Shown: piece by piece, positions 1-64,000 of the stretch
Layout: every line of letters starts with the position of its first letter
How positions within the stretch are numbered: position 1 is the stretch's first letter
Assembly (NCBI GenBank): GCA_030704615.1
Contig: CM060733.1
Span: 16,740,001-16,804,000 of the forward strand
Direction: 5' to 3'
From: Takakia lepidozioides
Lineage: Eukaryota > Plantae > Bryophyta
DNA length: 64,000 bases
The notes under the pieces: generated by a model
What the model was told of the DNA's origin: nothing
Seen by the model: the letters and a program-made list of their open reading frames with translations, nothing else
Databases searched by the model: none
Program-made: the position numbers and the translations under genes

Positions 1-220
1 AGAATCCCACATCAAATCAGCTTCAAAGAAATTCGCCACTTGACTGGTTGGAGGGCGGTCTTAGACATTGGTGATTCAATGAGGCGCTCTAGGAAGACAG
101 TCAAATGTGGGGACTTCAACTTGAAAGTTTCTAACCGGTTTGAAGCCCTGGAAGAGATTGATACCAAGCAGCCAGACCAGGTTAGTTGGCCCTATGTGTG
201 CTGAGGTTGAGCGTCAGGAA

Positions 221-343
221 CCTGAAGGATTTGGCACTCTGAATGGATTGCCAATCCTTAAGGTTTACTCTAAAAGAATTAAATCTTCGCCTGAAGGATT
301 TGGCACTCTGCATGGTTTGCCAATCCTTAAAGTTTACTCTAGA
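221..343 (+). repeat. Two-copy direct repeat, 69-bp period, in the LINE 5' region
   Basis: CCTGAAGGATTTGGCACTCTG(A/C)ATGG(A/T)TTGCCAATCCTTAA(G/A)GTTTACTCTA starts at 221 and again at 290; translates as PEGFGTLxGLPILKVYS twice. Confidence 0.9.
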
Positions 344-429
344 CACCCAAAATCTACACATGGGGCAACTGATCCCCCTTTGCAGAGCGGTTGGTCGTTC
401 AGGCGCAATCATAGGCTCCCTAGACGGCA

Positions 430-2100
430 AACAATCCATATGCAAAAGGCTGGCTTGCGGCTGAGCACTTTCAACTGCAAAACATCACACATTGTTTGAA
501 AGACAAATCGGGCCCAGATTAAGCTTGTGTTGACGACACCTTAATTTGGCACTGCCTCGGAACATGTGGGAAACAGAGAGGAGGGTAAGGCGGGGAGATT
601 AAACTGTCGTCAACGATTTGAAGTGGGACAAGGTCTTCAGTCAAATGGTATTCATATCTGTGCTGGGCAAGAGACATGGGAAACTTCGGACAAACTGGTT
701 GGAGATGTCAACGGCTACCGTTGGTTTGGCAAGATGTGTGCGCTAAAGGTGACCTCTGCCAAGCGTGGGCAAAAAGGTGTTGGCTTCTTTGTCCGAGATT
801 TCTTGTGTGATTATCAACAAGGATTTGCGGTATGAGCACAGTATCTGGCTGAAACTGAAATTGAAGGGCAGCGTGAGTAGGAAGGACCTCTTTGTGGGAT
901 GTGCTTACATGCCCACATAGGGGACCCGTAAAGCTGGACTGTGCTAAGTTCCTTGCCAAGGGTCAGGTGGTCTTATTGGGTGACTTCAATGCCCGGGTTG
1001 GTAAAGGTCTTCACCAGGATGATATCATCGGACCTTTAGGTGAGGACGAGCTGAACTCTAATGGAAGACGGTTTATTAACTGTCTGGAAGAGCTTCAGCT
1101 TTCGACCCTGAACAATAGGTCAAAAGGTGACCCGATGCAGTGGACCCGTGAGAAAGTCCAAACTGGGGAACGATCCATTGTGGATTATATCATAGTGGAC
1201 AAGAATCTGTTTCCCCAGTGTGTCAATGTGTTAATTGATAGAACTGATATTGGTACCTCTGACCACTTTCTGGTTTGGACTGAGATCAAAAGGTGTTTCC
1301 CCAACACCAAGAGATCTGTGAAACGTTCGATCCAGAAGTGGCGCATTGAAAAATTCCGAAATGAAGAGGTCAAGGCTGAGTATGTCCAGGCCTTGCAAGA
1401 GGCTCTGCCCAACTTTGTCCATTCGCTCCAAGACCTTCATTCTCGCGCTGGCAATGCAAGAAATGAAGTCGAAAGTGCGGTGGACTCTTGGGAGAGTTTC
1501 GTCTCTTCTGTGGCTGAAAAGATCATTGGGAGGAAACTAATTATCTGCAGTAGAGCTGTTAATTGGTGGACCAATGAGATCAAACTCAAGATTGCCGAGA
1601 GACGAGCCCTCTATAAAGAGTGCTGCAGAATGAAAGTCAATAATGACCTTTGGGTTAAGTACTACTGTAAGGTCTCAGAAGAAACTATATTGGGAGATGT
1701 TATACCGGGAAATAAACCAGGGTGGTAATGACAAGAAATTCTGGTTGGCCCTTCAACGTCTGTACAAGCCGAAAAATGGTGACTTCAACGGCTGACATTG
1801 TCAACACCTTTGAAACCCACTACAGTACACTTGGCAGAAAGTCTAGTTCTAGCGGGGAGGGGTTTTCTGAAGAATGGAATGACACAGCAGAAAGAACTGT
1901 GTCTATGATTCAAGACAGCCCTGATGAACTGGAGTATATTTCAAAGGGTTATAACGCTCCCATTAGTTCCTCTGAGATTGCGGAAGCAATTGAGCACCTA
2001 AACGGATACAAAGCTGGTGGCCCTGATGGCATTGTCAATGAGCTTATCAGGCATGGTGGTGATCTTACGATAGAGACTCTCTCATCCCATCTTTCAAATA
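430..2100 (+). mobile_element. Degenerate LINE (non-LTR) ORF2 fragment: AP-endonuclease plus pre-RT region, 3'-truncated
   Basis: EEP motifs ICAGQETW, GVGFFV (566-835), LLGDFNARVG, IVDYIIV, TSDHFLV (892-1728); pre-RT motif ISSSEIAEAIEHLNGYKAGGPDGIVNELIRHGG (1722-2141). Frameshifted and ends before the RT core. Confidence 0.85.
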
Positions 2101-2897
2101 ACAAGGCACAGGAATGGCAGCATGCACCGGTGCTCTTCTGAGCGCGCAGGTAGAGGCTATACCCAGGGGCCTGTCTTCCCCTTGCTGTGAACGGGCAGGA
2201 GGCCTCACATCATGGAGCAGAGCAAGGAACCAGGGTGGGGAGCTGACATGGGTATCCACTGTGACACCGCCTGGCTCCAGACCATTTCTCATTATGTCTG
2301 TGATGCCTCCAGCAGAGCCGAACAATGGTATGGACATACAATTCTCTGCAATGGTTTTTTGGGCTGAAAATTGTGTGCGTAGGAGCTAGTCTAGTCATGC
2401 TCCAGATTTTGGTTGCCCAATCCCAACATAATCTACACCCACTTCTGTTGGAGGATTTCACGTTATGATCATGTAATGCTGTAGACGAACGTGGGTGTAA
2501 TTGACATCCTTCTCCTCCTTCCATTAGCTCTTCAACATCTCTTCAAATGTATGAACTTGTGTTATCTCTCCTCTTTCCAGTCCATGTTTGGGAAGAAATT
2601 TTGTGTGTATATACTTGTGAGAGAGAGACGTGGCTTATTTGGGAGTCCCCGCGAGACACCCTGTTTAAACAAGGCAGACTGACGGACTTTTTGCTTCGCG
2701 TATCACGGGGCTCATGCAATTTCAGTGTTCATGTAAGTGCTGGTACAGACATCATGCTAGAAATTCCCAGTGCCATGGCTGTAGCCCAGATGGAACAGAG
2801 ATGTAAGAAGACTCCAATTTCATAAGGAGAAAGAGAGAGAGTCTCGTGGAAGTCCCGCAGTATCATTGTGGCTAAAGATCCATGTTTTTGGATGCAG

Positions 2898-2976
2898 GCC
2901 AAGCAATAAGCATAGGATATCTTTGTCAGGAGTTCATGTCAGATCCTTTGCGATGGTGGGACAACAGGTTGGCAAG
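2898..2976 (+). other. Putative upstream exon encoding the first half of an OSB-type PDF motif (YLCQEFMSDPLRWWDNR)
   Basis: TGCAG acceptor ends at 2897; AG|GTGAGG donor at 2977. The translation resembles the LWxxFFxDPxxWWDNR consensus. It ends in phase 2, whereas the other copies end in phase 0. Confidence 0.65.
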
Positions 2977-3230
2977 GTGAGGCTGTATGAATGGTTAACC
3001 AATCATTTTTAGTTTCTAGGATAGAAAGGACATACTTCTGTGTGCAAAGCTGGTTATATACGTATTTTAGCAGCCTGCACCATGGTTTTAGTTGCTTTGA
3101 TCACTGCAATTAAAATCTATCTGTCACTCTGGCTGGAGTACCTCTAACTTTGGTATCAGTCATTTCTAAGCCTTCCATTTAATTGATGTGGGATATATTT
3201 TGAACCGATACTTGTGTTTGGTGGTTGTAG

Positions 3231-3481
3231 CCTGGTCTATGCGAGGCTGTGGTTGAAGCTATGGCTGCTGAGCCGCCCACTGGTGGTTATCACAGCTTCA
3301 GACATAATTGGAGAAAGGAGTTCCTTGGGAGTTGGTCGAATTGTCCCTGGGTGGAAGCAGAGCCAGCTGCCATGATTCAACATCGAGCACAATCCGGTGA
3401 TGGTTGTTATGTCAATGCACGCCATGGCGTTCCCGTCCAAGAATACATTGGGTATTGTTTAGATGACGATTCAGGTTTAAC
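3231..3481 (+). CDS. Upstream coding exon of the PPR-DYW gene (second half of PDF-like motif, ...SWSNCPWVEAEPAAM...)
   Basis: Open frame from 3231 (ATG at 3261). GTGAGT donor at 3482 and CATGCAG acceptor ending at 3653 give AC+G = Thr, in frame with ATG 3655. The segment is conserved upstream of the paralogue (about 12440-12615). Confidence 0.7.
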
Positions 3482-3654
3482 GTGAGTAGATGTGCTTGGT
3501 ACAGATTATGCTCAATGACCATTTCTCACTAGTTTTATAACTGTAATTATGCGGCAAAGGCCCTCATCAATACATATTTCTTGAAAGCATCTAGGTGTAT
3601 AATACAATTTGCACTTGAGGTTGAAGGTTTGATTTAGAGTTTGAGTCATGCAGG

Positions 3655-6600
3655 ATGGCAGGATTGAATGAGGCGGAGATGTTTCTGGGACAAGAGACTG
3701 GCGGCAGGGGTAGTTCCCTCTCTGGCACTTGTCAGTATGTTAGGACACTATGTAAGGCAGGACGACTGAAAGATGTGCTGCACATTTTGAGCCAACAAGG
3801 CATTCGAGCAGACTGGAATACATATGTCGTTCTCTTGCAGGAATGTATAAACATGAAAAACCTAGCACAAGGGAAGCAGGTGCATGCCCACATTATCCAA
3901 AGTGGATGCAAGCCAAAAGTATATCTGCTCAATACACTTGTCAACATGTATGTCAAGTGCGGTAGCTTGGTGGATGCACGTCAAGTGTTTGACAAAATGC
4001 CTGAACGAGATTTGCTTACATGGACTATGATGATGGCAGGCTATGCCAAGCATGGGCATGCTCAGGATGCCTTCAAAATCTACGAGCAAATGCAATGGGA
4101 AAGGGTGACCCCTGACAGGATCACCTTCATCTGTGGTCTCAAAGCATGTGCCACCCTAGGAGACCTGGAAAAGGGCAAAAGGATCCATGGTGACATCATC
4201 AAAGCTGGAATAAAGTCATATGTAAACCTGGAGAATAGCCTTGTGGACATGTATGCCAAATGCGGGATCATGAAGGATGCGCAGCAAGTGTTTGATAATA
4301 TGGCTAAGCGAGATGTGGTTTCATGGAGTGCCATGATTGCAGGATATGCTCAGCATGGGTGTGGTAGGGAAGCTTTGAAGGTCTACGAGCAAATGCAACA
4401 GGAAGGGATGATGCCAAACAGGGTCACATTCATTTGCGTTCTCAATGCATGTGCTAGCTTAGGAGATTTGGAGAAGGGCAAGCAGGTCCATGCTGACATC
4501 ATCAAAGCTGGAATTATGTCATATATTAATTTGGAGAATACTCTTGTTGACATGTATGCAAAATGCGCAAGCATGAAAGATGCCCAGCAAGTGTTTGATA
4601 ATATGGCTACACGAGATGTGGTCTCGTGGAGTGCATTGATAGCAGGATATGCTCGTCATGGGTTTGGGAGGGAGGCTTTCCAGATGTACAGGCAAATGCA
4701 ACAAGCAGGGGTGAGACCCAACACAGTCACATTTCTTTGTGTTCTCAATGCGTGTTCCAGCCTAGGAGCCCTGGAAAAGGGCAAAGAGGTGCATGCTGAC
4801 ACCATGAAAGCTGGAATTGCGTCCTATATCAATTTGGAGAATAGCCTTATCGACATGTATGCAAAATGCGGCAGCATGAAGGAGGCGCATCAAGTGTTCG
4901 ACAGTATGGCTGAACGAGATGTGGTCTCGTGGAGTTCGTTGATAGCAGGATATGCTCAGCATGGGGATGCTATGGAAGCTTTCAAGATCTATGAGAAAAT
5001 GCAACAGGATGGGGTGACGCCCGACAGGGTCACATTCACTTGTATTCTCAATGCATGCGCCAGCCTCAGAGCTCTGGAAAAAGGGAAACAGGTCCATGAT
5101 GACATCCGCAAATCTAGGATCGTGCCAGATATTATCCTGGAGAATACCCTTGTTGACATGTATGCAAAATGCAGGGGCATGAAGGATGCTCGTCTAGTGT
5201 TTGACAATATGACACAACATGATGTGGTTTCATGGACGACCATGATTGCAGCATATGCTCAGCATGAGTATGGCAGGGAGGCTGTTGAGATGTATGAACA
5301 AATGCAACAGAAAGGGCTAAGGCCCGACAGGGTCACATTCACTTGTGTTCTCAATGCATGTGCCAGCCTAGGAGCCTTGGAGAAGGGCAAAGAGGTCCAT
5401 GCTGACATCATTAAATCTGGAATTGCATGCTACATAAATTTGGAGACTGCGCTTGTGGACATGTATGCGAAATGTGGGAGCATAAAGGATGCGCGTCAAG
5501 CTTTTGACAATATGGCTAAACGAGATATAGTATCATGGAACACCATGATCGCAGGGTATGCTCAACATGGATGTGGCAGGGAGGCTTTCGAGATATATGA
5601 GAGATTGCAGCAAGACAGGATGACTCCTAACAGGGTCACCTTCTCTTGTATGCTCAATGCGTGTGCCAGCCTAGGAGCCCTGGAGAAGGGCAAGCAGGTT
5701 CACGCTGACATCAGCAAAAGTGGAATTGTGTGGGATATCATTTTGGATAACAGCCTTGTTGACATGTATGCCAAATGTGGGAGCATAAGGGATGCGCGTC
5801 AAGTGTTTGACAGTATGGCCCAACGAGACGTGGTTTCATGGAATGCCATGCTCACAGGATATGCAAGGCATGCGTGTGGTGGGGAAGTGTGGGAGGTCTA
5901 TGAGCAAATGCGGCAGGAACAAGTGATGCCTGACAAGGTCACCTTCATTTGCCTTCTCAATGCATGTGCCAGCCTAGGAACCCTGGAAAACGGCAAAGAG
6001 ACCCATGCCGAAATCATCAAATCTGGAATTAAGTCGGTTCCATACTTAGACACTGCCCTTGTCGACATGTATGCCAAATGCGGGAGCATACAGGATGCAC
6101 GGAAAGTGTTCGACGGTATGGTTAAACAAGATGTGGTCTCATGGAACGCCATGATAGCAGGTTATGCTCAACATGGGTTTGGTAGGGAGGCTTTGGAGAT
6201 TTATGAGGAAATGCAACGGGAAGGGGTGATGCCTGACAGGGTCACGCTTACTTGTGCTCTCAATGCGTGTTCCAGCCTTGGAGCCCTGGAAAAGGGCAAG
6301 CAGGTCCATGCTGAAATCAGCAAAAATGGGATCATGCCAGATATGATTTTGGATAACAGTCTTGTTGACATGTATGCCAAATGCGGGAGCATAAAGGATG
6401 CACATCAAGTGTTTGACACTCTGGGTCAACGAGATGTCGTCTCATGGAACGCCATGATCGCGGGCTACGCTTGTCAGGGGTTTGGTAGGGAGGCCCTCCT
6501 AGTATTTGAACAAATGCAAAAGGAAGGGTTGAAGCCGGATACTATCACCTTTATATCTCTTCTATCGGCATGTAGCCATGGGGGCCTAGTGGAAGAAGGC

Positions 6601-7359
6601 TGTCACTACTTTGATTCCATGAGTGGAGATCATGGCCTCAATCCTTCTGTGGAGCATTTTGGCTGCATTGTGGACCTTCTTGGCCGCGCAGGCCGATTGG
6701 TGGAAGCAGGGGACTTCATTAACAAAATGCCAATTGAACCAGATGTTCGGGTGTGGGGTACTTTGCTTGGTGCCTGCAGAGTCCATGGAGATGTGGAGCT
6801 AGCAGAATGTGTAGCAAAAATCGTACTCCAGAAGGATCCACAGGATGCTGCATCTTATGTGCTCCTGTCAAACATCTATGCTGCGGCAGGGAGGTGGGAT
6901 GATAAAGCAAAGGTGAGAAAAATGATGGAAGACAGAGGTGTCAGCAAGGAGCCAGGGCACAGCTGCATCGAGGTCAACAACCTTGTGCATACGTTTGTTG
7001 CGGAAGATAAATGGCATCCTCAACTTGAGGAAATCCATGCTGAGCTGAATAGATTGTCTGAGCAGATGAAGGGGGCAGGGTACGTACCTGACACACGCTT
7101 TGTATTACACGATTTGGAAAAGGACCAAAAGGAATTTTCTCTGTGCCACCACAGTGAAAGATTGGCTATTGCTTTTGGGCTCATCAGCACACCCCATGGG
7201 GCTCCTATCCGCATCATCAAGAACCTTCGGGTATGTGGTGACTGCCACACCGCCACCAAGTTTATCGCGAAGATTGTGGGTCGAGCAGTTGTGGTTCGGG
7301 ATGCCAATCGCTTTCACCACTTCCAGGATGGGGTCTGTTCCTGTGGAGATTACTGGTGA
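3655..7359 (+). CDS. PLS-class pentatricopeptide repeat protein with E1/E2 and DYW cytidine-deaminase domains (organellar C-to-U editing factor)
   Basis: 1234-aa uninterrupted ORF with 101-aa P-L-S triplets (nine MY(A/V)KC S-motifs), then P2-L2-S2, E1/E2, PG box ([10 protein letters not shown]), HSERLA, CGDCH and terminal CSCGDYW. Confidence 0.98.
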
Positions 7360-9104
7360 CACAGTGCGCCCCGTCAAACGTGAGGGTGCAAGGTCATAAT
7401 CTCTCATCAGTTTTTTGTAGCAAAGAGTTAGCAGAAAAGAATCAATGTATCATTGAATGGGAGATTGACTACTACCCTCTTGGTGGGCCTTCCCGATGGT
7501 GATGATCGGCATTCAATCATCATTGAGAAGCAACGGTGATCTCCGGGAAAACCTTATTGAAGAGGAATAATCAACAGATTGCAGGGAACACTATGTGCAA
7601 AGAAAATCAAGGAATGTATGTTGATTTTCGAGCTTCAGTGATTGAGACAAAGTAGAGTTTACTGAGGATGGACTTAGGAGAGGATCTTTCCCTCGTAAAG
7701 GAGAGATCAACGAGATCTCGAGATCTGCCACATAGTATGGGCTCTGAGGCATTCGCATACTGGAGGGAGAACATAGATTTAGAAGAGGGGTAAGAAATGG
7801 GCAGAATGAAGAGAACGACAGTTAGAATAGAGAAGGGCAACCAAATTCCAGATGCGAGAGATAGAGAAGGATGTGCCATGTGATAGAAAAGAACTGGAAA
7901 ATCGTGTGTGTGAATGAAACTTGATGGAGGAATTTTCACACCAGGAAAGATGTGTCTGTACCGCGGTCTTCTGGTCCATTTTAGATAGAATGTTGGAATC
8001 TGAATAGAGAAGCGTCCATTCTGGTTGTTTTGCTGTTCTGTTCATGCATACTAGGATCTCATAGAGGAGTAGGGAAGTCGTGTGTGTGAGGGCAGCAAGA
8101 AGAGTGAGTTTAATTGATGAAGTGAAGCTGCACCAGTAACTGAGCACATGGCCCTTTTCTGCTCCTCTTATGCATTAGGGATTGCAAATTCTGTTAAGAT
8201 AAGGGATCTGCTATGTATGCCAGGGATTCCGGTGATGACACTCTGCTCTGAATGACCAACAGGACCTGCGAACTGCATTGCATTGTACATGTAGAATAGC
8301 ATATAGTAAACCACAGGTTCCTGCTCACAGTTGTATCTCTCGTGAGAAGTGAACAATCAAAGAGTGGGTGAGAGCTGAAGAAATCGTATGTTGCATTTGG
8401 AAAGGACTCTCACCTGCATAACTAATCCTGGAATTCATGTGATGTGTGACTGGGATATGGGCAGAGGAACAACACCTTGGTGGCATGTGCAATTACAGAA
8501 TCAATAGAGGATTAGGGAGGATGAAGTAGACAAGTATTTCTGGTATCCCTACCTACATCTTCTCTTCCGCTGCGGTGTAGGTAAGGGCATTAGTGCTCTG
8601 GTCATGAATGGTTAGTGAAGTAGACAAGTAGGGTTTGAGCCCTTTCTTTTTCACACTACACGTATTTGTGTTTAGAACTTTCAAGTTTTATCAACAGCTT
8701 GTAGTATGTTCAGGAATGAACTGGAGATAACCAGGCAATGTGTTTTTCATGCAAGGGGATGTACCGACATAATCATGTGCGTATTGAAGCTTAACCTCTT
8801 TGATCAGTCCTAGAAGGACTGCTAAAATCTGCTCCAGCACTCGAGAAATAAAAAAGTTCACAAGATTTAAAGATATGATTCTTCCATATGGAAGAAATTC
8901 TAAATAGGACAGATGTCTCACAGCGATAAAAGCTGCTACTACTACTGCACAAAACGGTCACCTATCTTAAAGTTTTCACAGAACTTCCGATCTGCAGTAT
9001 AAAGGTCTTCTGCTTTGATGTCTTCAACTGCAAGTTTCACGCTGTGCATCCATTTGACAAAAGTGAAGGAAAAAATAGTTCTTTGTGGCGATTGAGAAGA
9101 ATGG

Positions 9105-11092
9105 ATCAAGTGAGAGTCCCTGTAAGTGTTCCTTATCGCCCAAAGGATGATCTACATGTCGAGATTGTGTATGTTGATAATTGTCTAAAGTAGCTAGAAG
9201 TAGTGTCAAATGGGCGAATTAGGGAACGATGGCTACAGAGATGCGTGAGCAACTCTATTGGAGCTTGGGGCAAGCATTTACCTGGTGTGCAAGCCCAAGA
9301 ATTGAGGAGGAGGCAGATCCTACATCTGCACAATCATATGAAGATCTTGCACATAGGAAATGTATTGTTGTAGTTGAGCTGGGTGTCACCCTCAGAAGGG
9401 GTTGGTGAGTCAATTTGCAACCTTGAAGGCCACTGCCCTACAGACGAATGATCTCATTTCAGAGAGGAGGGCAGAGGTGAAGGAGATGAAGGAGGCCACG
9501 AAGAGGCAAGAAGAGAGGGATGCAAGTATTAAAACAAGAGTTGGGGCATTGGAAGTCCAGCTGGAAGACTGCAACTATCACAGGGAATTGTAGGATAAGC
9601 AACTTGAAAATGCGCAGGCGCATTTTGATGAGCTCACGAGGTTTTTGAGGAGGGAGATTGAGTTGGGGAGCAAGGTTAGGAAGAGGGTTGCCTTGACAGT
9701 GGCAAGGAGGAGTGTGGAAAAAACATGTACTTTCAGTGAGACGGACTGAGAAAGGGTAGGCATCCGCACTTTGAAAGTGAAGGAATTATTGGTGGATGGG
9801 CTTTTCAGCAATAGAACCCACCAACTCTTCGGCTGGAATGTTGTGGATGGACTCGTTGAACTCGAAAAACCCATCCACCAACAAGTTCTTCACCTTCAAA
9901 GTGCGGATGCCTACCCTTTCCTAGTCCGCCTCACTGAAAATACCAAAGAAAGTCCTCTACGCTTCCTTCTCCCTCTTCCTCCTTCCACATGCTTTTTCCA
10001 CACTCCTTCTTACCACTGTGAAGGCAACCCTCTTCCTAACCTTGCTCCCCTAACCTTCCTAACATTAATTGTGGTTTCTGGATTTGTTCCTCTCTCATGT
10101 TTTCTTCCATTTGTCCCATAAGCTCTATGAGCTTTCCGCGGACGTTATAAAGCACCATTTCATTTCATTTCCCCAACTCAATCCCCCTTCTCAAAAACCT
10201 CCTAAGCTCATCAAAATGCGCCTTCGTATCTTCAAGTCGCTTATCCTACAATTCCCTGTGATAGTTGCAATCTTCAAGCTAGACTTCCAATGCCTTTAAT
10301 ACTTGCATCCCTCTTGCCTTCTCGTGACCTCTTTCGTCTCCTTCTCTCCCCTCCTCTCTGAAATGAGATCATTCGTCTGTAAGACAGTGGCCTTCAAGGT
10401 TGCAACCTGACTCACAAACCCCTTCTGAGGGTGACCCAACTCAACTACAACAATACATTTCCCATGTGCAAGATCTTCATATGATTGTGCACACTCATGG
10501 ATCTGTCTCCCCCTTAACTCTTGGGCTTACACACCATGTAAATGCTCACCTCAAGCTCCAATAGAGTCACTCACGCATCTCTGTAGCCATCGCTACGTAA
10601 TTCGTCCATTTGGCTCCAGTTGCTTTAGACGCTCATCAACATACACAATCTTGACATGTATATCGTCCTTTGGACGATAAGGATTAATATCAATACTATC
10701 AAGAACATCCTTGCGACCCACCTCTGCTTCCCATAGATCCACCTCTATTTCTGCCACCCCCACCTCAGCTTTTCGTGTTTTTAAGCATCGCTGAACCTGC
10801 ACATCCGGTCAACTACTCTACATAAGACAACTTTTGGTTACCCAAAGCAGTATCATATGTTAATGTGAGTACTCGTTGGAGAAAAACACTAAAATCGAGT
10901 AAGTGTATACACATACTACTCTTCTTAAAAACAACGAGTGGTGAAAACTGATTATTCTACTCACCTTTATGGTAAACTCGATGAGTGTGGGCCTGCACTA
11001 TCTGCCACCCCAAACATACGAACATATCAAAATGTCTCCTTTAAAGCCATACGAAGTCAGTCCTGACATACTTATAGGGACTCTCACTTGAT
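9105..11092. repeat. Long foldback inverted repeat (about 2 kb) with about 57-bp spacer
   Basis: 9105-9127 ATCAAGTGAGAGTCCCTGTAAGT matches the reverse complement of 11070-11092 at 22/23. 9131-9806 pairs with 9864-10683; for example GAAAGGGTAGGCATCCGCACTTTGAA pairs with TTCAAAGTGCGGATGCCTACCCTTTC. Confidence 0.9.
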
Positions 11093-12214
11093 ATCGATAT
11101 CCTTAGCCAGCTTCACTCTCAACGTTCTTTCTATCCTAGTAGCTAAAAATGATTGGTCACAACAGAAAACCTCACCTTACCAGACCACGGTGAAGGATAT
11201 GCCGAACTCCTGCAAAAGCCACGCTTACTGCTTGGCCTAAATGAAACTACATAGAACATCGTCATTATCAGCTCCTAATTGTCGCGTGTTTTCTGCTGTG
11301 GAATGAACTTGGTGTGTCTCTTTCCAACAACAAAAAACAAAAGCGCCGGGTGAAGGGTCGCGACCAAAAGGCCAAGGACATGTTTCTTGGGTCCAAAACC
11401 AAGGAAGTTTTGTCCAAGATATTCGGACAGCGTGCATCTCACATTTTGGGATTGTCTTGCGGTCATCGGATTCATTACATCCTTCACCCATTTGGTCCTT
11501 TCTCTCAAGCGAGTACAACGAAGCTGATTTGTGGATTGTGGGTGACAGCTTGCAAACTTGGATTGCAGCGCACTCCGCTGCTATCCTGAGAGCTGCCCTG
11601 TTCTCTCCTGTGCAGTGAATGGGCGACAGCCTAATTATGCAGCAGATTATCGGGCCAGCTATGGATGGAGCTGAAATTAGTATCCAGCTTGGGAATGCCG
11701 GAGCCTAGACCGGTGCGAGTGATGGCTACACACCTTTATACGGAAGAAAGATACAAACACACGATTCTTTGTTTACTTTTCGCAAGATAAATTGGTCGAA
11801 GAGGTGCAAGCAGGATTGAAATTGACAACCAGGCCGTTCAGCTCCTCCCTCAATATCGGCTGTAGCATCTGAAATTTCTCTCTACTCTCCATATTTTAAA
11901 GGAGATAGAGACAGGTTATAGCGCCTCTGGGATTTCCTGATTTTAATATTCGACTCGTTTTTCTTGGCCCGGGGTGAAGAGTTATGTCATGGCTCGCAGC
12001 GGAAAATCCTGCTGCTGGTTTCAAGGTGTGGAAGCATTTTGAGCTCGCTTCTCAATTTTTAGGACCCGTCATCACAGATAGACAGGTGGTGTTAAGATAG
12101 CTGCTGAGAATGTACGTTCAAGTACTGGCACTCCCAGTCCTGGATGGAGACTGGGGCAATCAGAAGGTGGAAAAATTCTCATGTCCTTATAATTCTTGCA
12201 CAAAAAGCAAAGAA

Positions 12215-12265
12215 TGGCTCTTCTTCTCATAACCTTCACAGTGGTGGGACAACAGCTTTCATAAG
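12215..12265 (+). pseudogene. PDF-motif exon relic upstream of the second PPR gene (WLFFS*PSQWWDNSFHK)
   Basis: WWDN motif followed by AAG|GTGTGG donor; in-frame TAA at 12230; downstream segment SWLNPPWVKADLAAM at about 12450-12494. Confidence 0.65.
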
Positions 12266-12787
12266 GTGTGGCTTTGTTCATTGTATGTAAAAGATTTTGT
12301 CTGAGGATTGTTTGTTGATTGCAGTTGGCATGATGTTCTTTTGTAAACTGGATTGCATCTCTAGATGAGATTATTGCTCTTCATCAGGAAAAAGCAGCAA
12401 AAGGGGTTCATAATGCTGCCATCAGTTGGATTTTCAATTGGATTTTGAGAGTTGGTTAAACCCTCCTTGGGTGAAAGCAGACCTAGCTGCCATGATACAT
12501 GGTCAAGCACACAATCTGGCAATGGTTTTTATGTTAATGTACGCCATGGCATTGGAGCCCAAGAATACATCGGGTATTCTCCTGACGAGGATTCAAATGT
12601 CTACCACGAGTAGATAGAATTGTTACAGTTCACTCTCAAGAGTATGTGACTCAGTAGTCTTTGTACCCCTCCATGTATCTAGCAGGGGGCCTGTCCTAGC
12701 GAAGAGATGTTTCCTTGAAGAATCTTGTTGTATGTCATCTAAGTTTGAAATTGGAGGTCTGTAATTAAGAGTTTTGAGTCATGCAGG

Positions 12788-15530
12788 ATGGCAGGGTTGA
12801 ATAATGCAGAGTTGTCTGTTGGACATGATAATGGCATCAGCGTTAGTACCCCAACCCTCACCGCAGATGTTCAAAGACCACCAAGTGCCCAAGTCAATAA
12901 GGATTTTTCTGGCGCTTGTGAGTATGTGAGGATACTATGTAAGGCAGGACGTCTGAACGCTGACCATTTTGAACCAAGGAGGTGTTCAAGCAGACTCGAC
13001 TGTCTATGTCTGTCTCTTGCAGGAATGTATCAACACAAAAAACCTAGCAAAGAGCAAGCAGGTGCATGCCCACATCATTCGAAGTGGATGCAAGCCACAA
13101 ACATTGTACTCAACACCCTTCTCAATATGTATGCCAAGTGCGGTAGCATTGTGGACGCACGCCAAGTGTTTGACAAAATGTCTGAACGAGATAAGTTTAC
13201 CTGGACTATGATGATGGCAGGCTGTGCCAAGCATGGGCACGGCGAGGACGCTGTCAAACTGTATGAGCAAATGGAACAGGAAGGGGTGACCCCGGATAAG
13301 GTGGCATTCATCTGTGTTCTCAATGCGTGTGCTTCCCTGCAAGCCCTGGAAAAGGGCAAAAAGATCCATGCTGATATCATCAAAGCGGGAATCCCATCAT
13401 ACATTAATTTGGAGAATAGCCTTGTGAACATGTATGCCAAATGCGGGGTCAAGGATGCACAACAAGTGTTCGACAATATGGCCAAACAAGATGTGGTTTC
13501 ATGGAGTGCCATGATCACAGGATACGTTCAGCATGGGTGTGCTAGAGAAGCTCTTAAAACATATGATCAAATGCAGCAGGAGGGAGTGACGCCAAACAGG
13601 GTTACATTCATGTCCGTTCTGAATGCATGTGCCAGCCTAGGAGCCCTAGATAAGGGCAAACAGGTCCATGCTGACATCATCAAAACTGGGACTGTATCAT
13701 ATATCAACTTGGAGAATTCACTAGTTGACATGTACGCAAAATGTAGGAGCCTTAAAGATGCACAGCAAGTGTTTGACAGCATGGCTAAACGAGATGCGGT
13801 TTCATGGAGTGCATTGATAGCAGGATATGCTCATCACGGGCTTGGTAGGGAGGCTGTAGATATCTATGAGGAAATGCAACAGGAGGGAGTCGTGCCTAAC
13901 ATGGTTGCATTTATTTGCGCTATCAATGCATGCTCGAGCCTAGGAGCCCTGGAAAGGGGCAAAGAGGTCCATGCTGATACAATCAGAGCTGGAATTGTGT
14001 CCTCTATTAATTTGGAGAATACCCTTGTTGACATGTACGCAAAATGTGGGAGCATGAAGGAGGCGCTTCAAGTGTTTGACAATATAGAAAAACGAGATGT
14101 GGTCTCATGGAGTGCTCTGATAGCAGGATATGCTCAGCACCAGCGTGGTGCGGAGGCTTTCAATATGTATGAGCGAATGCAACAGGATGGAGTGCTGCCC
14201 GATAGAGTCACATTCACTTGTCTCCTCAAAGCGTGTGCTAGCCTTGGAACCCTGGAAAAATGCAAGCAGGTCCATGCTGACATCAGAATGTCTGGGATTG
14301 TGGTAGATATCATTCTGGGAAATACCCTTCTTGATACGTATGCCAAATGCGGGAGCGTGAAGGATTCCCGTGAAGTGTTCGACAACATGGCTCAAAAAGA
14401 TGTCGTCTCCTGGACGACCATGATTGCAGGATATGCTCACCACAAGTGTGGCCAGGAAGCTTTGGAGGTCTATGAGAAAATGCGGCAGGAAGGGGTGTCA
14501 CCTGACAAGGTTACGTTCACTTGCGTTCTTAATGCTTGTATCATCTTAGAAGACCTGGAAAAGGGCAAAGAGGTCCATGCTGACGTCATTAAATCTGGAA
14601 TGGCACCAGGTATCATCCTGGATAATAGCCTTGTTGACATGTATGCCAAATGTGGGAGCATAAAAAATGCACGTCAAGTGTTTGACGATATGGTTCAACG
14701 AGATGTGTGCTCATGGAACGCCATGATCTGGCTATGCGAAACATGATTGTGCCAGGGAGGCTTTGGAGATCTATGAGAAAATGCTAGAGGAAGAAGTGAT
14801 TCCTGACCTGGTCACATTCACTTGTGTTCTGAATGCATGTGCCAGCCTAGGAGCCCTGGAGAAGGGCAGGTGGGTCCATGGTGAGATCAGCAAAACTGGA
14901 ATTATGCCAGATATCATTCTGGATAACAGCCTAGTTGACATGTATGCCAAATGTGGGAGCACAGAGGATGCACGTAAAGTGTTTAACAATATGACTAATC
15001 GAGATGTGGTCTCATGGAATGCCATGATTGCAGGATATGCTCACCATGGGTTTGGTAGGGAGGCCCTTGTATTATTTGAACAAATGCAACATGAAGGCTT
15101 GAAGCCAGATACTGTCACATTTATCTCTCTTCTCTCGGTATGTAGCCATGTGGGCTTAGTGGAAGAAGGCTGTCACTACTTTGATTCCATGAGTGGAGAT
15201 CATGGCCTCACTCCTACAGTGGAGCATTTTGGTTGTATTGTGGACGTTCTCCGCCGTGCAGGACAATTGACTGAGGCACGGGACTTTATTCACAGAATGC
15301 CAGTTGAACAAGATGCTCGGGTGTGGAGATCCTTGCTTGGTGCTTGCAAAACGCATGGCAATGTGGAGCTAGCAGAACATGATGCAAAATTCGTTGTCAA
15401 GGGGGGCCAATAGCACAGTGCAGCTTAGGTGCTGCTCTCAAACACTTATACTGCGGCAGGGAGGCAGAACAGAAAAGCAAGTGTGAGAAAAATGATGGAG
15501 GACAGGGGTGTCAGAAAGGACATCAGCCAT
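12788..15530 (+). pseudogene. Tandem paralogue of the PLS-PPR gene; frameshifted, truncated after E2, no DYW
   Basis: Same GAGTCATGCAG|GATGGCAGG start context as copy 1. The first L motif lies in an alternative frame (12969-13105), there is a frameshift near 14728 and a stop at 15411-15413. The E2 remnant VLLSNTYTAAGR...[12 protein letters not shown] ends where the PG box should start. Confidence 0.9.
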
Positions 15531-15615
15531 GATGATCAGGGCCTGAGGAAATGTGCTGCTTCAATTGCAAGTGCATAATCTGTCACAGGTTTTTGGAATC
15601 AAAAAGTAAGATTAA

Positions 15616-16861
15616 CCCTTAAGTGTCAAAACTCATTTTCACCCACTCGTGGAAAAACATGACCCTGGCCCACAAAAACAAATTTATCTATAGAATCTCT
15701 GTGTCCCTGTAAAACTGACCGTTGGAATTACTTCCCACCTACCCCACCTCCTACCACAAAAAGTTTCACCAAAATCCAACAGCCAGATCTGAAGATTATG
15801 AAGTGTAGAGTGGGGACAAAAAAAAATCTCCACTAAGAACTAGGTGCCAAAAAAGCAGTTTTTTGCTCGTATTTGGGCATTTTTAATTTTTTCTGTTTGA
15901 GAGTCTCAAGAACGTTGTTCCACACCTGATACCGCACATTCTCATAAAATTTCAGTTTTTTCTGAAATGTTCTCAAGTGGGCTCCCTTGTAGTGACAAAT
16001 TGGGGGGTCAAAATATGCCATTTTCTTTGGGCAGGCCAAAATCTCTCTTCCTAAAATTATACAAAAATATTCAGCTGGTCAATCCCTAATCCCTCCAGTT
16101 GAAATGTCATGGGCTTCCATATGAAGTCCCCGAAAAACTTTGAGGCCAATCAGCCAATGCACCGCATCCTTAGGTTCCCTGCCCAAGACTTCAAATGGCA
16201 CACCTTTGGTATAGCCTGCAGGCCTAGGATATTTGGAGCCGTAGCCCAGAAGGGCGCGGGGTTTGGGAGCTCCTATGGCTACCCGGCCATGCTTTCATGG
16301 GGGGCTACCCGGCCCTGCTTTCATGGGGGGCCACTCCACCCTCAACCCTCTCAAACCCCCACCCTAGGTTTGGCCCACCCCTCGTGGCGTTTTTCTCGAG
16401 CCCCGAGCTCTGCCGCCATCGCGGCTGCATTCCCTCCAGCCCGCCCTGCATGGAGTTAGACGGAGCTGCCATCGCCGTGGATTCAGGCTAGGGCCCAGGC
16501 CTGGGAATGCCCAGACCTGCGCTGGGCGCCATGCCCCCGCCGGGCAATCAAGGGGTTTGGGGGAGCGCCCTAACCTTTATGGGGTATCTTTCAGTCACCC
16601 TAACCTGACCGCAGTTGCCATGTCAGCAACTTGGGCAGGTTAGGGGGGCCAAATTGACCTCAAAAAACTGAGTGTGCCCCCTTCCAATTGGTCCAGACCC
16701 ATACCCCTTCAGGCATTGACCAATTGGCCAATGCCATATAAGGGGGACCCGATTATCTGTCGATTGAGCTAAAAAGAAGGCCAATCAGCCTTAACCACAG
16801 GAAGTTATGGCTGGTTAAAGAAACCTAACCGACCAAAACGGATCAATTTGACACTTGAGGG
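15616..16861. mobile_element. Non-autonomous piggyBac-like DNA transposon (1246 bp)
   Basis: TTAA (15612-15615) + CCCTTAAGTGTCAAA ... TTTGACACTTGAGGG + TTAA (16862-16865); 15-bp TIR at 14/15 identity; no transposase ORF. Confidence 0.75.
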
Positions 16862-17697
16862 TTAAAGCAAAACAAAAATCATTCAAGTGTGATGACAGAC
16901 CTTACAGTGGAGCGTTTTCTGTGATAATCACAACAACATGGAAGTCATGGAAAACCATATTGCAGAGGAATGGTTGTCAAATTTCAGCAGTATGAAAAAA
17001 CCCGAGGTTATGGGTCTTGGAAAGTTTTGCACCAATAATGCTTGAGAAAGGGATTCCCACACGAGGGAGATAGACTGGGACCCTTAAGACAAAGTGTTCA
17101 TCATTTGTTGAATGCCATAGTCTCTCAAGTATGCTGGGAAATCTCCTAGGAGAGTAACTACCTGCATGGAGGTAGTTATATTTTCTTAACCCAGAAAGAA
17201 AACTCTAAGTCTTTGACCAAATCAATCTCCATGGAGGTAGTCGCCACCACCAACCAGCCTCATTATGACGAGGCTACACAAAATTAAGAGTTGACATTTC
17301 CAGCACACCTGCTAGACCAGCAACTGGCACCACAATGCTATACAAAATTGAGAGGCGATATTTCCAGCCTAGTGGCCATACCCTGTTAGTTCACATGCAC
17401 ACGCTTTCTTTCAAATCAAGCCACTTCAATATTGGGACAAACATCTTTGTTGGCAAATAAGAAGTGTGCAGCATAGCTTTATAGAAAAACCCAAGTGGGG
17501 TGATTGTACAAATGGGTAATATTGTCCCCGAGATGAGAAACAAACCAGTGTTGTACTGGTATATAGGGTTAACCCAAGTATCAATAGTGGGTATCAACCT
17601 GGTATGAGAGAACCTACCACGCGGGTAGCTAACGGCCACAATACCCAGAATAGACCAGTGTTACCCTATTTCGATTTGCCACCCTACCATACTCATA

Positions 17698-18355
17698 CAG
17701 TCGGCCCTCGGTCCTCCATATCTGTTAATATTTGGGAGTAAGAAAAACTGTAACACTTAAAGGATTTGTAACACTTTAACAGATACAAATTTAGATCAAT
17801 GAAAAGTAACATTTATAAAGCTCACTCTTATGTAAGGAGCCCTAAAAAATTCACGTTAATAGAACTACGAGAAGGGAAAAACCATCATCATGGCTGATGA
17901 TCTACAAACACTGAAGGTTGGAAGAAAGATTCTATGCATGTCTGATGTGAATGTCTCAATATCTCTACACCCTTTGCAAATTTCTCTAACTTGTCTACCA
18001 AGTGCATGACATCTGTCGACCTCTGCTGCAAGAAATGATGCATGTTTCAAGAGCAACCAGTGCCTTCCTACATTACCATCCAGTACTGGGGTTACAGGTT
18101 TATCAGTAACTATATATTCACTATTATTAAGCTCCTTTATATATGTCCACTTGAGTTGATCACAGACTTAACTTGAGTGAATGAAGAGCACTTTAACACA
18201 TACACATGGTCATTATTCAAAGAGGGGAGTAACCGATGTTTAACAATTAAACACTTAACGTCTTGCTTAGTTCACCCAAGTAGGGAGTAAGAATTATGCT
18301 AACACATATAGTTTTTTAACGCTTATGGAGGTAACAAATATGGAGGGCCGACTTG
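17698..18355. mobile_element. Probable Tc1/mariner-type MITE
   Basis: TA|CAGTCGGCCCTC...CATATCTGTTA at the left end and TAACAAATATGGAGGGCCGACT at 18332-18353; AT-rich interior; the right TA TSD is imperfect. Confidence 0.5.
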
Positions 18356-21066
18356 ATACCTCTCGTGAATGCAGAGCGATACCCTGGGTAGAGTCTTGCG
18401 ATATACTAGCACACATTTTAGGGAAAGGGTGACGGCTACGTAGAGGGAACCTTTGGGCGGCAGATTGCAGTTAGGGTGAGAGATTTGTTAGATTTGGGGT
18501 GGTTGTGTAATTGCAGTTGTGATTACACCAAGGACAGTGGTGGCAATGGACAAATCGTGGCTGGGTATGCCTATGTATATATTGGAAACCCTTGATGTCA
18601 CATGGAATTCAGCCTATCTGTCCTGAGAATGAACTTCATACCCGGGTTGATATCTGCCTGGTATTGCACAATTCCAAACCCTACTATTGATACCACATAC
18701 TGGTTCTTGCAAAAAGCAATACTTATACCAGTATTGCTGGGGCACTTATTCATCATTACCTCTATTTCTATTAATTTATTATGTCATGGTTTGCATTTTT
18801 TTTTGGGGCCCTGCGTGTGCAGAGTCCCCTAGGTACTAGTAAGTAATAAGTAGTAAGAATAGCACATCAGCATTAGCACATCCCCCTCATGCGGCCCATA
18901 CTCGTAGACAAACAAGGGGTTACTGAAGCTCAGGAAATCCAGTTTTGGTATGGAATTCTGGACAAGGAGCTCAAGAGAAGGGTGCGAGATGCAACCCTGT
19001 TACAAGCAGCCCAACCCACATTAGCAGATGTGTTTCTGCTGGCTGAGCGGATTGAGCTCAACATGGTGGAGGAGCGAGTTGTCACCATTGGATTTGGCAA
19101 GGACATGCCTGCACGAGGCGCAGCTGCCAGCCCACAGGCACAAGGTACTGCCCAGCAGCGTGGTCAGGGGGGCAAGGTTTCCCAACCCAAGTTCCATGGA
19201 GTTTACAGGGGACCTCAGGTGCAGAGGCCCGTGGCATCTTTTGCAGGCCAACAACAACCAGGGGTGGTATGTTGGACATGTGGAGGACCCCATGTCAAGA
19301 AAGATTGCCCAAAGAATGGCAGAAGGCCGGCACAAGCACAGCCTGCACAGTTGCAGTGTGGGCATTGTGGCAAGTATGGACATGGAGATGCCCAGTGTTA
19401 TGACTTGCACCCTGAGTTGCGCCCAGGCCAGTTCCAAGGGAACAATGGTGGCCGGGGGCGAGGTGGACCAGCCCAGAGAGCACGAGGTGATCGGGCACGA
19501 GGTGCAGGCCAAGGGCAAGCTCAACATGGCCAAGGACGCGGATGTCAGGGTGTTGACCAAAGCATGGCCAACCGGCTTCAGCAGCTAGAGCAGAGGCTCG
19601 CTGCCATGGCTACAGCTCAGGCGGTACCGGCTCCCAGGCGGGATGGTCCACCTCCTGTTCCTGAGGGAGGAGATATGGGAGGCATGGGATTCATATACGG
19701 AGCAGCACTACCACTAGAGCAGGTGGAGTCTGCTGCAGCCGTGACTCGAGGAGCAGCACGAGTTCCTGAGCCACGAGGTGCAGAGGTGGAGTTGGATCCA
19801 CAACGTGGGGAGGCAAGCCGTCAAGCGAGGCTGCCTCAGTCATTCACCTTGGCGGAGACAGTGTCAACGCCATCCATGGCACCTAGTTCTCGCCCGACTG
19901 TTACCGAGGCGGAGGTTTCTATGCCATTGGGGAGAGCTACACGTGCAACACTGATACCTGCTGCCAAGGCTAGTGCAGCCGGTGTGTTGTTGGGGGCAGC
20001 CACCTCTGTGTGTCAAGCCCCACTGTTCTCGGCAACCATGATTGCGACGCCGGGGGTAAGACCAGCTGCAGTGTTCAGACTAGCAGCAACACTCTATGAG
20101 AGTGGGGAGGTCACGTCATCTTCTGCGGAGTTAGTGGAAGGTATAGTGGCAGAGGGATCCTCGGATTTGAGGGTCAAGACTGCCATGGCTGCGCCATGGC
20201 AAGCTGCAGCTGCCAAGTTGACGGAGCTGCCAACTAGGCCAGCCTTTGAGCACGCCATGGTGACACCTGGAGTTGTCTTGTTAGACAACCAGGGAGACAT
20301 TTTCACTTTGAGTGGACCGGCAGGCAAGAAGTACTGGCCACTGCGGGTCTTGTTGGACTCGGGAGCTCAGCCACTGATGTTGGGCAGAGCTGCTATTGCA
20401 GGTTTGGGCCTCATGGAGGCGGATATGGAGCCTTGTCCTTTCCAGATACAGACATCTCTGGGAGGATCAGAGCAGGCTCGGGGCATGACACGGCGTGAGT
20501 TGGCCATTGGACTACAAGCAGATCATCCTGTAGATGGCTGAGTGATGCGAGCCAAGGCCATTGTGACAGACGCGGTCTCTTACGATGTCCTTGTGGGTGG
20601 GGCAGTGTTATATCCCATGGGCTTCACCCTGGACTTTTGGGAGGAGTCAGCATCCTACAGGCCTGGATGGCAGTCAGGGGATGGTCGTCGTGCACAGCTC
20701 CCTGTGACATTCATTGGGGGTATTGCGGTTGCCCAACGGGGCAAGATGCCAACACTAGCCGCCTTTACAGCTGCAGTTAGTTGGCCTAGAGAGTTGCTGG
20801 AGGGCAATGCCCATGCAGAGGATGTGTCACCTCCAGCAGAGCAGGATGACATGCATGGTATGGCGGAGTTGCCTGCCATGGTTGCTCACACTCCATTGTG
20901 GGGTACGAGCAAGGATTTGCAGCAGGTTGCGGATCGACGGGTGCAACAAGCCTAGGTAGAGGCTTTTGTACCGTTAGGAGAGGAGGAGAGTGCGGGTATT
21001 GCACCAGGACCACCTCAGTTGTCACCATTGGATACCACACCTATTGTGTGGCAGTATATGGATGAA

Positions 21067-22015
21067 GGCATTTGCCTTCTGGACTTGTTTGGCGGGATCA
21101 GCACCGGATTGGCTACTGTGCTACAGACAGGTGTGCGGGTAAGGCATTACCTGTATGTGGAGAGGGATGAGACTGCACGACGCGTCTCACTGCGCCATGT
21201 GGCTCAGTTGGTACAGCAGTACCCTGACTTGTTGCATGTGTCTGCAGTTCGTGGATACCAACAAGCCTTACGAGCAGACATTTCCTTGTTGGGGGCGCAA
21301 GATTTGGAGCAGGTTGGCTCCATTGATCTGATAGTGGCAGGTTGGCCCGGCCAAGGGTATTCATCAGCCGGGCATGACAATGGACTGCGAGACTCGAGGA
21401 CGGGTCTGTTTTGGGAGATGGTGCGGGTTTTGCGCCACTTGCAGCTTCATCAAGCTGTATCTCCAGCATACATCTTGGAGAATGTGCCACTGATGGGTGA
21501 TTCTCGGGCCAGGGTGATGGCCAGTGTGCATCAAGTCCGATCGTGGCTTGGGTCAGCAGTGCTGCTGGATGCAGCTGCAGTGGGATCACGGGCTCATCGT
21601 CCACGGCTTTGGTGGACTAACTTGATGCCACTCGCACTGCTCAAGTGTGCATTTGATGGGGTGCAGCGGCCAGCACACCTCACCGTGGATGGCATTTTGG
21701 ACACAGGGAGGTAGTCTCAACGTGTGAGACACGATGACCGTTCGCCTTTGGCAGTGGTCAACAGGGTGGGTCAACCACGAGCAACATTACCTACACCGCT
21801 CAGCTTCCCAGGATCCCATGCTTTTCGGGATGGTGGACCTGGCCTCTTGTGGGATAGCCAGTTGCAACAGTTAGTGGAGCCTAATGCCGACGAGCGAGAG
21901 CGGGCTATGGGATTTTCCACTGGGACCACGGCGGTGCCTTCTCTTTCTGAGGCATCACGTCGTCAGGTGTTGGGGCAAGCAATGGATCTCAATTGCTTGA
22001 CCTGGATTATCAGCT
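21067..22015 (+). pseudogene. C5-cytosine DNA methyltransferase domain (DNMT3-like) inside the retrotransposon pol
   Basis: Motif I LLDLFGGISTG, II YVERD, IV DLIVAGWP(G)QG, VI YILENV, VIII AHRPRLWWTN, IX ERERAMGF, X RRQVLGQAMD, in canonical order; one stop at 21712-21714. Confidence 0.92.
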
Positions 22016-25000
22016 TGGCTATGGCTGAGCAACGTAGAGTGCGGAGTGCCCTTCCCTTGACGGTCTCTCTGCCTACCGAGACGGTACAGGCAGTGAGTGG
22101 GGGCGAGCCGGTGAGGACCACGGGGTGTAGACATCCATGGCACACGTGGGAGGTGCTCGAGGTTCAGAAGGACTTGGCAGCCAAGGCAGCTGTGATGGAT
22201 GAGGTTGGGGATTCTTCTCGGGATGAGGAGGTTCTCAATGATGAGATGATGGGGCAGGATGAGGCCTTGTCATTGACTGAGCAGGAAGGGAGTACTGCTC
22301 AAGAGGTTGCAGCATAACAACCACGGACGCGTCCTCTACCTCTAAGCCCACTGGACTTAAGGTTGCAGTTACGGAGGACAATTGGGAGCCTGACATTGGA
22401 CCCATTGTCACCGGAGAAGAGAGATGACGTATACGGCGGTTCCTGAGGGCTTACAGGAATTGCTTTGCCTTCAGTTTGAAGGACTTGGGAGCACTGAAGG
22501 GTCAAGAGATCCGTATTGAGTTGGCCACTGACACGCCAATCTTTCGGAGACCCTATAGATACAGTGACATGGAGAGGTCTTTGATTCAGATGAGGACTCA
22601 AGATCTCTGGGAGGCAGGTTTGGTGGAGCTCTCTGGTGGAGAGTATGCTTCAGCCACAGTGATGCCAGCCAAGAAGGATGTCTATGGCAATTGGACGGAG
22701 AGACGTATGTGCGGTGATTACCGGCCTGTAAATCGTCAGACCAAGTCCAATAGGTATGCCATGCCGACACCAGAGGAGATCTTTGATGCCATTGGGCATT
22801 CCCAGGTCTTTAGCACGTTGGATTTACGATCCGGATATCACCAGTTGCCGATCAAGGAGGCGGATAAGCAAAAGACGTCATTCTGGGGGATCAATGAGCA
22901 CGGGAAGGATTGCCTATACCAGTGGCGGTTCTTACCATTTGGGCTTAAAAACGCTCCCGCTGAGTTTCAAAGAGTCATGGACAGGATTCTAGCAGGGGTG
23001 GAGTTTGCTCGGTGCTACATAGATGACATCGTCATCTTTAGTGCTACGGTGGAGGAGCATGAGAGACACCTTCAGGGGGTATTTGAGCGCTTAAGGACGC
23101 ACGGATTGAAGTTACATCCGGGCAAGTGCAAGTTTTTTCACAACCAGATTGAGTATCTGGGTCACATGATATATCCTGGAGGATTGGGGGTACAGCAGAC
23201 TAAGGTAGAGTCCATTGCACAGGTTCCACGCCCCACGGATGTGAGCCGAGTTTGAGCTTTCATGGGGTTAGCAAACTATTACAGACGGTTTGTTAAGGGA
23301 TTTAGTGCCATTGCAAAGGCTCTAATCAAGCTGACCAAGGTAGACCAGGAGTGGTATTGGGAAGATGAGCAAGAACAAGCTTTTCAAGAGCTCAAGGCGA
23401 GGTTGACCTCGGCGCCCATCTTGAGACGACCTATCAGGGGGCGTCCTTTTCAGCTGCATACAGATTGGAGCATGCTGGGGCTTGGAGTGGTGCTCACACA
23501 GGTGATGATGAGGGAAGAGAGTTCGTAGTGGCTTATGCTAGCCGCTCGAACAATGCTGCAGAGTCTAAGTATAGCTCATATGAGGGAGATTGCTTAGCTG
23601 CAGTGTGGGCCGTGGCACACTTCAGGTGTTATCTATACGGCAATCTCTTCACCCTTGTCACGGATCACCAACCACTCAAGTGGTTGATGGAGTCAGACAA
23701 GCTTATGGGGAAGCTTGCACGGTGGGCACTCATCCTTCAAGAGTATGACTTTCAGGTGGTGCATCGACCGGGTTTGGTCAATCGCAATGCAGATGGGTTG
23801 AGTCGCAATCCATGCACGAGCCAGCAGGATGACACTGGAGCTCGGTGGCATGGTGAGACGGACGAGGAGATGGTGCCCGGATGGCATGCATCTGCATTTC
23901 TGTGTATCTTGGCAGCGGAAGGCCAGGTTGGACCTGCAACAGGGATGACTGTAGATCAAGTGTCTGAGGACCCTGAGGCCAGCAATGAGCAAGGTGGCGC
24001 CAAAGATATACATGAGGATTCAGTTGTGTTGGACTACCTCCGCACTGGAGACACTGCAGCCACTGTGACTGCCAAAGAGAGGGATCGGATCCTACAACGA
24101 GCCAAGAGGTTCAAGTGGGAGGGGACACACCTGCTCCGAGTGTAGGAGGATGGTCGAGTGAGGATTGTGCCTCACCCAACACAGCGGGCACGGTTAGTGC
24201 GGCATGCCCATGAGGAGTTGGGTCATTTTGGGGTGCGACGCACTCATAGTCTACTGCAGGGGCAGTATTGGTGGCGTGGTATGCACACAGAGGTGCAACA
24301 ATTTGTGGCTAGGTGCATGGTGTGTGACAGGGTGTGTGCTTCATTCAACGCCCCTACTCCACAATTGCACCCTCTTCCGATCATGGGATTGGGCTACAGG
24401 TGGAGTCTTGACTTCGCAGGGCCGTTGCCACTGACCATGCGTCACAACAAGTACGTGTTGGTGATGGTGGAGCACTTCTCCAAATGGATTGAGTTGGTTC
24501 TATTGCCTGATAAGGCTAGTGAGGGAGCTGCGTATGCATTCTTGGATTGTGTGCTTAGCCGATTCGGTGCTCCAGCTGGGTACTCACGGACAAGGGAGAG
24601 AGTTCTTGGGGGAGTTTCAGGCTTTGTGTGACAAGGCCTTGATAGACCACCGCACCACTTCTCGGGATCATCCTGAGGCCGACGGCTTGGCAGAGAGAGT
24701 TGTTCAGACAGTAAAGAGGGTTTTGCGCAAGTATGGCTTGCAGAAGGGACACCTAGGAGATTGGGACCTTCAGTTACCCTGGTTAGCCATGGGCTACAGG
24801 TTCAGCAAGCAAGCATCACTTGCCTCCTTCTCACCATACTTTCTTCTCTTTGGCCGAGAGCCGGATTTGCCTACATCCATTCGTAGAGAAGCTGCTACAG
24901 TTCTTAATCTTGACGATCCGGACGTGTGGGCACGTGCATGTGAGCAGCGTACAGAGTTGTTCAAGAAAGTCATGCCCATGGCTTTCGAGAACCTTGCCAT

Positions 25001-25304
25001 TGCACAACACCGTGATACGTTGAGGTATGCTACCATACGTGGTGGGGGCTATCGTCCTGGGGTTCGGAGATTCAACCCTAGTGACTATGTCTATCTGCAG
25101 CAGACTGCTCCTACGACCTTGGATGTGACTGCATGACGTGTTATTTTGAGGGTTCGAGAGGTCTTGCCCTCAAGCGTCTTGGTCTTGGAGGGTCGGGATG
25201 GCATAACTTGGAAGGACCATGTGCGTAATTGTGCGCCATGTCACCTTCCGAATGTCGATGGCAGGATTGACCCAAACTTGGCAGTGGTATCTGCAGGTTT
25301 GAGG

Positions 25305-25420
25305 TGCATGTTGTGTGGGTCTGCTAAAGGGGCAGCCACCATGTTGGTGTGTGATCGATGCTCTAGAGGTTGGCATATGGGATGCTTGACTCCACCTCTT
25401 GAGGGTGGAGTCCCCATAGC
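25305..25420 (+). other. PHD finger at the integrase C-terminus (last Cys pair degenerate)
   Basis: CMLC-x11-CDRC-x4-HMGCLTPPL, in the same frame as the integrase end (24489 and 25146 ORFs). Confidence 0.85.
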
Positions 25421-25619
25421 TTGGGGTGCCCCTGGCTCGACTTCTGTTTTAAGAGTGATAGCGATGGATTCATGTTGTTTCTGGTGTGAACAGTGTGTCT
25501 CTTAGCTTGTCAATCTATTGTGGCAGACTACTTTATTGTGCATATATATGTGGTGAAGATGATGTAGGTATCGACTGGTTTTGGCCATAGATCTGGAATG
25601 CTTAAGGGTGAATTCAGTT

Positions 25620-26340
25620 GGAGTTAGGAGTCGGTGCCCCGTGGCGGTGGTAAGTTGGGTGAGAGTGGTAATGTGTCGCTCTTTGAAATAGGTAAGGATG
25701 GGTATTTTTTTTGCTTAGGGTGGGAAGTTTCTAATTGAGGGAGAAAAGGGCTAGCGAGCCAAGCGAGTTCTAAAAGTGACGAGGTGTTAGGATAGTCTAG
25801 TAAGTCGGTTTGTATGCTAATTTTCATTTGTCATAGAATGAGTAGTGTACGCGCGGTAAGGGAATGTAGGCACGCATGTGGGTGTAGTGCAGATATATAT
25901 AGCACATTGTATTTTAGGGCAAGAAATTTGAGGAGTCCCTGATAGATTTGGCCTAGGCATCCAGGATCATTCAGGGCCTCAATTAATTGTGAGCCTAAGG
26001 TGCGGGCATATGAGATGATTAAGGGGCTAGAGCCAATCCCGTAGCTGTCGGTTGGGAGTTGGGTGAGGGCATTGGGGGTACTGACAGGCAGTCCACATAC
26101 CCGCTTTGTGAGTTGGATAATGCTCTTGTCGAGTTTTTTAATGTCCGGGAGGGAGAAGGGTACGGCGTGGAACGAATATTGTACTTGGGTTTTTAGTACT
26201 GATTGTATGATTGATAATTTGGGTCGGATGGCAATTGGGGATTTGAGGAGAACCAAACTTCTATTGGCTAGTTTGGATGATGTGGCGTCTTTCTGAACGT
26301 GCCAGATGAGGGAAGAGACCAGCTGGATGCCCAGGTAACA
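25620..26340 (-). mobile_element. LINE fragment (region just after the RT core)
   Basis: YLGIQL...PKLSIIQSVLKTQVQYSFHAVPFSLPDIKKLD...CGLPVSTPN...YGIG resembles the non-LTR RT thumb and downstream region; cut at about 26340 by an AT-rich element end. Confidence 0.7.
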
Positions 26341-26720
26341 ACGTTTTTTTTTTTTTGGCGAATTTTCGTCAAATGGTGACCTCAAAAAATAGAAAAAAAA
26401 TATTCCGTAGCAAATTCCATGTTTTTTCATGGATGAAATCGCCAAATTTCTCCAAAAAAATAAAAAATATAGATGAATTCGCCAAATATGGATGATATGA
26501 ATGGATGACAGTATGGATGTGGATGATTCTGTCCTAATTTTAATGGATTTACAGAATATATGCCTAATTTTTGCAAAATTCTGTAGCCACTCGTGCTATT
26601 TTCCGAATTATAAAAAAAAAAACTCTGTTAGGTAAGTATATGGCTCATCTGGCCCGAGGAAGGGGAAAGATTTATTCTGGTAATGTACATACAGTTTACA
26701 GTGGGAGGCGATAGTAGGGC

Positions 26721-27354
26721 ATGTCGTGTGTGTTTGGCAAGCCCAAGTATGGTGTACAAGACATGCCTGAACCACCAGCAGTCTGGCCTGTGGCAACTGG
26801 TACAGATCTTACCCTGGAGGAGGCAGACGCTCTAGGAAGTGCAGGGTTTCGAATGGTGGAGAGGACAGACATTCCACAAAATCCAATTTCTAGTCGTCAT
26901 CCTCCTCCCATGAGAAGCTCTTCGCCCCGCATACAGGTGGGTGACCCCACGGCTTGGCCACCCATCGGTGGGGAAACTGAAAAGACGGCGGCCAAACCAA
27001 CAAAGGCGAACGACACCAGGATGGCCAACGCTTTGGCAATGCCCGCATAGTGCAAGGTGCAGGGATGTTCCTCACCCCGGGAGCGGGGCGCATATTTCAG
27101 TTGTCAACAGCCGGGTCTGCGCGCGCAGTGTCGTGTATGCAATCACGGTTTCTCAGTACCCAGCTTGCAACTGTGAGGACTTCCTTGTTATGGAATCGAA
27201 GAATGCAGCATACGTCCCCTGCAAACAACTTTATTACATTTTTCTGAAGCACATGAGTTGCATATCCGCAGTGGACGTCTTCATCCATGCTCCAACACTA
27301 AGCTTTAACGAGCTGCACAAGGCCCTACGGCAGGATACAGGTCGGACTGCTTGA
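26721..27354 (+). mobile_element. Mutator-like transposase C-terminal remnant with SWIM zinc finger
   Basis: YAITVSQYPACNCEDF...YVPCKQLYYIF (SWIM CxC...CxH, with His replaced by Gln); frameshifted; GGATGA-rich AT-rich segment at about 26340-26600 may be the element end. Confidence 0.65.
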
Positions 27355-28799
27355 CATTCCACATTCGGGAAGGAGAAAGTGGCAATTATATTACATTCAT
27401 CTTCTTGCACCCTATTTTTTTGTGAGAAATTATACACTTGGTGGTGCCGCACTGCCATGGCTCTAGGTGCATTTCGGTGCCGCAATACATGAGAATGTGG
27501 TTTTTGGCGTGAATGGCATGGGCATTGTTTTTTTTATTTGGTTATGTTTATAAATGGATCCGAGGAAGACAAGCATACATTGTGTGGAGATACACGGACA
27601 TTGTGGCCTATTTCAGCGACGTTATTGGTCTGTATACTGCATAATGCTCCTTGTTAGCTCTTCATTCAATTGTGGTGATTTCGCAGCCCATCCTGGCATT
27701 TTCATCACCTTTATGATAAGCTTCGATTGCTACCAATACATCGTTAGTGTTTGCAAATGTGATGCCTTTACAGGATTGCTAGTTCTGTGTCCCAGTGGGA
27801 AGGGTCCTACTGCACATTCAAGCATTTGCATACTGCAACTTGTGCACACAGCAATCCATACGACAAAGAACACGTCCCAGCATACTGGTAGTGAATTGCA
27901 AAAAACCTTAACAGAAGATTATCCAAGCATGTAATTCCCATATGGCACAGGGAAGCTACTGATTTCTAAATCAAAATGTATGTGCCATGAGTGTCGGCGA
28001 GTCGAAAAATGTCTACTCTAGCATGCAAGACCTATGGTCCCTCGCCCAAGAAGAAGGCACTCGAACTGGCCTCTCAAGGACCTCCTGAGTGACTAGGTGC
28101 CGATATTTGAACAAAATGTCAGCGGTTTCTGTCGCCCGGTTGAAACTAACGAGGATGTCTGTTGTTTATCGATAGGCCCCCTTTGTAGAAGGACATTTTC
28201 ACAATGGGCCCTGTGTTCCCTCCTCTCCTCCAATGTCCCCATTTTCCGAGCCAATCCGTCACGCGTGAAGTTTTCACCTATGCACTCATCATACGTCCAC
28301 TCGCAACAGTCCAAAGCGATACAGCACCGCTGTGCGTGATCTGTTCGGTCCACTCAAGCGGAAAGTCCAGGTCCATGATGCGCAGGAACCACCTGCTGCC
28401 TCAGCGGGGCCAGGAGAATCGTGCAATCCTGGAAGAAACTCCATTGCTCTCAGCTTGGAAAGTCGAGATCGTCCCTGTAAACATCAGGAAGACAATGATG
28501 TCGTCTGCTTTCGGGACAATGATCTCAAGTCTGGCGTCGATAGATGTGATTCGGGCACGACATGGCCTCACGACACAACAAGAACACAGAGCAGGGAGGA
28601 GATGGGCACAGCAGAGAAGAGTGAAGAGCAAAATGAGAGCGAGGCCGGCGGAAGAGGGATATATCATTGCTGCACTGCCAATGTCGTATGCAGCAGAACT
28701 TCTATTTCCTCCGACATGTGTGCTTTTTATTAGACAAATCCGCACCAGTTTCAGGACAGTTTGCAAAACTCCCTCACCGTAAGGCGGGTATTTGCTCTC

Positions 28800-29070
28800 C
28801 GGAGCCCAATTCGGCGCCGTTATTGGTTGCACTCCCCAGCCTTCAGCCGGATATTTGGTTTCCGGACAGCGCCGTTATTGGCTGCACTCTGGTGGCTTCA
28901 GCCGAGTATTTGGTTTCCGGGGCCCAATTTCGGCGCCGTTATTGGCTGCACTCCGGAGGCTTCAGCCGGGTATTTGGTTGGCGGAGCCCAATTTCGGCAC
29001 CGTTATTGGTTTCACTCCCGAGCCTTCAGCCGGCTATTTCTTTTCCTGTGCCCAATTACGGCGCCGTTAT
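28800..29070. repeat. Minisatellite, about 4.5 units of 55-64 bp
   Basis: Repeated CCCAATT(T)CGGCGCCGTTATTGG(C/T)TGCACTCC...CTTCAGCCGG..ATTTGGTT; a further partial unit at about 29185. Confidence 0.85.
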
Positions 29071-29579
29071 ACCCAACCATCCTGCACTTCTGCAACAGTA
29101 CTATCCACGGTTATAGGTCGCCATTACGTTTTCGGAGTCTGCAAACCCGGATCCTAATTCCGCTTGTGTCCCTTCCTCTGGGGTAATTTCGGTGCCGTTA
29201 TTGCCCAGAATTCAGTTTTTCTATGACCTGGCCTGGCGGTCCATGAGCTTGGGCTCCAAGTCATGAGCGGACACTGGTACTTATGAGCGGAGTGCTTCCA
29301 GCATGAGCGCGGAAATCTTCGAAAACCTTCTCTTCTTATACTATTTTCGATTATTTTATAGTTTTGGGCCCGAAAAAAATCTGTTGAAATTCCAAGTGTG
29401 TTACTTGGCGGCTCATGGGTGAGCCATGCCCGCTCATGAGCTCATGAGCTCATGAGCTCATGGAATAGCAACCCCCCTTGCTGCTCTGGGGATTGCCTAA
29501 GGGTCAAGGTCTCGTGCAAGTAAGCTGATAAGCAGTTCTGATCCTCATAATGCAAGACTTCAGTGAGTTCCACGGAATA

Positions 29580-30371
29580 GACCATCTACCCATGGAGGTT
29601 TCTTGTAGTTATTGATCCACAGGGAATCATAGGTAATCTTGTGCTTGAAATTTGGCCCTCTAGGATGAATCTGGACCCACACTCTATCCCTGCTCCTTCA
29701 GCTATCCATGCCCCTGCATAAATCATGCATTCATCCTTGCCTTGCTGCTAGGAGCTAACAATGACAGCCTAGATTTGTTCAGCTAGGAAACACCCAACTC
29801 AGCTTATCACACTAGTTCCTATGCTCAATTGCGCCTGCTACTCTCTGAAATGTAGCAGGCATTCACCTTTTTGCCTCGGTTGTCCCATCATTGACCGGAG
29901 GCAGAAAAGTATTCATTCCACAGCTTTTCCTCATGTCTGTTACTTGTTTTTTGATACTTTCCTGTTGTCACATAGCAGTATCATGTCAAAGTCACTCCAA
30001 ACTAGATTCACTCAACCAGCTAACTTGTAGAATTCAACATGGAAATTTTGGGCCGATTCTGATAAGAGGGAAAAACAGGGTGAAATGTGCTGAAGAAGAT
30101 GCTTTCATTAACAATGTCTGATTTTATCAATTGTGCCGTTGCTGTCAGTTGACCATCTACCCATGCAGGTTTCTTGTAGCTGCATACTTAATGCGGAGCT
30201 TGAAGTCTGGCCCTCTTGAGTGAATCTGCACCCACACTCTATCCCTGCTCCTTCAGCTATCCATGACTCGCACGAATCATGCATACAACCTTGCCTTGTT
30301 GCTAGCAGTTGACGATGACAGCCTAGACTTGTTCTAGGAAGCACCCAACTCAACTTATCACACTAGTTCCT
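29580..30371. repeat. Direct duplication, 29580-29821 versus 30151-30371
   Basis: Both copies contain GACCATCTACCCATG(G/C)AGGTTTCTTGTAG, CCCACACTCTATCCCTGCTCCTTCAGCTATCCATG and CTTATCACACTAGTTCCTA. Confidence 0.85.
29867..29950 (-). pseudogene. PDF-motif exon relic (EEKLWNEYFSASGQ*WDNRGKK)
   Basis: Inverted copy of the exon at 31143-31236 with TGG changed to TGA; AAG|GTGAAT donor retained. Confidence 0.7.
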
Positions 30372-31142
30372 AGTGCCTTTGGAGTCCCCTCACAAAGTAT
30401 ACCGCTCGTTTTCTCAAGAGCATACCAATTCTTTGCCTGCCAGAATGCTACGCTATCCTTTTCACTCTGAAACAGAATCCACTTGTCATGTAGGCTTGAA
30501 GTAGCCCTGCCTGAGTTACCTTCACACCCTGTGTGGGCGACAACCTGAGATTACCATGATTGATTATTTTCAAGATCTTCAGGAACACTCAATCAGCTGA
30601 CATGATTGTTGTTAGTTGTGTCAAGTCGCAATCTCAAGCTTAGAATGGAACCTCAAGGCTGGCTTGGTAGAGCAGGGACTATTCCCCTTTGGGTGTTTAT
30701 TACATGTATTCTTACCTCTAGGCTTGCAATTTTGTGCAACAGGCCTGATGGGCTGGAGAAGGCTTATGTAAGGCTGACAACTAATTATGATGCGTTGGAT
30801 ATGGCAAACAAAGTGTGTATCATCTAGAAGGGTTCTTGTTGTTTGGAACTGGGTTGGTTTGAGAGGTGTTTTGTAAGTTTTGTAGTTTTGCAAAGTGCTT
30901 TTCATGAGTTTCATCCATAAACGTGTGTTAAAATGTCTGGCTTTAGAACAGTTATGTTTTGATAGCTTTCATAGTTATGTGCTAATGACTGCTAATGAAG
31001 GCACATTCTTCACACACCTTGTTTTCCCCTCGTATCAGAATCGTCCCTAATTATTCATGTCTGAATTCTACAAGTTAGCTGGTTGAGTGAAGCTTTGATA
31101 GTTTGGAGTGACTTCGACATGATTCTGTCAATGTGACAACAG

Positions 31143-31236
31143 GAAAGTATCAGAAACAGGTAACACAGACGAGGAGAAGTTGTGGATTGAATACTTTTCT
31201 GACCCCAATCAATGGTGGGACAATCGAGGCAAGAAG
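31143..31236 (+). other. PDF-motif exon (KVSETGNTDEEKLWIEYFSDPNQWWDNRGKK)
   Basis: Best match in the window to the OSB PDF consensus; AAG|GTGAAT donor at 31237; 31062-31281 is an inverted repeat of 29821-30037. Confidence 0.75.
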
Positions 31237-31969
31237 GTGAATGTTTGTTGGATTATAGAGAGTAGCAGATGCAATTGAACAAGACTGCTTCGTTTTGCAT
31301 AATCAAATGGTTTCAACTATTCAAGGAGATATACCACAAACATATTTAATCTCCATGAATTGTGTTTTATGATGCCTATTAACAAGCTTTGTTTGTGGAG
31401 AAAGAAACTACTTTGTTTGTGATTCTTAGCATGAACTTGTTGTTTTATTTAGAGTTTAATTCTAGTGAAGTTGCTTTGAGTAATAACATGGGACCATAGT
31501 GTGTCTGTTTTAGAAGTGTGACTTGCATGACTGGGCTAATTACTGGGTTTTGCTGATATGATTAGAAGATACAAAGCTTCATTGCTAAAATATGGTCTCG
31601 TCTTCTTTTGGTGGTTCTGTGCTGGCGCTATCTACATTGGGGTAGATTTCTGCAAGCAGCTTTGTGGGGTTTCAATCATACGTAGGTAAAATGTCTAGAA
31701 ATGGGGCATGTCACCACATGTAGATGTTTTACTGCTGGACTTGGATTCAAGGCATGTTTCCTGCATTTCAACTACTTATTCTGAACTTTGGCATTATTAG
31801 TGGCTAGTGTGGTCCACTTACATTCAACTTTCTATCATACATGCCCTCTTAAAGTACTATAAATGTTTTCTCAATAAGGTGGGAACAGCTACTGAAATAG
31901 AGGGCATATTTATGTGCGCATGAGTAGGAAATGTCTTGTTTTCATGCAACCCTGAACCACTGTGCACCA

Positions 31970-32610
31970 TGGTGTAGGTGCATAAAAAATCACGTGGATT
32001 GTTTTTTAAGTGTTTTTGAGCTAGGATAGCCGAATTGTATGTACAGACAGTGCAGAATCAGGACCATTTGTTACAGAAACGGCGAAACATTGACACAGCT
32101 ATTGGTATGGCCCGCAAATGGAAGAGTTTGCGACGTCCATGAAGCCAAAGCGCTCAGGAGTTTATACGACTAGGGTACCTACAAGGAGCAGCAGTTAAAG
32201 GTGTGTGATTCTAGTCCTCCGTTCGAACATCTAAGGGCCAATTATATGACTGCAGGCAATGGTCTGTCTGTTCCTCACCTCAACGTCCGATCGCTATTCA
32301 AAGTGAAGGCAAGCAAGGAGTGCTTGGCCTTAAGAAGAAAATGCCCGATTAGCTATGCTTTAAACAACACGGTTGACAACAGTCTCGCAATGTACCAGGT
32401 ATCAATTTTCATGTTGCTCCAATGCAGTTTCATGAGGGCGTTGGAGGCGTGGAGCACACATGCTCATGATTATGATTTTATTTCATGCTCAGATACGTTA
32501 GTGACAATGATCAAGCATGGGTTCCCCTGTGTTTTAGTTCATTCATGCAAACAAACACTGCAGTGCGGCAAGCAGTAAACTACCGGCAGTGTATTCTTTT
32601 TCCCAAGAGG
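31970..32610. repeat. Dispersed ~630-bp repeat, second copy at about 49795-50425
   Basis: Shared GAAACGGCGAAACAT, GGTATGGCCC(G/A)CAAATGGAAGAG and GATCAAGCATGGGTTCCCCTGTGTTTTAGTTCATTCATGCAA; origin not recognised. Confidence 0.85.
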
Positions 32611-34601
32611 AAATTAAGTTTTTCAAGATTTTTGGAGAGGATTTGCAGCAAATCATTATTATGAAGTTTTTGAGAGTTCGTGGTGTAGATGCATATCTTG
32701 GTACACTTTTCTTTTCAGATCGTTTTTGATCATAAGACAAGCGGTTTCGGCATTGTACTGCCAAAACATGTTAGTTTGTTAGTTGTCTGGAAATCGTTGG
32801 TAAAGCACGTAGATAATTAGACAGTGTCTGAGATGACCATGGAGTGGAACTCTGGCGTCAAGATGACCGTAGGAAGCTGCATCGACAACATATTAGGCTG
32901 TCCATTCGATACCAGAAAAGACAAGTTAATCCTGTTCGAACAATATAGAACAACTGTTCCAGTCCCAGATTGCGATCTCTCCTTTCTCTCGCCTTTCAAA
33001 TCCAGTAGGAACACACGGTGAGGAGCTTGGCAATTGGTGGAAGCGACATGTATAACGATGAAATATCGCAACAAAGCAATTGGCCGCATCGGAACGACAG
33101 TAGGTCAGGATGACTTCAAACGGCAAAGCCTGAACTTGTTAGCGGTGCGGGACAACTGGAGGGGACTCCGGACAACCTATGACTTAGTGGCAGGGTCAAA
33201 GACCCCAGAGCCATCACCAGGGATTTGATTTCCAAATATACCACAAAATATGTGTGTAGCGAAAATACGACGAATGGCGAGAAGGGCAACTTTTTACCAC
33301 CGATGGAGCTGAGAATTTACACGCTGATACGGGGTATATAATTGTAGTTTATCACCAAGTTTGGTGATTTATGGAGCTGATTAGCAGCAGGGCCAAATTA
33401 TTGAGTCAACGGCACTCACAAGGCCTATTATTTGCATTTCTACTGCTTGGATGCATGAAAAAAACCTGGAATTCGCCTTGAGGAGCTGGATGGATGAAAT
33501 GACAACTCGTGCCAACTGGTCATCCAATTGGATGGATGAAAATACAGCTTTCATTTGCCTCTAAGATCACATACACAAATGGTGAAATGGTAAGATGGGA
33601 TCAACCTTTCTATGCGAGAGTGCTTGGGATGCTCTATCGACTCAAGTAATGGTACTCTATGCGGCCTTCACTTGGGCTCTCGTCCATAAGTCCATACCAG
33701 CCCCTCCTAACTCGTCCTCAAGTCACTTTACTCCACATGAAATTGCCCTCTTCCTTCACAAATGAAAATGGCTCAAAGGCCCACAAGCTAGGCCACTTGC
33801 CTTAGCTCACAAGAATCCTATCTAACTAGGGAGCTTCAAGCTCCACTCCCTAGGATCTAGCCCCTCCTCAAGCCAAAAGCTAGCAAGCACTACAACAACA
33901 AGCAAGAGGAAACTAAGCAAATGAGCTAGATGAGAATAAGGGAAGCCTTGCCCCCTCTTTTATACTGTTGTTGTGCCTAATAGTTTAAGGGAGAATATTT
34001 ATTAAACTATTATTTCTTGGAGGATCTATAATATACTATTCCACATGGATGAAACCAAGCAAAGCTTGAAGTTGAAAATCTGATTTAGACTCTTCAAAAG
34101 AGGAGAGTGCATTGTGGAGTCCCATTATTTCATGTCTAAAAGTGACAAGGGGAAGACCCCCATAGTCTATTGGTAAGGGCACCAATAGAGGCTTGTATTT
34201 GAATTGTTGGAAGAAGAAATCTTTGTATTTGATTACTAATTTGAAATATAGCCAGCCCTGGCAAAGCAGGCTAGTACGCTAAATCTATGATATAAGGCCA
34301 TTATAGGGCCTCTATGTGCTAATCCCCCCCCCCCCACTAGCAAGCCATGGAGGCCTAGGGGAGGGTGGATTGTATTCTTTTTGTCTTGGGGTTTGGGCGG
34401 GCTAATTTCGCTTGACAGCAGCTGCCCCAAAGTCGCGAGCAGCCCGGGAGGAGCCCGGGTGTTGCGCCTAGAGAGTAGGGACTCGATTACTAAAAGCGTG
34501 GAGGCAGCCGTGGCCTAGCCACGACGTACGGGCGCGGGGCCCCAGCGCTGACCTTAAGTCGTACTGAGATCAAGTACATCAGCCGCGTGGCTCAGGCATG
34601 A

Positions 34602-35331
34602 TGTCGCGGCCCTTTGCCTTGAGGGCAAGGGGGTCGGGACACATGAGGGGTTGCCCCTGTGGTGGGGGCAGCGGCAGCGATAGGTATGGGGGGCTGAAGC
34701 ACCCTTGAGTGCCCAAGGCACCCAATGAGGCGGAGGCGCTCACTAGGTGGAGCCCCGCACACCGGGTTGCGGTGGGGGTGGCTCCACAAGCGGTGGGGGT
34801 AGCTTAGCGGAACTTAGTGGGGGTGGCATAGGACTCACCATGGGGGCGGAGACCTCGTGGTGGGAGTCGTGGGGAGTCTTGGGACTCATCACGGTCCATA
34901 GGGGCCGTAGTGAGTGGGCCAAGACTCACCGCGACTCATCACCGGGAGTCGAGGGTTTTCGTGGTGTTCGCCATAAAATGGCATGGCTGGTTGTGAAACC
35001 CCCGCGGACAGCTACAGAAGTATATATATAAGGGGAGTAGTGACCCCGAGAACGGTGCAAGCCCGTTGGTGACCAAAAACTAGTGAGTAAGCGAACGAGC
35101 CGGAAAGCGACCAAAGAGACTGCCATCTACCGGACTGCCATCTACCAAAGGGAATTCTCCTAGTCCCAAATAGGTGGAGGGTTTAGTGGGAAGCGAAGGG
35201 GGACCGTTATGTCCCGGTGAGCAGCCGAAGCTCCAAGTTGGCCCGGGCGGCCAGGTTGGGAGTCAGGTGCGCGCATTCAAAGCGAGTAACTATGACTTCA
35301 AGGGGAGCTTATCGAAGTGAGGTGCGCGACA
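34602..35331 (+). repeat. 5' LTR (730 bp)
   Basis: TGTCGCGGCC...GGTGCGCGACA; near-identical to 40827-41550; TATATATAA at about 35023. Confidence 0.95.
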
Positions 35332-35333
35332 CT

Positions 35334-35345
35334 TGGTATCAGAGC
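35334..35345 (+). promoter_or_regulatory. Primer-binding site for tRNA-iMet
   Basis: TGGTATCAGAGC, 2 nt after the 5' LTR. Confidence 0.95.
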
Positions 35346-38300
35346 TTAGAGTTCAGTACGCGATCGTCCTTGGGATTGGCCTCATCATGGGGTCGGGCAA
35401 GCCAAAGCGAAAGCGGAACGGCCCAAAAGATGATGATCCTGGTGAGCCCGATGGGGGCGACGTGTCACCGAAGCGGCCGTTTGAGGAAGCGACGCAGGTT
35501 TCTGAAAGCGAGGCCGCTCAAGAGCGGGAGGAATCCGAGGAGTCGGAGCCCGAGGAATCCGTGAGAGCTCCGACCGACCAACAGATGCCTCCCATGCCGG
35601 CAGCCTTTTGGGAAGGGTTGTTGGCGCAGTTTGGCGGGACGTTGAAAGACGTGTTGAAGGCGGCTAATGCCACTTCCACTAAGGCAAAGTTTAAGGTGAA
35701 GCCTAAGGAACCCGGCACCTTCGAGGGCGTCCGAAATCGGAAGGCACTCAACACCTGGCTCCTGGAGCTAGAGCAGTACTTCCGGGCCAAGTTGAATGAC
35801 GAGGCTCGGTGGAAGTGGCTCCCACCTATTTGAGGGGCTATGCTCAACAATGGTCGCAGAAATGCCTTCACGACCAGGTCCAAGCCCGGAAACCTTGGAC
35901 TGGAGTGGGTTCAAGGAATTGATGAAGAGACAGTTTGTGCCCCTCAACGCGTCTGGCTTGCCGGGACAAGATGAGGAATTTGAAGCAAACAGATGACATT
36001 CGGGGGTATGTCCAGGCTTTCAATGTGCTGTTGCTCGAAGTCGCGGACATGGCAGAACCAGAAATGGTCTTCAACTTTGTGGCGGGACTGGCCCCATGGG
36101 CCAGGCGGAAGTTGGAGGAGAAGCCACCCAAGACTTTGAACGAGGCAATTGAGAGGGCTGAATGTTTCTCGGATGTCCCTAGGGGTGAGAGACAAGGCCG
36201 TACGGAGCTGAACCACAAGAAGACCCCGGCGGGAAGGTGACTCCTCCCGACCGGAAAAGAAGTGGGATAGGCCACGCGACGACAATGGCACGTGGAAATC
36301 GAAGGGATGGCCTTCACACGTCAAGGCGGCACCCGGTGCTTCGAAAGAAGAAGCGGGTGGAGCGGCTTATGGCGGACAAAGGCGACCTTTGATGGAGTGT
36401 GTTTCAATTGCGGGGAGCCCGGGCACATGGCCAAGAAGTGCACAAAACCTCGACAATTGAACATGACTCGGGCAACCACGGAGCTGTCGGAAGATACCAT
36501 CAGTCGCTTGGTGGAAGCGGTGGTCGCCAAGACTTGCAAGGTAGGCAACTATTCTTGTGAGTTGTATCAGGAAACTGGCGCCCTGCGTAAAGGGAGTCAG
36601 TTATTGTTCGTGGATGGGATAATATCCGGAACTTACGTGTCGTTGTTGGTGGACACAGGAGCGTCGCACTCCTTCATGACGCCGGCGGCGGCGCGAAAGT
36701 TGGGACTCTCGACAAGTGACGTGGGGGCCTCTATTGAGATGCGTTCTGCCAAAAGATAACCACAGTTGGCGACAAGGTTGGCGTTTGATGTTCCTCTTCA
36801 ACTGGGAGTTGGGAGGGACGTGAGAACTTCACCATCTCGAGATCAATGGAGTGGATCTCATTTTGGGGATGACCTTTTTGAGCAAATCCGGAGCGGTCAT
36901 AGATGGCCGCAAGAGAGTAGTCACGTGCCATGTGGGAATGGTGGCGAGGTTTTACGAGTGTCGGAAACGCCCAAATCCGTGGGAGGGCGAATAAACCTTC
37001 TGTCAGCAAAGGAGTGGGCCGTGGAGGAGGCACACGAGCCCAATTTTTGCTTTACATTAGAGAAGTGAAAGGAGAAGGCGATGGGGAGCCGAGCCCAGAT
37101 TGGATCAAGGGGATTTTGGAGAATACCAGGATGTGATGCCGGAGGATTTACCAAGCGGCTTGCCACCGCGAAGAGGAGTTGACCACAAGATTGAGGTGAT
37201 ACCGGGATCGGAACCGCCTGCCAAGGCGCCCTACCGGTTGAGCCACAGAGAGTTGGTCGAGCTGAAGACTCAGCTCAAGGATCTAATGTCAAAGGGGTAC
37301 ATCCGGCCGAGTAAGTCACCTTACGGAGCCCCGGTGCTATTTGCAGACAAGAAGGATGGGACGCTGCGGATGTGTGTCGATTACAGGGCTCTGAATAAGG
37401 TGACTATCAAAAACCGGTACCCTTTGCCAAGGATCGACGACCTCTTCGATCGGTTGGCAGGAGCGAAGTATTTCAGCCGGATCGACTTGCGCTCCGGCTA
37501 TCATCAAATTCGGGTGGCGGAAGGAGATGAGGAGAAGACCGTGCAGGACAAGGTATGGTTCATATGAGTTCTTGGTGATGCCTTTTGGGCTCACCAATGC
37601 ACCAGCGACATTTAGCACGCTAATGAACAGCCTTTTCCAGGAGTGGTTGGATGACTTTGTGATCGTGTACATCGACGACATCTTGGTGTACTCGAAAACA
37701 AAGGAATAACACCTGGAGCACCTAAAAGGGTGTTCCAAAAATTGCGAGAAGGGAAGCTGTATGCCAAAGCTTCAAAGTGCGAATTCGGGGTCACAAAAGT
37801 GGAGTTCTGGGGCATGTGATTACACAGGGGGATCAAAATGGATGACAGAAAGGTGAGGGCGATCTTGGACTGGGAGCCTCCGACTTCGGTCCGGGAGTGC
37901 GATCCTTCCTAGGACTCGCCTCCTATTACCGGAAGTATGTGAGAAATTTCGCCAAGATCGCGGGGCCGTTGTCGGACCTTCTGTGTAAATCCAAAGTCTG
38001 GGAATGGAACACATTTTGTGGCCAAGCTTTGCTGAATTGAAGCAGCGGATGGCGGAAGCTCCAGTCTTGAAAATCCCGGAGTTCGATCGTCCATTTGAGA
38101 TTCATACAGATGCGTCGGACTTCGCGATTGGGGGTGTACTTATGCAAGATGGACGTCCAGTGGCTTACGAAAGTAAGAAACTGAATGAAGTGGAGCGACG
38201 GTGGCCGACGCACGAAAAAGATGAAGGCGGTGGTGCATTGCCTCAAGCTTTGGCGCCACTATGTTGGTTCCAACCCAGTGAAGGTGTTCACGGACAATGT

Positions 38301-39737
38301 CACGGTGAAGTATTTTTGCCACGCAGCCCAAGTTGTCCCCAAAACAACTTAGGTGGCAAGATACTTTGGCGGTGTTCGACGTGGATATCCAGTACAAACC
38401 GGGACGAGACAATGGTGGCCGATGCTTTAAGTAGAAAGCAGCAGCTCTTGTTGGTGTACAAGGGCGAGACGGCGCTCCAAAGGAAGATCCGGAAGGCTTG
38501 CCGGAAGGATGAGCTGGCAAAGTCCGCGATGCAGGACTTGAGGATGGGGGTAAATCGCAGTTCCACTTGCAAAATGGACTGCTCCGGTATAAGCAAAAAC
38601 GTCTCTACGTGCCGAGGGAGGGATCAGAGATAGCCTCTTGAGAGAATGCCATGATAGCCCGCTTGCGGGCCACGGCGGAGCCAAGCGCACTGCGGCACTC
38701 TTGAAGAAAGAGTATTTCTGGCCCAAACTGAGGGAGGAGGCAGAGGAGTATGTCAAGACATGCACCACATGCCAACAAAACCGGAGCGAGTACAAAAAGC
38801 AAGCGGGGCTGTTACAACCCTTGCCAATTCCAGAGGGGACTTGGGAAAGCGTCTCGATGGATTTCATGACTGCTATGCCGCTGTCAAAAGGATTCGATGC
38901 AATCATGGTGGTGGTGGATAGGTTCAGTAAAATGGGCCATTTCATCCCCACCAAGGAGACGGCAACGGCGCAGGAGACAGGGCGACTTTACTTCGCCCAC
39001 GTCTTAAAGCATCATGGAGTCCCGAAGGATATTGTCTCGGACCGCGATCCAAAGTTTACGAGTAAATTTTGGAGGGCACTTTGGAAGAAGATGGGGACGA
39101 GGCTGAAGATGAGCACGGCCTTCCGACCTACGACCGACGGCCAAACAGAAAGGGTGAATTCCGTAGTGAAGCAGATCTTGCGGAATTACGTGTCGGCAGA
39201 CCAATCAGACTGGGTGGAACACTTAGACGCGGCAGAGTTCTGTTATAATAACACAGAACACTCCGCAACGGGAGTTTCCCCTTTCGTATTGGTCTATGGA
39301 AAAGCACCTCTGGTGCCGACAAGTTGGGCCGCCCAGGACGTTGAGGAACCGGCAGTAGCGGCGGTACTGGAAGAACGCGAGCGTTTGTTGAAGCTCGCAA
39401 AGTACAATATTGCCAAAGCTAGGAAACGGTATGAAAGGCAGGCGAATCGGAAGCGGAGGGAAGTGAAGTTTGAGGCAGGCACAGAGGTCTGGTTGAACAT
39501 CAAGAATTTCCGACTACCTCCGGAAGTGAGTCCGAAGTTCGTACCTCCGTATGCGGGACCCTTTCGCATTCGGAAGGTTATGAATGAGGATGTGTATGAA
39601 TTGGAGCTGCCGGCAAACAGTAAGGTGCACCCAGTATTCCATGTATCCCTTTTGAAGCCTTACTTCAAAGATGAAGCGCGTCCGAATCGGCATCAAGTGT
39701 TGCGTCCACCACTATGCTGTTGGATCATGAAAATGAA

Positions 39738-39923
39738 TCTGAGTACGAGGTGGAGGCAATACTTAAGTCGAGGAGGTTCAGGAACCGAGAAACGGAGTAT
39801 CTCGTCAAATGGAAGGGCTATCATCATGTGGAGGCATCTTGGGTGCGTGCCTCAGAAATGGGAAACGCATCCGAGGCGGTTGCAGCTTTCGAAGGGCGAC
39901 CTCAAAAGCGGAAGAAGCGTTGA
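39738..39923 (+). other. Integrase chromodomain
   Basis: EYEVEAILKSRRFRNRETEYLVKWKGYHHVEASWVRASEM, with the aromatic residues present. Confidence 0.93.
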
Positions 39924-40826
39924 TGGGGACATCAACCTTGGAGCGTGGGGGAGGAAATGCATGCTTAGCCCGGCTTAGCTAGCTCAGGAATCCAATTGCA
40001 AAAACTTGTATTGTACAAAATTTGCTTAAATGAAATGTTTTCAAAATGTTGTGCTTCCTATTTTTGTTTGGAATGGCGATGCATGGTATGGTTGGCTAGT
40101 GTGTAGAAGGCATGCTAGCTTACAAAAGTGGGAGAGGTAAATTGGGTTAATCGTGTGTTTGCGCAGTGCCGAAATCGGGTGACTCCCATCCAAGGGGCAA
40201 GGAAACTTGCGCCTTCTTTGGGAGTTCACGTGCTAGTGTGCACCTGGCGCGTGCGCGTACTATAACTGCGCTACCGAGGGGGTTGCCTTGTAGTGCGGGC
40301 TAACGCGGAAGCTACGTGCTTCCGTTCACGTACTATAATCGTGTAGCCTCGGGACGAAGTCGTTGTGCGGCTTCGGCGTGTTCCCGTACCTCAGGCTAGC
40401 ATTCCAAGGCGGACCCAATTGTAGTGATTGGGACGCACGGTTGGTTCAAGGTTATCTTCTTAGTCAAAGAGGGTTCCAGGTGAACCCTTGCTCAAGGTGA
40501 TGCCAAAAGCGGCATCATGAGCGATCGCAAGCAATGTTGTTGCAGTAAGGCGATTCGATCCTCGGGAGGATCGTTCCTTGGCCTTGAAGTAGGCCAAGAA
40601 GAGTGCACTGGGAGGAGCTGGAGAGGCTCCACCCTTGGCCGAGACTTGGAGGAAGTCGGCCGAACTAGCTAGTGGAGAGTAGAGTCAAGTGTGGGGTTTG
40701 GTTCTTTGCCATGGGACGCCATGGTACGGAAACAAACTCCTTGATGTGGGACGCCACAACTTGGATGTTCGTTTCTACAAAATGAACAAGTCGATGAGGA
40801 CATCGACTCCCTGTTGGTAGGGTGTG

Positions 40827-41550
40827 TGTCGCGGCCTTTGCCTTGAGGGCAGGGGGGTCGGGACACATGAGGGGTTGCCCCTGTGGTGGGGGCAGCGGCA
40901 GCGATAGGTATGGGGGGCTGAAGCACCCTTGAGTGCCCAAGGCACCCAAGGAGGCGGAGGCGCTCACTAGGTGGAGCCCCGCACACCGAGTTGCGGTGGG
41001 GGTGGCTCCACAAGCGGTGGGGTAGCTTAGCGGGACTTAGTGGGGGTGGCATAGGACTCACCATGGGGGCGGAGACCTCGTGGTGGGAGTCGTGGGGAGT
41101 CTTGGGACTCATCACGGTCCATAGGGGCCGTAGTGAGTGGGCCAAGACTCACCGCGACTCATCACCGGGAGTCGAGGGTTTTCGTGGTGGTTCGCCATAA
41201 AATGGCATGGCTGGTTGTGAAACCCCCGTGGACAGCTACAGAAGTATATATAAGGGGAGTAGTGACCCCGAGAACGGGCAAGCCCGTTTGGTGACCAAAA
41301 ACTAGTGAGTAAGCGAACGAGCCGGAAAGCGACCAAAGAGACTGCCATCTACCGGACTGCCATCTACCAAAGGGAATTCTCCTAGTCCCAAATAGGTGGA
41401 GGGTTTAGTGGGAAGCGAAGGGGACCGTTATGTCCCGGTGAGCAGCCGAAGCTCAAGTTGGCCCGGGCGGCTAGGTTGGGAGTCAGGCGCGCGCATCAAA
41501 GCGAGTAACTATGACTTCAAGGGGAGCTTATCGAAGTGAGGTGCGCGACA
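40827..41550 (+). repeat. 3' LTR (724 bp)
   Basis: TGTCGCGGCC...GTGCGCGACA, preceded by GGTAGGGTGTG and followed by TSD CATGA. Confidence 0.95.
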
Positions 41551-43314
41551 CATGAGGCCCTGAAGCATGCAAGCAAGGCGCGGGTCTTTACCCGCTGGAT
41601 AATCAAAAGTTGTGACGGACCAGCGGACGCTGACGTTAACCGCAACGGTCCACGGTTTGGACCGCTACGCGCGGATCTGCCCCCCGCCACATAGCGGGGG
41701 CGTTTTACCCAGCGAGCAATGCGTCTGCAAATTCCCTTAAAAGGGGTATTCTTACCTTTAGCTATTAGATTCAATTTATACCCCTCTAAGGGTTAAGAGC
41801 CATTATCTAAGGCGCCAGTGGTAGATAAAATCTAGGATTTTGGGAGGACGTAGCCTTGGAGGGAAACATTATTAGGACTCTAAGAGGGAGCCAAGCGGGC
41901 CTGAGGGCAGTGAGTTAGAGGCGGAGACCTCGAGAGACAAGGGCGGAGAGAAAGTACTTTGTCCTAAAAACTCGGCTACAGTGAGCCTTTGTGTCAGAGC
42001 CCAAGGTAGAGGAAGACTTTTTCCACGGAGGGAAAGCGCACCAGCGCCTTAAAATAATGTAAAGGGGTGAAATCTGGCTTGGACCCACCAGTGGTTAATT
42101 TATTATTTACGCATGCATGTTCTGGACTAACGAATGTAGTGGTAACGATGAGCTCTCAGCGAGATTCATTCATCCGATAGGGCCGCGGCAGTTCCCCGCA
42201 GTAGGGAACGGTTTCCGGGTGGTCCTCGGTTCTCATTGGGTTCCCACAAGGTTCCCAAGGGCATATTTAGGCACCAAGGGTATCTTTGGATTCCCCACAT
42301 GATTCCCATATGAGAGGTATTTTTTCCGATTTTCTTAATTTCTTTTATTTTCCAGTATTTCTGATTTACGAAATTGCTTAAATATGATAGATGCACGTGG
42401 TACTCGTTATAACCTGCAGGGTGTTGATTAAACTTATTGAACTTGTTGAGTTGAGGGGCTTAGAACCACCTTATTGAATTGATTGAACCTATTGGATGAC
42501 GATAGGCATTTTGGCCACTCCGTTACTAAAACAAAGTATTTAAGCACTGGGGTAGGAAGCGTTGGCCCTTCCACTTGGAGGTGACTTGAACTCAAGCCCT
42601 CTGCGAAGGAGGGGCAGTGGGAGAGGACGATTTTCCCTCTCCTCCCTAGGCTCGGCAGGTGCCTTGTGAAGGGATTAAAACAGATCCCGGCTATAGGCGG
42701 CTGGGGGGCCAAGGCGGTAGGAATTAGACAATAAAACACAAAGACTTGGAAGACAATTACTGAGTAGATTGTAGGATACCGTAGGACTTAGAAATGCAAA
42801 CTCGCCCTGTGAAGAGGAGTACGTGATTTCTCTTTGCCGATAGGATTTAGATAGTGATCATAGCCACCATGTACGACCACGGAACCCCTGCACTAACCGC
42901 AATCGGGTAGGCGGTTCAGTGAGCCCAACCTATACCGCAACTTATCTCGACCCCCTAGACTACTATGCCGTCACCCTGACCGCGCACGCTCAGGGCTCGT
43001 CATGTGACCACAATAAATTCAATTGGAGTGGATTTTTGGGCCTAAAATATCTAAGAGCGCTCTAGAACATCTGGTTGGATGAAAAATGACACCTACCAAC
43101 CAAGAAGTTTTGAAATCTTTTCTCATCCAAAGATTTTGGATATTCCGTCAGATCAGTTTTTTCTAGTACAAGTAGCTTAGGAGGTGAGTTTGCTCACCAC
43201 TTCACTCTTGTTTTTTATGCTTGTGGTCTCTTGTTAGTTAGTTGCTTGCAAAGCTTTGCCTTATGCAACTTGCTTTGTGAAGTTCGAGTTTTCTTGTGTG
43301 CTTAGAGCTTAGCC

Positions 43315-46266
43315 CACGGGGGGGTCACTATATGTATTTTTTCCATATCACGTGCGTACAAATGTGTATTTATACTAGGCTATATTTTTTTTTAAATCAT
43401 TTTTTTCCACCCTATCTTTAGGTAATATTGTAAAACCCATTGTTTTCTAACACCCTATTTATATATATATTATATATATATATTTTTGCAACAATTAATT
43501 AGACCTTGCCCTGATCGCTGTACATTTCATACGAGACCCTGCACTTGTGCGTTCTATGTGCCAAACGGTGTCGGGGTATGCGAACTTCAGCACATCAAGG
43601 GGGTAGTTTCTCTTCTGCACCATTTCAGTGGTACTGTTTGATGCTGGAACCTACCGTCGTGTCGGAGGTTCTTCCAGAATGAAGGTTCCGGACATGCATC
43701 TGTCATGCAACGGAACACGAGGCTTCGAGAAGTTATCACGGTCTGCCCTGTGCGAATCAGAATCCGAACCAGGTGGGGTGTTCAATTTCCTCTTACAGGA
43801 GCTGAATCTCTCCTCCCCTTCAAGATGTGGAACTCTAGAAACAAGTGGTGTTCCCTGGGCATACATGCTCACCGCCTGTGCTATTTTGCTTGGATCCCCA
43901 GATCTGCTTGCAGCACGCAACATCAACTCCAGTTTGTCCGGACCCTTGCCACAAACCCCACCTCGCAAGAAATCATGGTATCTGGTTTGTTGTTGCAAGG
44001 CACGTATCAGATCATTTGTTGTTGCCACATACAAATCCCGACCTTGTTTCCCAGACTGTTGCAACCATGCATTGTGCACAGTCTCTGCCAAATTGCAAGA
44101 TGGCATGTCCGCCATTTCCTCAATGGACGTGTTCTGCAAAGTGGAAAACCACACTTCAGAACAGTACACAGGGAACAACATAAAGAAAGCAAAGAGAGCC
44201 AAATTTGGAACGTAAATGTATGAATAAAGCAAGCAATAGAAGCCTCGCACCATTGTCATGGCTGCTCCCCACTGTATGTACCGGAAGTGCCAAAACGCCA
44301 GCCAATCTTCCAATGCTCTCATACTCTCAAGCGATGCAGCTCCAGAAGAGAACCACCAGGCACGAATTGTCTGGAACAAAGTGTCCGTCTCCTTCATCGT
44401 TCTAGCATCTTTGCACTCTTTGCACAATTTACGGTGCTGTGTTTGCATCTCTGGTTTGATGTCCGACTTTGTATGTTTCTCCAGAGATTGTGTCCAATGG
44501 AATAGACATGTACGCTCTCTTCCCGACATTGGCACTTTTGGGTCGCCTGATCCGAAGACAATTCGAACAACATTGAAATTTGCCTAAGCACTATCTGCCA
44601 TGAAACCAGCGAAATTTGGAGATGGCACCCCATGGCAGCCCATAACACGTATCAGGAAATTCCACATGAGCTTCTGGGATTCCGTATCCTTGGATTGCAT
44701 GTCACAAACTGCAATTGTCATAATTCGTTGGTACACTGGATCGTACACATGACAAGCCATTGTCGTCCATTTACTCGTTTCACATGATCAAACATAAGAA
44801 AACAATTCTGCAGGTCCCCAGTCTTCTGCATCCGCTTCACGAGGCTAACCCCACTGCCCTCTCCAACAGTGGACATTTTGAAAAGAAATACTTTGATGGC
44901 ACCTTGACCTGGAAAAACATTGTTCTGGATGTAGTCGTACTTGCTCCGTCGTTTCAATTCCAAAATGTTGTCTATGTAGCTTCTGATCCCAGAGCTCATT
45001 CTCAATGCATTGATCTGATGTCGAATGTTAGGTGAACTCAAAGTGGAGAAATGATCCATGACAATGTCCAATGCTGGACCGTCAAGTTTAGTCCCTACAG
45101 AATCCCTTTCACTCAAAATATGGCTTTCCAAGAAGGACTTGCTTGCGCCAAGAGCAATTGCAGATATTGTTGCGGATGGGTTTCTCTCGTACTCCTGTTT
45201 AATCAACCTCGAAACTGTCTCAACACTCTCCCTGTAATCCCCCTTTGAGATAGGATGGTTATGGAAACCGAAATGCACACAAGCTCTTGTCATTGTTTTC
45301 AAACAGTGGACAACATAGTACATTCTTGCTCCACACAGCGCCAGACAGGATGGTACAAGTTTGCAGAATTTGCAAACGAAAGTGTTTGCCGGTGGTGGAG
45401 CAGTCCCAGGCTTAAATGGATTTTCCGCGAGACCCTCCCACTCGCTTTGATTATGAACCCCAAACTGAAGAAAGTGTCTGCAATTCAAATTATCACACCT
45501 AAGGTGTCAATTGCAAACTGTTCTCCTGAAAACAAGTTTGTCTTCATTTTGAATATTGGATGTTTTTGTTCTGCAGCATGGGTGCCCGTCGGTTTTCTTG
45601 TCCATTCCGTGCATCATGCTTGTTATACCTCCAACTCGCGGAGGAGGAGGCAGCTCGAATAGGATATCCCCATCAAAAGTCTCTGGCAGGAACTTCACTG
45701 GCACCTGCTTCAAAGATTCCCAATCGTTAAATTGTCATTTTAAAGAATTGCAAATTTTCAAAGCATATACCCAAATAAGTACTTTCCATATAACATAAGT
45801 CAAATGTCGGACCCAAGAAAAAGTTTAATTTTTCATAGCCACGAACTCATTCAAAGCCGCAACATCACTTGGATTTAAAGAGTATAAGTTTTGAGATGGT
45901 TCAAATGCTAGTCACTGTTGAGATTATGGTATCAACATCAATCGACTGTGTGTAACTGGAATCATATTTGAACTTCAGGTGACCTCTACCTGATTTCATC
46001 CTGATGGATTAGAGCTGGATGAAATATGATAAACTTCACAAGGATGGATACATTAGTATACTGTAGATAAAACTCTTTATTACATTAACTTTTAAAGTAT
46101 AACTCTGGATTTTTGGTGACCTTTTTTTTTAAAAAACTGGGCAAAAAGATATTGCTCTACCATATTTTCTAAGTAAAACTTTTCTAAAATTTACCTCAAA
46201 AAAATAAATCACACCCTATATTTGTTCTCACGTGGTTTTGAAAATACGGGGAATGACCCCCGCAAG
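43315..46266 (-). mobile_element. Mutator-like (MULE) DNA transposon with TIRs and 8-bp TSD
   Basis: GCTTAGCC at 43307-43314 and 46267-46274; the empty site AAGCTTAGCCTAGATG is present in the repeat copy at about 51155. Imperfect ~55-bp TIRs share GGGGGTCA...GTATTTT...CACGTG.G.ACAAAT. Confidence 0.85.
43560..45760 (-). pseudogene. MULE DDE transposase with a GCM-like Cys/His N-terminal domain; frameshifted and 3'-truncated
   Basis: FVCKFC...LCGARMYY...ACVHFGFHNHP; MFDHVKRV; FAGFMADSA; CLFHW (CxxH); SCNLAETVHNAW; probable 117-bp intron at 44134-44250. Confidence 0.8.
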
Positions 46267-48949
46267 GCTTAGCCTAGATGTTTTAGGCAACCTTGGAGGA
46301 AGCAACTAGTGGGTGCTAGAAAGACTAGGGATACCCTAGGTGCCTAGCTTGTAAGGCCAAGTGTCATTTGAAGTGGAAAATGAGAGATTTTCCCTAAAAA
46401 GCGAAGTGTGTGTTTCAACTTGAGAGTGTGACGAGCCCCTAGAGTGAGAAGAGGAGGTAGGAGCAACAAACCGCGTATGAGAGGTGAGTTATACCCCTTC
46501 CCCCTAGGTTTTGGTAGTCCACTTAGCCAAGTGAGAGCATTTTTGAGAGGAGAGAAAAGTCTCTTGGTCCTTTGTCCATTTTTTGCTTTGTATTTTGTGT
46601 TTTGTTTGTTCTTTGTTTGTTGGAGTCTTGTGTCTTAGCCTAGGCTTGGTCCTACTAACAAAGGAGTGGTGGGAGCTTGGGAAAGAGGGGATTTCTAACC
46701 CTCCATAGTGGCCAAGAGGCCCATGGAGTTGTCATTTGCTTTGTTAGTCTTGTTTTTGTCTTGATGTATCAAAATAAAAATAAAAATCTAACCCTAAAAG
46801 ACTAGCCATGCGGTGAGGTCTCTATGTTGGGTGGGTGTTCATTTCATTTGGCCACTAGGCCTTCTTTTTATGTGTGGAGGTAACCAAGAAGCACGGGAAG
46901 CTAGCCAACTAACCCTTGGATAGATGCTTGTTTAGTTGGTGGGAAACCTTTATTGATTTTTATGTTTTTGTTTTGTTTGAAAGCAAGTGAGTGAGGCCTT
47001 GTGTCGTTCAAGCTCACATTGATCTTCAACATTGTCTTGGTAGTTAAGCATTAACCCCCCCCCTTTAGGAGGAGGAATGAGGGAAAGCTAACACCTACTT
47101 TGTGTTTTTTTTAAAGCTTTGTACGGTTGCTGGAAATTTATTTTTTCACTAAAATTAATTTTCAGGCTTATTTTCTAAGTCCTACAAGGCCTCCAAGCCT
47201 AGGAAAGCTTGGGAGGACCTCACTAACATGTGGGCTAGAAGGCTAACCCCATGAGGGTTAAGCCATGATGTGTTTTTTTAGGTGCTATGCTATGTACCAA
47301 GACATGATGATGATGGCGGCCTAAAAAAGAGGCACCCCAAATACATAAGCTTGGCAATAGCCTAAGCTTAGCTATGGTGTATGGGCAGGCTGCCGCCACC
47401 CCAACGCTTTAAGGCGTTCACCTCGATCTGCTCAAGGCGTTTGACGGCCAACTAAGCTGCACAACAGACCACCTAAGCAGGGTCCGCGCCCACCTTTAAT
47501 TTGAATATCTTATTACTGGACCCCGCGGTCCATGAAACGGACTGCAGGGTTGCGACCAGTGGTCCGGGCGGGCAGCCTATGGCGATGTGCCACGCTGCCG
47601 GATCTTGGCTATGGACCAACAGATAAAGGGATCTCTCTTATCCAGCGTTTAACTTTTAAAGGGGGTGTTGGGTATTGAAAAGTAATGGATGGTTAGAGTC
47701 ATGGTCGAACGGGGTTGCCTTAGCATGTTATGTTCTCTGCGGCTAGGCCGGAAATCGGAATAGGATGTTAAGGGTCCCGAGACCATCGTTTTGATATGAC
47801 ATAGGTAGTCAGACGAGAAGACGGCCGCTCGGCTTACACCGAGACACCTTGCCAACAAAAAGCGGACAAAGCTTTTGATAAGGGTAGAAGGGGGTTTTGG
47901 ATGGGAGAGGGAGTCATTTCCGTTGACACCTAGGCTTGCATTGCTCTTAAAGAAGGAGGAGGAACGAATAGTGGATCCACCAAATCATTTTATATAGGGA
48001 CGAGCGTTTTTTGAGGAACGGAGAATAGAGGGATGGTTTAGCCATGTATGGATGAAGACATGATGATGAATCCAAATTTTCATCCATTTACAGGGATGAA
48101 CAGTGGATGAAAAAATAATTTTTCATCCGCTGTTTGAAAAGCCATTCCAGCTCTAGGGGGGGTTTGAGCCTACGACCTAGAGGCTAGGGGGCTATGTATT
48201 AAGGGCCTAGGGGGTTCGGACCCATAGGACCAATTCCCTATGATTCCCTCACCATGAGAATGGTTTTTGGGCAATAAGGAGGGGTTAGTGAATTATCTAG
48301 AGGCCAAGCCATGGGTCATTGGAAACCTTAGATAAATTCTACCTAATGCCTATTTTTCTAAAATTAGTGAATTTCCAGCCTAAGTAATTAATTTAAAAGG
48401 GGTTTTATGCTTAGAAAATGACCAAAAAATAGGAATAGAGGTAATTAAATTTATGATTTTATTTTTATTTCCTAATTAAAGGAGCTTGCCTAGGATAGTA
48501 TTTTTCTCATTTTCTTATTCAAATCTATTGCTAGAAAAGAACCATGAACCCTAGAAATTAGCAGGAATTGGGAAGATTGTCCGGTAAAGCACTTTTCTTC
48601 TAGGTTAGGGTATGCACTCCCCTCCGGATAGCAGGAACCTAGGCAACCCCTTTGCACACACGTGCAATCCGGGGAAACGTGTTTGTGAAGCAACCCTAAC
48701 CTAAGCTGCTTGCCCTTAATGCTTTGCAGAGTCTTCTGGAAACAGTCGCTCCAAACAGAGAGGACCTTCCGGGAAAATCGACAGGCTCCGGGGTGAAGCC
48801 GTGTTAACGCAAATAAAGAAGTCTTGGAAGACAATTAGTTAGGAGTAGATTCCATAGGTCACACGAACGAATTTTGCCCTGCGAGCATAGGAGTTGGACC
48901 CTGTGCCGGTGGGTGGGAGGATTTCCTTTCGTCGACCGCTGACCCTTCG

Positions 48950-51900
48950 TGTCGCGCACCTCACTTTGATAAGCTCCCCTTCAAGTCATAGTTACTCGTT
49001 TTGATGTGCGCGTCTAACTCCTAAACCGGCCGCCGGGCCAACTCGGAGCTTCGGCTGCTCACCGGGACATAACGGTCCCCCTCACACTCCCACTCGAACC
49101 CTCGACCTGTTGGGCTCAGTGGAAATTCCCTTTGGTAGATGGCAGTCTGGAACAGCTCCCCACACCTTGGTCACTTTCCGGCCCGCACGCTTACTCACTA
49201 GTTTTTGGTCACCAACGGGCTGGCACCGTTCTCGGGGTTACTACTCCCTATATATACTTCTGTAGGTGTCCGCGGGGGTTCCATAAGTAGCCAAGTCCAA
49301 ATCTGGTGCACCACCATTTAGATCCTCGATCGTCCTTGTGGTGAGTCGCGGTGAGTCTTGGCCCACCCACCACGGCCCCAATGGACCATGGTGAGTCCCA
49401 AGACTCCCCACAACTCCCACCACAAGGCAGCCTCATGGTGAGTCCTTTGCCACCCCCACTACGACTCCCTATGCTACCACCACCCCTTGTGGAGCCCCCA
49501 CCACCGCACCCGGGTTGCGGGGCTCCATCTACTGAGCGCCACCGGCTCCTTGCATGCCTTCAGCACTCAAGGGTGCTTCAGCCCCCTTTCCTATTTGTTG
49601 CCACTGCCCCCACCACAGGGGCAACCCCTCTTGTGTCCCGACCCCCCGCCCTCAAGGCAAAGGGCCGCAACACACACCTCTACCAATGAGGAGTCGATGT
49701 CCTCATCGACATCGACTCCTCCATTTTTGTGGAAACTAACATCCAAGTTGTGGCGTCCCACATCAAGGAGTTTATTTTCGTACCATGGCGTCCCATTGTA
49801 GGTACACAATTTAACGCACGAAATATTTTTTGAGTGTTTTTGAGGCAAGGAGAGCCGATTTGTACGCAGACAGCGACGAAACAAGACCATTTGTATCGGA
49901 AACGGCGAAACATCGACATGGCTACTGGTATGGCCCACAAATGGAAGAGGTCTGCGATGTCCATGAAGCCAAATCGCTCAGGAGTTTATATGACTAGGGT
50001 ACCTGCAGGGATCAGCAGGGCGTGCGATTCCAGTCGACTGTTCGAACATCTAGGGGCCGATTAAAACAACTGTAGGCAACGGTTTGCCTCTTCCTCACCT
50101 CAACATCCGATTGTTATTCAAGCAGAGGCAAGTTAGGAGAGCTCGACCTCCATGACAAACTACCCACTGGGTTATTCTTTCAACGACACGGTTGATAACG
50201 GTCTCGCAATATTCCAGGTAGAAATTTTCACGTTGCTTCAATGCAGTTCATGAGGATGCTGGAGTGGAGCACACATGCTCATGATACGATTTCATTTTCA
50301 TGCTCGGATAAGTCAGTGAAAGGGATCAAGCATGGGTTCCCCTGTGTTTTAGTTCATTCATGCAATACAGACACTGCAGTGCGGCAAATAGCAAACTACC
50401 GGCAGTGATCTCTTTTTCCCAGGAGGACAATTATACCTTTTGGTATGATTTCAAATCAAAGACCTTCCAAGGAGTCTTGGTCTCCTACAAAAAATCCTAA
50501 AGAGGTTTTATCCAGCGGTAGCGACCGACTGGGATTTTGTTGTGTTAAGTACTTTCAGCTAATAGGACGAGGCCGGAATCGAGCGCTGTTTGTGGAGGGG
50601 TTTTTATGATGTGGTTAAAAGGGAGACAAGATGATGTGGAAGGAGTTTCAGCCCCTGTCGTCGATCTGTTCCCATCCAAAAAATTATGCTACGCGTTGAA
50701 ACATAATTTTCACGTGCAATTGGCGGTTGTTTATTTTTATGGGTTGATGATTGGACCACATGAACTTGAAGTTTGGTGGGTGTTTTAAGCATACCACAAA
50801 GGAGTTTGTGGCTAAGTTTCTCGAAGTTAGTAATAATTTATAATTTTTGAGATTTTCGGGCAACCATGGCCAAGATAAATTCATTTTGATGGGATTTTTG
50901 GGTCCACAAGAATTAGCTGGTTGGATGATTTGTGCCACCTACCAACCAAAAAGTGGTTGATTGCCTATTCCATCCAAAGATTTTTGGATGTCATCCATTT
51001 TATTTATTTTTATAGTTTTTATAGTATAAGTAGATTAGGAGGTGAGCTTGCTCACCACTTCATTCCTTGTTTTTTTGCTTGTTAGTTGCTTAGAAGCTTG
51101 CTTTATGTTTTGGCAACTAGCTTTGTGGTGAAGTACTAGATTGCTTGTGGCTTAAAGCTTAGCCTAGATGTTTTAGGCAAGCTTGGATGAAGCATCTAGT
51201 TTGTGCTAGGGAGACTAGGGAGATCCTAGGACCTAGTGTGTAAGGGCCAAGAGCCATTTTTTAATGTGAAAAGGAGAGCATCTTCCCCAAAAAGCAAAGA
51301 GGTTTTGTCATTTGAGAGTGTGGTGAGCCCTTGAGGAGTGAAGAGGAGGTAGGAGCAACAAACCCCATAGGAGAGGTGAGCACTACCTCTTCCCTTCAAG
51401 TTTTGGTAGCCTACTTAGCCAAGTGACCCCCTTTGAGCGGAGAGATGATAGTCTTAGCCCTTGTTCATATGTGATGCATTTTGGTGTTCTCTTGTTTGTC
51501 CATTATTGTTGGAAGCTTATATCTAACCTTAGTTTTGGTCCTAGCTACCTAAAGAGTAGTGGGAGCTTGGGAAAGAGAGAGACTAACCCTCCTTAGTGGC
51601 CAAGAGGCCCAAGGAGTTGTCATTTTTAACTATGTTTTGTCTTTTTGCTTAAGAGTGGAAAGATCTAACCCCTAGAGAGCTAACCATGCAGTGGGATCTC
51701 TAGGAGGGGTGTGGGTTCTCTTTGTTGTTGGCCACTAGGCTTGATATTCATGTGTGAAGCTAGCTAGGCATGCAAGGGAAGCTAACCCACTAATATTGGG
51801 TAGATGCTTGCATAGAGCTTAGTGGGAAACCATGGCGCATGTGAGTGTAGCTTAGTGTGCACTAAGCCCTCTAGACTTGCCATTTATTTGTCTCTTTGTT

Positions 51901-54523
51901 AAGCATAGCACCCCCCCCATAGGAGAGGAGCAAGGTGGAAGAGCTAGCAAATTTGTAATGTTTTTTTTCAAGTTTATTTTGTCGCTGGAAATCTATTTTT
52001 CATGCATAACTAATTTACAGATCAAAAATCAGATCTAATATGGCCTCTCTAGCTTGGTTAAGCTATGGAGGACCATAGCTAACCCTTGGGAAGGTTAGGC
52101 TAGCCCTTTGGGGTTAGCGTGGGGTTTATTTCCTTGTTTTTTTTAGGTGCAAGCCAAACGACCATGGATTCATGATGGGGTTCCCAAAAGTGAGGCGCCA
52201 TAAAGGGGATACCATGGCAAGCCATGAGTTGGCTATTGGTTTGAAGCGGGCTGCAGGCCCCGAGGAATCCGAGGTGTTGACCACCCCAGCGGTCAACAAC
52301 CACGCAAGAAAGGGGGGGGGGGGGGGGGTAGGCCGTGCTGGCCACCTAAGCGTACTCTGGCTTTACCCAGCGGTCCGTCGCTTACCCGGGCGGCCGCGAA
52401 CACCGGTCCGTCGGCCCGCCCTGCCACGTGCTGCCACGCTGCGTTGCGACCAGCAGATAACCAGGATGGTCCGGACCAGTGGGTAAGAAATTAAAGGGGG
52501 GTCTTATCTAGGAAAATACTTTTTGAATGGTTCTTGCCTTGGTCGATGGAGGGAGTGTTGAGATGTTGCCTCCTTAGCGGCTGGGTTGGGAATTTGAATG
52601 GAAGGTGAAGGTCTTCGAGGCCTTCGTTTTGGTATGTCATAGGTGGTCAGATCGGAAATCGGCCGTTCGGCTCACACCGAGACACCTTGCTCACGAAAAG
52701 CGGACGATAAGTACAAAGCTTTGGGAGGGGTAGAAGGGGGTTTGAAGTGGGAGAGGGAGTCATTTCCGGTTGCACCCAGCCTTAGAATGCACTTAGATTA
52801 CCAACAGCAGACCCACCAAAATATATTATTCATATGTGAGGAGCGTTTTTTGAGGAATGTGGAATAGTGGATGGTTATGCCTGGATGGATAAGGGGCGGA
52901 TGAAATAAGCAGTATTTCATCTGCAGAATGGATGTAGGATGGATGAAGGTAGGATGAAAAAATTACAGTTTTTCATCCATCATAGGGATGAACGGTGGAT
53001 GATAAATGGAGTTTTTTATCCGGTATTTTAACAAGTCATTTTAGCTCTAGGGGGGTTTGAACCTGAGATCTAGATGCTAGGGGCTATGTATTAAAGGCTT
53101 AGGGGATTGTTTGGACCTATTAGGCCAATTCCCTATGGTTCTCACATCTTGATAATGGATTTTGGGCAATGAGAGGGGGTTAGAGAATTATCTAGAGACC
53201 AAGCCATGGATCCTTGGAAAGCTTAGATGAATGCCTATTTTTCTATAATTAGTGAATTTTCAGCCTTAGTAATTAATTTTGAAGTGGGTTTTTTGTTTAG
53301 AAAATTACCAGAAAAGAGGGATAGAGCTAAACAAATCTAGGATTTTTATCTCTATTTCCTAATTATCATAAATTGCCTAGGATAATATTTTTTCCATTTT
53401 TCTTATCAATATCTAGTACTAGAAAATAGCCAAGAGCCCTAGCAGCTAGCGGGAAAATGGGATATTGTCCAGGTAAAGAGTTTTTTAGCTAGGCTAAGGT
53501 GTGCTCTCCCATTCCAAACAAAATATGAAGCACAACATTTGGAAACCATTTCATTTATAAACAAAATTTGTATAACACAAGTTTTTGCAATCGGATTCTT
53601 GAGCTAACTAAGTTGGACTAAGCATGCATTTTCTCCCCCCACGATTCAAGGTTGATGTCCCCATCAACGCTTCTTCCGCTTCTGAGGTCGCCCTTCGAAA
53701 GCTGCAACTGCCTTGGATGCGTTTCCCATTTTTGAGGTACGCACTCAAGTTGCCTCCACTTGATGATAGCCCTTCCATTTCACGAGATCCTCCGTTTTTT
53801 AATTCTTGAACCTCCTCGACTTAAGGATTGCCTCCACCTCGTACTCAGGTTCATTTTCATGATCCAACAGCATAGGTGGCGGATCCAACAGCATAGGTGG
53901 CGGACGCAACACTTGATGCCGATTCGGACGCACTCCATCTTTGAAGTAAGGCTTCAAAAGGGAAACGTGGAATACCGGATGCACCTTGCTGTTTGCTGGG
54001 AGCTCCAATTTATACACATTCACATTCATAACCTTCTGGATGCGAAAGGGCCCCGTATACGGAAGTACGAACTTTGGGCTCACTTCCGGAGGTAGTCGAA
54101 AATTCTTGATGTGCAACAAGACCTCCGTGCCTGTCGTTCATACCAGTTGTTAGTTTTGGCAATGTTGTACTTTGCGAGCTCCAACAAACGCTTGTGTTCT
54201 TCCAGCACCGTTGCTGCTGCCGGTTCCTCAACGTCCTGGGCGGCCCAACTTGTCGGCACCAGAGGTACTTTTCCATAGACCAATACGAAAGAAGAAACTC
54301 TCGTTGCGGAGTGTTTTGTGTTATTATAACAGAATTTTTTCGCATCCAAGTGCTCCATCCAGTCTGACTGGTCTGCCGACACATAATTCCACAAGATCTG
54401 TTGCGTGCCTTCGGCACTCAAGGGTGCTTCAGCCCCTTTTCCTATTTGCTGCCATTGCCCCCACCACAGGGGCAGCCCCTCTTGTGTCCCAACCCCCCGC
54501 CCTCAAGGCAAAAGGTCGGGACA
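48950..54523 (-). mobile_element. Internally deleted chromovirus related to 34602-41550, with nested insertion
   Basis: 3' LTR 48950-49672; integrase end and chromodomain at about 53490-54395; about 125 bp of the 5' LTR ending at 54523; CTTCG TSD at 48945-48949 and 54524-54528. Confidence 0.88.
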
Positions 54524-57500
54524 CTTCGCCAAGACTAGCGACACATCTCACGGGTGGGCAAATCTTGAGCCTAACCCACCTTGTCGCTGGACTCCACACC
54601 TCGGATTGACATCATTTTTTATCCCTTCATGATTGCGTGCGCGGCGAGGCTCGATACATGGATATGACCAAAACAGAGTGACCAAGAGAACTAATCCGTT
54701 CTGCAAACACAATATGGCTTTTATTCCGATAAAATTATGATACAAGTGAACGTTCAGATTTTGGACATTTGTGCAGACATGGATGTCTACTTGTTGAAAA
54801 CCCTAGCCCTGGCACTGATGACCTGACTCACTAGGAAGAAGAGCTCTGGGTTATTAATATGTTGGGAGCAGGTTAAATTGTTACAACCTCTTGGGACAAT
54901 CTCTTTGATCATTTAAATGTTTGTCATGCTTTGTGAGATTCCAGATATGAGCAGACCTGTAGCCCAATGGTTGGGTTTGCCTATGCATGAGCACCTGGTT
55001 CTAGGCGCTTCTGGTCTAAAATGGGGGCTGAAGATGGGTAGGTGTGGGTGGGCTTCAGAGCAGTTGTTTGTGATATGTAGCACATTCTGTATATTGGTTT
55101 GAGTTAGAGTGGTTGAATTGTCAAGTGTGAAAAGTCGTAGGCGAGCCAACATTGGATCAATTCTGCATACAATCCATGTTGGTGTATTGTTTCTGCTTTG
55201 GGGATTGGTGTCGGATACTTTGTTGCTTGTTGCAGCCAGAGCAGCAATTGAATGTGAATGGTTTGGATGGAATATAGGATATGAATATGTGTGCCTGGAT
55301 ATGTGTAGGATTTGTGAATGTGTGTCTGGATATGTGTTCATACACATTTGTTCGCAATGTCCCTCCCTCTCACACCTGAGAAGCATGTATCACCACACCA
55401 TGCTTTTGAAACCTCATCTGTATTGCATGTGATATTGGCGGGAACATTGAACACATGAGGTTATGAACACGCACACTGGACCCTTAACTGAACGCACACA
55501 CTGAATACAATGACGAGCAAATGTTGGAAGGCAGTGCGACAGACTGCGCACACGGCATACAATGAGCTGAAGGCTCAAAAGCTCATATTCCCTCTTCAAA
55601 GTGTGTGTATGTAGCCCAGACGAGTAACATAATGTGGTCATGCACACTGTATCCTTGTCTGGGGGTGCATTAATGTCTTCCTCCAAATTTGCACATATTC
55701 CAGTGCATGGTGGTTGTGTTGTGAAGCCTTAAAACAAGCCTGAAGCATATACTCTTTTCCTCTCAAGAAGCAAGGTTTCACAACAAAGGGGCGAGCGGAA
55801 AGAGCAAGCAACACGCGAGAGGAGGATCAAACACACGGATCTGACACAAAGCAACTCTCATCCAAAGCTTGTACACCAAAATCACATATACACTAACACC
55901 CGAGTACACCAGGTCAGGGCGCCGTCTTTATACAAAAGCCCTAGCTTTAGTGGCCCGCCACGTGGCGAGGCGTCACAAGCCAAGGCCCACCCCTAGATCC
56001 GATGAAGGGCCAGGATCGAGCCACCAGGCAAAACTACCTATACAACAACTCAAAAGGAGTCTTCTTGGTGCTAGCATGCACGGCGGTGCGATAAACAAAG
56101 AGAATATGGGGAAGAAATGTATCCCACTCCCTGGTAAGTGCGCCATTCTTCTCCAACATTCAGCAAAAAGTTTGGTTGAAGCGTTCCGTGAGGCCATTGG
56201 TCTGGGGATGGTATGGGGTTGTGGTGGAATGCTTAACACCGAAATTGAAGCAAAACACCGTGAGGAGCTGGTTACAAAACTCATTGCCCTGATTCGTTAG
56301 TATCTCCCGAGGACACCCATGCCGCATAAGGATCTCATTGAAGAAGAACTGAGCTACAGCATCACTAGCCTTGGAACGCAAAGGCCGGACTTCTACCCAC
56401 TTAGTCAAGTAGTCGGTAGCAACACAAAGGTAGTTTCGACCCTTTGATGTGAGTGCGAGGGGTCCTACTAAGTCAATGCCAACACGAGCAAAAGCATGGG
56501 TGACAGGCAAAGGCTGCAGCTCATACAAGATCAGGGCCCTAGGGCACGACAACCTTCACACTTAGAGATGAATTCCGTGACATCTCTGTGAATTCCCAGC
56601 CTAGTAAACCTCTTGGATGCGGGCCATAGTTTTCTTGATACCAAGGTGAGCTGCATGCAAGGAACAATGGAAACGCTCCAATAAAGCATTCAGTTGGTTC
56701 CGTGGTGGCACTTCCAAGTAGCATGGTACTCCCCCTCTAGTGAACTCCTTGAAAAGCTTATCACCCATGAAACGGTAAGTAGACACATGATAGAGAATTT
56801 GTTTACGCAATGACTCGGAAAGGCCAGCTCGCGAACGCCTTGATTGGCATCGCTGGAGTAGCGCAACATCTAGCTGATCATCCATGACTGCACTGCACAT
56901 AGGAGGTAGACAATGGATTTAAGAGAAGGTGGTCTGGAGTGCCTGCACCTATGATCTCCAGCCAGGGATACCTTCACCTCATTTGTTACTACTCATGGAC
57001 ATCCAAATCAGGCCTTGAGGCTCAAGCCAATAGTCACACCGGAATGCAACAGCCGAATCACAACAAACTCAAGGGCCTAGGAAAGAGAAGAGCTGAAACA
57101 CAACAAAGAACTTCCACCAAACCATCCGAATTCTCGCTAAGCGATAGATCCACCACACATACTAACACACGAACAAATCAACCAGGATCATCAAGAAGGC
57201 TAGACCAGCCCCAAGCAGCCAATATGTCATGTGAATCCAATGCCAAGGGGTGTTGATCAGCATAAAGAAGGTTGAGAGAGGGGGCTGCATCAGAAGGAGG
57301 GGCTGCATCAGCAGCAACAAGGTCATCCAAGGTGAGCATAGGCCTGCTGACAGGAGGATCAACTAGTGTAAGTGCATCAACATTTGTGTTCTCCTTGCCC
57401 TTCTTGTAGACTATATCCATGTCAAATTCCTGCAGGTACATAGCCCATCTAGCAAGTCTGCCATGAAGTTCCATTGGCTTAATAAGAGCCTTAAGTGGAA

Positions 57501-58889
57501 GATGATCAATTTCTACCACAAACCGGCTACCATGCAAATATTGCCTGAAATGCTTCACACCAAATACTAAGGCCAGACCTTCCTTGTCAGATATGGAATA
57601 ATTCCCTTCATGACGATCAAGACAGCGAGATGCATAAAGTATTACATGCTCTTTGTCTTCTACAACTTGACATAAGATTGCAGAGATGACAACATCTGAT
57701 GCATCAGTCTGAAGCAAGAAAAGTAATTCAAAGTTGGGAAACATTAGGATGTGAGCTGAACACAAAGCCTTTCGAATGGTATCAAAGGTAGCTTGCTGGG
57801 AGAAGGTCCATTCAAACCTGGCATCTTTGCACAACACCTTGGTTAGAGGGTGAGCAAGCTTGACAAAGTTCTTAATGAAACGCCTGTAATAAGAAGCCAG
57901 CCCCAAGAAGGATTTGATACAATGTTTATCCTTGGGAATAGGAAAGCCCCAAACAGACTCAAGCTTTGCATGATCAGGAAGCAAACCATCCCTGGAGAGG
58001 ATATGACCAAGAAAGTGTAGCTCAGGCATGAACAGTTCACACTTCCTTGGCTTCACTTTGAGGCCTGCAGTACGCAATTTGTTGAATGCACGTTGCAGGT
58101 CAGTCAAGTGGGCATCAAAACTAGCTGAATACACATTGATATCATCTACATAAATTAAGGCACATTCCCAGCGAAGATTACCCAAGACAATGTCCATGAG
58201 GCGTTGGAAGGTGGAGGTGGCATTGCATAAACCAAAGGGCATGGTCTCATATTGGTATTTTCCCATGCAACACACAAACGAGGTCTTTTCCTTGGCTGCT
58301 TCAGTGAGAGGAACTTGCCAAAAACTAGATGCAAGATCAAGAGAGGAGAAAATTGTGGCACCATGCAATTGATCCAAAGCCTCATTGATCCTAGGCAGAG
58401 GGTAGGCATCATTTTTAGTGATGTCATTCAGTTTTCTGAAGTCAACACAGAAGCGGGTGGTGCCATCTTTCTTTCCAACCAGGACAATTGGACTAGCCCA
58501 AGGAGAAATTGATGGCTTAATCACACCTGCATCAAGCATTTTCTGGACTTCCTCTTGGACTATAGCACGTTCTTTGACACTCTCTTGGTAAGCAAATTGT
58601 TTGATAGGAGATCCTTCTGTAACAATGTCATGTTGAAGGATGGCAGTGCGTCCTAAATCAGTGGACCCCAAGTTGAAGACATCTAGATTTTTTGCAATAA
58701 GCATCTCAACTCTCTTTCGTTGCCCTGAGGAGGGGGTGGTACCCAACTTGATTTCAGATAACACTTTGGTGAGGGTTTTCTTACCTTCAGGACTGAAATC
58801 ATGGAGCGGTGGTGGTGCAATTGCAGCGCCAAAGGCAGCAACAGCATCCAAGGGGCCATGTTGTATGCCTATGGCCTCTAGTCCAAAGC

Positions 58890-59215
58890 CAGCTTGCACC
58901 TCTTGTATTTCAGCAATGGGTAAGGCAGTGATGCGAGCCAGGACCTGTCCTTTCTTAATGGTCACAGGGAAACGCTCAGGATTAGCAATTAGAATCTTGA
59001 CTTCTTGCCTATATCCCCTATCTATAACACTTGTGGCCACCAGGGCAATGCTTGAGGGCAGTCAGTCTCTTCCAGCCTTCAACTTCCAGGAAGTGAGCAG
59101 CTGGACAGAGGAAGGCCGAGCCAGATCTGACCATTTTCTGGGTCATGGCATGGATGGTTATGTTGAGAGGTGCACGAATCAGGGTAGAATTCCTTGGAAC
59201 AGCTATGGGCATCCT
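58890..59215 (-). other. dUTPase-like domain between protease and RT
   Basis: SVIDRGYRQEVKILIANPERFPVTIKKGQVLARI resembles dUTPase motifs 3-4 (GVIDxDYRGEIxVxLxN...IKKGDRIAQL), in frame with RT; the upstream part is frameshifted. Confidence 0.65.
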
Positions 59216-61220
59216 TGTTTACTACCAGTACTAGGAACATGCCATTGATATAGGAGTTGAAGATCAGGCTAAAACTTGTAAAAATCATTCCAATTGAGGG
59301 TGGAGTGAGAGTTTTGTTGTATCTCTTTGACCATGGCTTGGACTCTGGATAGATTGGCTGTAGCAGACCCAGCCTTGATTTTCACTGCTTTCAAGGGAAC
59401 CATGATTTCATGTCCCTCACCATTGTTAAAACGAAGGGAATAGTCTGTCAAGCTGATGGTGGCACCAGCTCCAGTTATCCAGTCAAGGCCTAGCAGGAAT
59501 TGTTCCCCAATTGTCCCTATGCAGGTCACCACCACCTCTTTCTAGTGAATCCTGATGGGCACAGTGACTAATCCCAGAGGTTCGTATCTCGACCCATCAG
59601 CAATCAGAACCTCAATTCCTGAAGCAGGGCATAGTTTAAGACCAAGGACTCTTATTACATTCAGAGGGATGGCAGATATAGTGCATCCTGTATCAATCAC
59701 GCAGGGAAAGCTTAGCTCATGGATGTGGCACTGAGCCATAAGGGGACTGATCTGCTGGTCAGCAGCCTGTCTGCTGAGAGGACAATGCAAGGCCTTGAAG
59801 TTAGTAGATAAAACAGCTCGAACTAGTATAAGAGAGGTAGGGTTGGTAGATGATTGACCTCTTGCCCCCTTCCCAAGAGGTCTCTCTAGTTTAAAGAAGG
59901 GGAAGAACCACCAGCAACTTTCCTGTTTTGGATCAGCTCTGGTAATCCTGCCCTGTCTGGACAATGCTTAGTCCAGTGCTCAAAAGACCCACAGATGTAA
60001 CATGCAGCACAATTACCTTCATATGTCTGCAGTTTAGGTGCGATCCCTATTATTGCCACTTATTGGCCCTTGTGCCTGGCGAGGCTCCTCCCACCTGTAG
60101 CAAGACTGGAGACATTCAAAAAAGGGACAACACTCGAATGCAAACTTGAATTCAAAGAGCTAGTCCCTCCCCCAAGAGTGGGATTATGGAGGCTAATCAC
60201 AAGCAAATGCATCAGACTCGTTACTGGGGCCGGCATACCGCTCATACTAGCCCAAACATCCGAACCAGACCCGTCTAGCTAGCGTAGGCTCGGTTCGTCC
60301 AGCCACCAAGGCTTCATCACTTCGAACATAAACAGAGATATCCTCGGGGTTGGCTATCCCAAAAAAATAATCTACCAATGCAATATCAGTTGGGGACTCT
60401 ACCACTGCTCCCAACGTACCAACATTCAAAAATTCATCATCACTCACCACGAAATTACCTGCCTGCAGGTTGTCCGATCCCTCATTCATTTCTACTATAC
60501 TTTCGGCCAGCGGCTCTCCTGATCTATTCATGGACCTCTGTCTTTTGGATCTCAACCAAGTAGTAGAATCACCTAGCATGCAAGAAACGAAGTTAGATTG
60601 GAAGCATAACCTTTTAAGCACCAGGGATATGGAGAGTAGGCCGAGCACTTGGAGAGCTGTCCTCTGGAACCCAAGTGGAACAATATACCACCCTCAGCAC
60701 CTTGTGTAACTGCAAATCGTAGACTCCCACCGCCAGCCACTCCCAACTGTCAGTTCCCTTGAGCCAAAAACCAACGCGGATTGTGTCACCCTCTCTCCAT
60801 GTGCGCGAAAGCACAGCCGAGTTCGAATAGTCACTCAATCTCTCAAACGCACTCGGGCGAACCACTCGCTGTGAAGCAAAGGTAATATCCATACCCAGGA
60901 CTACTAGATCAGACGACTGAACTATCAAGGCCCCACCCTTCAGGCCATCAACCAACTGTGAATAAGTAGGCGCCAAGGCGCAGGGCTACACAAGACAAGT
61001 CACGAACAGTAGCCATTCCCTGCAACCACACCCCAACGCGCAATGTGAGATGACAATATCACAATAGCAGGAGAAAATACGGCAAGGCGAGGAGCCGCCA
61101 TTGATAACACGCATTAGCGAACCACGTAGGCAACAAGATGTAGAGCAGATCCCACGAGAAAGACCTAACTGACCCTGGCAGCGCGGGCAAGATCCACCAA
61201 CGCCTATGGTACCAGGCTTC

Positions 61221-61229
61221 TCTCCACCA
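61221..61229 (-). promoter_or_regulatory. Primer-binding site, probably tRNA-Ala
   Basis: TGGTGGAGA immediately after the LTR end GTTTCA; complementary to a ...UCUCCACCA 3' end; only 9 nt match. Confidence 0.55.
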
Positions 61230-64000
61230 TGAAACAAGCCTGAAGCATTTACTCATTTCCTCTCAAGAAGCAAGGTTTCACAACAAAGGGGCGAACGGAA
61301 AGAGCAAGCAACGCGCGAGAGGAGGATCAAACACACGGATCTGACATAAAGCAGCTCTCATCCAAAGCTTGTACACCAAAATCACATATACACTAACACC
61401 CGAGTACACCGCCCTGACCTTGTGTCAGGGCGCCGTCTTTATACAAAAGCCCTAGCTTTAGTGGCCCGCCGCGTGGCGAGGTGTCACAAGCCAAGGCCCA
61501 CCGCGCCGCCTTGTTACCCTAGATCTGATGAAGGGCCAGGATCGAACCACCAGCCAAAACTAACCCTAACCTAGATATCATTGTAACGGTTTACTGGCTT
61601 TATACGCCAAAAAAAATATACTATGGATGTGTATCGCCGTTTTGGATGAAACGGGGCATATCTAGGCTAAGCAAATATGGGGTTTTACAGTGTAATACGG
61701 TTCAGTGCAACCCTTCACATGGATGTCATTGTGGACAATTTCCTACAAGAACAAAATGTCTGCAGAATGTATGGACAGAAGGAGATATTCGGCCTTCAAG
61801 AAACTATCTTCAGCCTTGTGCATAAACCTGAAGTGCCCACTGCACCCTCCCCGCCCCCCCCTGCGGTCATACATTACTACATGGAAGAATTGAACAACGC
61901 CAATGAGGAATTGCATGAATTTAACAACGCACACGAGGAATTCGATCCTTTGAGAGATGGCAATGTTAGACAGCGGTGGTGCGAGATGCAGCCTGGAGAG
62001 TGGGATGTCTTGTGGCACAGAGCCAAGAACATGGACCAGTATGGTCCAAAGGATGATTCCGGTTGGCCGGATGTGCATACATGTATTCTGTCGGCTGGAC
62101 ATGCATTCTGTAACTACATGTGCACACACACACATTTCTTTCAAGGACAGAAAATAATATTGAAAGCACGAAATGCACAAAGAATCCTATGACTTCATCC
62201 GAACACATACTCTTCGTGAACCCCACTTTACTTGATTCATGACATTAAACTTCAGTACTGGACACGAGCTCTTAGTAAGGACAACATACCCTTCTGAAGT
62301 ACCAACGGTTACAGGATGCACCCCAAGGCTTCTTTGTCCATCTCCTTCTCCTCAATGACATACAAAGCCTTGAGCACTTCAGGCTCCACTCCAGATAAAA
62401 GAGGCCTATCTATCTTCAGTCATGGCCCCCTTTCATTACTATTGTACTGTACCCATGTCAGCGCTTCTTTTTGTCTACAATAACATTCTTTTACTCTATG
62501 TCAGAACAACAATTGTCTGTAACCAGTTTGTCAACAGCTGCATGGAGCAGTTTGACAAATTCAGTTGAAGACATATTCTGCTGGGTAATAAGTACATGAC
62601 CTCCAGGAGAGTTTAATATCACACAAAACCCTTATGATTCACACAACCGGAGTCTGATCCATATACTGCATCATTTATCCGTCTTGCAACACAATTCAAT
62701 TTGCGAATGAAAAGTTCCTGTTAAGTGAAGAGGTACAGGTTGTGGATTGCTTTGAACTTTCATACGACCTTCCTGCACAAGTCAACCAGGAGTCAGTGCC
62801 CACCAAGCTTTGATGTCTCCACATTTATGAAGGCATTGCCCATCAAGTAGGAAGGCCAAGTCTAAAGACATTAAGGCAAGGCATACAAGTGGGGTACATG
62901 CAGTGCAGTGAAATCAACTACACTGAGGAGGTCTGATTTGAACAGCCTACTTTGTCTCCCACTTATACATTTTAACCTTGAAGTGAGGGTGTATGTCATT
63001 ATACTGAAACTCCTACCACTATCCTTAGAAAAACATACATGCAGTAATATATATTGTAGACTGATATGACAATACTGTGTTTGCTCTACAGCCACAAGCA
63101 CCATGGAAAAAACGTAACCACACATCGAAACAGCAGTACATCAAATGTAGGCAATCAGTTACACATCCACTCATAGCATACATAAACACGAAATACAGAC
63201 ATTGCAACTCAGTACAAAGACAAACCGCTACTCCATGCATACAAGTGCACGGGTTGGAACAGTGCTTAGAGGAAACCACAGGAAACAAGCACCCAACAAA
63301 AGCAGCAACCACACATAAGAAAATCAAACAAAAGGCATCCAACAATGAGAGACAATAAACAAACAAATCAAACCCAATGCAAACACGATCCAAACAGAAA
63401 GACTTCTACCACATAGAAAATCACTCGATCCATCAGCAGGGGAAGGGAGTGTTTTATAAAATAGAGAAGTGCATTACAAATAAGCGTGCACAAGGCACAT
63501 GCCATGACGTCCAGACCCCGACAAAATTCCTAATGTGCTCAGCAAAATGGTCATCTTAATCTCCATCTTAACCTCCAAAATGAGAAGCACAGGGGATTTA
63601 GGGTCCGTGTTGTGCCATTTTAGCAACCCTGCTGGTACAACAATGAACCCAGAGAATGAAACCTGAATTCTGTCATGTAGGCAAAGTAGGTCTATAAAAC
63701 GTAGCTAACAGTCTCAAGTCTCAACCTTTTTGAACCAGAGGCTGCCAGACTCTCTGTTGCAATTGTACTAACTTTGCATTAATTCAGATACCACTCTCTG
63801 TACAGTGTTGGCTGATGGTTGCATGACATTTTAGACCAGCAGACAGGGGACCTCTAATTTAGTCATCTTGTGCCTCAAACATGCAAGAGAAATCTTTAAT
63901 GTGTGTTCGAGACACATACACTTGCATGCCGCTGCTGAAGCGGAAGGTCCAAAACAATGTTTGAGTGAATTGGACAGTCCGATCCCTACATTGCAAAATA

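Follow-up and report, generated by a model that had tools for sequence, protein, structure and literature searches.

A probable relic of an OSB-type PDF module in front of an intact PPR-DYW reading frame in Takakia lepidozioides

How PPR editing factors find their targets in nucleoid-associated transcription is poorly understood, and a PPR-DYW gene of the moss Takakia lepidozioides raises the question of whether a module of the ssDNA-binding type has been part of some of them. The gene, here called copy A, lies in a 64,000-nucleotide stretch of contig CM060733.1 that we analyzed as a whole and refer to as the window. Upstream of its large exon are short pieces that a sequence-only reading took for a PDF motif, known from the organellar ssDNA-binding (OSB) proteins by the signature W..FF.DP..WWDNR...PDFKHK...LW...P.WV. 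We ask whether these pieces derive from a PDF module, whether PDF modules are joined to PPR arrays elsewhere, and what has become of the module in copy A.

The PPR-DYW body and its leader exons

The body of copy A is a single open reading frame (Table 1) in which Pfam finds PPR repeats (PPR_2, 9.3e-166; PPR, 7.8e-154; also PPR_1 and PPR_3 along the frame) and, in its C-terminal part, E_motif (4.9e-19), Eplus (0.0012), and DYW_deaminase (2.3e-43), the last over profile positions 1-93 of 93. The deaminase domain is intact, with HSE, CGDCH, and the terminal DYW legible in the translation and the HxE and CxxC zinc ligands present. The ATG at 3655 has a strong context, and the block around it and the preceding acceptor is conserved between copy A and its tandem neighbor, copy B. 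By eye rather than by a predictor, the N-terminus read from this ATG is acidic and unlike an organelle presequence, which speaks against a functional protein started there. Further upstream, a LINE fragment, with its GGPDGI motif in ORF 1722-2141, adjoins exon 0, its end lying about 9 nt before ATG 2114; we treat it as context and not as part of the gene.

Table 1. Features of the window that bear on the PDF-PPR gene and its fragments
Feature	Position	Strand	Evidence and remarks
Cut LINE fragment (endonuclease domain and start of reverse transcriptase)	892..2141	+	Pfam Exo_endo_phos_2 on ORF 892-1728
Copy A, putative first coding exon (exon 0)	2114..2327	+	ATG 2114, 71 codons plus 1 nt; donor ATG/GTAT at 2327/2328
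Copy A, exon 1, first half of PDF unit (LCQEFMSDPLRWWDNRLA)	2898..2976	+	Translation, profile match, paralogue-contig junction
Copy A, intron 1	2977..3230	+	GT at 2977, AG at 3229-3230; AT 62% versus 50-53% in flanking exons
Copy A, exon 2, degenerate second half of PDF unit (HSFRHN...LGSWSNCPWVEAEPAAM) and linker	3231..3481	+	Translation, profile match
Copy A, candidate intron 2 (GTGAGT...AG)	3482..3653	+	Sequence; AT 63%
Copy A, intact PLS-class PPR-E-E+-DYW ORF, 1234 aa	3655..7359	+	Own ATG directly after acceptor; Pfam
E motif	about 6784-6972	+	Within PPR-DYW ORF
DYW domain	7078-7356	+	Within PPR-DYW ORF
Inverted fragment like copy A exon 1 and start of intron 1	11124..11238	-	blastn, 69% identity over 136 nt
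Copy B leader, first-half PDF piece with in-frame stop (FFS*PSQWWDNSFHK)	12221..12265	+	9.7 bits
Copy B leader, second-half PDF piece (SWLNPPWVKADLAAM)	12444..12494	+	10.1 bits
Copy B, PPR pseudogene	12788..15530	+	tblastn chain of copy A on copy B; ORFs 12788-14746 and 14763-15413
Decayed PDF array	29563..30224	-	Two profile scores, 13.7 and 24.3 bits
Decayed array, second half (PRGPNFKHKITYDSLWINNYKKPPWV, then stop)	29563-29676	-	Part of array
Decayed array, first half	29867-29962	-	TGA replaces a W
Decayed array, second half	about 30160-30224	-	Part of array
Orphan intact first-half PDF exon (RKVSETGNTDEEKLWIEYFSDPNQWWDNRGKK, then gtgaat)	31141..31236	+	Profile, 24.9 bits

The leader is laid out as small exons, each of which was searched by itself, with phases calculated from the coordinates. 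From the computed lengths, phases, and AT contents, the phase of exon 0 carries on into the PDF frame of exon 1, where frame 2897, opening behind an acceptor AG at 2896-2897, translates to GQAISIGYLCQEFMSDPLRWWDNRLAR followed by a stop. The donor of intron 1 (AAG/GTGAGG at 2976/2977) falls three codons past WWDNR, the place common to the PDF units of relatives. In exon 2, frame 3231 is open for 84 codons, contains GYHSFRHNWRKEFLGSWSNCPWVEAEPAAM, and has an in-frame ATG at 3261; the two peptides quoted in the sequence-only reading are thus the translations of these two frames. Removal of candidate intron 2 (donor GTGAGT at 3482, acceptor AG at 3652-3653) joins AC+G and then ATG 3655, so that exon 2 would be in frame with the 1234-aa PPR-DYW ORF. 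The proposed in-frame join from 3481 to 3654 is therefore borne out by the sequence, with the splice itself a candidate.

A profile of 155 PDF units from 86 PPR proteins (Diphasiastrum complanatum and Sphagnum) gives seven matches among the 128,000 translated residues of the window, and all seven coincide with the predicted pieces, correctly ordered and oriented. Shuffled or reversed control windows, 101 in all, reach at most 1.0 bit and contain a single match of at least 0.9 bits. Of the two peptides of copy A, exon 1 matches at 2921-2977 with 17.3 bits (profile positions 3-21), and exon 2 reaches just 0.9 bits at 3294-3374 (positions 28-56) against that control maximum. Pfam matched no family, SSB included, in any leader peptide, and no SSB-like OB-fold domain in the ORF or the leader peptides. 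A word search with the exon-2 peptide gave no match; phmmer of the same peptide against 1.84 billion representatives returned repetitive bacterial proteins with many weak stretches, which we judged spurious because none is a PPR or SSB protein.

The module of copy A is broken in two ways. The distance from TGGTGG to the donor is 23 nt in its exon 1 versus 24 nt in the window's other copies; in relatives, it is 24 nt in 7/8 units and 30 nt in the eighth. Exon 1 is out of phase with exon 2 because 1 nt was lost before the donor, as the sequence-only reading had suspected. While exon 2 continues in frame into the PPR array, exon 1 is thus off by 1 nt relative to exon 2, and a read-through from exon 1 hits a stop at 3375. 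In addition, the core is lost: copy A reads HSFRHN and LGSW at the PDFKHK and LW positions, and most of the residues that are invariant or at least 90% conserved in 84 aligned units (P28, D29, F30, H32, K33, L39, and W40) are missing.

PDF units elsewhere in the window and in relatives

Copy B has the same two leader pieces, as the sequence-only reading had noted, in front of a PPR pseudogene with one frame change, two stops, about 200 codons of repeats missing, and no E+/DYW end. By tblastn, PPR sequence occurs in the window only at 3655-7356 and 12788-15530, and hence none lies near the orphan exon at 31141..31236. The decayed array on the minus strand is associated with a 555-nt direct repeat and with inverted-repeat arms at 29822-29949 and 31154-31281, and the inverted fragment between copies A and B has its WWDN codons deleted in the alignment. 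The orphan PDF exons record shuffling of the PDF unit.

Intact PDF-PPR fusions occur in related genes, and the architecture proposed for the ancestor of copy A, a PDF-PLS-(E)-DYW protein, therefore exists. We observe PDF units before PPR arrays in more than 80 gene models of D. complanatum and in two of Sphagnum, with 1-4 units each, and 28 of these 86 proteins end in DYW. One to three intact units stand before the PLS-PPR(-E-DYW) arrays, in frame with them, and the units are under purifying selection, with a pooled pN/pS of about 0.34. The intron after WWDNRxxK is present in every unit of four loci examined from Sphagnum and D. complanatum (L001-L004) and in all copies of the window. In relatives, too, the PDF exon is separated from the PPR exon by an intron; that this intron is positionally identical in D. 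complanatum and copy A was considered and rejected, as the two align too weakly there for such a statement. The PDF-PPR combination is real and selected in clubmoss and peat-moss genes, and a search for publications joining PDF and PPR found none, so that it is seemingly unpublished.

The link to OSB proteins comes from predicted structure. The AF2 model of the family's unit (pLDDT 90.3) has as its best Atlas match a streptophyte SSB-family (OSB-like) cluster with a TM of 0.89 and an rmsd of 1.1 over 61 residues; 98% of the members of this cluster carry Pfam SSB, and the next three rows are PPR/DYW clusters. Pfam assigns no family to the intact units of relatives, the PDB has no significant sequence match to the unit (best E 1.7) and no solved relative of the fold by Foldseek or a wide VIA-align search (best Z 2.6), and an Atlas search by features gave no usable match. 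Probable descent of the window pieces from an OSB-type PDF module, as originally suggested, is supported by the profile matches, the common intron position, and the fold match. A separate OSB gene upstream of the PPR gene was considered and rejected, given the missing OB-fold domain, the PDF-PPR exon layout, and a contig that connects exon 2 with the beginning of the PPR ORF.

Fate of copy A

That contig, the first record of X1, comes from a paralogue that is about 93% alike and not from copy A itself. Its match to the window breaks off at 2106. It links 2106-2306 to 2899-2969, its 98 unassigned letters agree with exons that end at 2327 and 2976, and it is thereby compatible with the junctions 2327/2898 and 2976/3231. 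It then spans 3229-3669 ungapped, retaining candidate intron 2, with a G>A change at 3482; the splice from 3481 to 3654 is not seen in the reads, in which this paralogue contig is the only one to span it. The runs consist of contigs of uncertain kind ("RNA?"); the spliced contig could be a semi-processed retrocopy instead of RNA. Read support specific to the copy A locus was not found for the leader exons. In two runs, parts of the PPR-DYW ORF and of the sequence flanking it on the 3' side are covered by contigs with 0-3 mismatches.

From these data, we propose that positions 2114-7359 of the window belong to a large land-plant family of PLS-class PPR-(E)-DYW genes whose small 5' exons encode at least one OSB-type PDF module, with a phase-0 intron after WWDNRxxK in each. 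In relatives with an intact gene, the units form part of the translated PPR protein and are maintained by selection. In copy A, the leader exons may be transcribed and spliced like those of the close paralogue, although probably as no more than a leader that is translated in part or not at all, and the protein would start at ATG 3655 or ATG 3261, in either case without a working PDF module. The earlier suspicion of a relic module is thus likely to be right for copy A: the large PPR-E-DYW exon is intact, whereas the PDF part has suffered the 1-nt loss and the loss of the PDFKHK core and LW. The relic reading has a separate observation against it: the estimated chance that all 84 codons of exon 2 would be open and continue in frame into the PPR ORF is about 2%.

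Whether the PPR-DYW part of copy A is still used has, in our estimate, roughly even odds. It is possible, if somewhat doubtful, that the whole of copy A is a dead gene whose ORF is still intact only because function was lost recently, as in the broken neighbor B. The leader is eroded, a LINE stands in place of the native upstream region, no plausible presequence is in frame with the ORF, and the tandem copy is a clear pseudogene. However, 3.7 kb without a stop or frame change would be short-lived in an unselected sequence, yet the decay of the leader goes well beyond what a recent loss would leave. The ORF also has a dN/dS of 0.30 against copy B at a dS of 0.60, and the near-identical contigs over parts of it and its 3' flank likewise speak against a gene that is altogether dead.

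We consider it unlikely that part of the leader is still coding, such that, with intron 2 removed, translation from ATG 3261 yields a PPR-DYW protein of 1308 aa that begins with a 74-residue extension; in such a protein, the extension would derive from the second half of the PDF unit and serve as a linker or targeting segment rather than as a PDF module. The consensus donor and acceptor do join in frame behind an open exon, as they would if this were so, and relatives likewise have an intron between PDF and PPR exons. QEYIGY and YVNxRHG are kept between copies A and B at a dS of 0.6, with a pN/pS of 0.22/0.36 (about 0.6) over only 50 codons, and this mild constraint in the 3' half of exon 2 suggests that part of the exon may still code. 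On the other hand, the only spanning contig retains candidate intron 2, the extension is acidic, and the conservation between A and B around the acceptor and ATG 3655 is equally well explained by translation from 3655. Compared with the close paralogue in X1, there is no third-position excess in exon 2 (1/7 listed substitutions) and there are indels of -3, +20, and -1, some of them frame-changing; the substitution pattern against this contig looks neutral.

A working ssDNA-binding PDF-PLS-DYW protein translated from exons 1 and 2 together with the PPR-DYW ORF is very improbable for copy A. Such an architecture exists and is selected in relatives, and in copy A itself the phase is kept from exon 0 to exon 1 and from exon 2 to the PPR ORF, but the frame break between exons 1 and 2, the stop at 3375, and the loss of most near-invariant residues already contradict it, and the idea of a functional module encoded at this locus is not supported. 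Finally, the idea that non-coding DNA resembles PDF here by chance is scarcely credible and already refuted: although each piece is short, exon 2 is at the level of the best controls, and Pfam is without a match, the seven-for-seven placement of the profile matches against one comparable match in all control windows, together with the intron position common to relatives, leaves little room for it.

PDF-PPR genes among OSB proteins and editing factors

In the preferred reading, in which copy A keeps its PPR-DYW exon behind a relic PDF leader, it represents the decay end of a PDF-PPR history. As its leader has eroded in front of a PPR-DYW body that is still open, some members, at least, seem able to do without the PDF module. 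The family as a whole is a clear case of modular exon gain, with a two-exon PDF unit whose intron position is invariant from moss to lycophyte, and a domain of the ssDNA-binding type that is fused to, and selected in, dozens of clubmoss and peat-moss editing factors would offer a direct handle on target finding. The sequence-only reading suggested that PDF could tether an editor to nucleoid ssDNA or transcription bubbles. It is conceivable, if rather improbable, that in seed-free plants a whole class of PPR-DYW factors uses PDF as a second hold, independent of sequence, on RNA or on ssDNA, the latter in the nucleoid, an R-loop, or a transcription bubble and hence allowing co-transcriptional editing, and that copy A might still make a protein with a PDF-derived exon-2 tail.

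The OSB proteins (Arabidopsis OSB1-4) are organellar ssDNA-binding proteins with C-terminal PDF motifs, and the PDF-PPR family would have in common with them a module of about 50 residues, a likeness in the predicted fold and the signature. In OSB proteins, PDF is C-terminal to the OB fold, whereas in the window gene, it is N-terminal to a PPR array, and an SSB-like OB-fold domain is absent. The PDF motif has been described as a stretch of 50 residues in which P, D, and F are conserved, and it is this motif that is held responsible for ssDNA binding (PMC6963530, PMC4166229), and preferential ssDNA binding has been reported for Arabidopsis OSB1/2 (PMC4166229, PMC6963530).

The closest layout is that of the models from D. 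complanatum (for example, KAJ7553580.1, locus O6H91_06G104000; P0064 at CM055101.1) and Sphagnum (P0119, P0120), which have the same exon arrangement as the window gene: PDF units split after WWDNRxxK, followed by a PLS-PPR array and often by E/DYW. The tail of their unit, SWxNPxWVxAxxAxM...QSGDG, resembles exon 2 of copy A, but their units are intact, in frame, and selected, whereas that of copy A is frame-broken and has lost its core. Across the N-terminal PPR region, the protein of copy A shares only about 50% identity with the model P0018 and is therefore no close orthologue of the sampled models. With the canonical PLS-class PPR-DYW editing factors of land plants, the window ORF has in common the PLS repeats, E, E+, and a DYW domain with HxE and CxxC. 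Those factors are mostly intronless and have only a presequence before the repeats; the PDF-PPR family, unlike them, has multi-exon 5' parts that encode PDF modules.

PDF-PPR genes in relatives of Takakia

The locus that we call copy A (leader exons and a PPR-DYW ORF, 2114-7359) is, on sequence comparison, an eroded member of a family of PDF-PPR genes. Direct searches with its exon-2 peptide gave no useful match; a word search with residues 1-110 of its PPR ORF matched D. complanatum KAJ7553580.1, in which LWQEFFSDPSQWWDNKLIKKSPKYPDFKHKSTHEGLWIENWLNPSWVEAKIATM forms the N-terminus ahead of the PPR array. The gene models retrieved with this N-terminus as query (>80 from D. complanatum, two from Sphagnum) all encode PPR proteins, many with a DYW domain; relatives with this architecture are filed as hypothetical proteins. 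The matches were used to build a 57-position profile of the PDF unit (155 units from 86 proteins, one to four units per protein). DYW-terminal proteins make up 28 of the 86, which bears out the PDF-PLS-DYW architecture proposed in the sequence-only reading.

We compared one genomic locus from Sphagnum troendelagicum (L001) with three from D. complanatum (L002-L004). In every PDF unit of these loci, an intron lies right after WWDNRxxK, its donor GT giving V when the frame is continued, and this position is common to all copies in the window. In D. complanatum, a second intron separates the second-half PDF exon from the large PPR exon, as proposed for copy A. Across 28 pairs of units from the four loci, pN/pS lies between 0.25 and 0.46 (0.34 when pooled) and synonymous sites are nearly saturated, and the PDF unit is as conserved among paralogous proteins as the PPR array (76% versus 65-73% identity), which indicates that the PDF units of the relatives are translated and under selection. 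L003 and L004 have three PDF units per gene, representing three distinct types. Units of equal rank in the two genes differ less (pS 0.28-0.37) than neighbouring units within one gene (0.63-0.77), a pattern indicating that the three-unit array is older than the duplications of these genes.

Leader and PPR-DYW body of copy A

Scanned over all six reading frames of the whole window, the PDF profile matched at seven places only, among them both leader peptides of copy A. Controls (the reversed window and 100 locally shuffled windows) reached a maximum of 1.0 bit, with one match of at least 0.9, making even the exon 2 match unlikely to be due to chance; it lies at the place expected for a second half, in the correct orientation and with fitting profile coordinates.

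The leader peptides and splice signals first described are present. Frame 2897 translates to GQAISIGYLCQEFMSDPLRWWDNRLAR followed by a stop (exon 1, 2898-2976), frame 3231 has an open stretch of 84 codons that includes GYHSFRHNWRKEFLGSWSNCPWVEAEPAAM (exon 2, 3231-3481), and AT content is 56-63% in the proposed introns versus 42-53% in the exons. The join of 3481 to 3654 reads AC+G followed by ATG 3655, which places exon 2 in frame with the PPR ORF, as originally claimed. A putative first coding exon (exon 0, 2114-2327) reads in phase into exon 1, which points to an ancestral gene that would have comprised a presequence exon, the first PDF half, the second PDF half with a linker, and PPR-DYW.

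The evidence for transcription comes from contigs of two public runs, which may be RNA. One 1125-nt contig (X1 record 1) from a close paralogue connects 2106-2306, 2899-2969 and 3229-3669, its unassigned letters fitting exon ends at 2327 and 2976; exons 0, 1 and 2 would be spliced together in this paralogue, unless it arose as a semi-processed retrocopy. Stretch 3482-3653 is retained in the contig, which has G>A at the donor. Further contigs with 0-3 mismatches cover parts of the copy A ORF and its 3' flank, and the two runs yielded no locus-specific contig for the copy A leader.

The PDF leader of copy A is a relic, marked by a 1-nt loss, a lost core, neutral-looking change and a LINE abutting exon 0. 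The distance from TGGTGG to the donor is 23 nt in exon 1 of copy A versus 24 nt in the paralogous copy B, the 31.2-kb exon and seven of eight units of the relatives (30 in the eighth), and the 29.9-kb copy, with TGATGG, shares the 24-nt spacing. This single lost base puts exon 1 out of frame with exon 2; read through, the exon 1 frame stops at 3375. In exon 2, HSFRHN and LGSW occupy the places of the P-D-F-x-H-K and L-W that are near-invariant in 84 aligned units, and ~17 additional codons lie between the acceptor and HSFRHN. The phase break, the degenerate core and the relic state had all been anticipated as caveats. In the comparison of copy A with contig X1 record 1, ~93% alike over 3229-3669, there are indels of -3, +20 and -1, only one of the seven listed exon 2 substitutions is at a third codon position, and exon 2 has diverged no less than the adjacent intron; the pattern of change looks neutral. 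The match of this contig to the window ceases exactly at the LINE end. Truncation of a LINE at its 3' side is unusual, and the cut suggests insertion of the PPR gene block into the LINE.

The copy A ORF encodes a PLS-class PPR array, E and E+ motifs and a complete DYW deaminase domain (Pfam DYW_deaminase, 2.3e-43, profile positions 1-93 of 93), with the zinc-ligand motifs HSE and CGDCH and the terminal DYW visible in translation. Relative to copy B, dS is 0.60 and dN/dS 0.30, and the two are identical over a 23-nt block that spans the acceptor and ATG 3655, against ~70% alike in its flanks. Together with a frame that is open for 3.7 kb despite considerable leader decay, dN/dS and the 23-nt block favour ongoing use of copy A from ATG 3655 or ATG 3261. 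Counting against its use, neither ATG gives what we would read as a presequence-like N-terminus, a LINE stands in place of the native upstream region, and the main ORF would be preceded by a long upstream ORF that starts at ATG 2114. The chances that the PPR-DYW part is still alive appear about evenly balanced.

Copy B and dispersed PDF pieces

Copy B (~12200-15530) carries the same two leader pieces, as the sequence-only reading had it, one interrupted by an in-frame stop; the PPR body contains one frame change and two stops, and is without the E+/DYW end. An inverted fragment of copy A exon 1 lies ~1 kb upstream of the copy B leader. The orphan PDF pieces (29563-31281) form a 555-nt direct repeat plus an inverted repeat (arms 29822-30082 and 31015-31281), with no PPR sequence near them; they may be what is left of a further PDF gene, or have been carried by a foldback or Pack-type transposon. 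These orphan, repeated and inverted pieces make it evident that the two-exon PDF unit was copied and rearranged as DNA.

A tandem repeat (28814-29070; four copies, 55-64 nt start to start, reference copy of 74 nt beginning GCGCCGTTATTGG) adjoins the orphan PDF exons and may be a transposon subterminal repeat. Parts of Ty3-type retroelements occur at 35300-39978 (+) and 57178-59040 (-), where Pfam confirms integrase domains (38638-39978) and RT with RNase H (57178-59040), respectively; the gag/protease/RT look of 35300-37700 comes from ORF translations alone. The ORF at 18889-20541 has no Pfam match.

Features of copy A, copy B and the dispersed PDF pieces
Feature	Position	Strand	Evidence or detail
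LINE fragment, endonuclease domain and start of reverse transcriptase	892-2141	+	ends ~9 nt before ATG 2114
Acceptor AG before exon 1	2896-2897	+	sequence
Copy A exon 1	2921-2977	+	profile, 17.3 bits
Donor AAG/GTGAGG after exon 1	2976/2977	+	sequence
Acceptor AG before exon 2	3229-3230	+	sequence
Copy A exon 2	3294-3374	+	profile, 0.9 bits
Donor GTGAGT after exon 2	3482	+	sequence
Acceptor AG before PPR ORF	3652-3653	+	sequence
Intact ORF, 1234 codons	3655-7359	+	ORF translation
Inverted fragment of copy A exon 1 and intron start	11124-11238	-	69% identity, 136 nt; WWDN codons deleted
Copy B first-half piece	12221-12265	+	profile, 9.7 bits
Copy B second-half piece	12444-12494	+	profile, 10.1 bits
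Decayed PDF array, two units	29563-30224	-	includes good second half PRGPNFKHKITYDSLWINNYKKPPWV
Orphan piece	29584-29691	-	profile, 24.3 bits; second half, in the decayed array
Orphan piece	29858-29929	-	profile, 13.7 bits; first half, in the decayed array
Intact first-half PDF exon, orphan	31141-31236	+	profile
Orphan piece	31174-31242	+	profile, 24.9 bits; match to the intact first-half exon

Fold of the PDF unit and probable relation to OSB proteins

The PDF motif has no Pfam model, and the unit has neither a sequence nor a structural relative in the PDB. An AlphaFold2 model of one unit from a relative (P0113:1-61; m20aeddc5c68f), made from an 84-sequence alignment, is confident (pLDDT 90.3) and consists of a helix, three short strands and a second helix, in that order. 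In the ESM Atlas its structure is matched best by a cluster of streptophyte proteins that bears the name 'Single-stranded DNA-binding protein family protein' (representative of 328 aa, Pfam SSB in 98% of members), at TM 0.89 with an rmsd of 1.1 across the full 61 residues; rows 2-4 hold PPR and DYW clusters with 57-127 members. Such a fold match would be expected if the PPR-borne unit and the OSB PDF motif are one and the same, a probable link that rests on this match and on a presumed likeness to the OSB PDF sequence consensus. Below the plant clusters are two phage (Uroviricota) hypothetical-protein clusters (TM 0.63-0.68) and a Rad52_Rad22 cluster (TM 0.44), which offer a lead on the origin of the PDF fold or its mode of nucleic-acid binding.

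OSB proteins combine an SSB-like domain with one to three 50-residue PDF motifs, the latter being responsible for ssDNA binding (PMC4166229, PMC6963530). Whereas OSB proteins have an OB fold, the copy A locus is without one, and was rejected as an OSB gene for this reason. The original proposal of an OSB-type PDF module ahead of PPR-DYW holds for the family, whose architecture is real and appears selected in relatives; in copy A itself the pieces descend from such a module, which is broken by the loss of its core and a 1-nt frame break. PPR-DYW editing factors and the PDF motifs of OSB proteins are each well known, and in the literature we found no paper that joins the PDF motif with PPR proteins; with both parts familiar, what appears new is the PDF-PPR architecture itself.

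Follow-up and report, generated by a model that had tools for sequence, protein, structure and literature searches.

Our favoured reading, which we regard as probable but by no means certain, is that in the retrotransposon family described here the first open reading frame (ORF1) encodes Gag, a protease and a DNMT3-like enzyme ahead of a likely leaky UAG, and that the enzyme is made at the level of Gag, with the cDNA of the element itself as its likely substrate. The family is represented by a Ty3/Gypsy element at ~18913–25555 of the window, the 64,000-nucleotide stretch of Takakia lepidozioides DNA analysed here. The element carries gag, protease, C5-methyltransferase, reverse transcriptase (RT), RNase H, integrase and PHD regions. 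The window copy itself is dead: it is truncated, contains stops and frameshifts, and has Gly in place of the catalytic Cys.

A retrotransposon-borne DNMT3 in Gypsy is already known as a kind from KnitGypsy-Dnmt3, and such enzymes were described earlier in a charophyte and dinoflagellates, according to the available part of de Mendoza et al. 2018 (PMC5890265). Our literature search found no report of such a methyltransferase-bearing element in land plants, and the 2018 survey table, in the portion available, gives no match for Marchantia or Sphagnum (PMC5890265). The family is relevant to the question of how newly inserted copies acquire their initial methylation, and to the counts of plant DNMT genes.

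Layout and decay of the window copy

A single frame (18889–22314) holds gag, protease (LLDSGAQ) and methyltransferase, broken only by single stops at 20539, 20953 and 21712, as the original prediction stated. Behind it, Pfam matches confirmed RT, RNase H, integrase and a partial PHD finger (Table 1). The gag-PR-RT-RH-INT order is that of a Ty3/Gypsy LTR retrotransposon. A PHD finger, and not a chromodomain, follows the integrase, and the element lies outside the chromovirus rows of the RT tree. The methyltransferase had been taken for an integral pol domain, which we do not uphold, because its frame terminates at the stop 22315–22317 and the window-copy RT sits in a different frame, with frameshifts near 23503 and 24590 and further stops in the RT-to-integrase part.

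Table 1. Features of the Ty3/Gypsy element in the window.
Feature	Position	Strand	Basis
gag, 3' part, two zinc-knuckle-like Cys/His motifs	18913..19410	+	50–54% identity to liverwort-type ORF1s
Aspartic protease (LLDSGAQ), stop at 20539	20263..20682	+	LLDSGAQ in the 18889–22314 frame
DNMT3-like C5-cytosine methyltransferase domain, stop at 21712	21064..22020	+	PF00145, motifs, alignments
ORF1 stop with CARYYA context, likely readthrough site	22315..22323	+	Sister contigs; same junction in L005
Linker, reverse transcriptase (YIDD), connection; stops 22425, 23253	22326..23501	+	RVT_1 E 9e-33
RNase H, after frameshift near 23503	23504..23809	+	RT_RNaseH E 1e-26
Integrase (H2C2, core, C-terminal part); stops 24143, 25134; frameshift near 24590	24146..25260	+	Pfam
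PHD finger, partial, cut off after 25403	25299..25403	+	PHD E 1.6e-7, profile positions 1–33 of 47
Likely remnant of 3' LTR start	25519..25555	+	Inferred from sister-contig purine run and departure

The element does not begin with the ATG at 18889, the first position of the span originally given, since tblastn similarity starts at residue 178 of a Marchantia ORF1 (P0003) and the sister contigs diverge from the window copy upstream of ~18913. In the window copy the 5' LTR is missing and gag has lost ~180 residues from its N-terminus. A further homologue from Marchantia, P0064, is similar over residues 1–300 to Retrotrans_gag clusters (score 0.94). The protease was unmatched in the Pfam search of the window copy, and that of an intact related element, L005, gave a weak Asp_protease_2 match below the cut-off (E 8e-4). 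L005 came from a genome scan that also returned one unrelated plant-type Gypsy; its 9,158-bp unit is a circle that has been collapsed and overlaps by 127 nt. At the 3' end, the sister contigs continue differently from the window copy behind 25403 and leave the window sequence behind 25555. A purine run lies just before 25517 in a sister contig, and L005 has a like run followed by TG at 6939–6952. We found no LTR pair flanking the window copy, and the PBS search fixed no site.

The methyltransferase domain

The PF00145 search matched the window copy with E 2e-12 (47.7 bits, cut-off 22). In the family, the C5-methyltransferase motifs I, IV (PC), VI (ENV), VIII (RxR), IX and X occur in order. The claim of a complete enzyme is not upheld for the window copy: motifs I, VI, VIII, IX and X can be found and aligned with DNMT3A (motif I at 21085, ENV at 21478, AHRPR at 21592, ERERAMGF near 21890, motif X near 21970), but motif IV (21340–21357) reads GWPGQG, with a Gly codon at 21349–21351 replacing the catalytic Cys. 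Position 21349 is absent from the places where at least 70% of the sister depth differs from the window copy; either the Cys may also be missing from a considerable share of the host family, or the place is poorly covered.

It is quite improbable that catalysis is dispensable and that binding of DNA or RNA, or a decoy function, is what has preserved the domain. Such a role would suit the Gly in the window copy, possibly shared by part of the host family, and the inactivity of the Klebsormidium homologue in yeast, where no methylation was seen in an experiment that the authors call inconclusive in the text available (PMC5890265). Both observations also count against the favoured reading. Against the binding or decoy role, the motif IV Cys is present in 141 and the ENV Glu in all of the 143 aligned retrotransposon methyltransferase domains, and across land plants and algae 140–143 of the 143 retain these two residues and the two Arg of motif VIII. 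In L005 and the liverwort ORF1s, motif IV reads PCQ. The domain is 73–74% identical to that of liverwort-type relatives vs 28–42% in the linkers, and the window copy and L005 share 50% in the domain (58/70/37% by codon position) vs 7–24% in the linkers.

Judged from sequence profiles and a predicted fold, the domain is DNMT3-like, with DRM, DNMT2 and bacterial enzymes all more distant from it than DNMT3, in line with the likeness first proposed from its motifs. A 53-sequence profile scored DNMT3A at 99 bits, DRM at 62 and M.HhaI at 41. When the L005 domain was modelled with AlphaFold (pLDDT 96), all 33 Foldseek rows listed for it were DNMT3A/B/C (best E 5e-19), and DNMT3A was the nearest solved structure. 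Host DNMT3 enzymes (human DNMT3A/B; plant DNMT3, DRM) are the best sequence and fold matches and share the canonical motif order I to X; the element domain differs in its ~21% identity to host DNMT3, in being without PWWP or ADD and intronless, and in its place inside a retrotransposon. Unlike DRM, it is not permuted.

The ORF1 stop and the supply of enzyme

The methyltransferase is the last domain of the gag-protease ORF in the window family, L005 and the liverwort-type ORF1s; among the close ORF1s listed, seven end 77–83 residues past the domain and one after 54. The junction (22315–22323) reads TAA CAA CCA in the window copy, and the stop is TAG in ~98% of the sister-contig depth. In L005, TAG CAA TCA lies between ORF 3–3491 and ORF 3492–6635, both in one frame. 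An in-frame UAG with CARYYA between two conserved ORFs has the stop context of TMV-type sites, and CARYYA drives readthrough in plants, according to the accessible parts of three reports (PMC4132726, PMC2754532, PMC2194720). Within each element (window copy, L005), CARYYA follows a stop only at the junction, against a hexamer frequency of 0.0015–0.002 per base. From its sequence context in these two families, the junction is likely a readthrough site. The methyltransferase would then be made at the level of Gag, and from the position of the stop one would expect it to outnumber RT and integrase to an unusual degree.

The window copy alone suggested a programmed frameshift at the junction, which we rejected because L005 and sister contigs have an in-frame stop. 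Of a depth of 247,014 at the junction in run X1, only 4,527 showed an explicitly gapped extra base; the other in-frame support came from clipped ends and one X8 contig. X8, RNA only by guess, was used as a sister contig and not as expression; among the listed runs holding the family, none is on record as RNA. Bypass of the stop by splicing or a separate RNA, instead of readthrough, is quite improbable: the second ORF follows the first directly and in the same frame, the exact CARYYA recurs in two families only 50% identical in the methyltransferase, and the first in-frame Met of the second L005 ORF falls inside RT. A 3' stem beyond the stop is suggestive only, with z of −4.95 in L005 and −2.14 in the window copy over 150 nt, and −2.29 and −0.66 over 112 nt; two control windows in L005 gave −2.02 and −1.12.

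A single in-frame stop before RT is shared with Retand and Ogre, 49% and 14% of which are arranged as GAG-PROT:stop:RT-RH-INT, and with the stop-separated polyproteins of SIRE1, Tca2 and MuLV (PMC2194720, in the part available). Unlike the element, none of these, nor TMV, is listed with a methyltransferase before the stop. Many algal-type relatives, P0261 and P0063 among them, have no stop at the junction; in these two and in Closterium P0125 the domain lies within the Pol ORF, and 75 of the 95 multi-domain representatives carry it between RNase H and integrase. Gag-level supply is thus not needed by the wider lineage.

In the window family, readthrough of one UAG would supply the RT-RNase H-integrase-PHD part, while the protease would release the methyltransferase domain, which would be co-packaged in the particle. 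New double-stranded cDNA would be methylated there, probably at CG, and insertions would thereby arrive pre-marked; the PHD would guide integration into chromatin with unmodified H3 tails. We think it unlikely, although less so than a bypass of the stop, that the enzyme instead acts on host chromatin, the integration site or older copies, being released by the protease, entering the nucleus and damping or marking the family. Synthesis at the level of Gag would yield enzyme well beyond the needs of a single cDNA, the PHD is similar to the chromatin-reader PHDs of CHD4, PHF12, UHRF1, KDM5A and PHF21A, and effects on insertion site and transposition rate were raised by the authors of PMC5890265 in the section available. 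Nevertheless, no reader is fused to the domain in ORF1, the PHD being on the integrase side of the stop, and the K. nitens methylome is described there as land-plant-like despite such elements (PMC5890265).

Relatives, origin and comparison with known systems

In run X1, summed contig depth was 0.82–1.14 million over the methyltransferase and 0.96–1.06 million over RT, compared with 1–4 thousand upstream, and the family is abundant in sequencing runs of four studies. Elements of Marchantia, Calypogeia and Sphagnum also have the domain, with the Cys retained and an identity of up to 74%, and it is found in Closterium and Haematococcus as well. Because sister-contig coverage is as even over the methyltransferase as over RT, and the domain recurs in other land plants and algae, it is not a one-off capture; sister copies carry it and it is conserved, which bears out the original prediction of an integral component and not a random insertion.

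In the RT tree, a quick run, the window element groups with Marchantia and Calypogeia (support 97) and with Coleochaete and L005 (99). The Klebsormidium RTs (P0107), entered as RT ORFs alone, fall inside the same 31-row group (100), and the predicted kinship to algal elements thereby held. RT and methyltransferase trees gave similar groupings; the only outgroups of the latter were four prokaryotic or phage sequences. The nesting of RT with liverwort and Coleochaete elements favours inheritance, and the lineage likely descends from streptophyte algae. Of the two routes first offered, persistence in a land plant fits the trees better than a move into one.

Recent horizontal transfer from algae into land plants, or a contaminant or chimeric window, is the least probable of the readings we weighed. 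The named land-plant holders are liverworts and Sphagnum only, and L005, although a contig of eukaryote type, was assigned to a cyanobacterial MAG. Yet two liverwort classes and a moss show 49–75% identity over the query vs 35–45% for algal copies, the RT and methyltransferase trees group alike, and Calypogeia holds a second, deeper lineage (P0108) in the RT tree. The window carries PPR-DYW genes whose matches are land plants (35–63% identity), the family occurs in the runs of several studies, and no sign of contamination or chimerism was seen. A quick 31-row tree yielded no starred group, and the PPR-DYW matches place the host no more narrowly than among land plants. Named vascular plants are absent among the methyltransferase matches listed, a weak absence because annotations often omit TE proteins. 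A metagenome scan with a single protein gave four loci, all prokaryote-type methyltransferases, and two viral scans gave none and one, the latter unrelated.

KnitGypsy-Dnmt3 of Klebsormidium nitens is the closest known system: in the available description (PMC5890265), it is likewise a Gypsy whose DNMT3-like domain is unrearranged and evolves under purifying selection, and the RTs are akin. By that description, its domain lies in the Pol ORF, whereas that of the window family ends ORF1 before an in-frame TAG-CARYYA, and it has DIRS-like repeats and few copies, whereas the window family is abundant in a land-plant host. SymbioDIRS-Dnmt3, SymbioLINE-Dnmt (PMC5890265) and EpiLTRs (bioRxiv 10.64898/2026.05.21.726589) are also retrotransposon-borne cytosine methyltransferases, but belong to different element classes or another methyltransferase family; the hosts named in the accessible text are dinoflagellates, Euglena and Cymbomonas. 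SymbioDIRS-Dnmt3 is reported there to methylate CG de novo in yeast (PMC5890265). The EpiLTR enzyme, as described in the part available, is sister to DNMT4 and comes with DAM and a chromodomain, unlike the window element. The moss Phygy elements (Neumann et al. 2019, PMC6317226, in the available part) are non-chromovirus Gypsy with a mean of 8.6 kb (7.7–10.0) and a tRNA-Trp PBS, and insert at NCGN. The window lineage is likewise bryophyte and non-chromovirus, and the L005 unit is within the Phygy length span. The portion available lists no extra domain or ORF organisation for Phygy, and the comparison is by description only. The window lineage may be this CG-targeting clade, with its enzyme overlooked.

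A broader scenario, which we offer tentatively and as somewhat doubtful, is that an ancient PHD-Gypsy lineage kept an active DNMT3-like enzyme from chlorophytes to bryophytes, moved it between two sites of the polyprotein and, in land plants, put it before a leaky stop, with particles loaded and insertions pre-methylated. The many Marchantia, Calypogeia and Sphagnum 'DNA methyltransferase' models of this type would then be its ORF1s, and new copies could first become methylated through an enzyme that the transposon itself encodes. Marchantia polymorpha has open-frame ORF1s with all catalytic residues and is a genetic model with methylation mutants, so a role of the enzyme is directly testable there.

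We must also note two observations on base composition, made in looking for scars of methylation. Among 31 hand-picked transition places, 6 were CG, 8 CHG and 17 CHH, against a background of 13/21/66%, which is not telling. CG o/e was 0.50 in the window copy, 0.78 in L005 and 0.44 in the PPR gene.

The window copy and its methyltransferase domain

The methyltransferase-bearing Gypsy feature of the window is real. As originally predicted, gag (in this copy its 3′ part), the protease (LLDSGAQ) and the methyltransferase share frame +1 over 18889-22314, broken only by single in-frame stops at 20539, 20953 and 21712, and domain matches placed RT, RNase H, integrase and PHD downstream. The DNA_methylase profile PF00145 matched the stop-free piece 20956-21711 with E 2e-12. 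This match agrees with the prediction of a C5-methyltransferase, though not of a complete one: motif IV reads GWPGQG, with a Gly codon at 21349-21351. The window copy alone among 143 aligned domains has Gly at the catalytic Cys, which is retained in 141; all 143 have the ENV Glu, and the two motif VIII arginines are conserved in 140 and 141 of them. The copy is dead: it lacks the 5′ LTR as well as ~180 residues of gag, its RT-integrase part carries more stops and two frameshifts, and the PHD ends abruptly past 25403. The copy has no flanking LTR pair.

We class the domain as DNMT3-like, a label drawn from scores and predicted fold, not from a tree with host DNMT3. Its best solved-structure match was DNMT3A (E 1e-8), and against a profile of 53 homologues DNMT3A scored 99 bits, DRM 62 and M.HhaI 41. 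The motif order is canonical, unlike that of DRM. A genome scan yielded L005, an intact relative on a 9,285-nt contig with RT 68% identical to that of the window element. With the AlphaFold model of its natural domain sequence (pLDDT 96), Foldseek returned solely DNMT3A, B and C among the 33 rows listed (best E 5e-19, ~21% identity).

A stop between methyltransferase and RT

The methyltransferase had been taken for an integral pol domain; however, ORF1 (gag-protease-methyltransferase) of L005 and close ORF1s end after it, with the stop ahead of RT. The L005 ORFs lie in one frame (gag-protease-methyltransferase, 3-3491; RT-RNase H-integrase-PHD, 3492-6635), separated by TAG CAA TCA, and the earliest Met of the second falls within RT. 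Close ORF1s of 1,248-1,331 aa stop 77-83 residues (seven) or 54 residues (one) past the methyltransferase. The window context is TAA CAA CCA, and in both elements the junction is the sole stop with CARYYA behind it, a hexamer with a frequency of ~0.002 per base. In sister contigs from public sequencing runs, the stop is TAG in 439,559 of 446,341 depth (X1) and in the single X8 contig. The latter has one extra base right behind the stop, which by arithmetic brings RT into the ORF1 frame. Clipped ends in X1 concur, but an explicit gap appears in just 4,527 of 247,014 depth, and such copies may be few or many. The related proteins P0261 (2,811 aa), P0063 (2,324 aa) and Closterium P0125 are stop-free.

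According to the accessible portions of the cited sources, UAG with CARYYA is the TMV-type readthrough signal (PMC4132726, PMC2194720), the TMV context gave 32% readthrough in a plant reporter (PMC2754532), and in Retand and Ogre, as here, one stop separates GAG-PROT from RT (PMC6317226); the stop itself is therefore not new. In the literature examined, as far as accessible, we found no description of a methyltransferase ahead of that stop.

Most ribosomes would halt past the methyltransferase, yielding a Gag-protease-methyltransferase product, whereas readthrough by a minority would extend it with RT, RNase H, integrase and PHD. Inside the particle, the domains would be released by the protease, and many methyltransferase molecules would there encounter new double-stranded cDNA. 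We judge methylation of the element's cDNA the likeliest role, probably in CG context by analogy with DNMT3A and, in the available part of PMC5890265, the dinoflagellate SymbioDIRS-Dnmt3. The insertion would then arrive pre-marked, limiting expression or letting the element pass as host DNA. Against this role, the Klebsormidium domain showed no activity in yeast, a result given as inconclusive in the same portion of that paper. Moreover, site 21349 is absent from the majority differences (at least 70%) in X1 sister contigs, and many copies in this host may accordingly lack the Cys. The PHDs nearest to the element's own are those of CHD4, PHF12, UHRF1, KDM5A and PHF21A, which read unmodified H3 tails; that the PHD might direct integration is a guess.

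Spread, kinship and novelty

Contigs from four public runs, aligned to 17500-27500, covered the element evenly. In X1, the methyltransferase has a summed depth of 0.82-1.14 million and RT one of 0.96-1.06 million, compared with 1-4 thousand upstream. Although summed contig depth is not copy number, these values show that the family is abundant and includes the methyltransferase; sister copies thus have the domain, contrary to a one-off capture. Compared with liverwort-type ORF1s, the methyltransferase is 73-74% identical and the linkers 28-42%; compared with L005, the values are 50% and 7-24%. Together with methyltransferase identities to L005 of 58/70/37% by codon position, this is a pattern of purifying selection.

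Searching longer proteins yielded 31 matches, including 19 named Marchantia, two Calypogeia, two Sphagnum and one Haematococcus. At E up to 1e-10, 768 representatives (of 1.84 billion searched) matched the domain, and we scored domain order in the best 150 with custom HMMs. A second retrotransposon domain was present in 95, the methyltransferase lying after protease or before RT in 20 and between RNase H and integrase in 75; it stood alone in 55, many of them short fragments. The RNase H-methyltransferase-integrase order occurs in a large PHD-Gypsy protein set (these 75 representatives together with P0030, P0027, P0129, P0172, P0174 and P0192) whose only named host is Haematococcus, and no published account of it was found in the literature examined.

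In a quick IQ-TREE run on RT-RNase H (39 hand-chosen rows, eight of them outgroup), the window element grouped with Marchantia, Calypogeia and two further rows (SH-aLRT 97), then with Coleochaete and L005 (99), and then with Klebsormidium, Closterium and the RNase H-methyltransferase-integrase type (100, against the eight outgroup rows). FastTree (158 rows) gave the same outline, with one long row lacking these domains at the base and group support of 0.55 without that row; the methyltransferase tree has similar groupings. The original prediction left open whether the lineage persisted in or moved into land plants. These trees are most simply explained by inheritance from streptophyte algae; that the lineage reached land plants by transfer is less likely. 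Contamination of the contig is countered by the PPR-E-DYW genes of the window: among 120 matches listed, the named ones are lycophyte, gymnosperm, liverwort, moss, fern and one angiosperm, so the window is of land-plant origin; a quick tree narrowed the host lineage no further. L005 (CADCWO010000201.1, filed under a cyanobacterial MAG) and another Gypsy, L006 (CAWCQT010000002.1, 8681-12883), are eukaryote-type elements in bacterial MAGs, likely through binning or assembly contamination.

KnitGypsy-Dnmt3 of Klebsormidium nitens was presented as an acquisition in that lineage in PMC5890265, which, in the portion available, leaves Marchantia unnamed in the main text and tabulates nine methyltransferase genes in Physcomitrella and 33 in Klebsormidium. 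The accessible parts of PMC12344493 and bioRxiv 10.64898/2026.05.21.726589 mention 'streptophyte' Gypsy-DNMT3 with land plants unnamed. We found no report of a land-plant Gypsy with a DNMT3-like domain in the accessible literature examined, including the available parts of PMC6453930, PMC5784723, 10.1101/2021.02.12.428880, PMC11982613, PMC9477723, PMC12885004, PMC9985172 and PMC9940879; subscription papers, Repbase, figures, bioRxiv supplements or large REXdb files may hold one. Phygy (8.6 kb, NCGN target) may belong to the same lineage; unlike our element, it has no extra domain listed in the part of PMC6317226 available. The kind of element is already known; what is likely new is its persistence in land plants and the layout with likely readthrough.

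Other features of the window

Further features identified in the window
Feature	Position	Strand	Details
PPR-E-DYW gene	3625-7359	+	open, 1,244 aa, repeat period 303 nt
Nested inverted repeats, foldback-like	9130-10683		85-97% complementarity
Frameshifted paralogue of PPR-E-DYW gene	12749-15413	+	
Gypsy with TG..CA LTRs	34601-41551	+	LTRs 97.6% identical, 5-bp TSD CATGA, PBS TGGTATCAGAGC
Weak Ins134_P3_kin match	44721-45506	-	E 6e-4, below cut-off
Pieces of the TG..CA Gypsy family	48949-49796 and 53509-54524	-	
Second decayed Gypsy	55727-61562	-	~300-bp end repeats, 88% alike

The second decayed Gypsy has the order zinc knuckle, protease, dUTPase, RT, RNase H, integrase. Its dUTPase match (E 1.3e-4) is just over the cut-off and represents an accessory enzyme in a slot equivalent to that of the methyltransferase.
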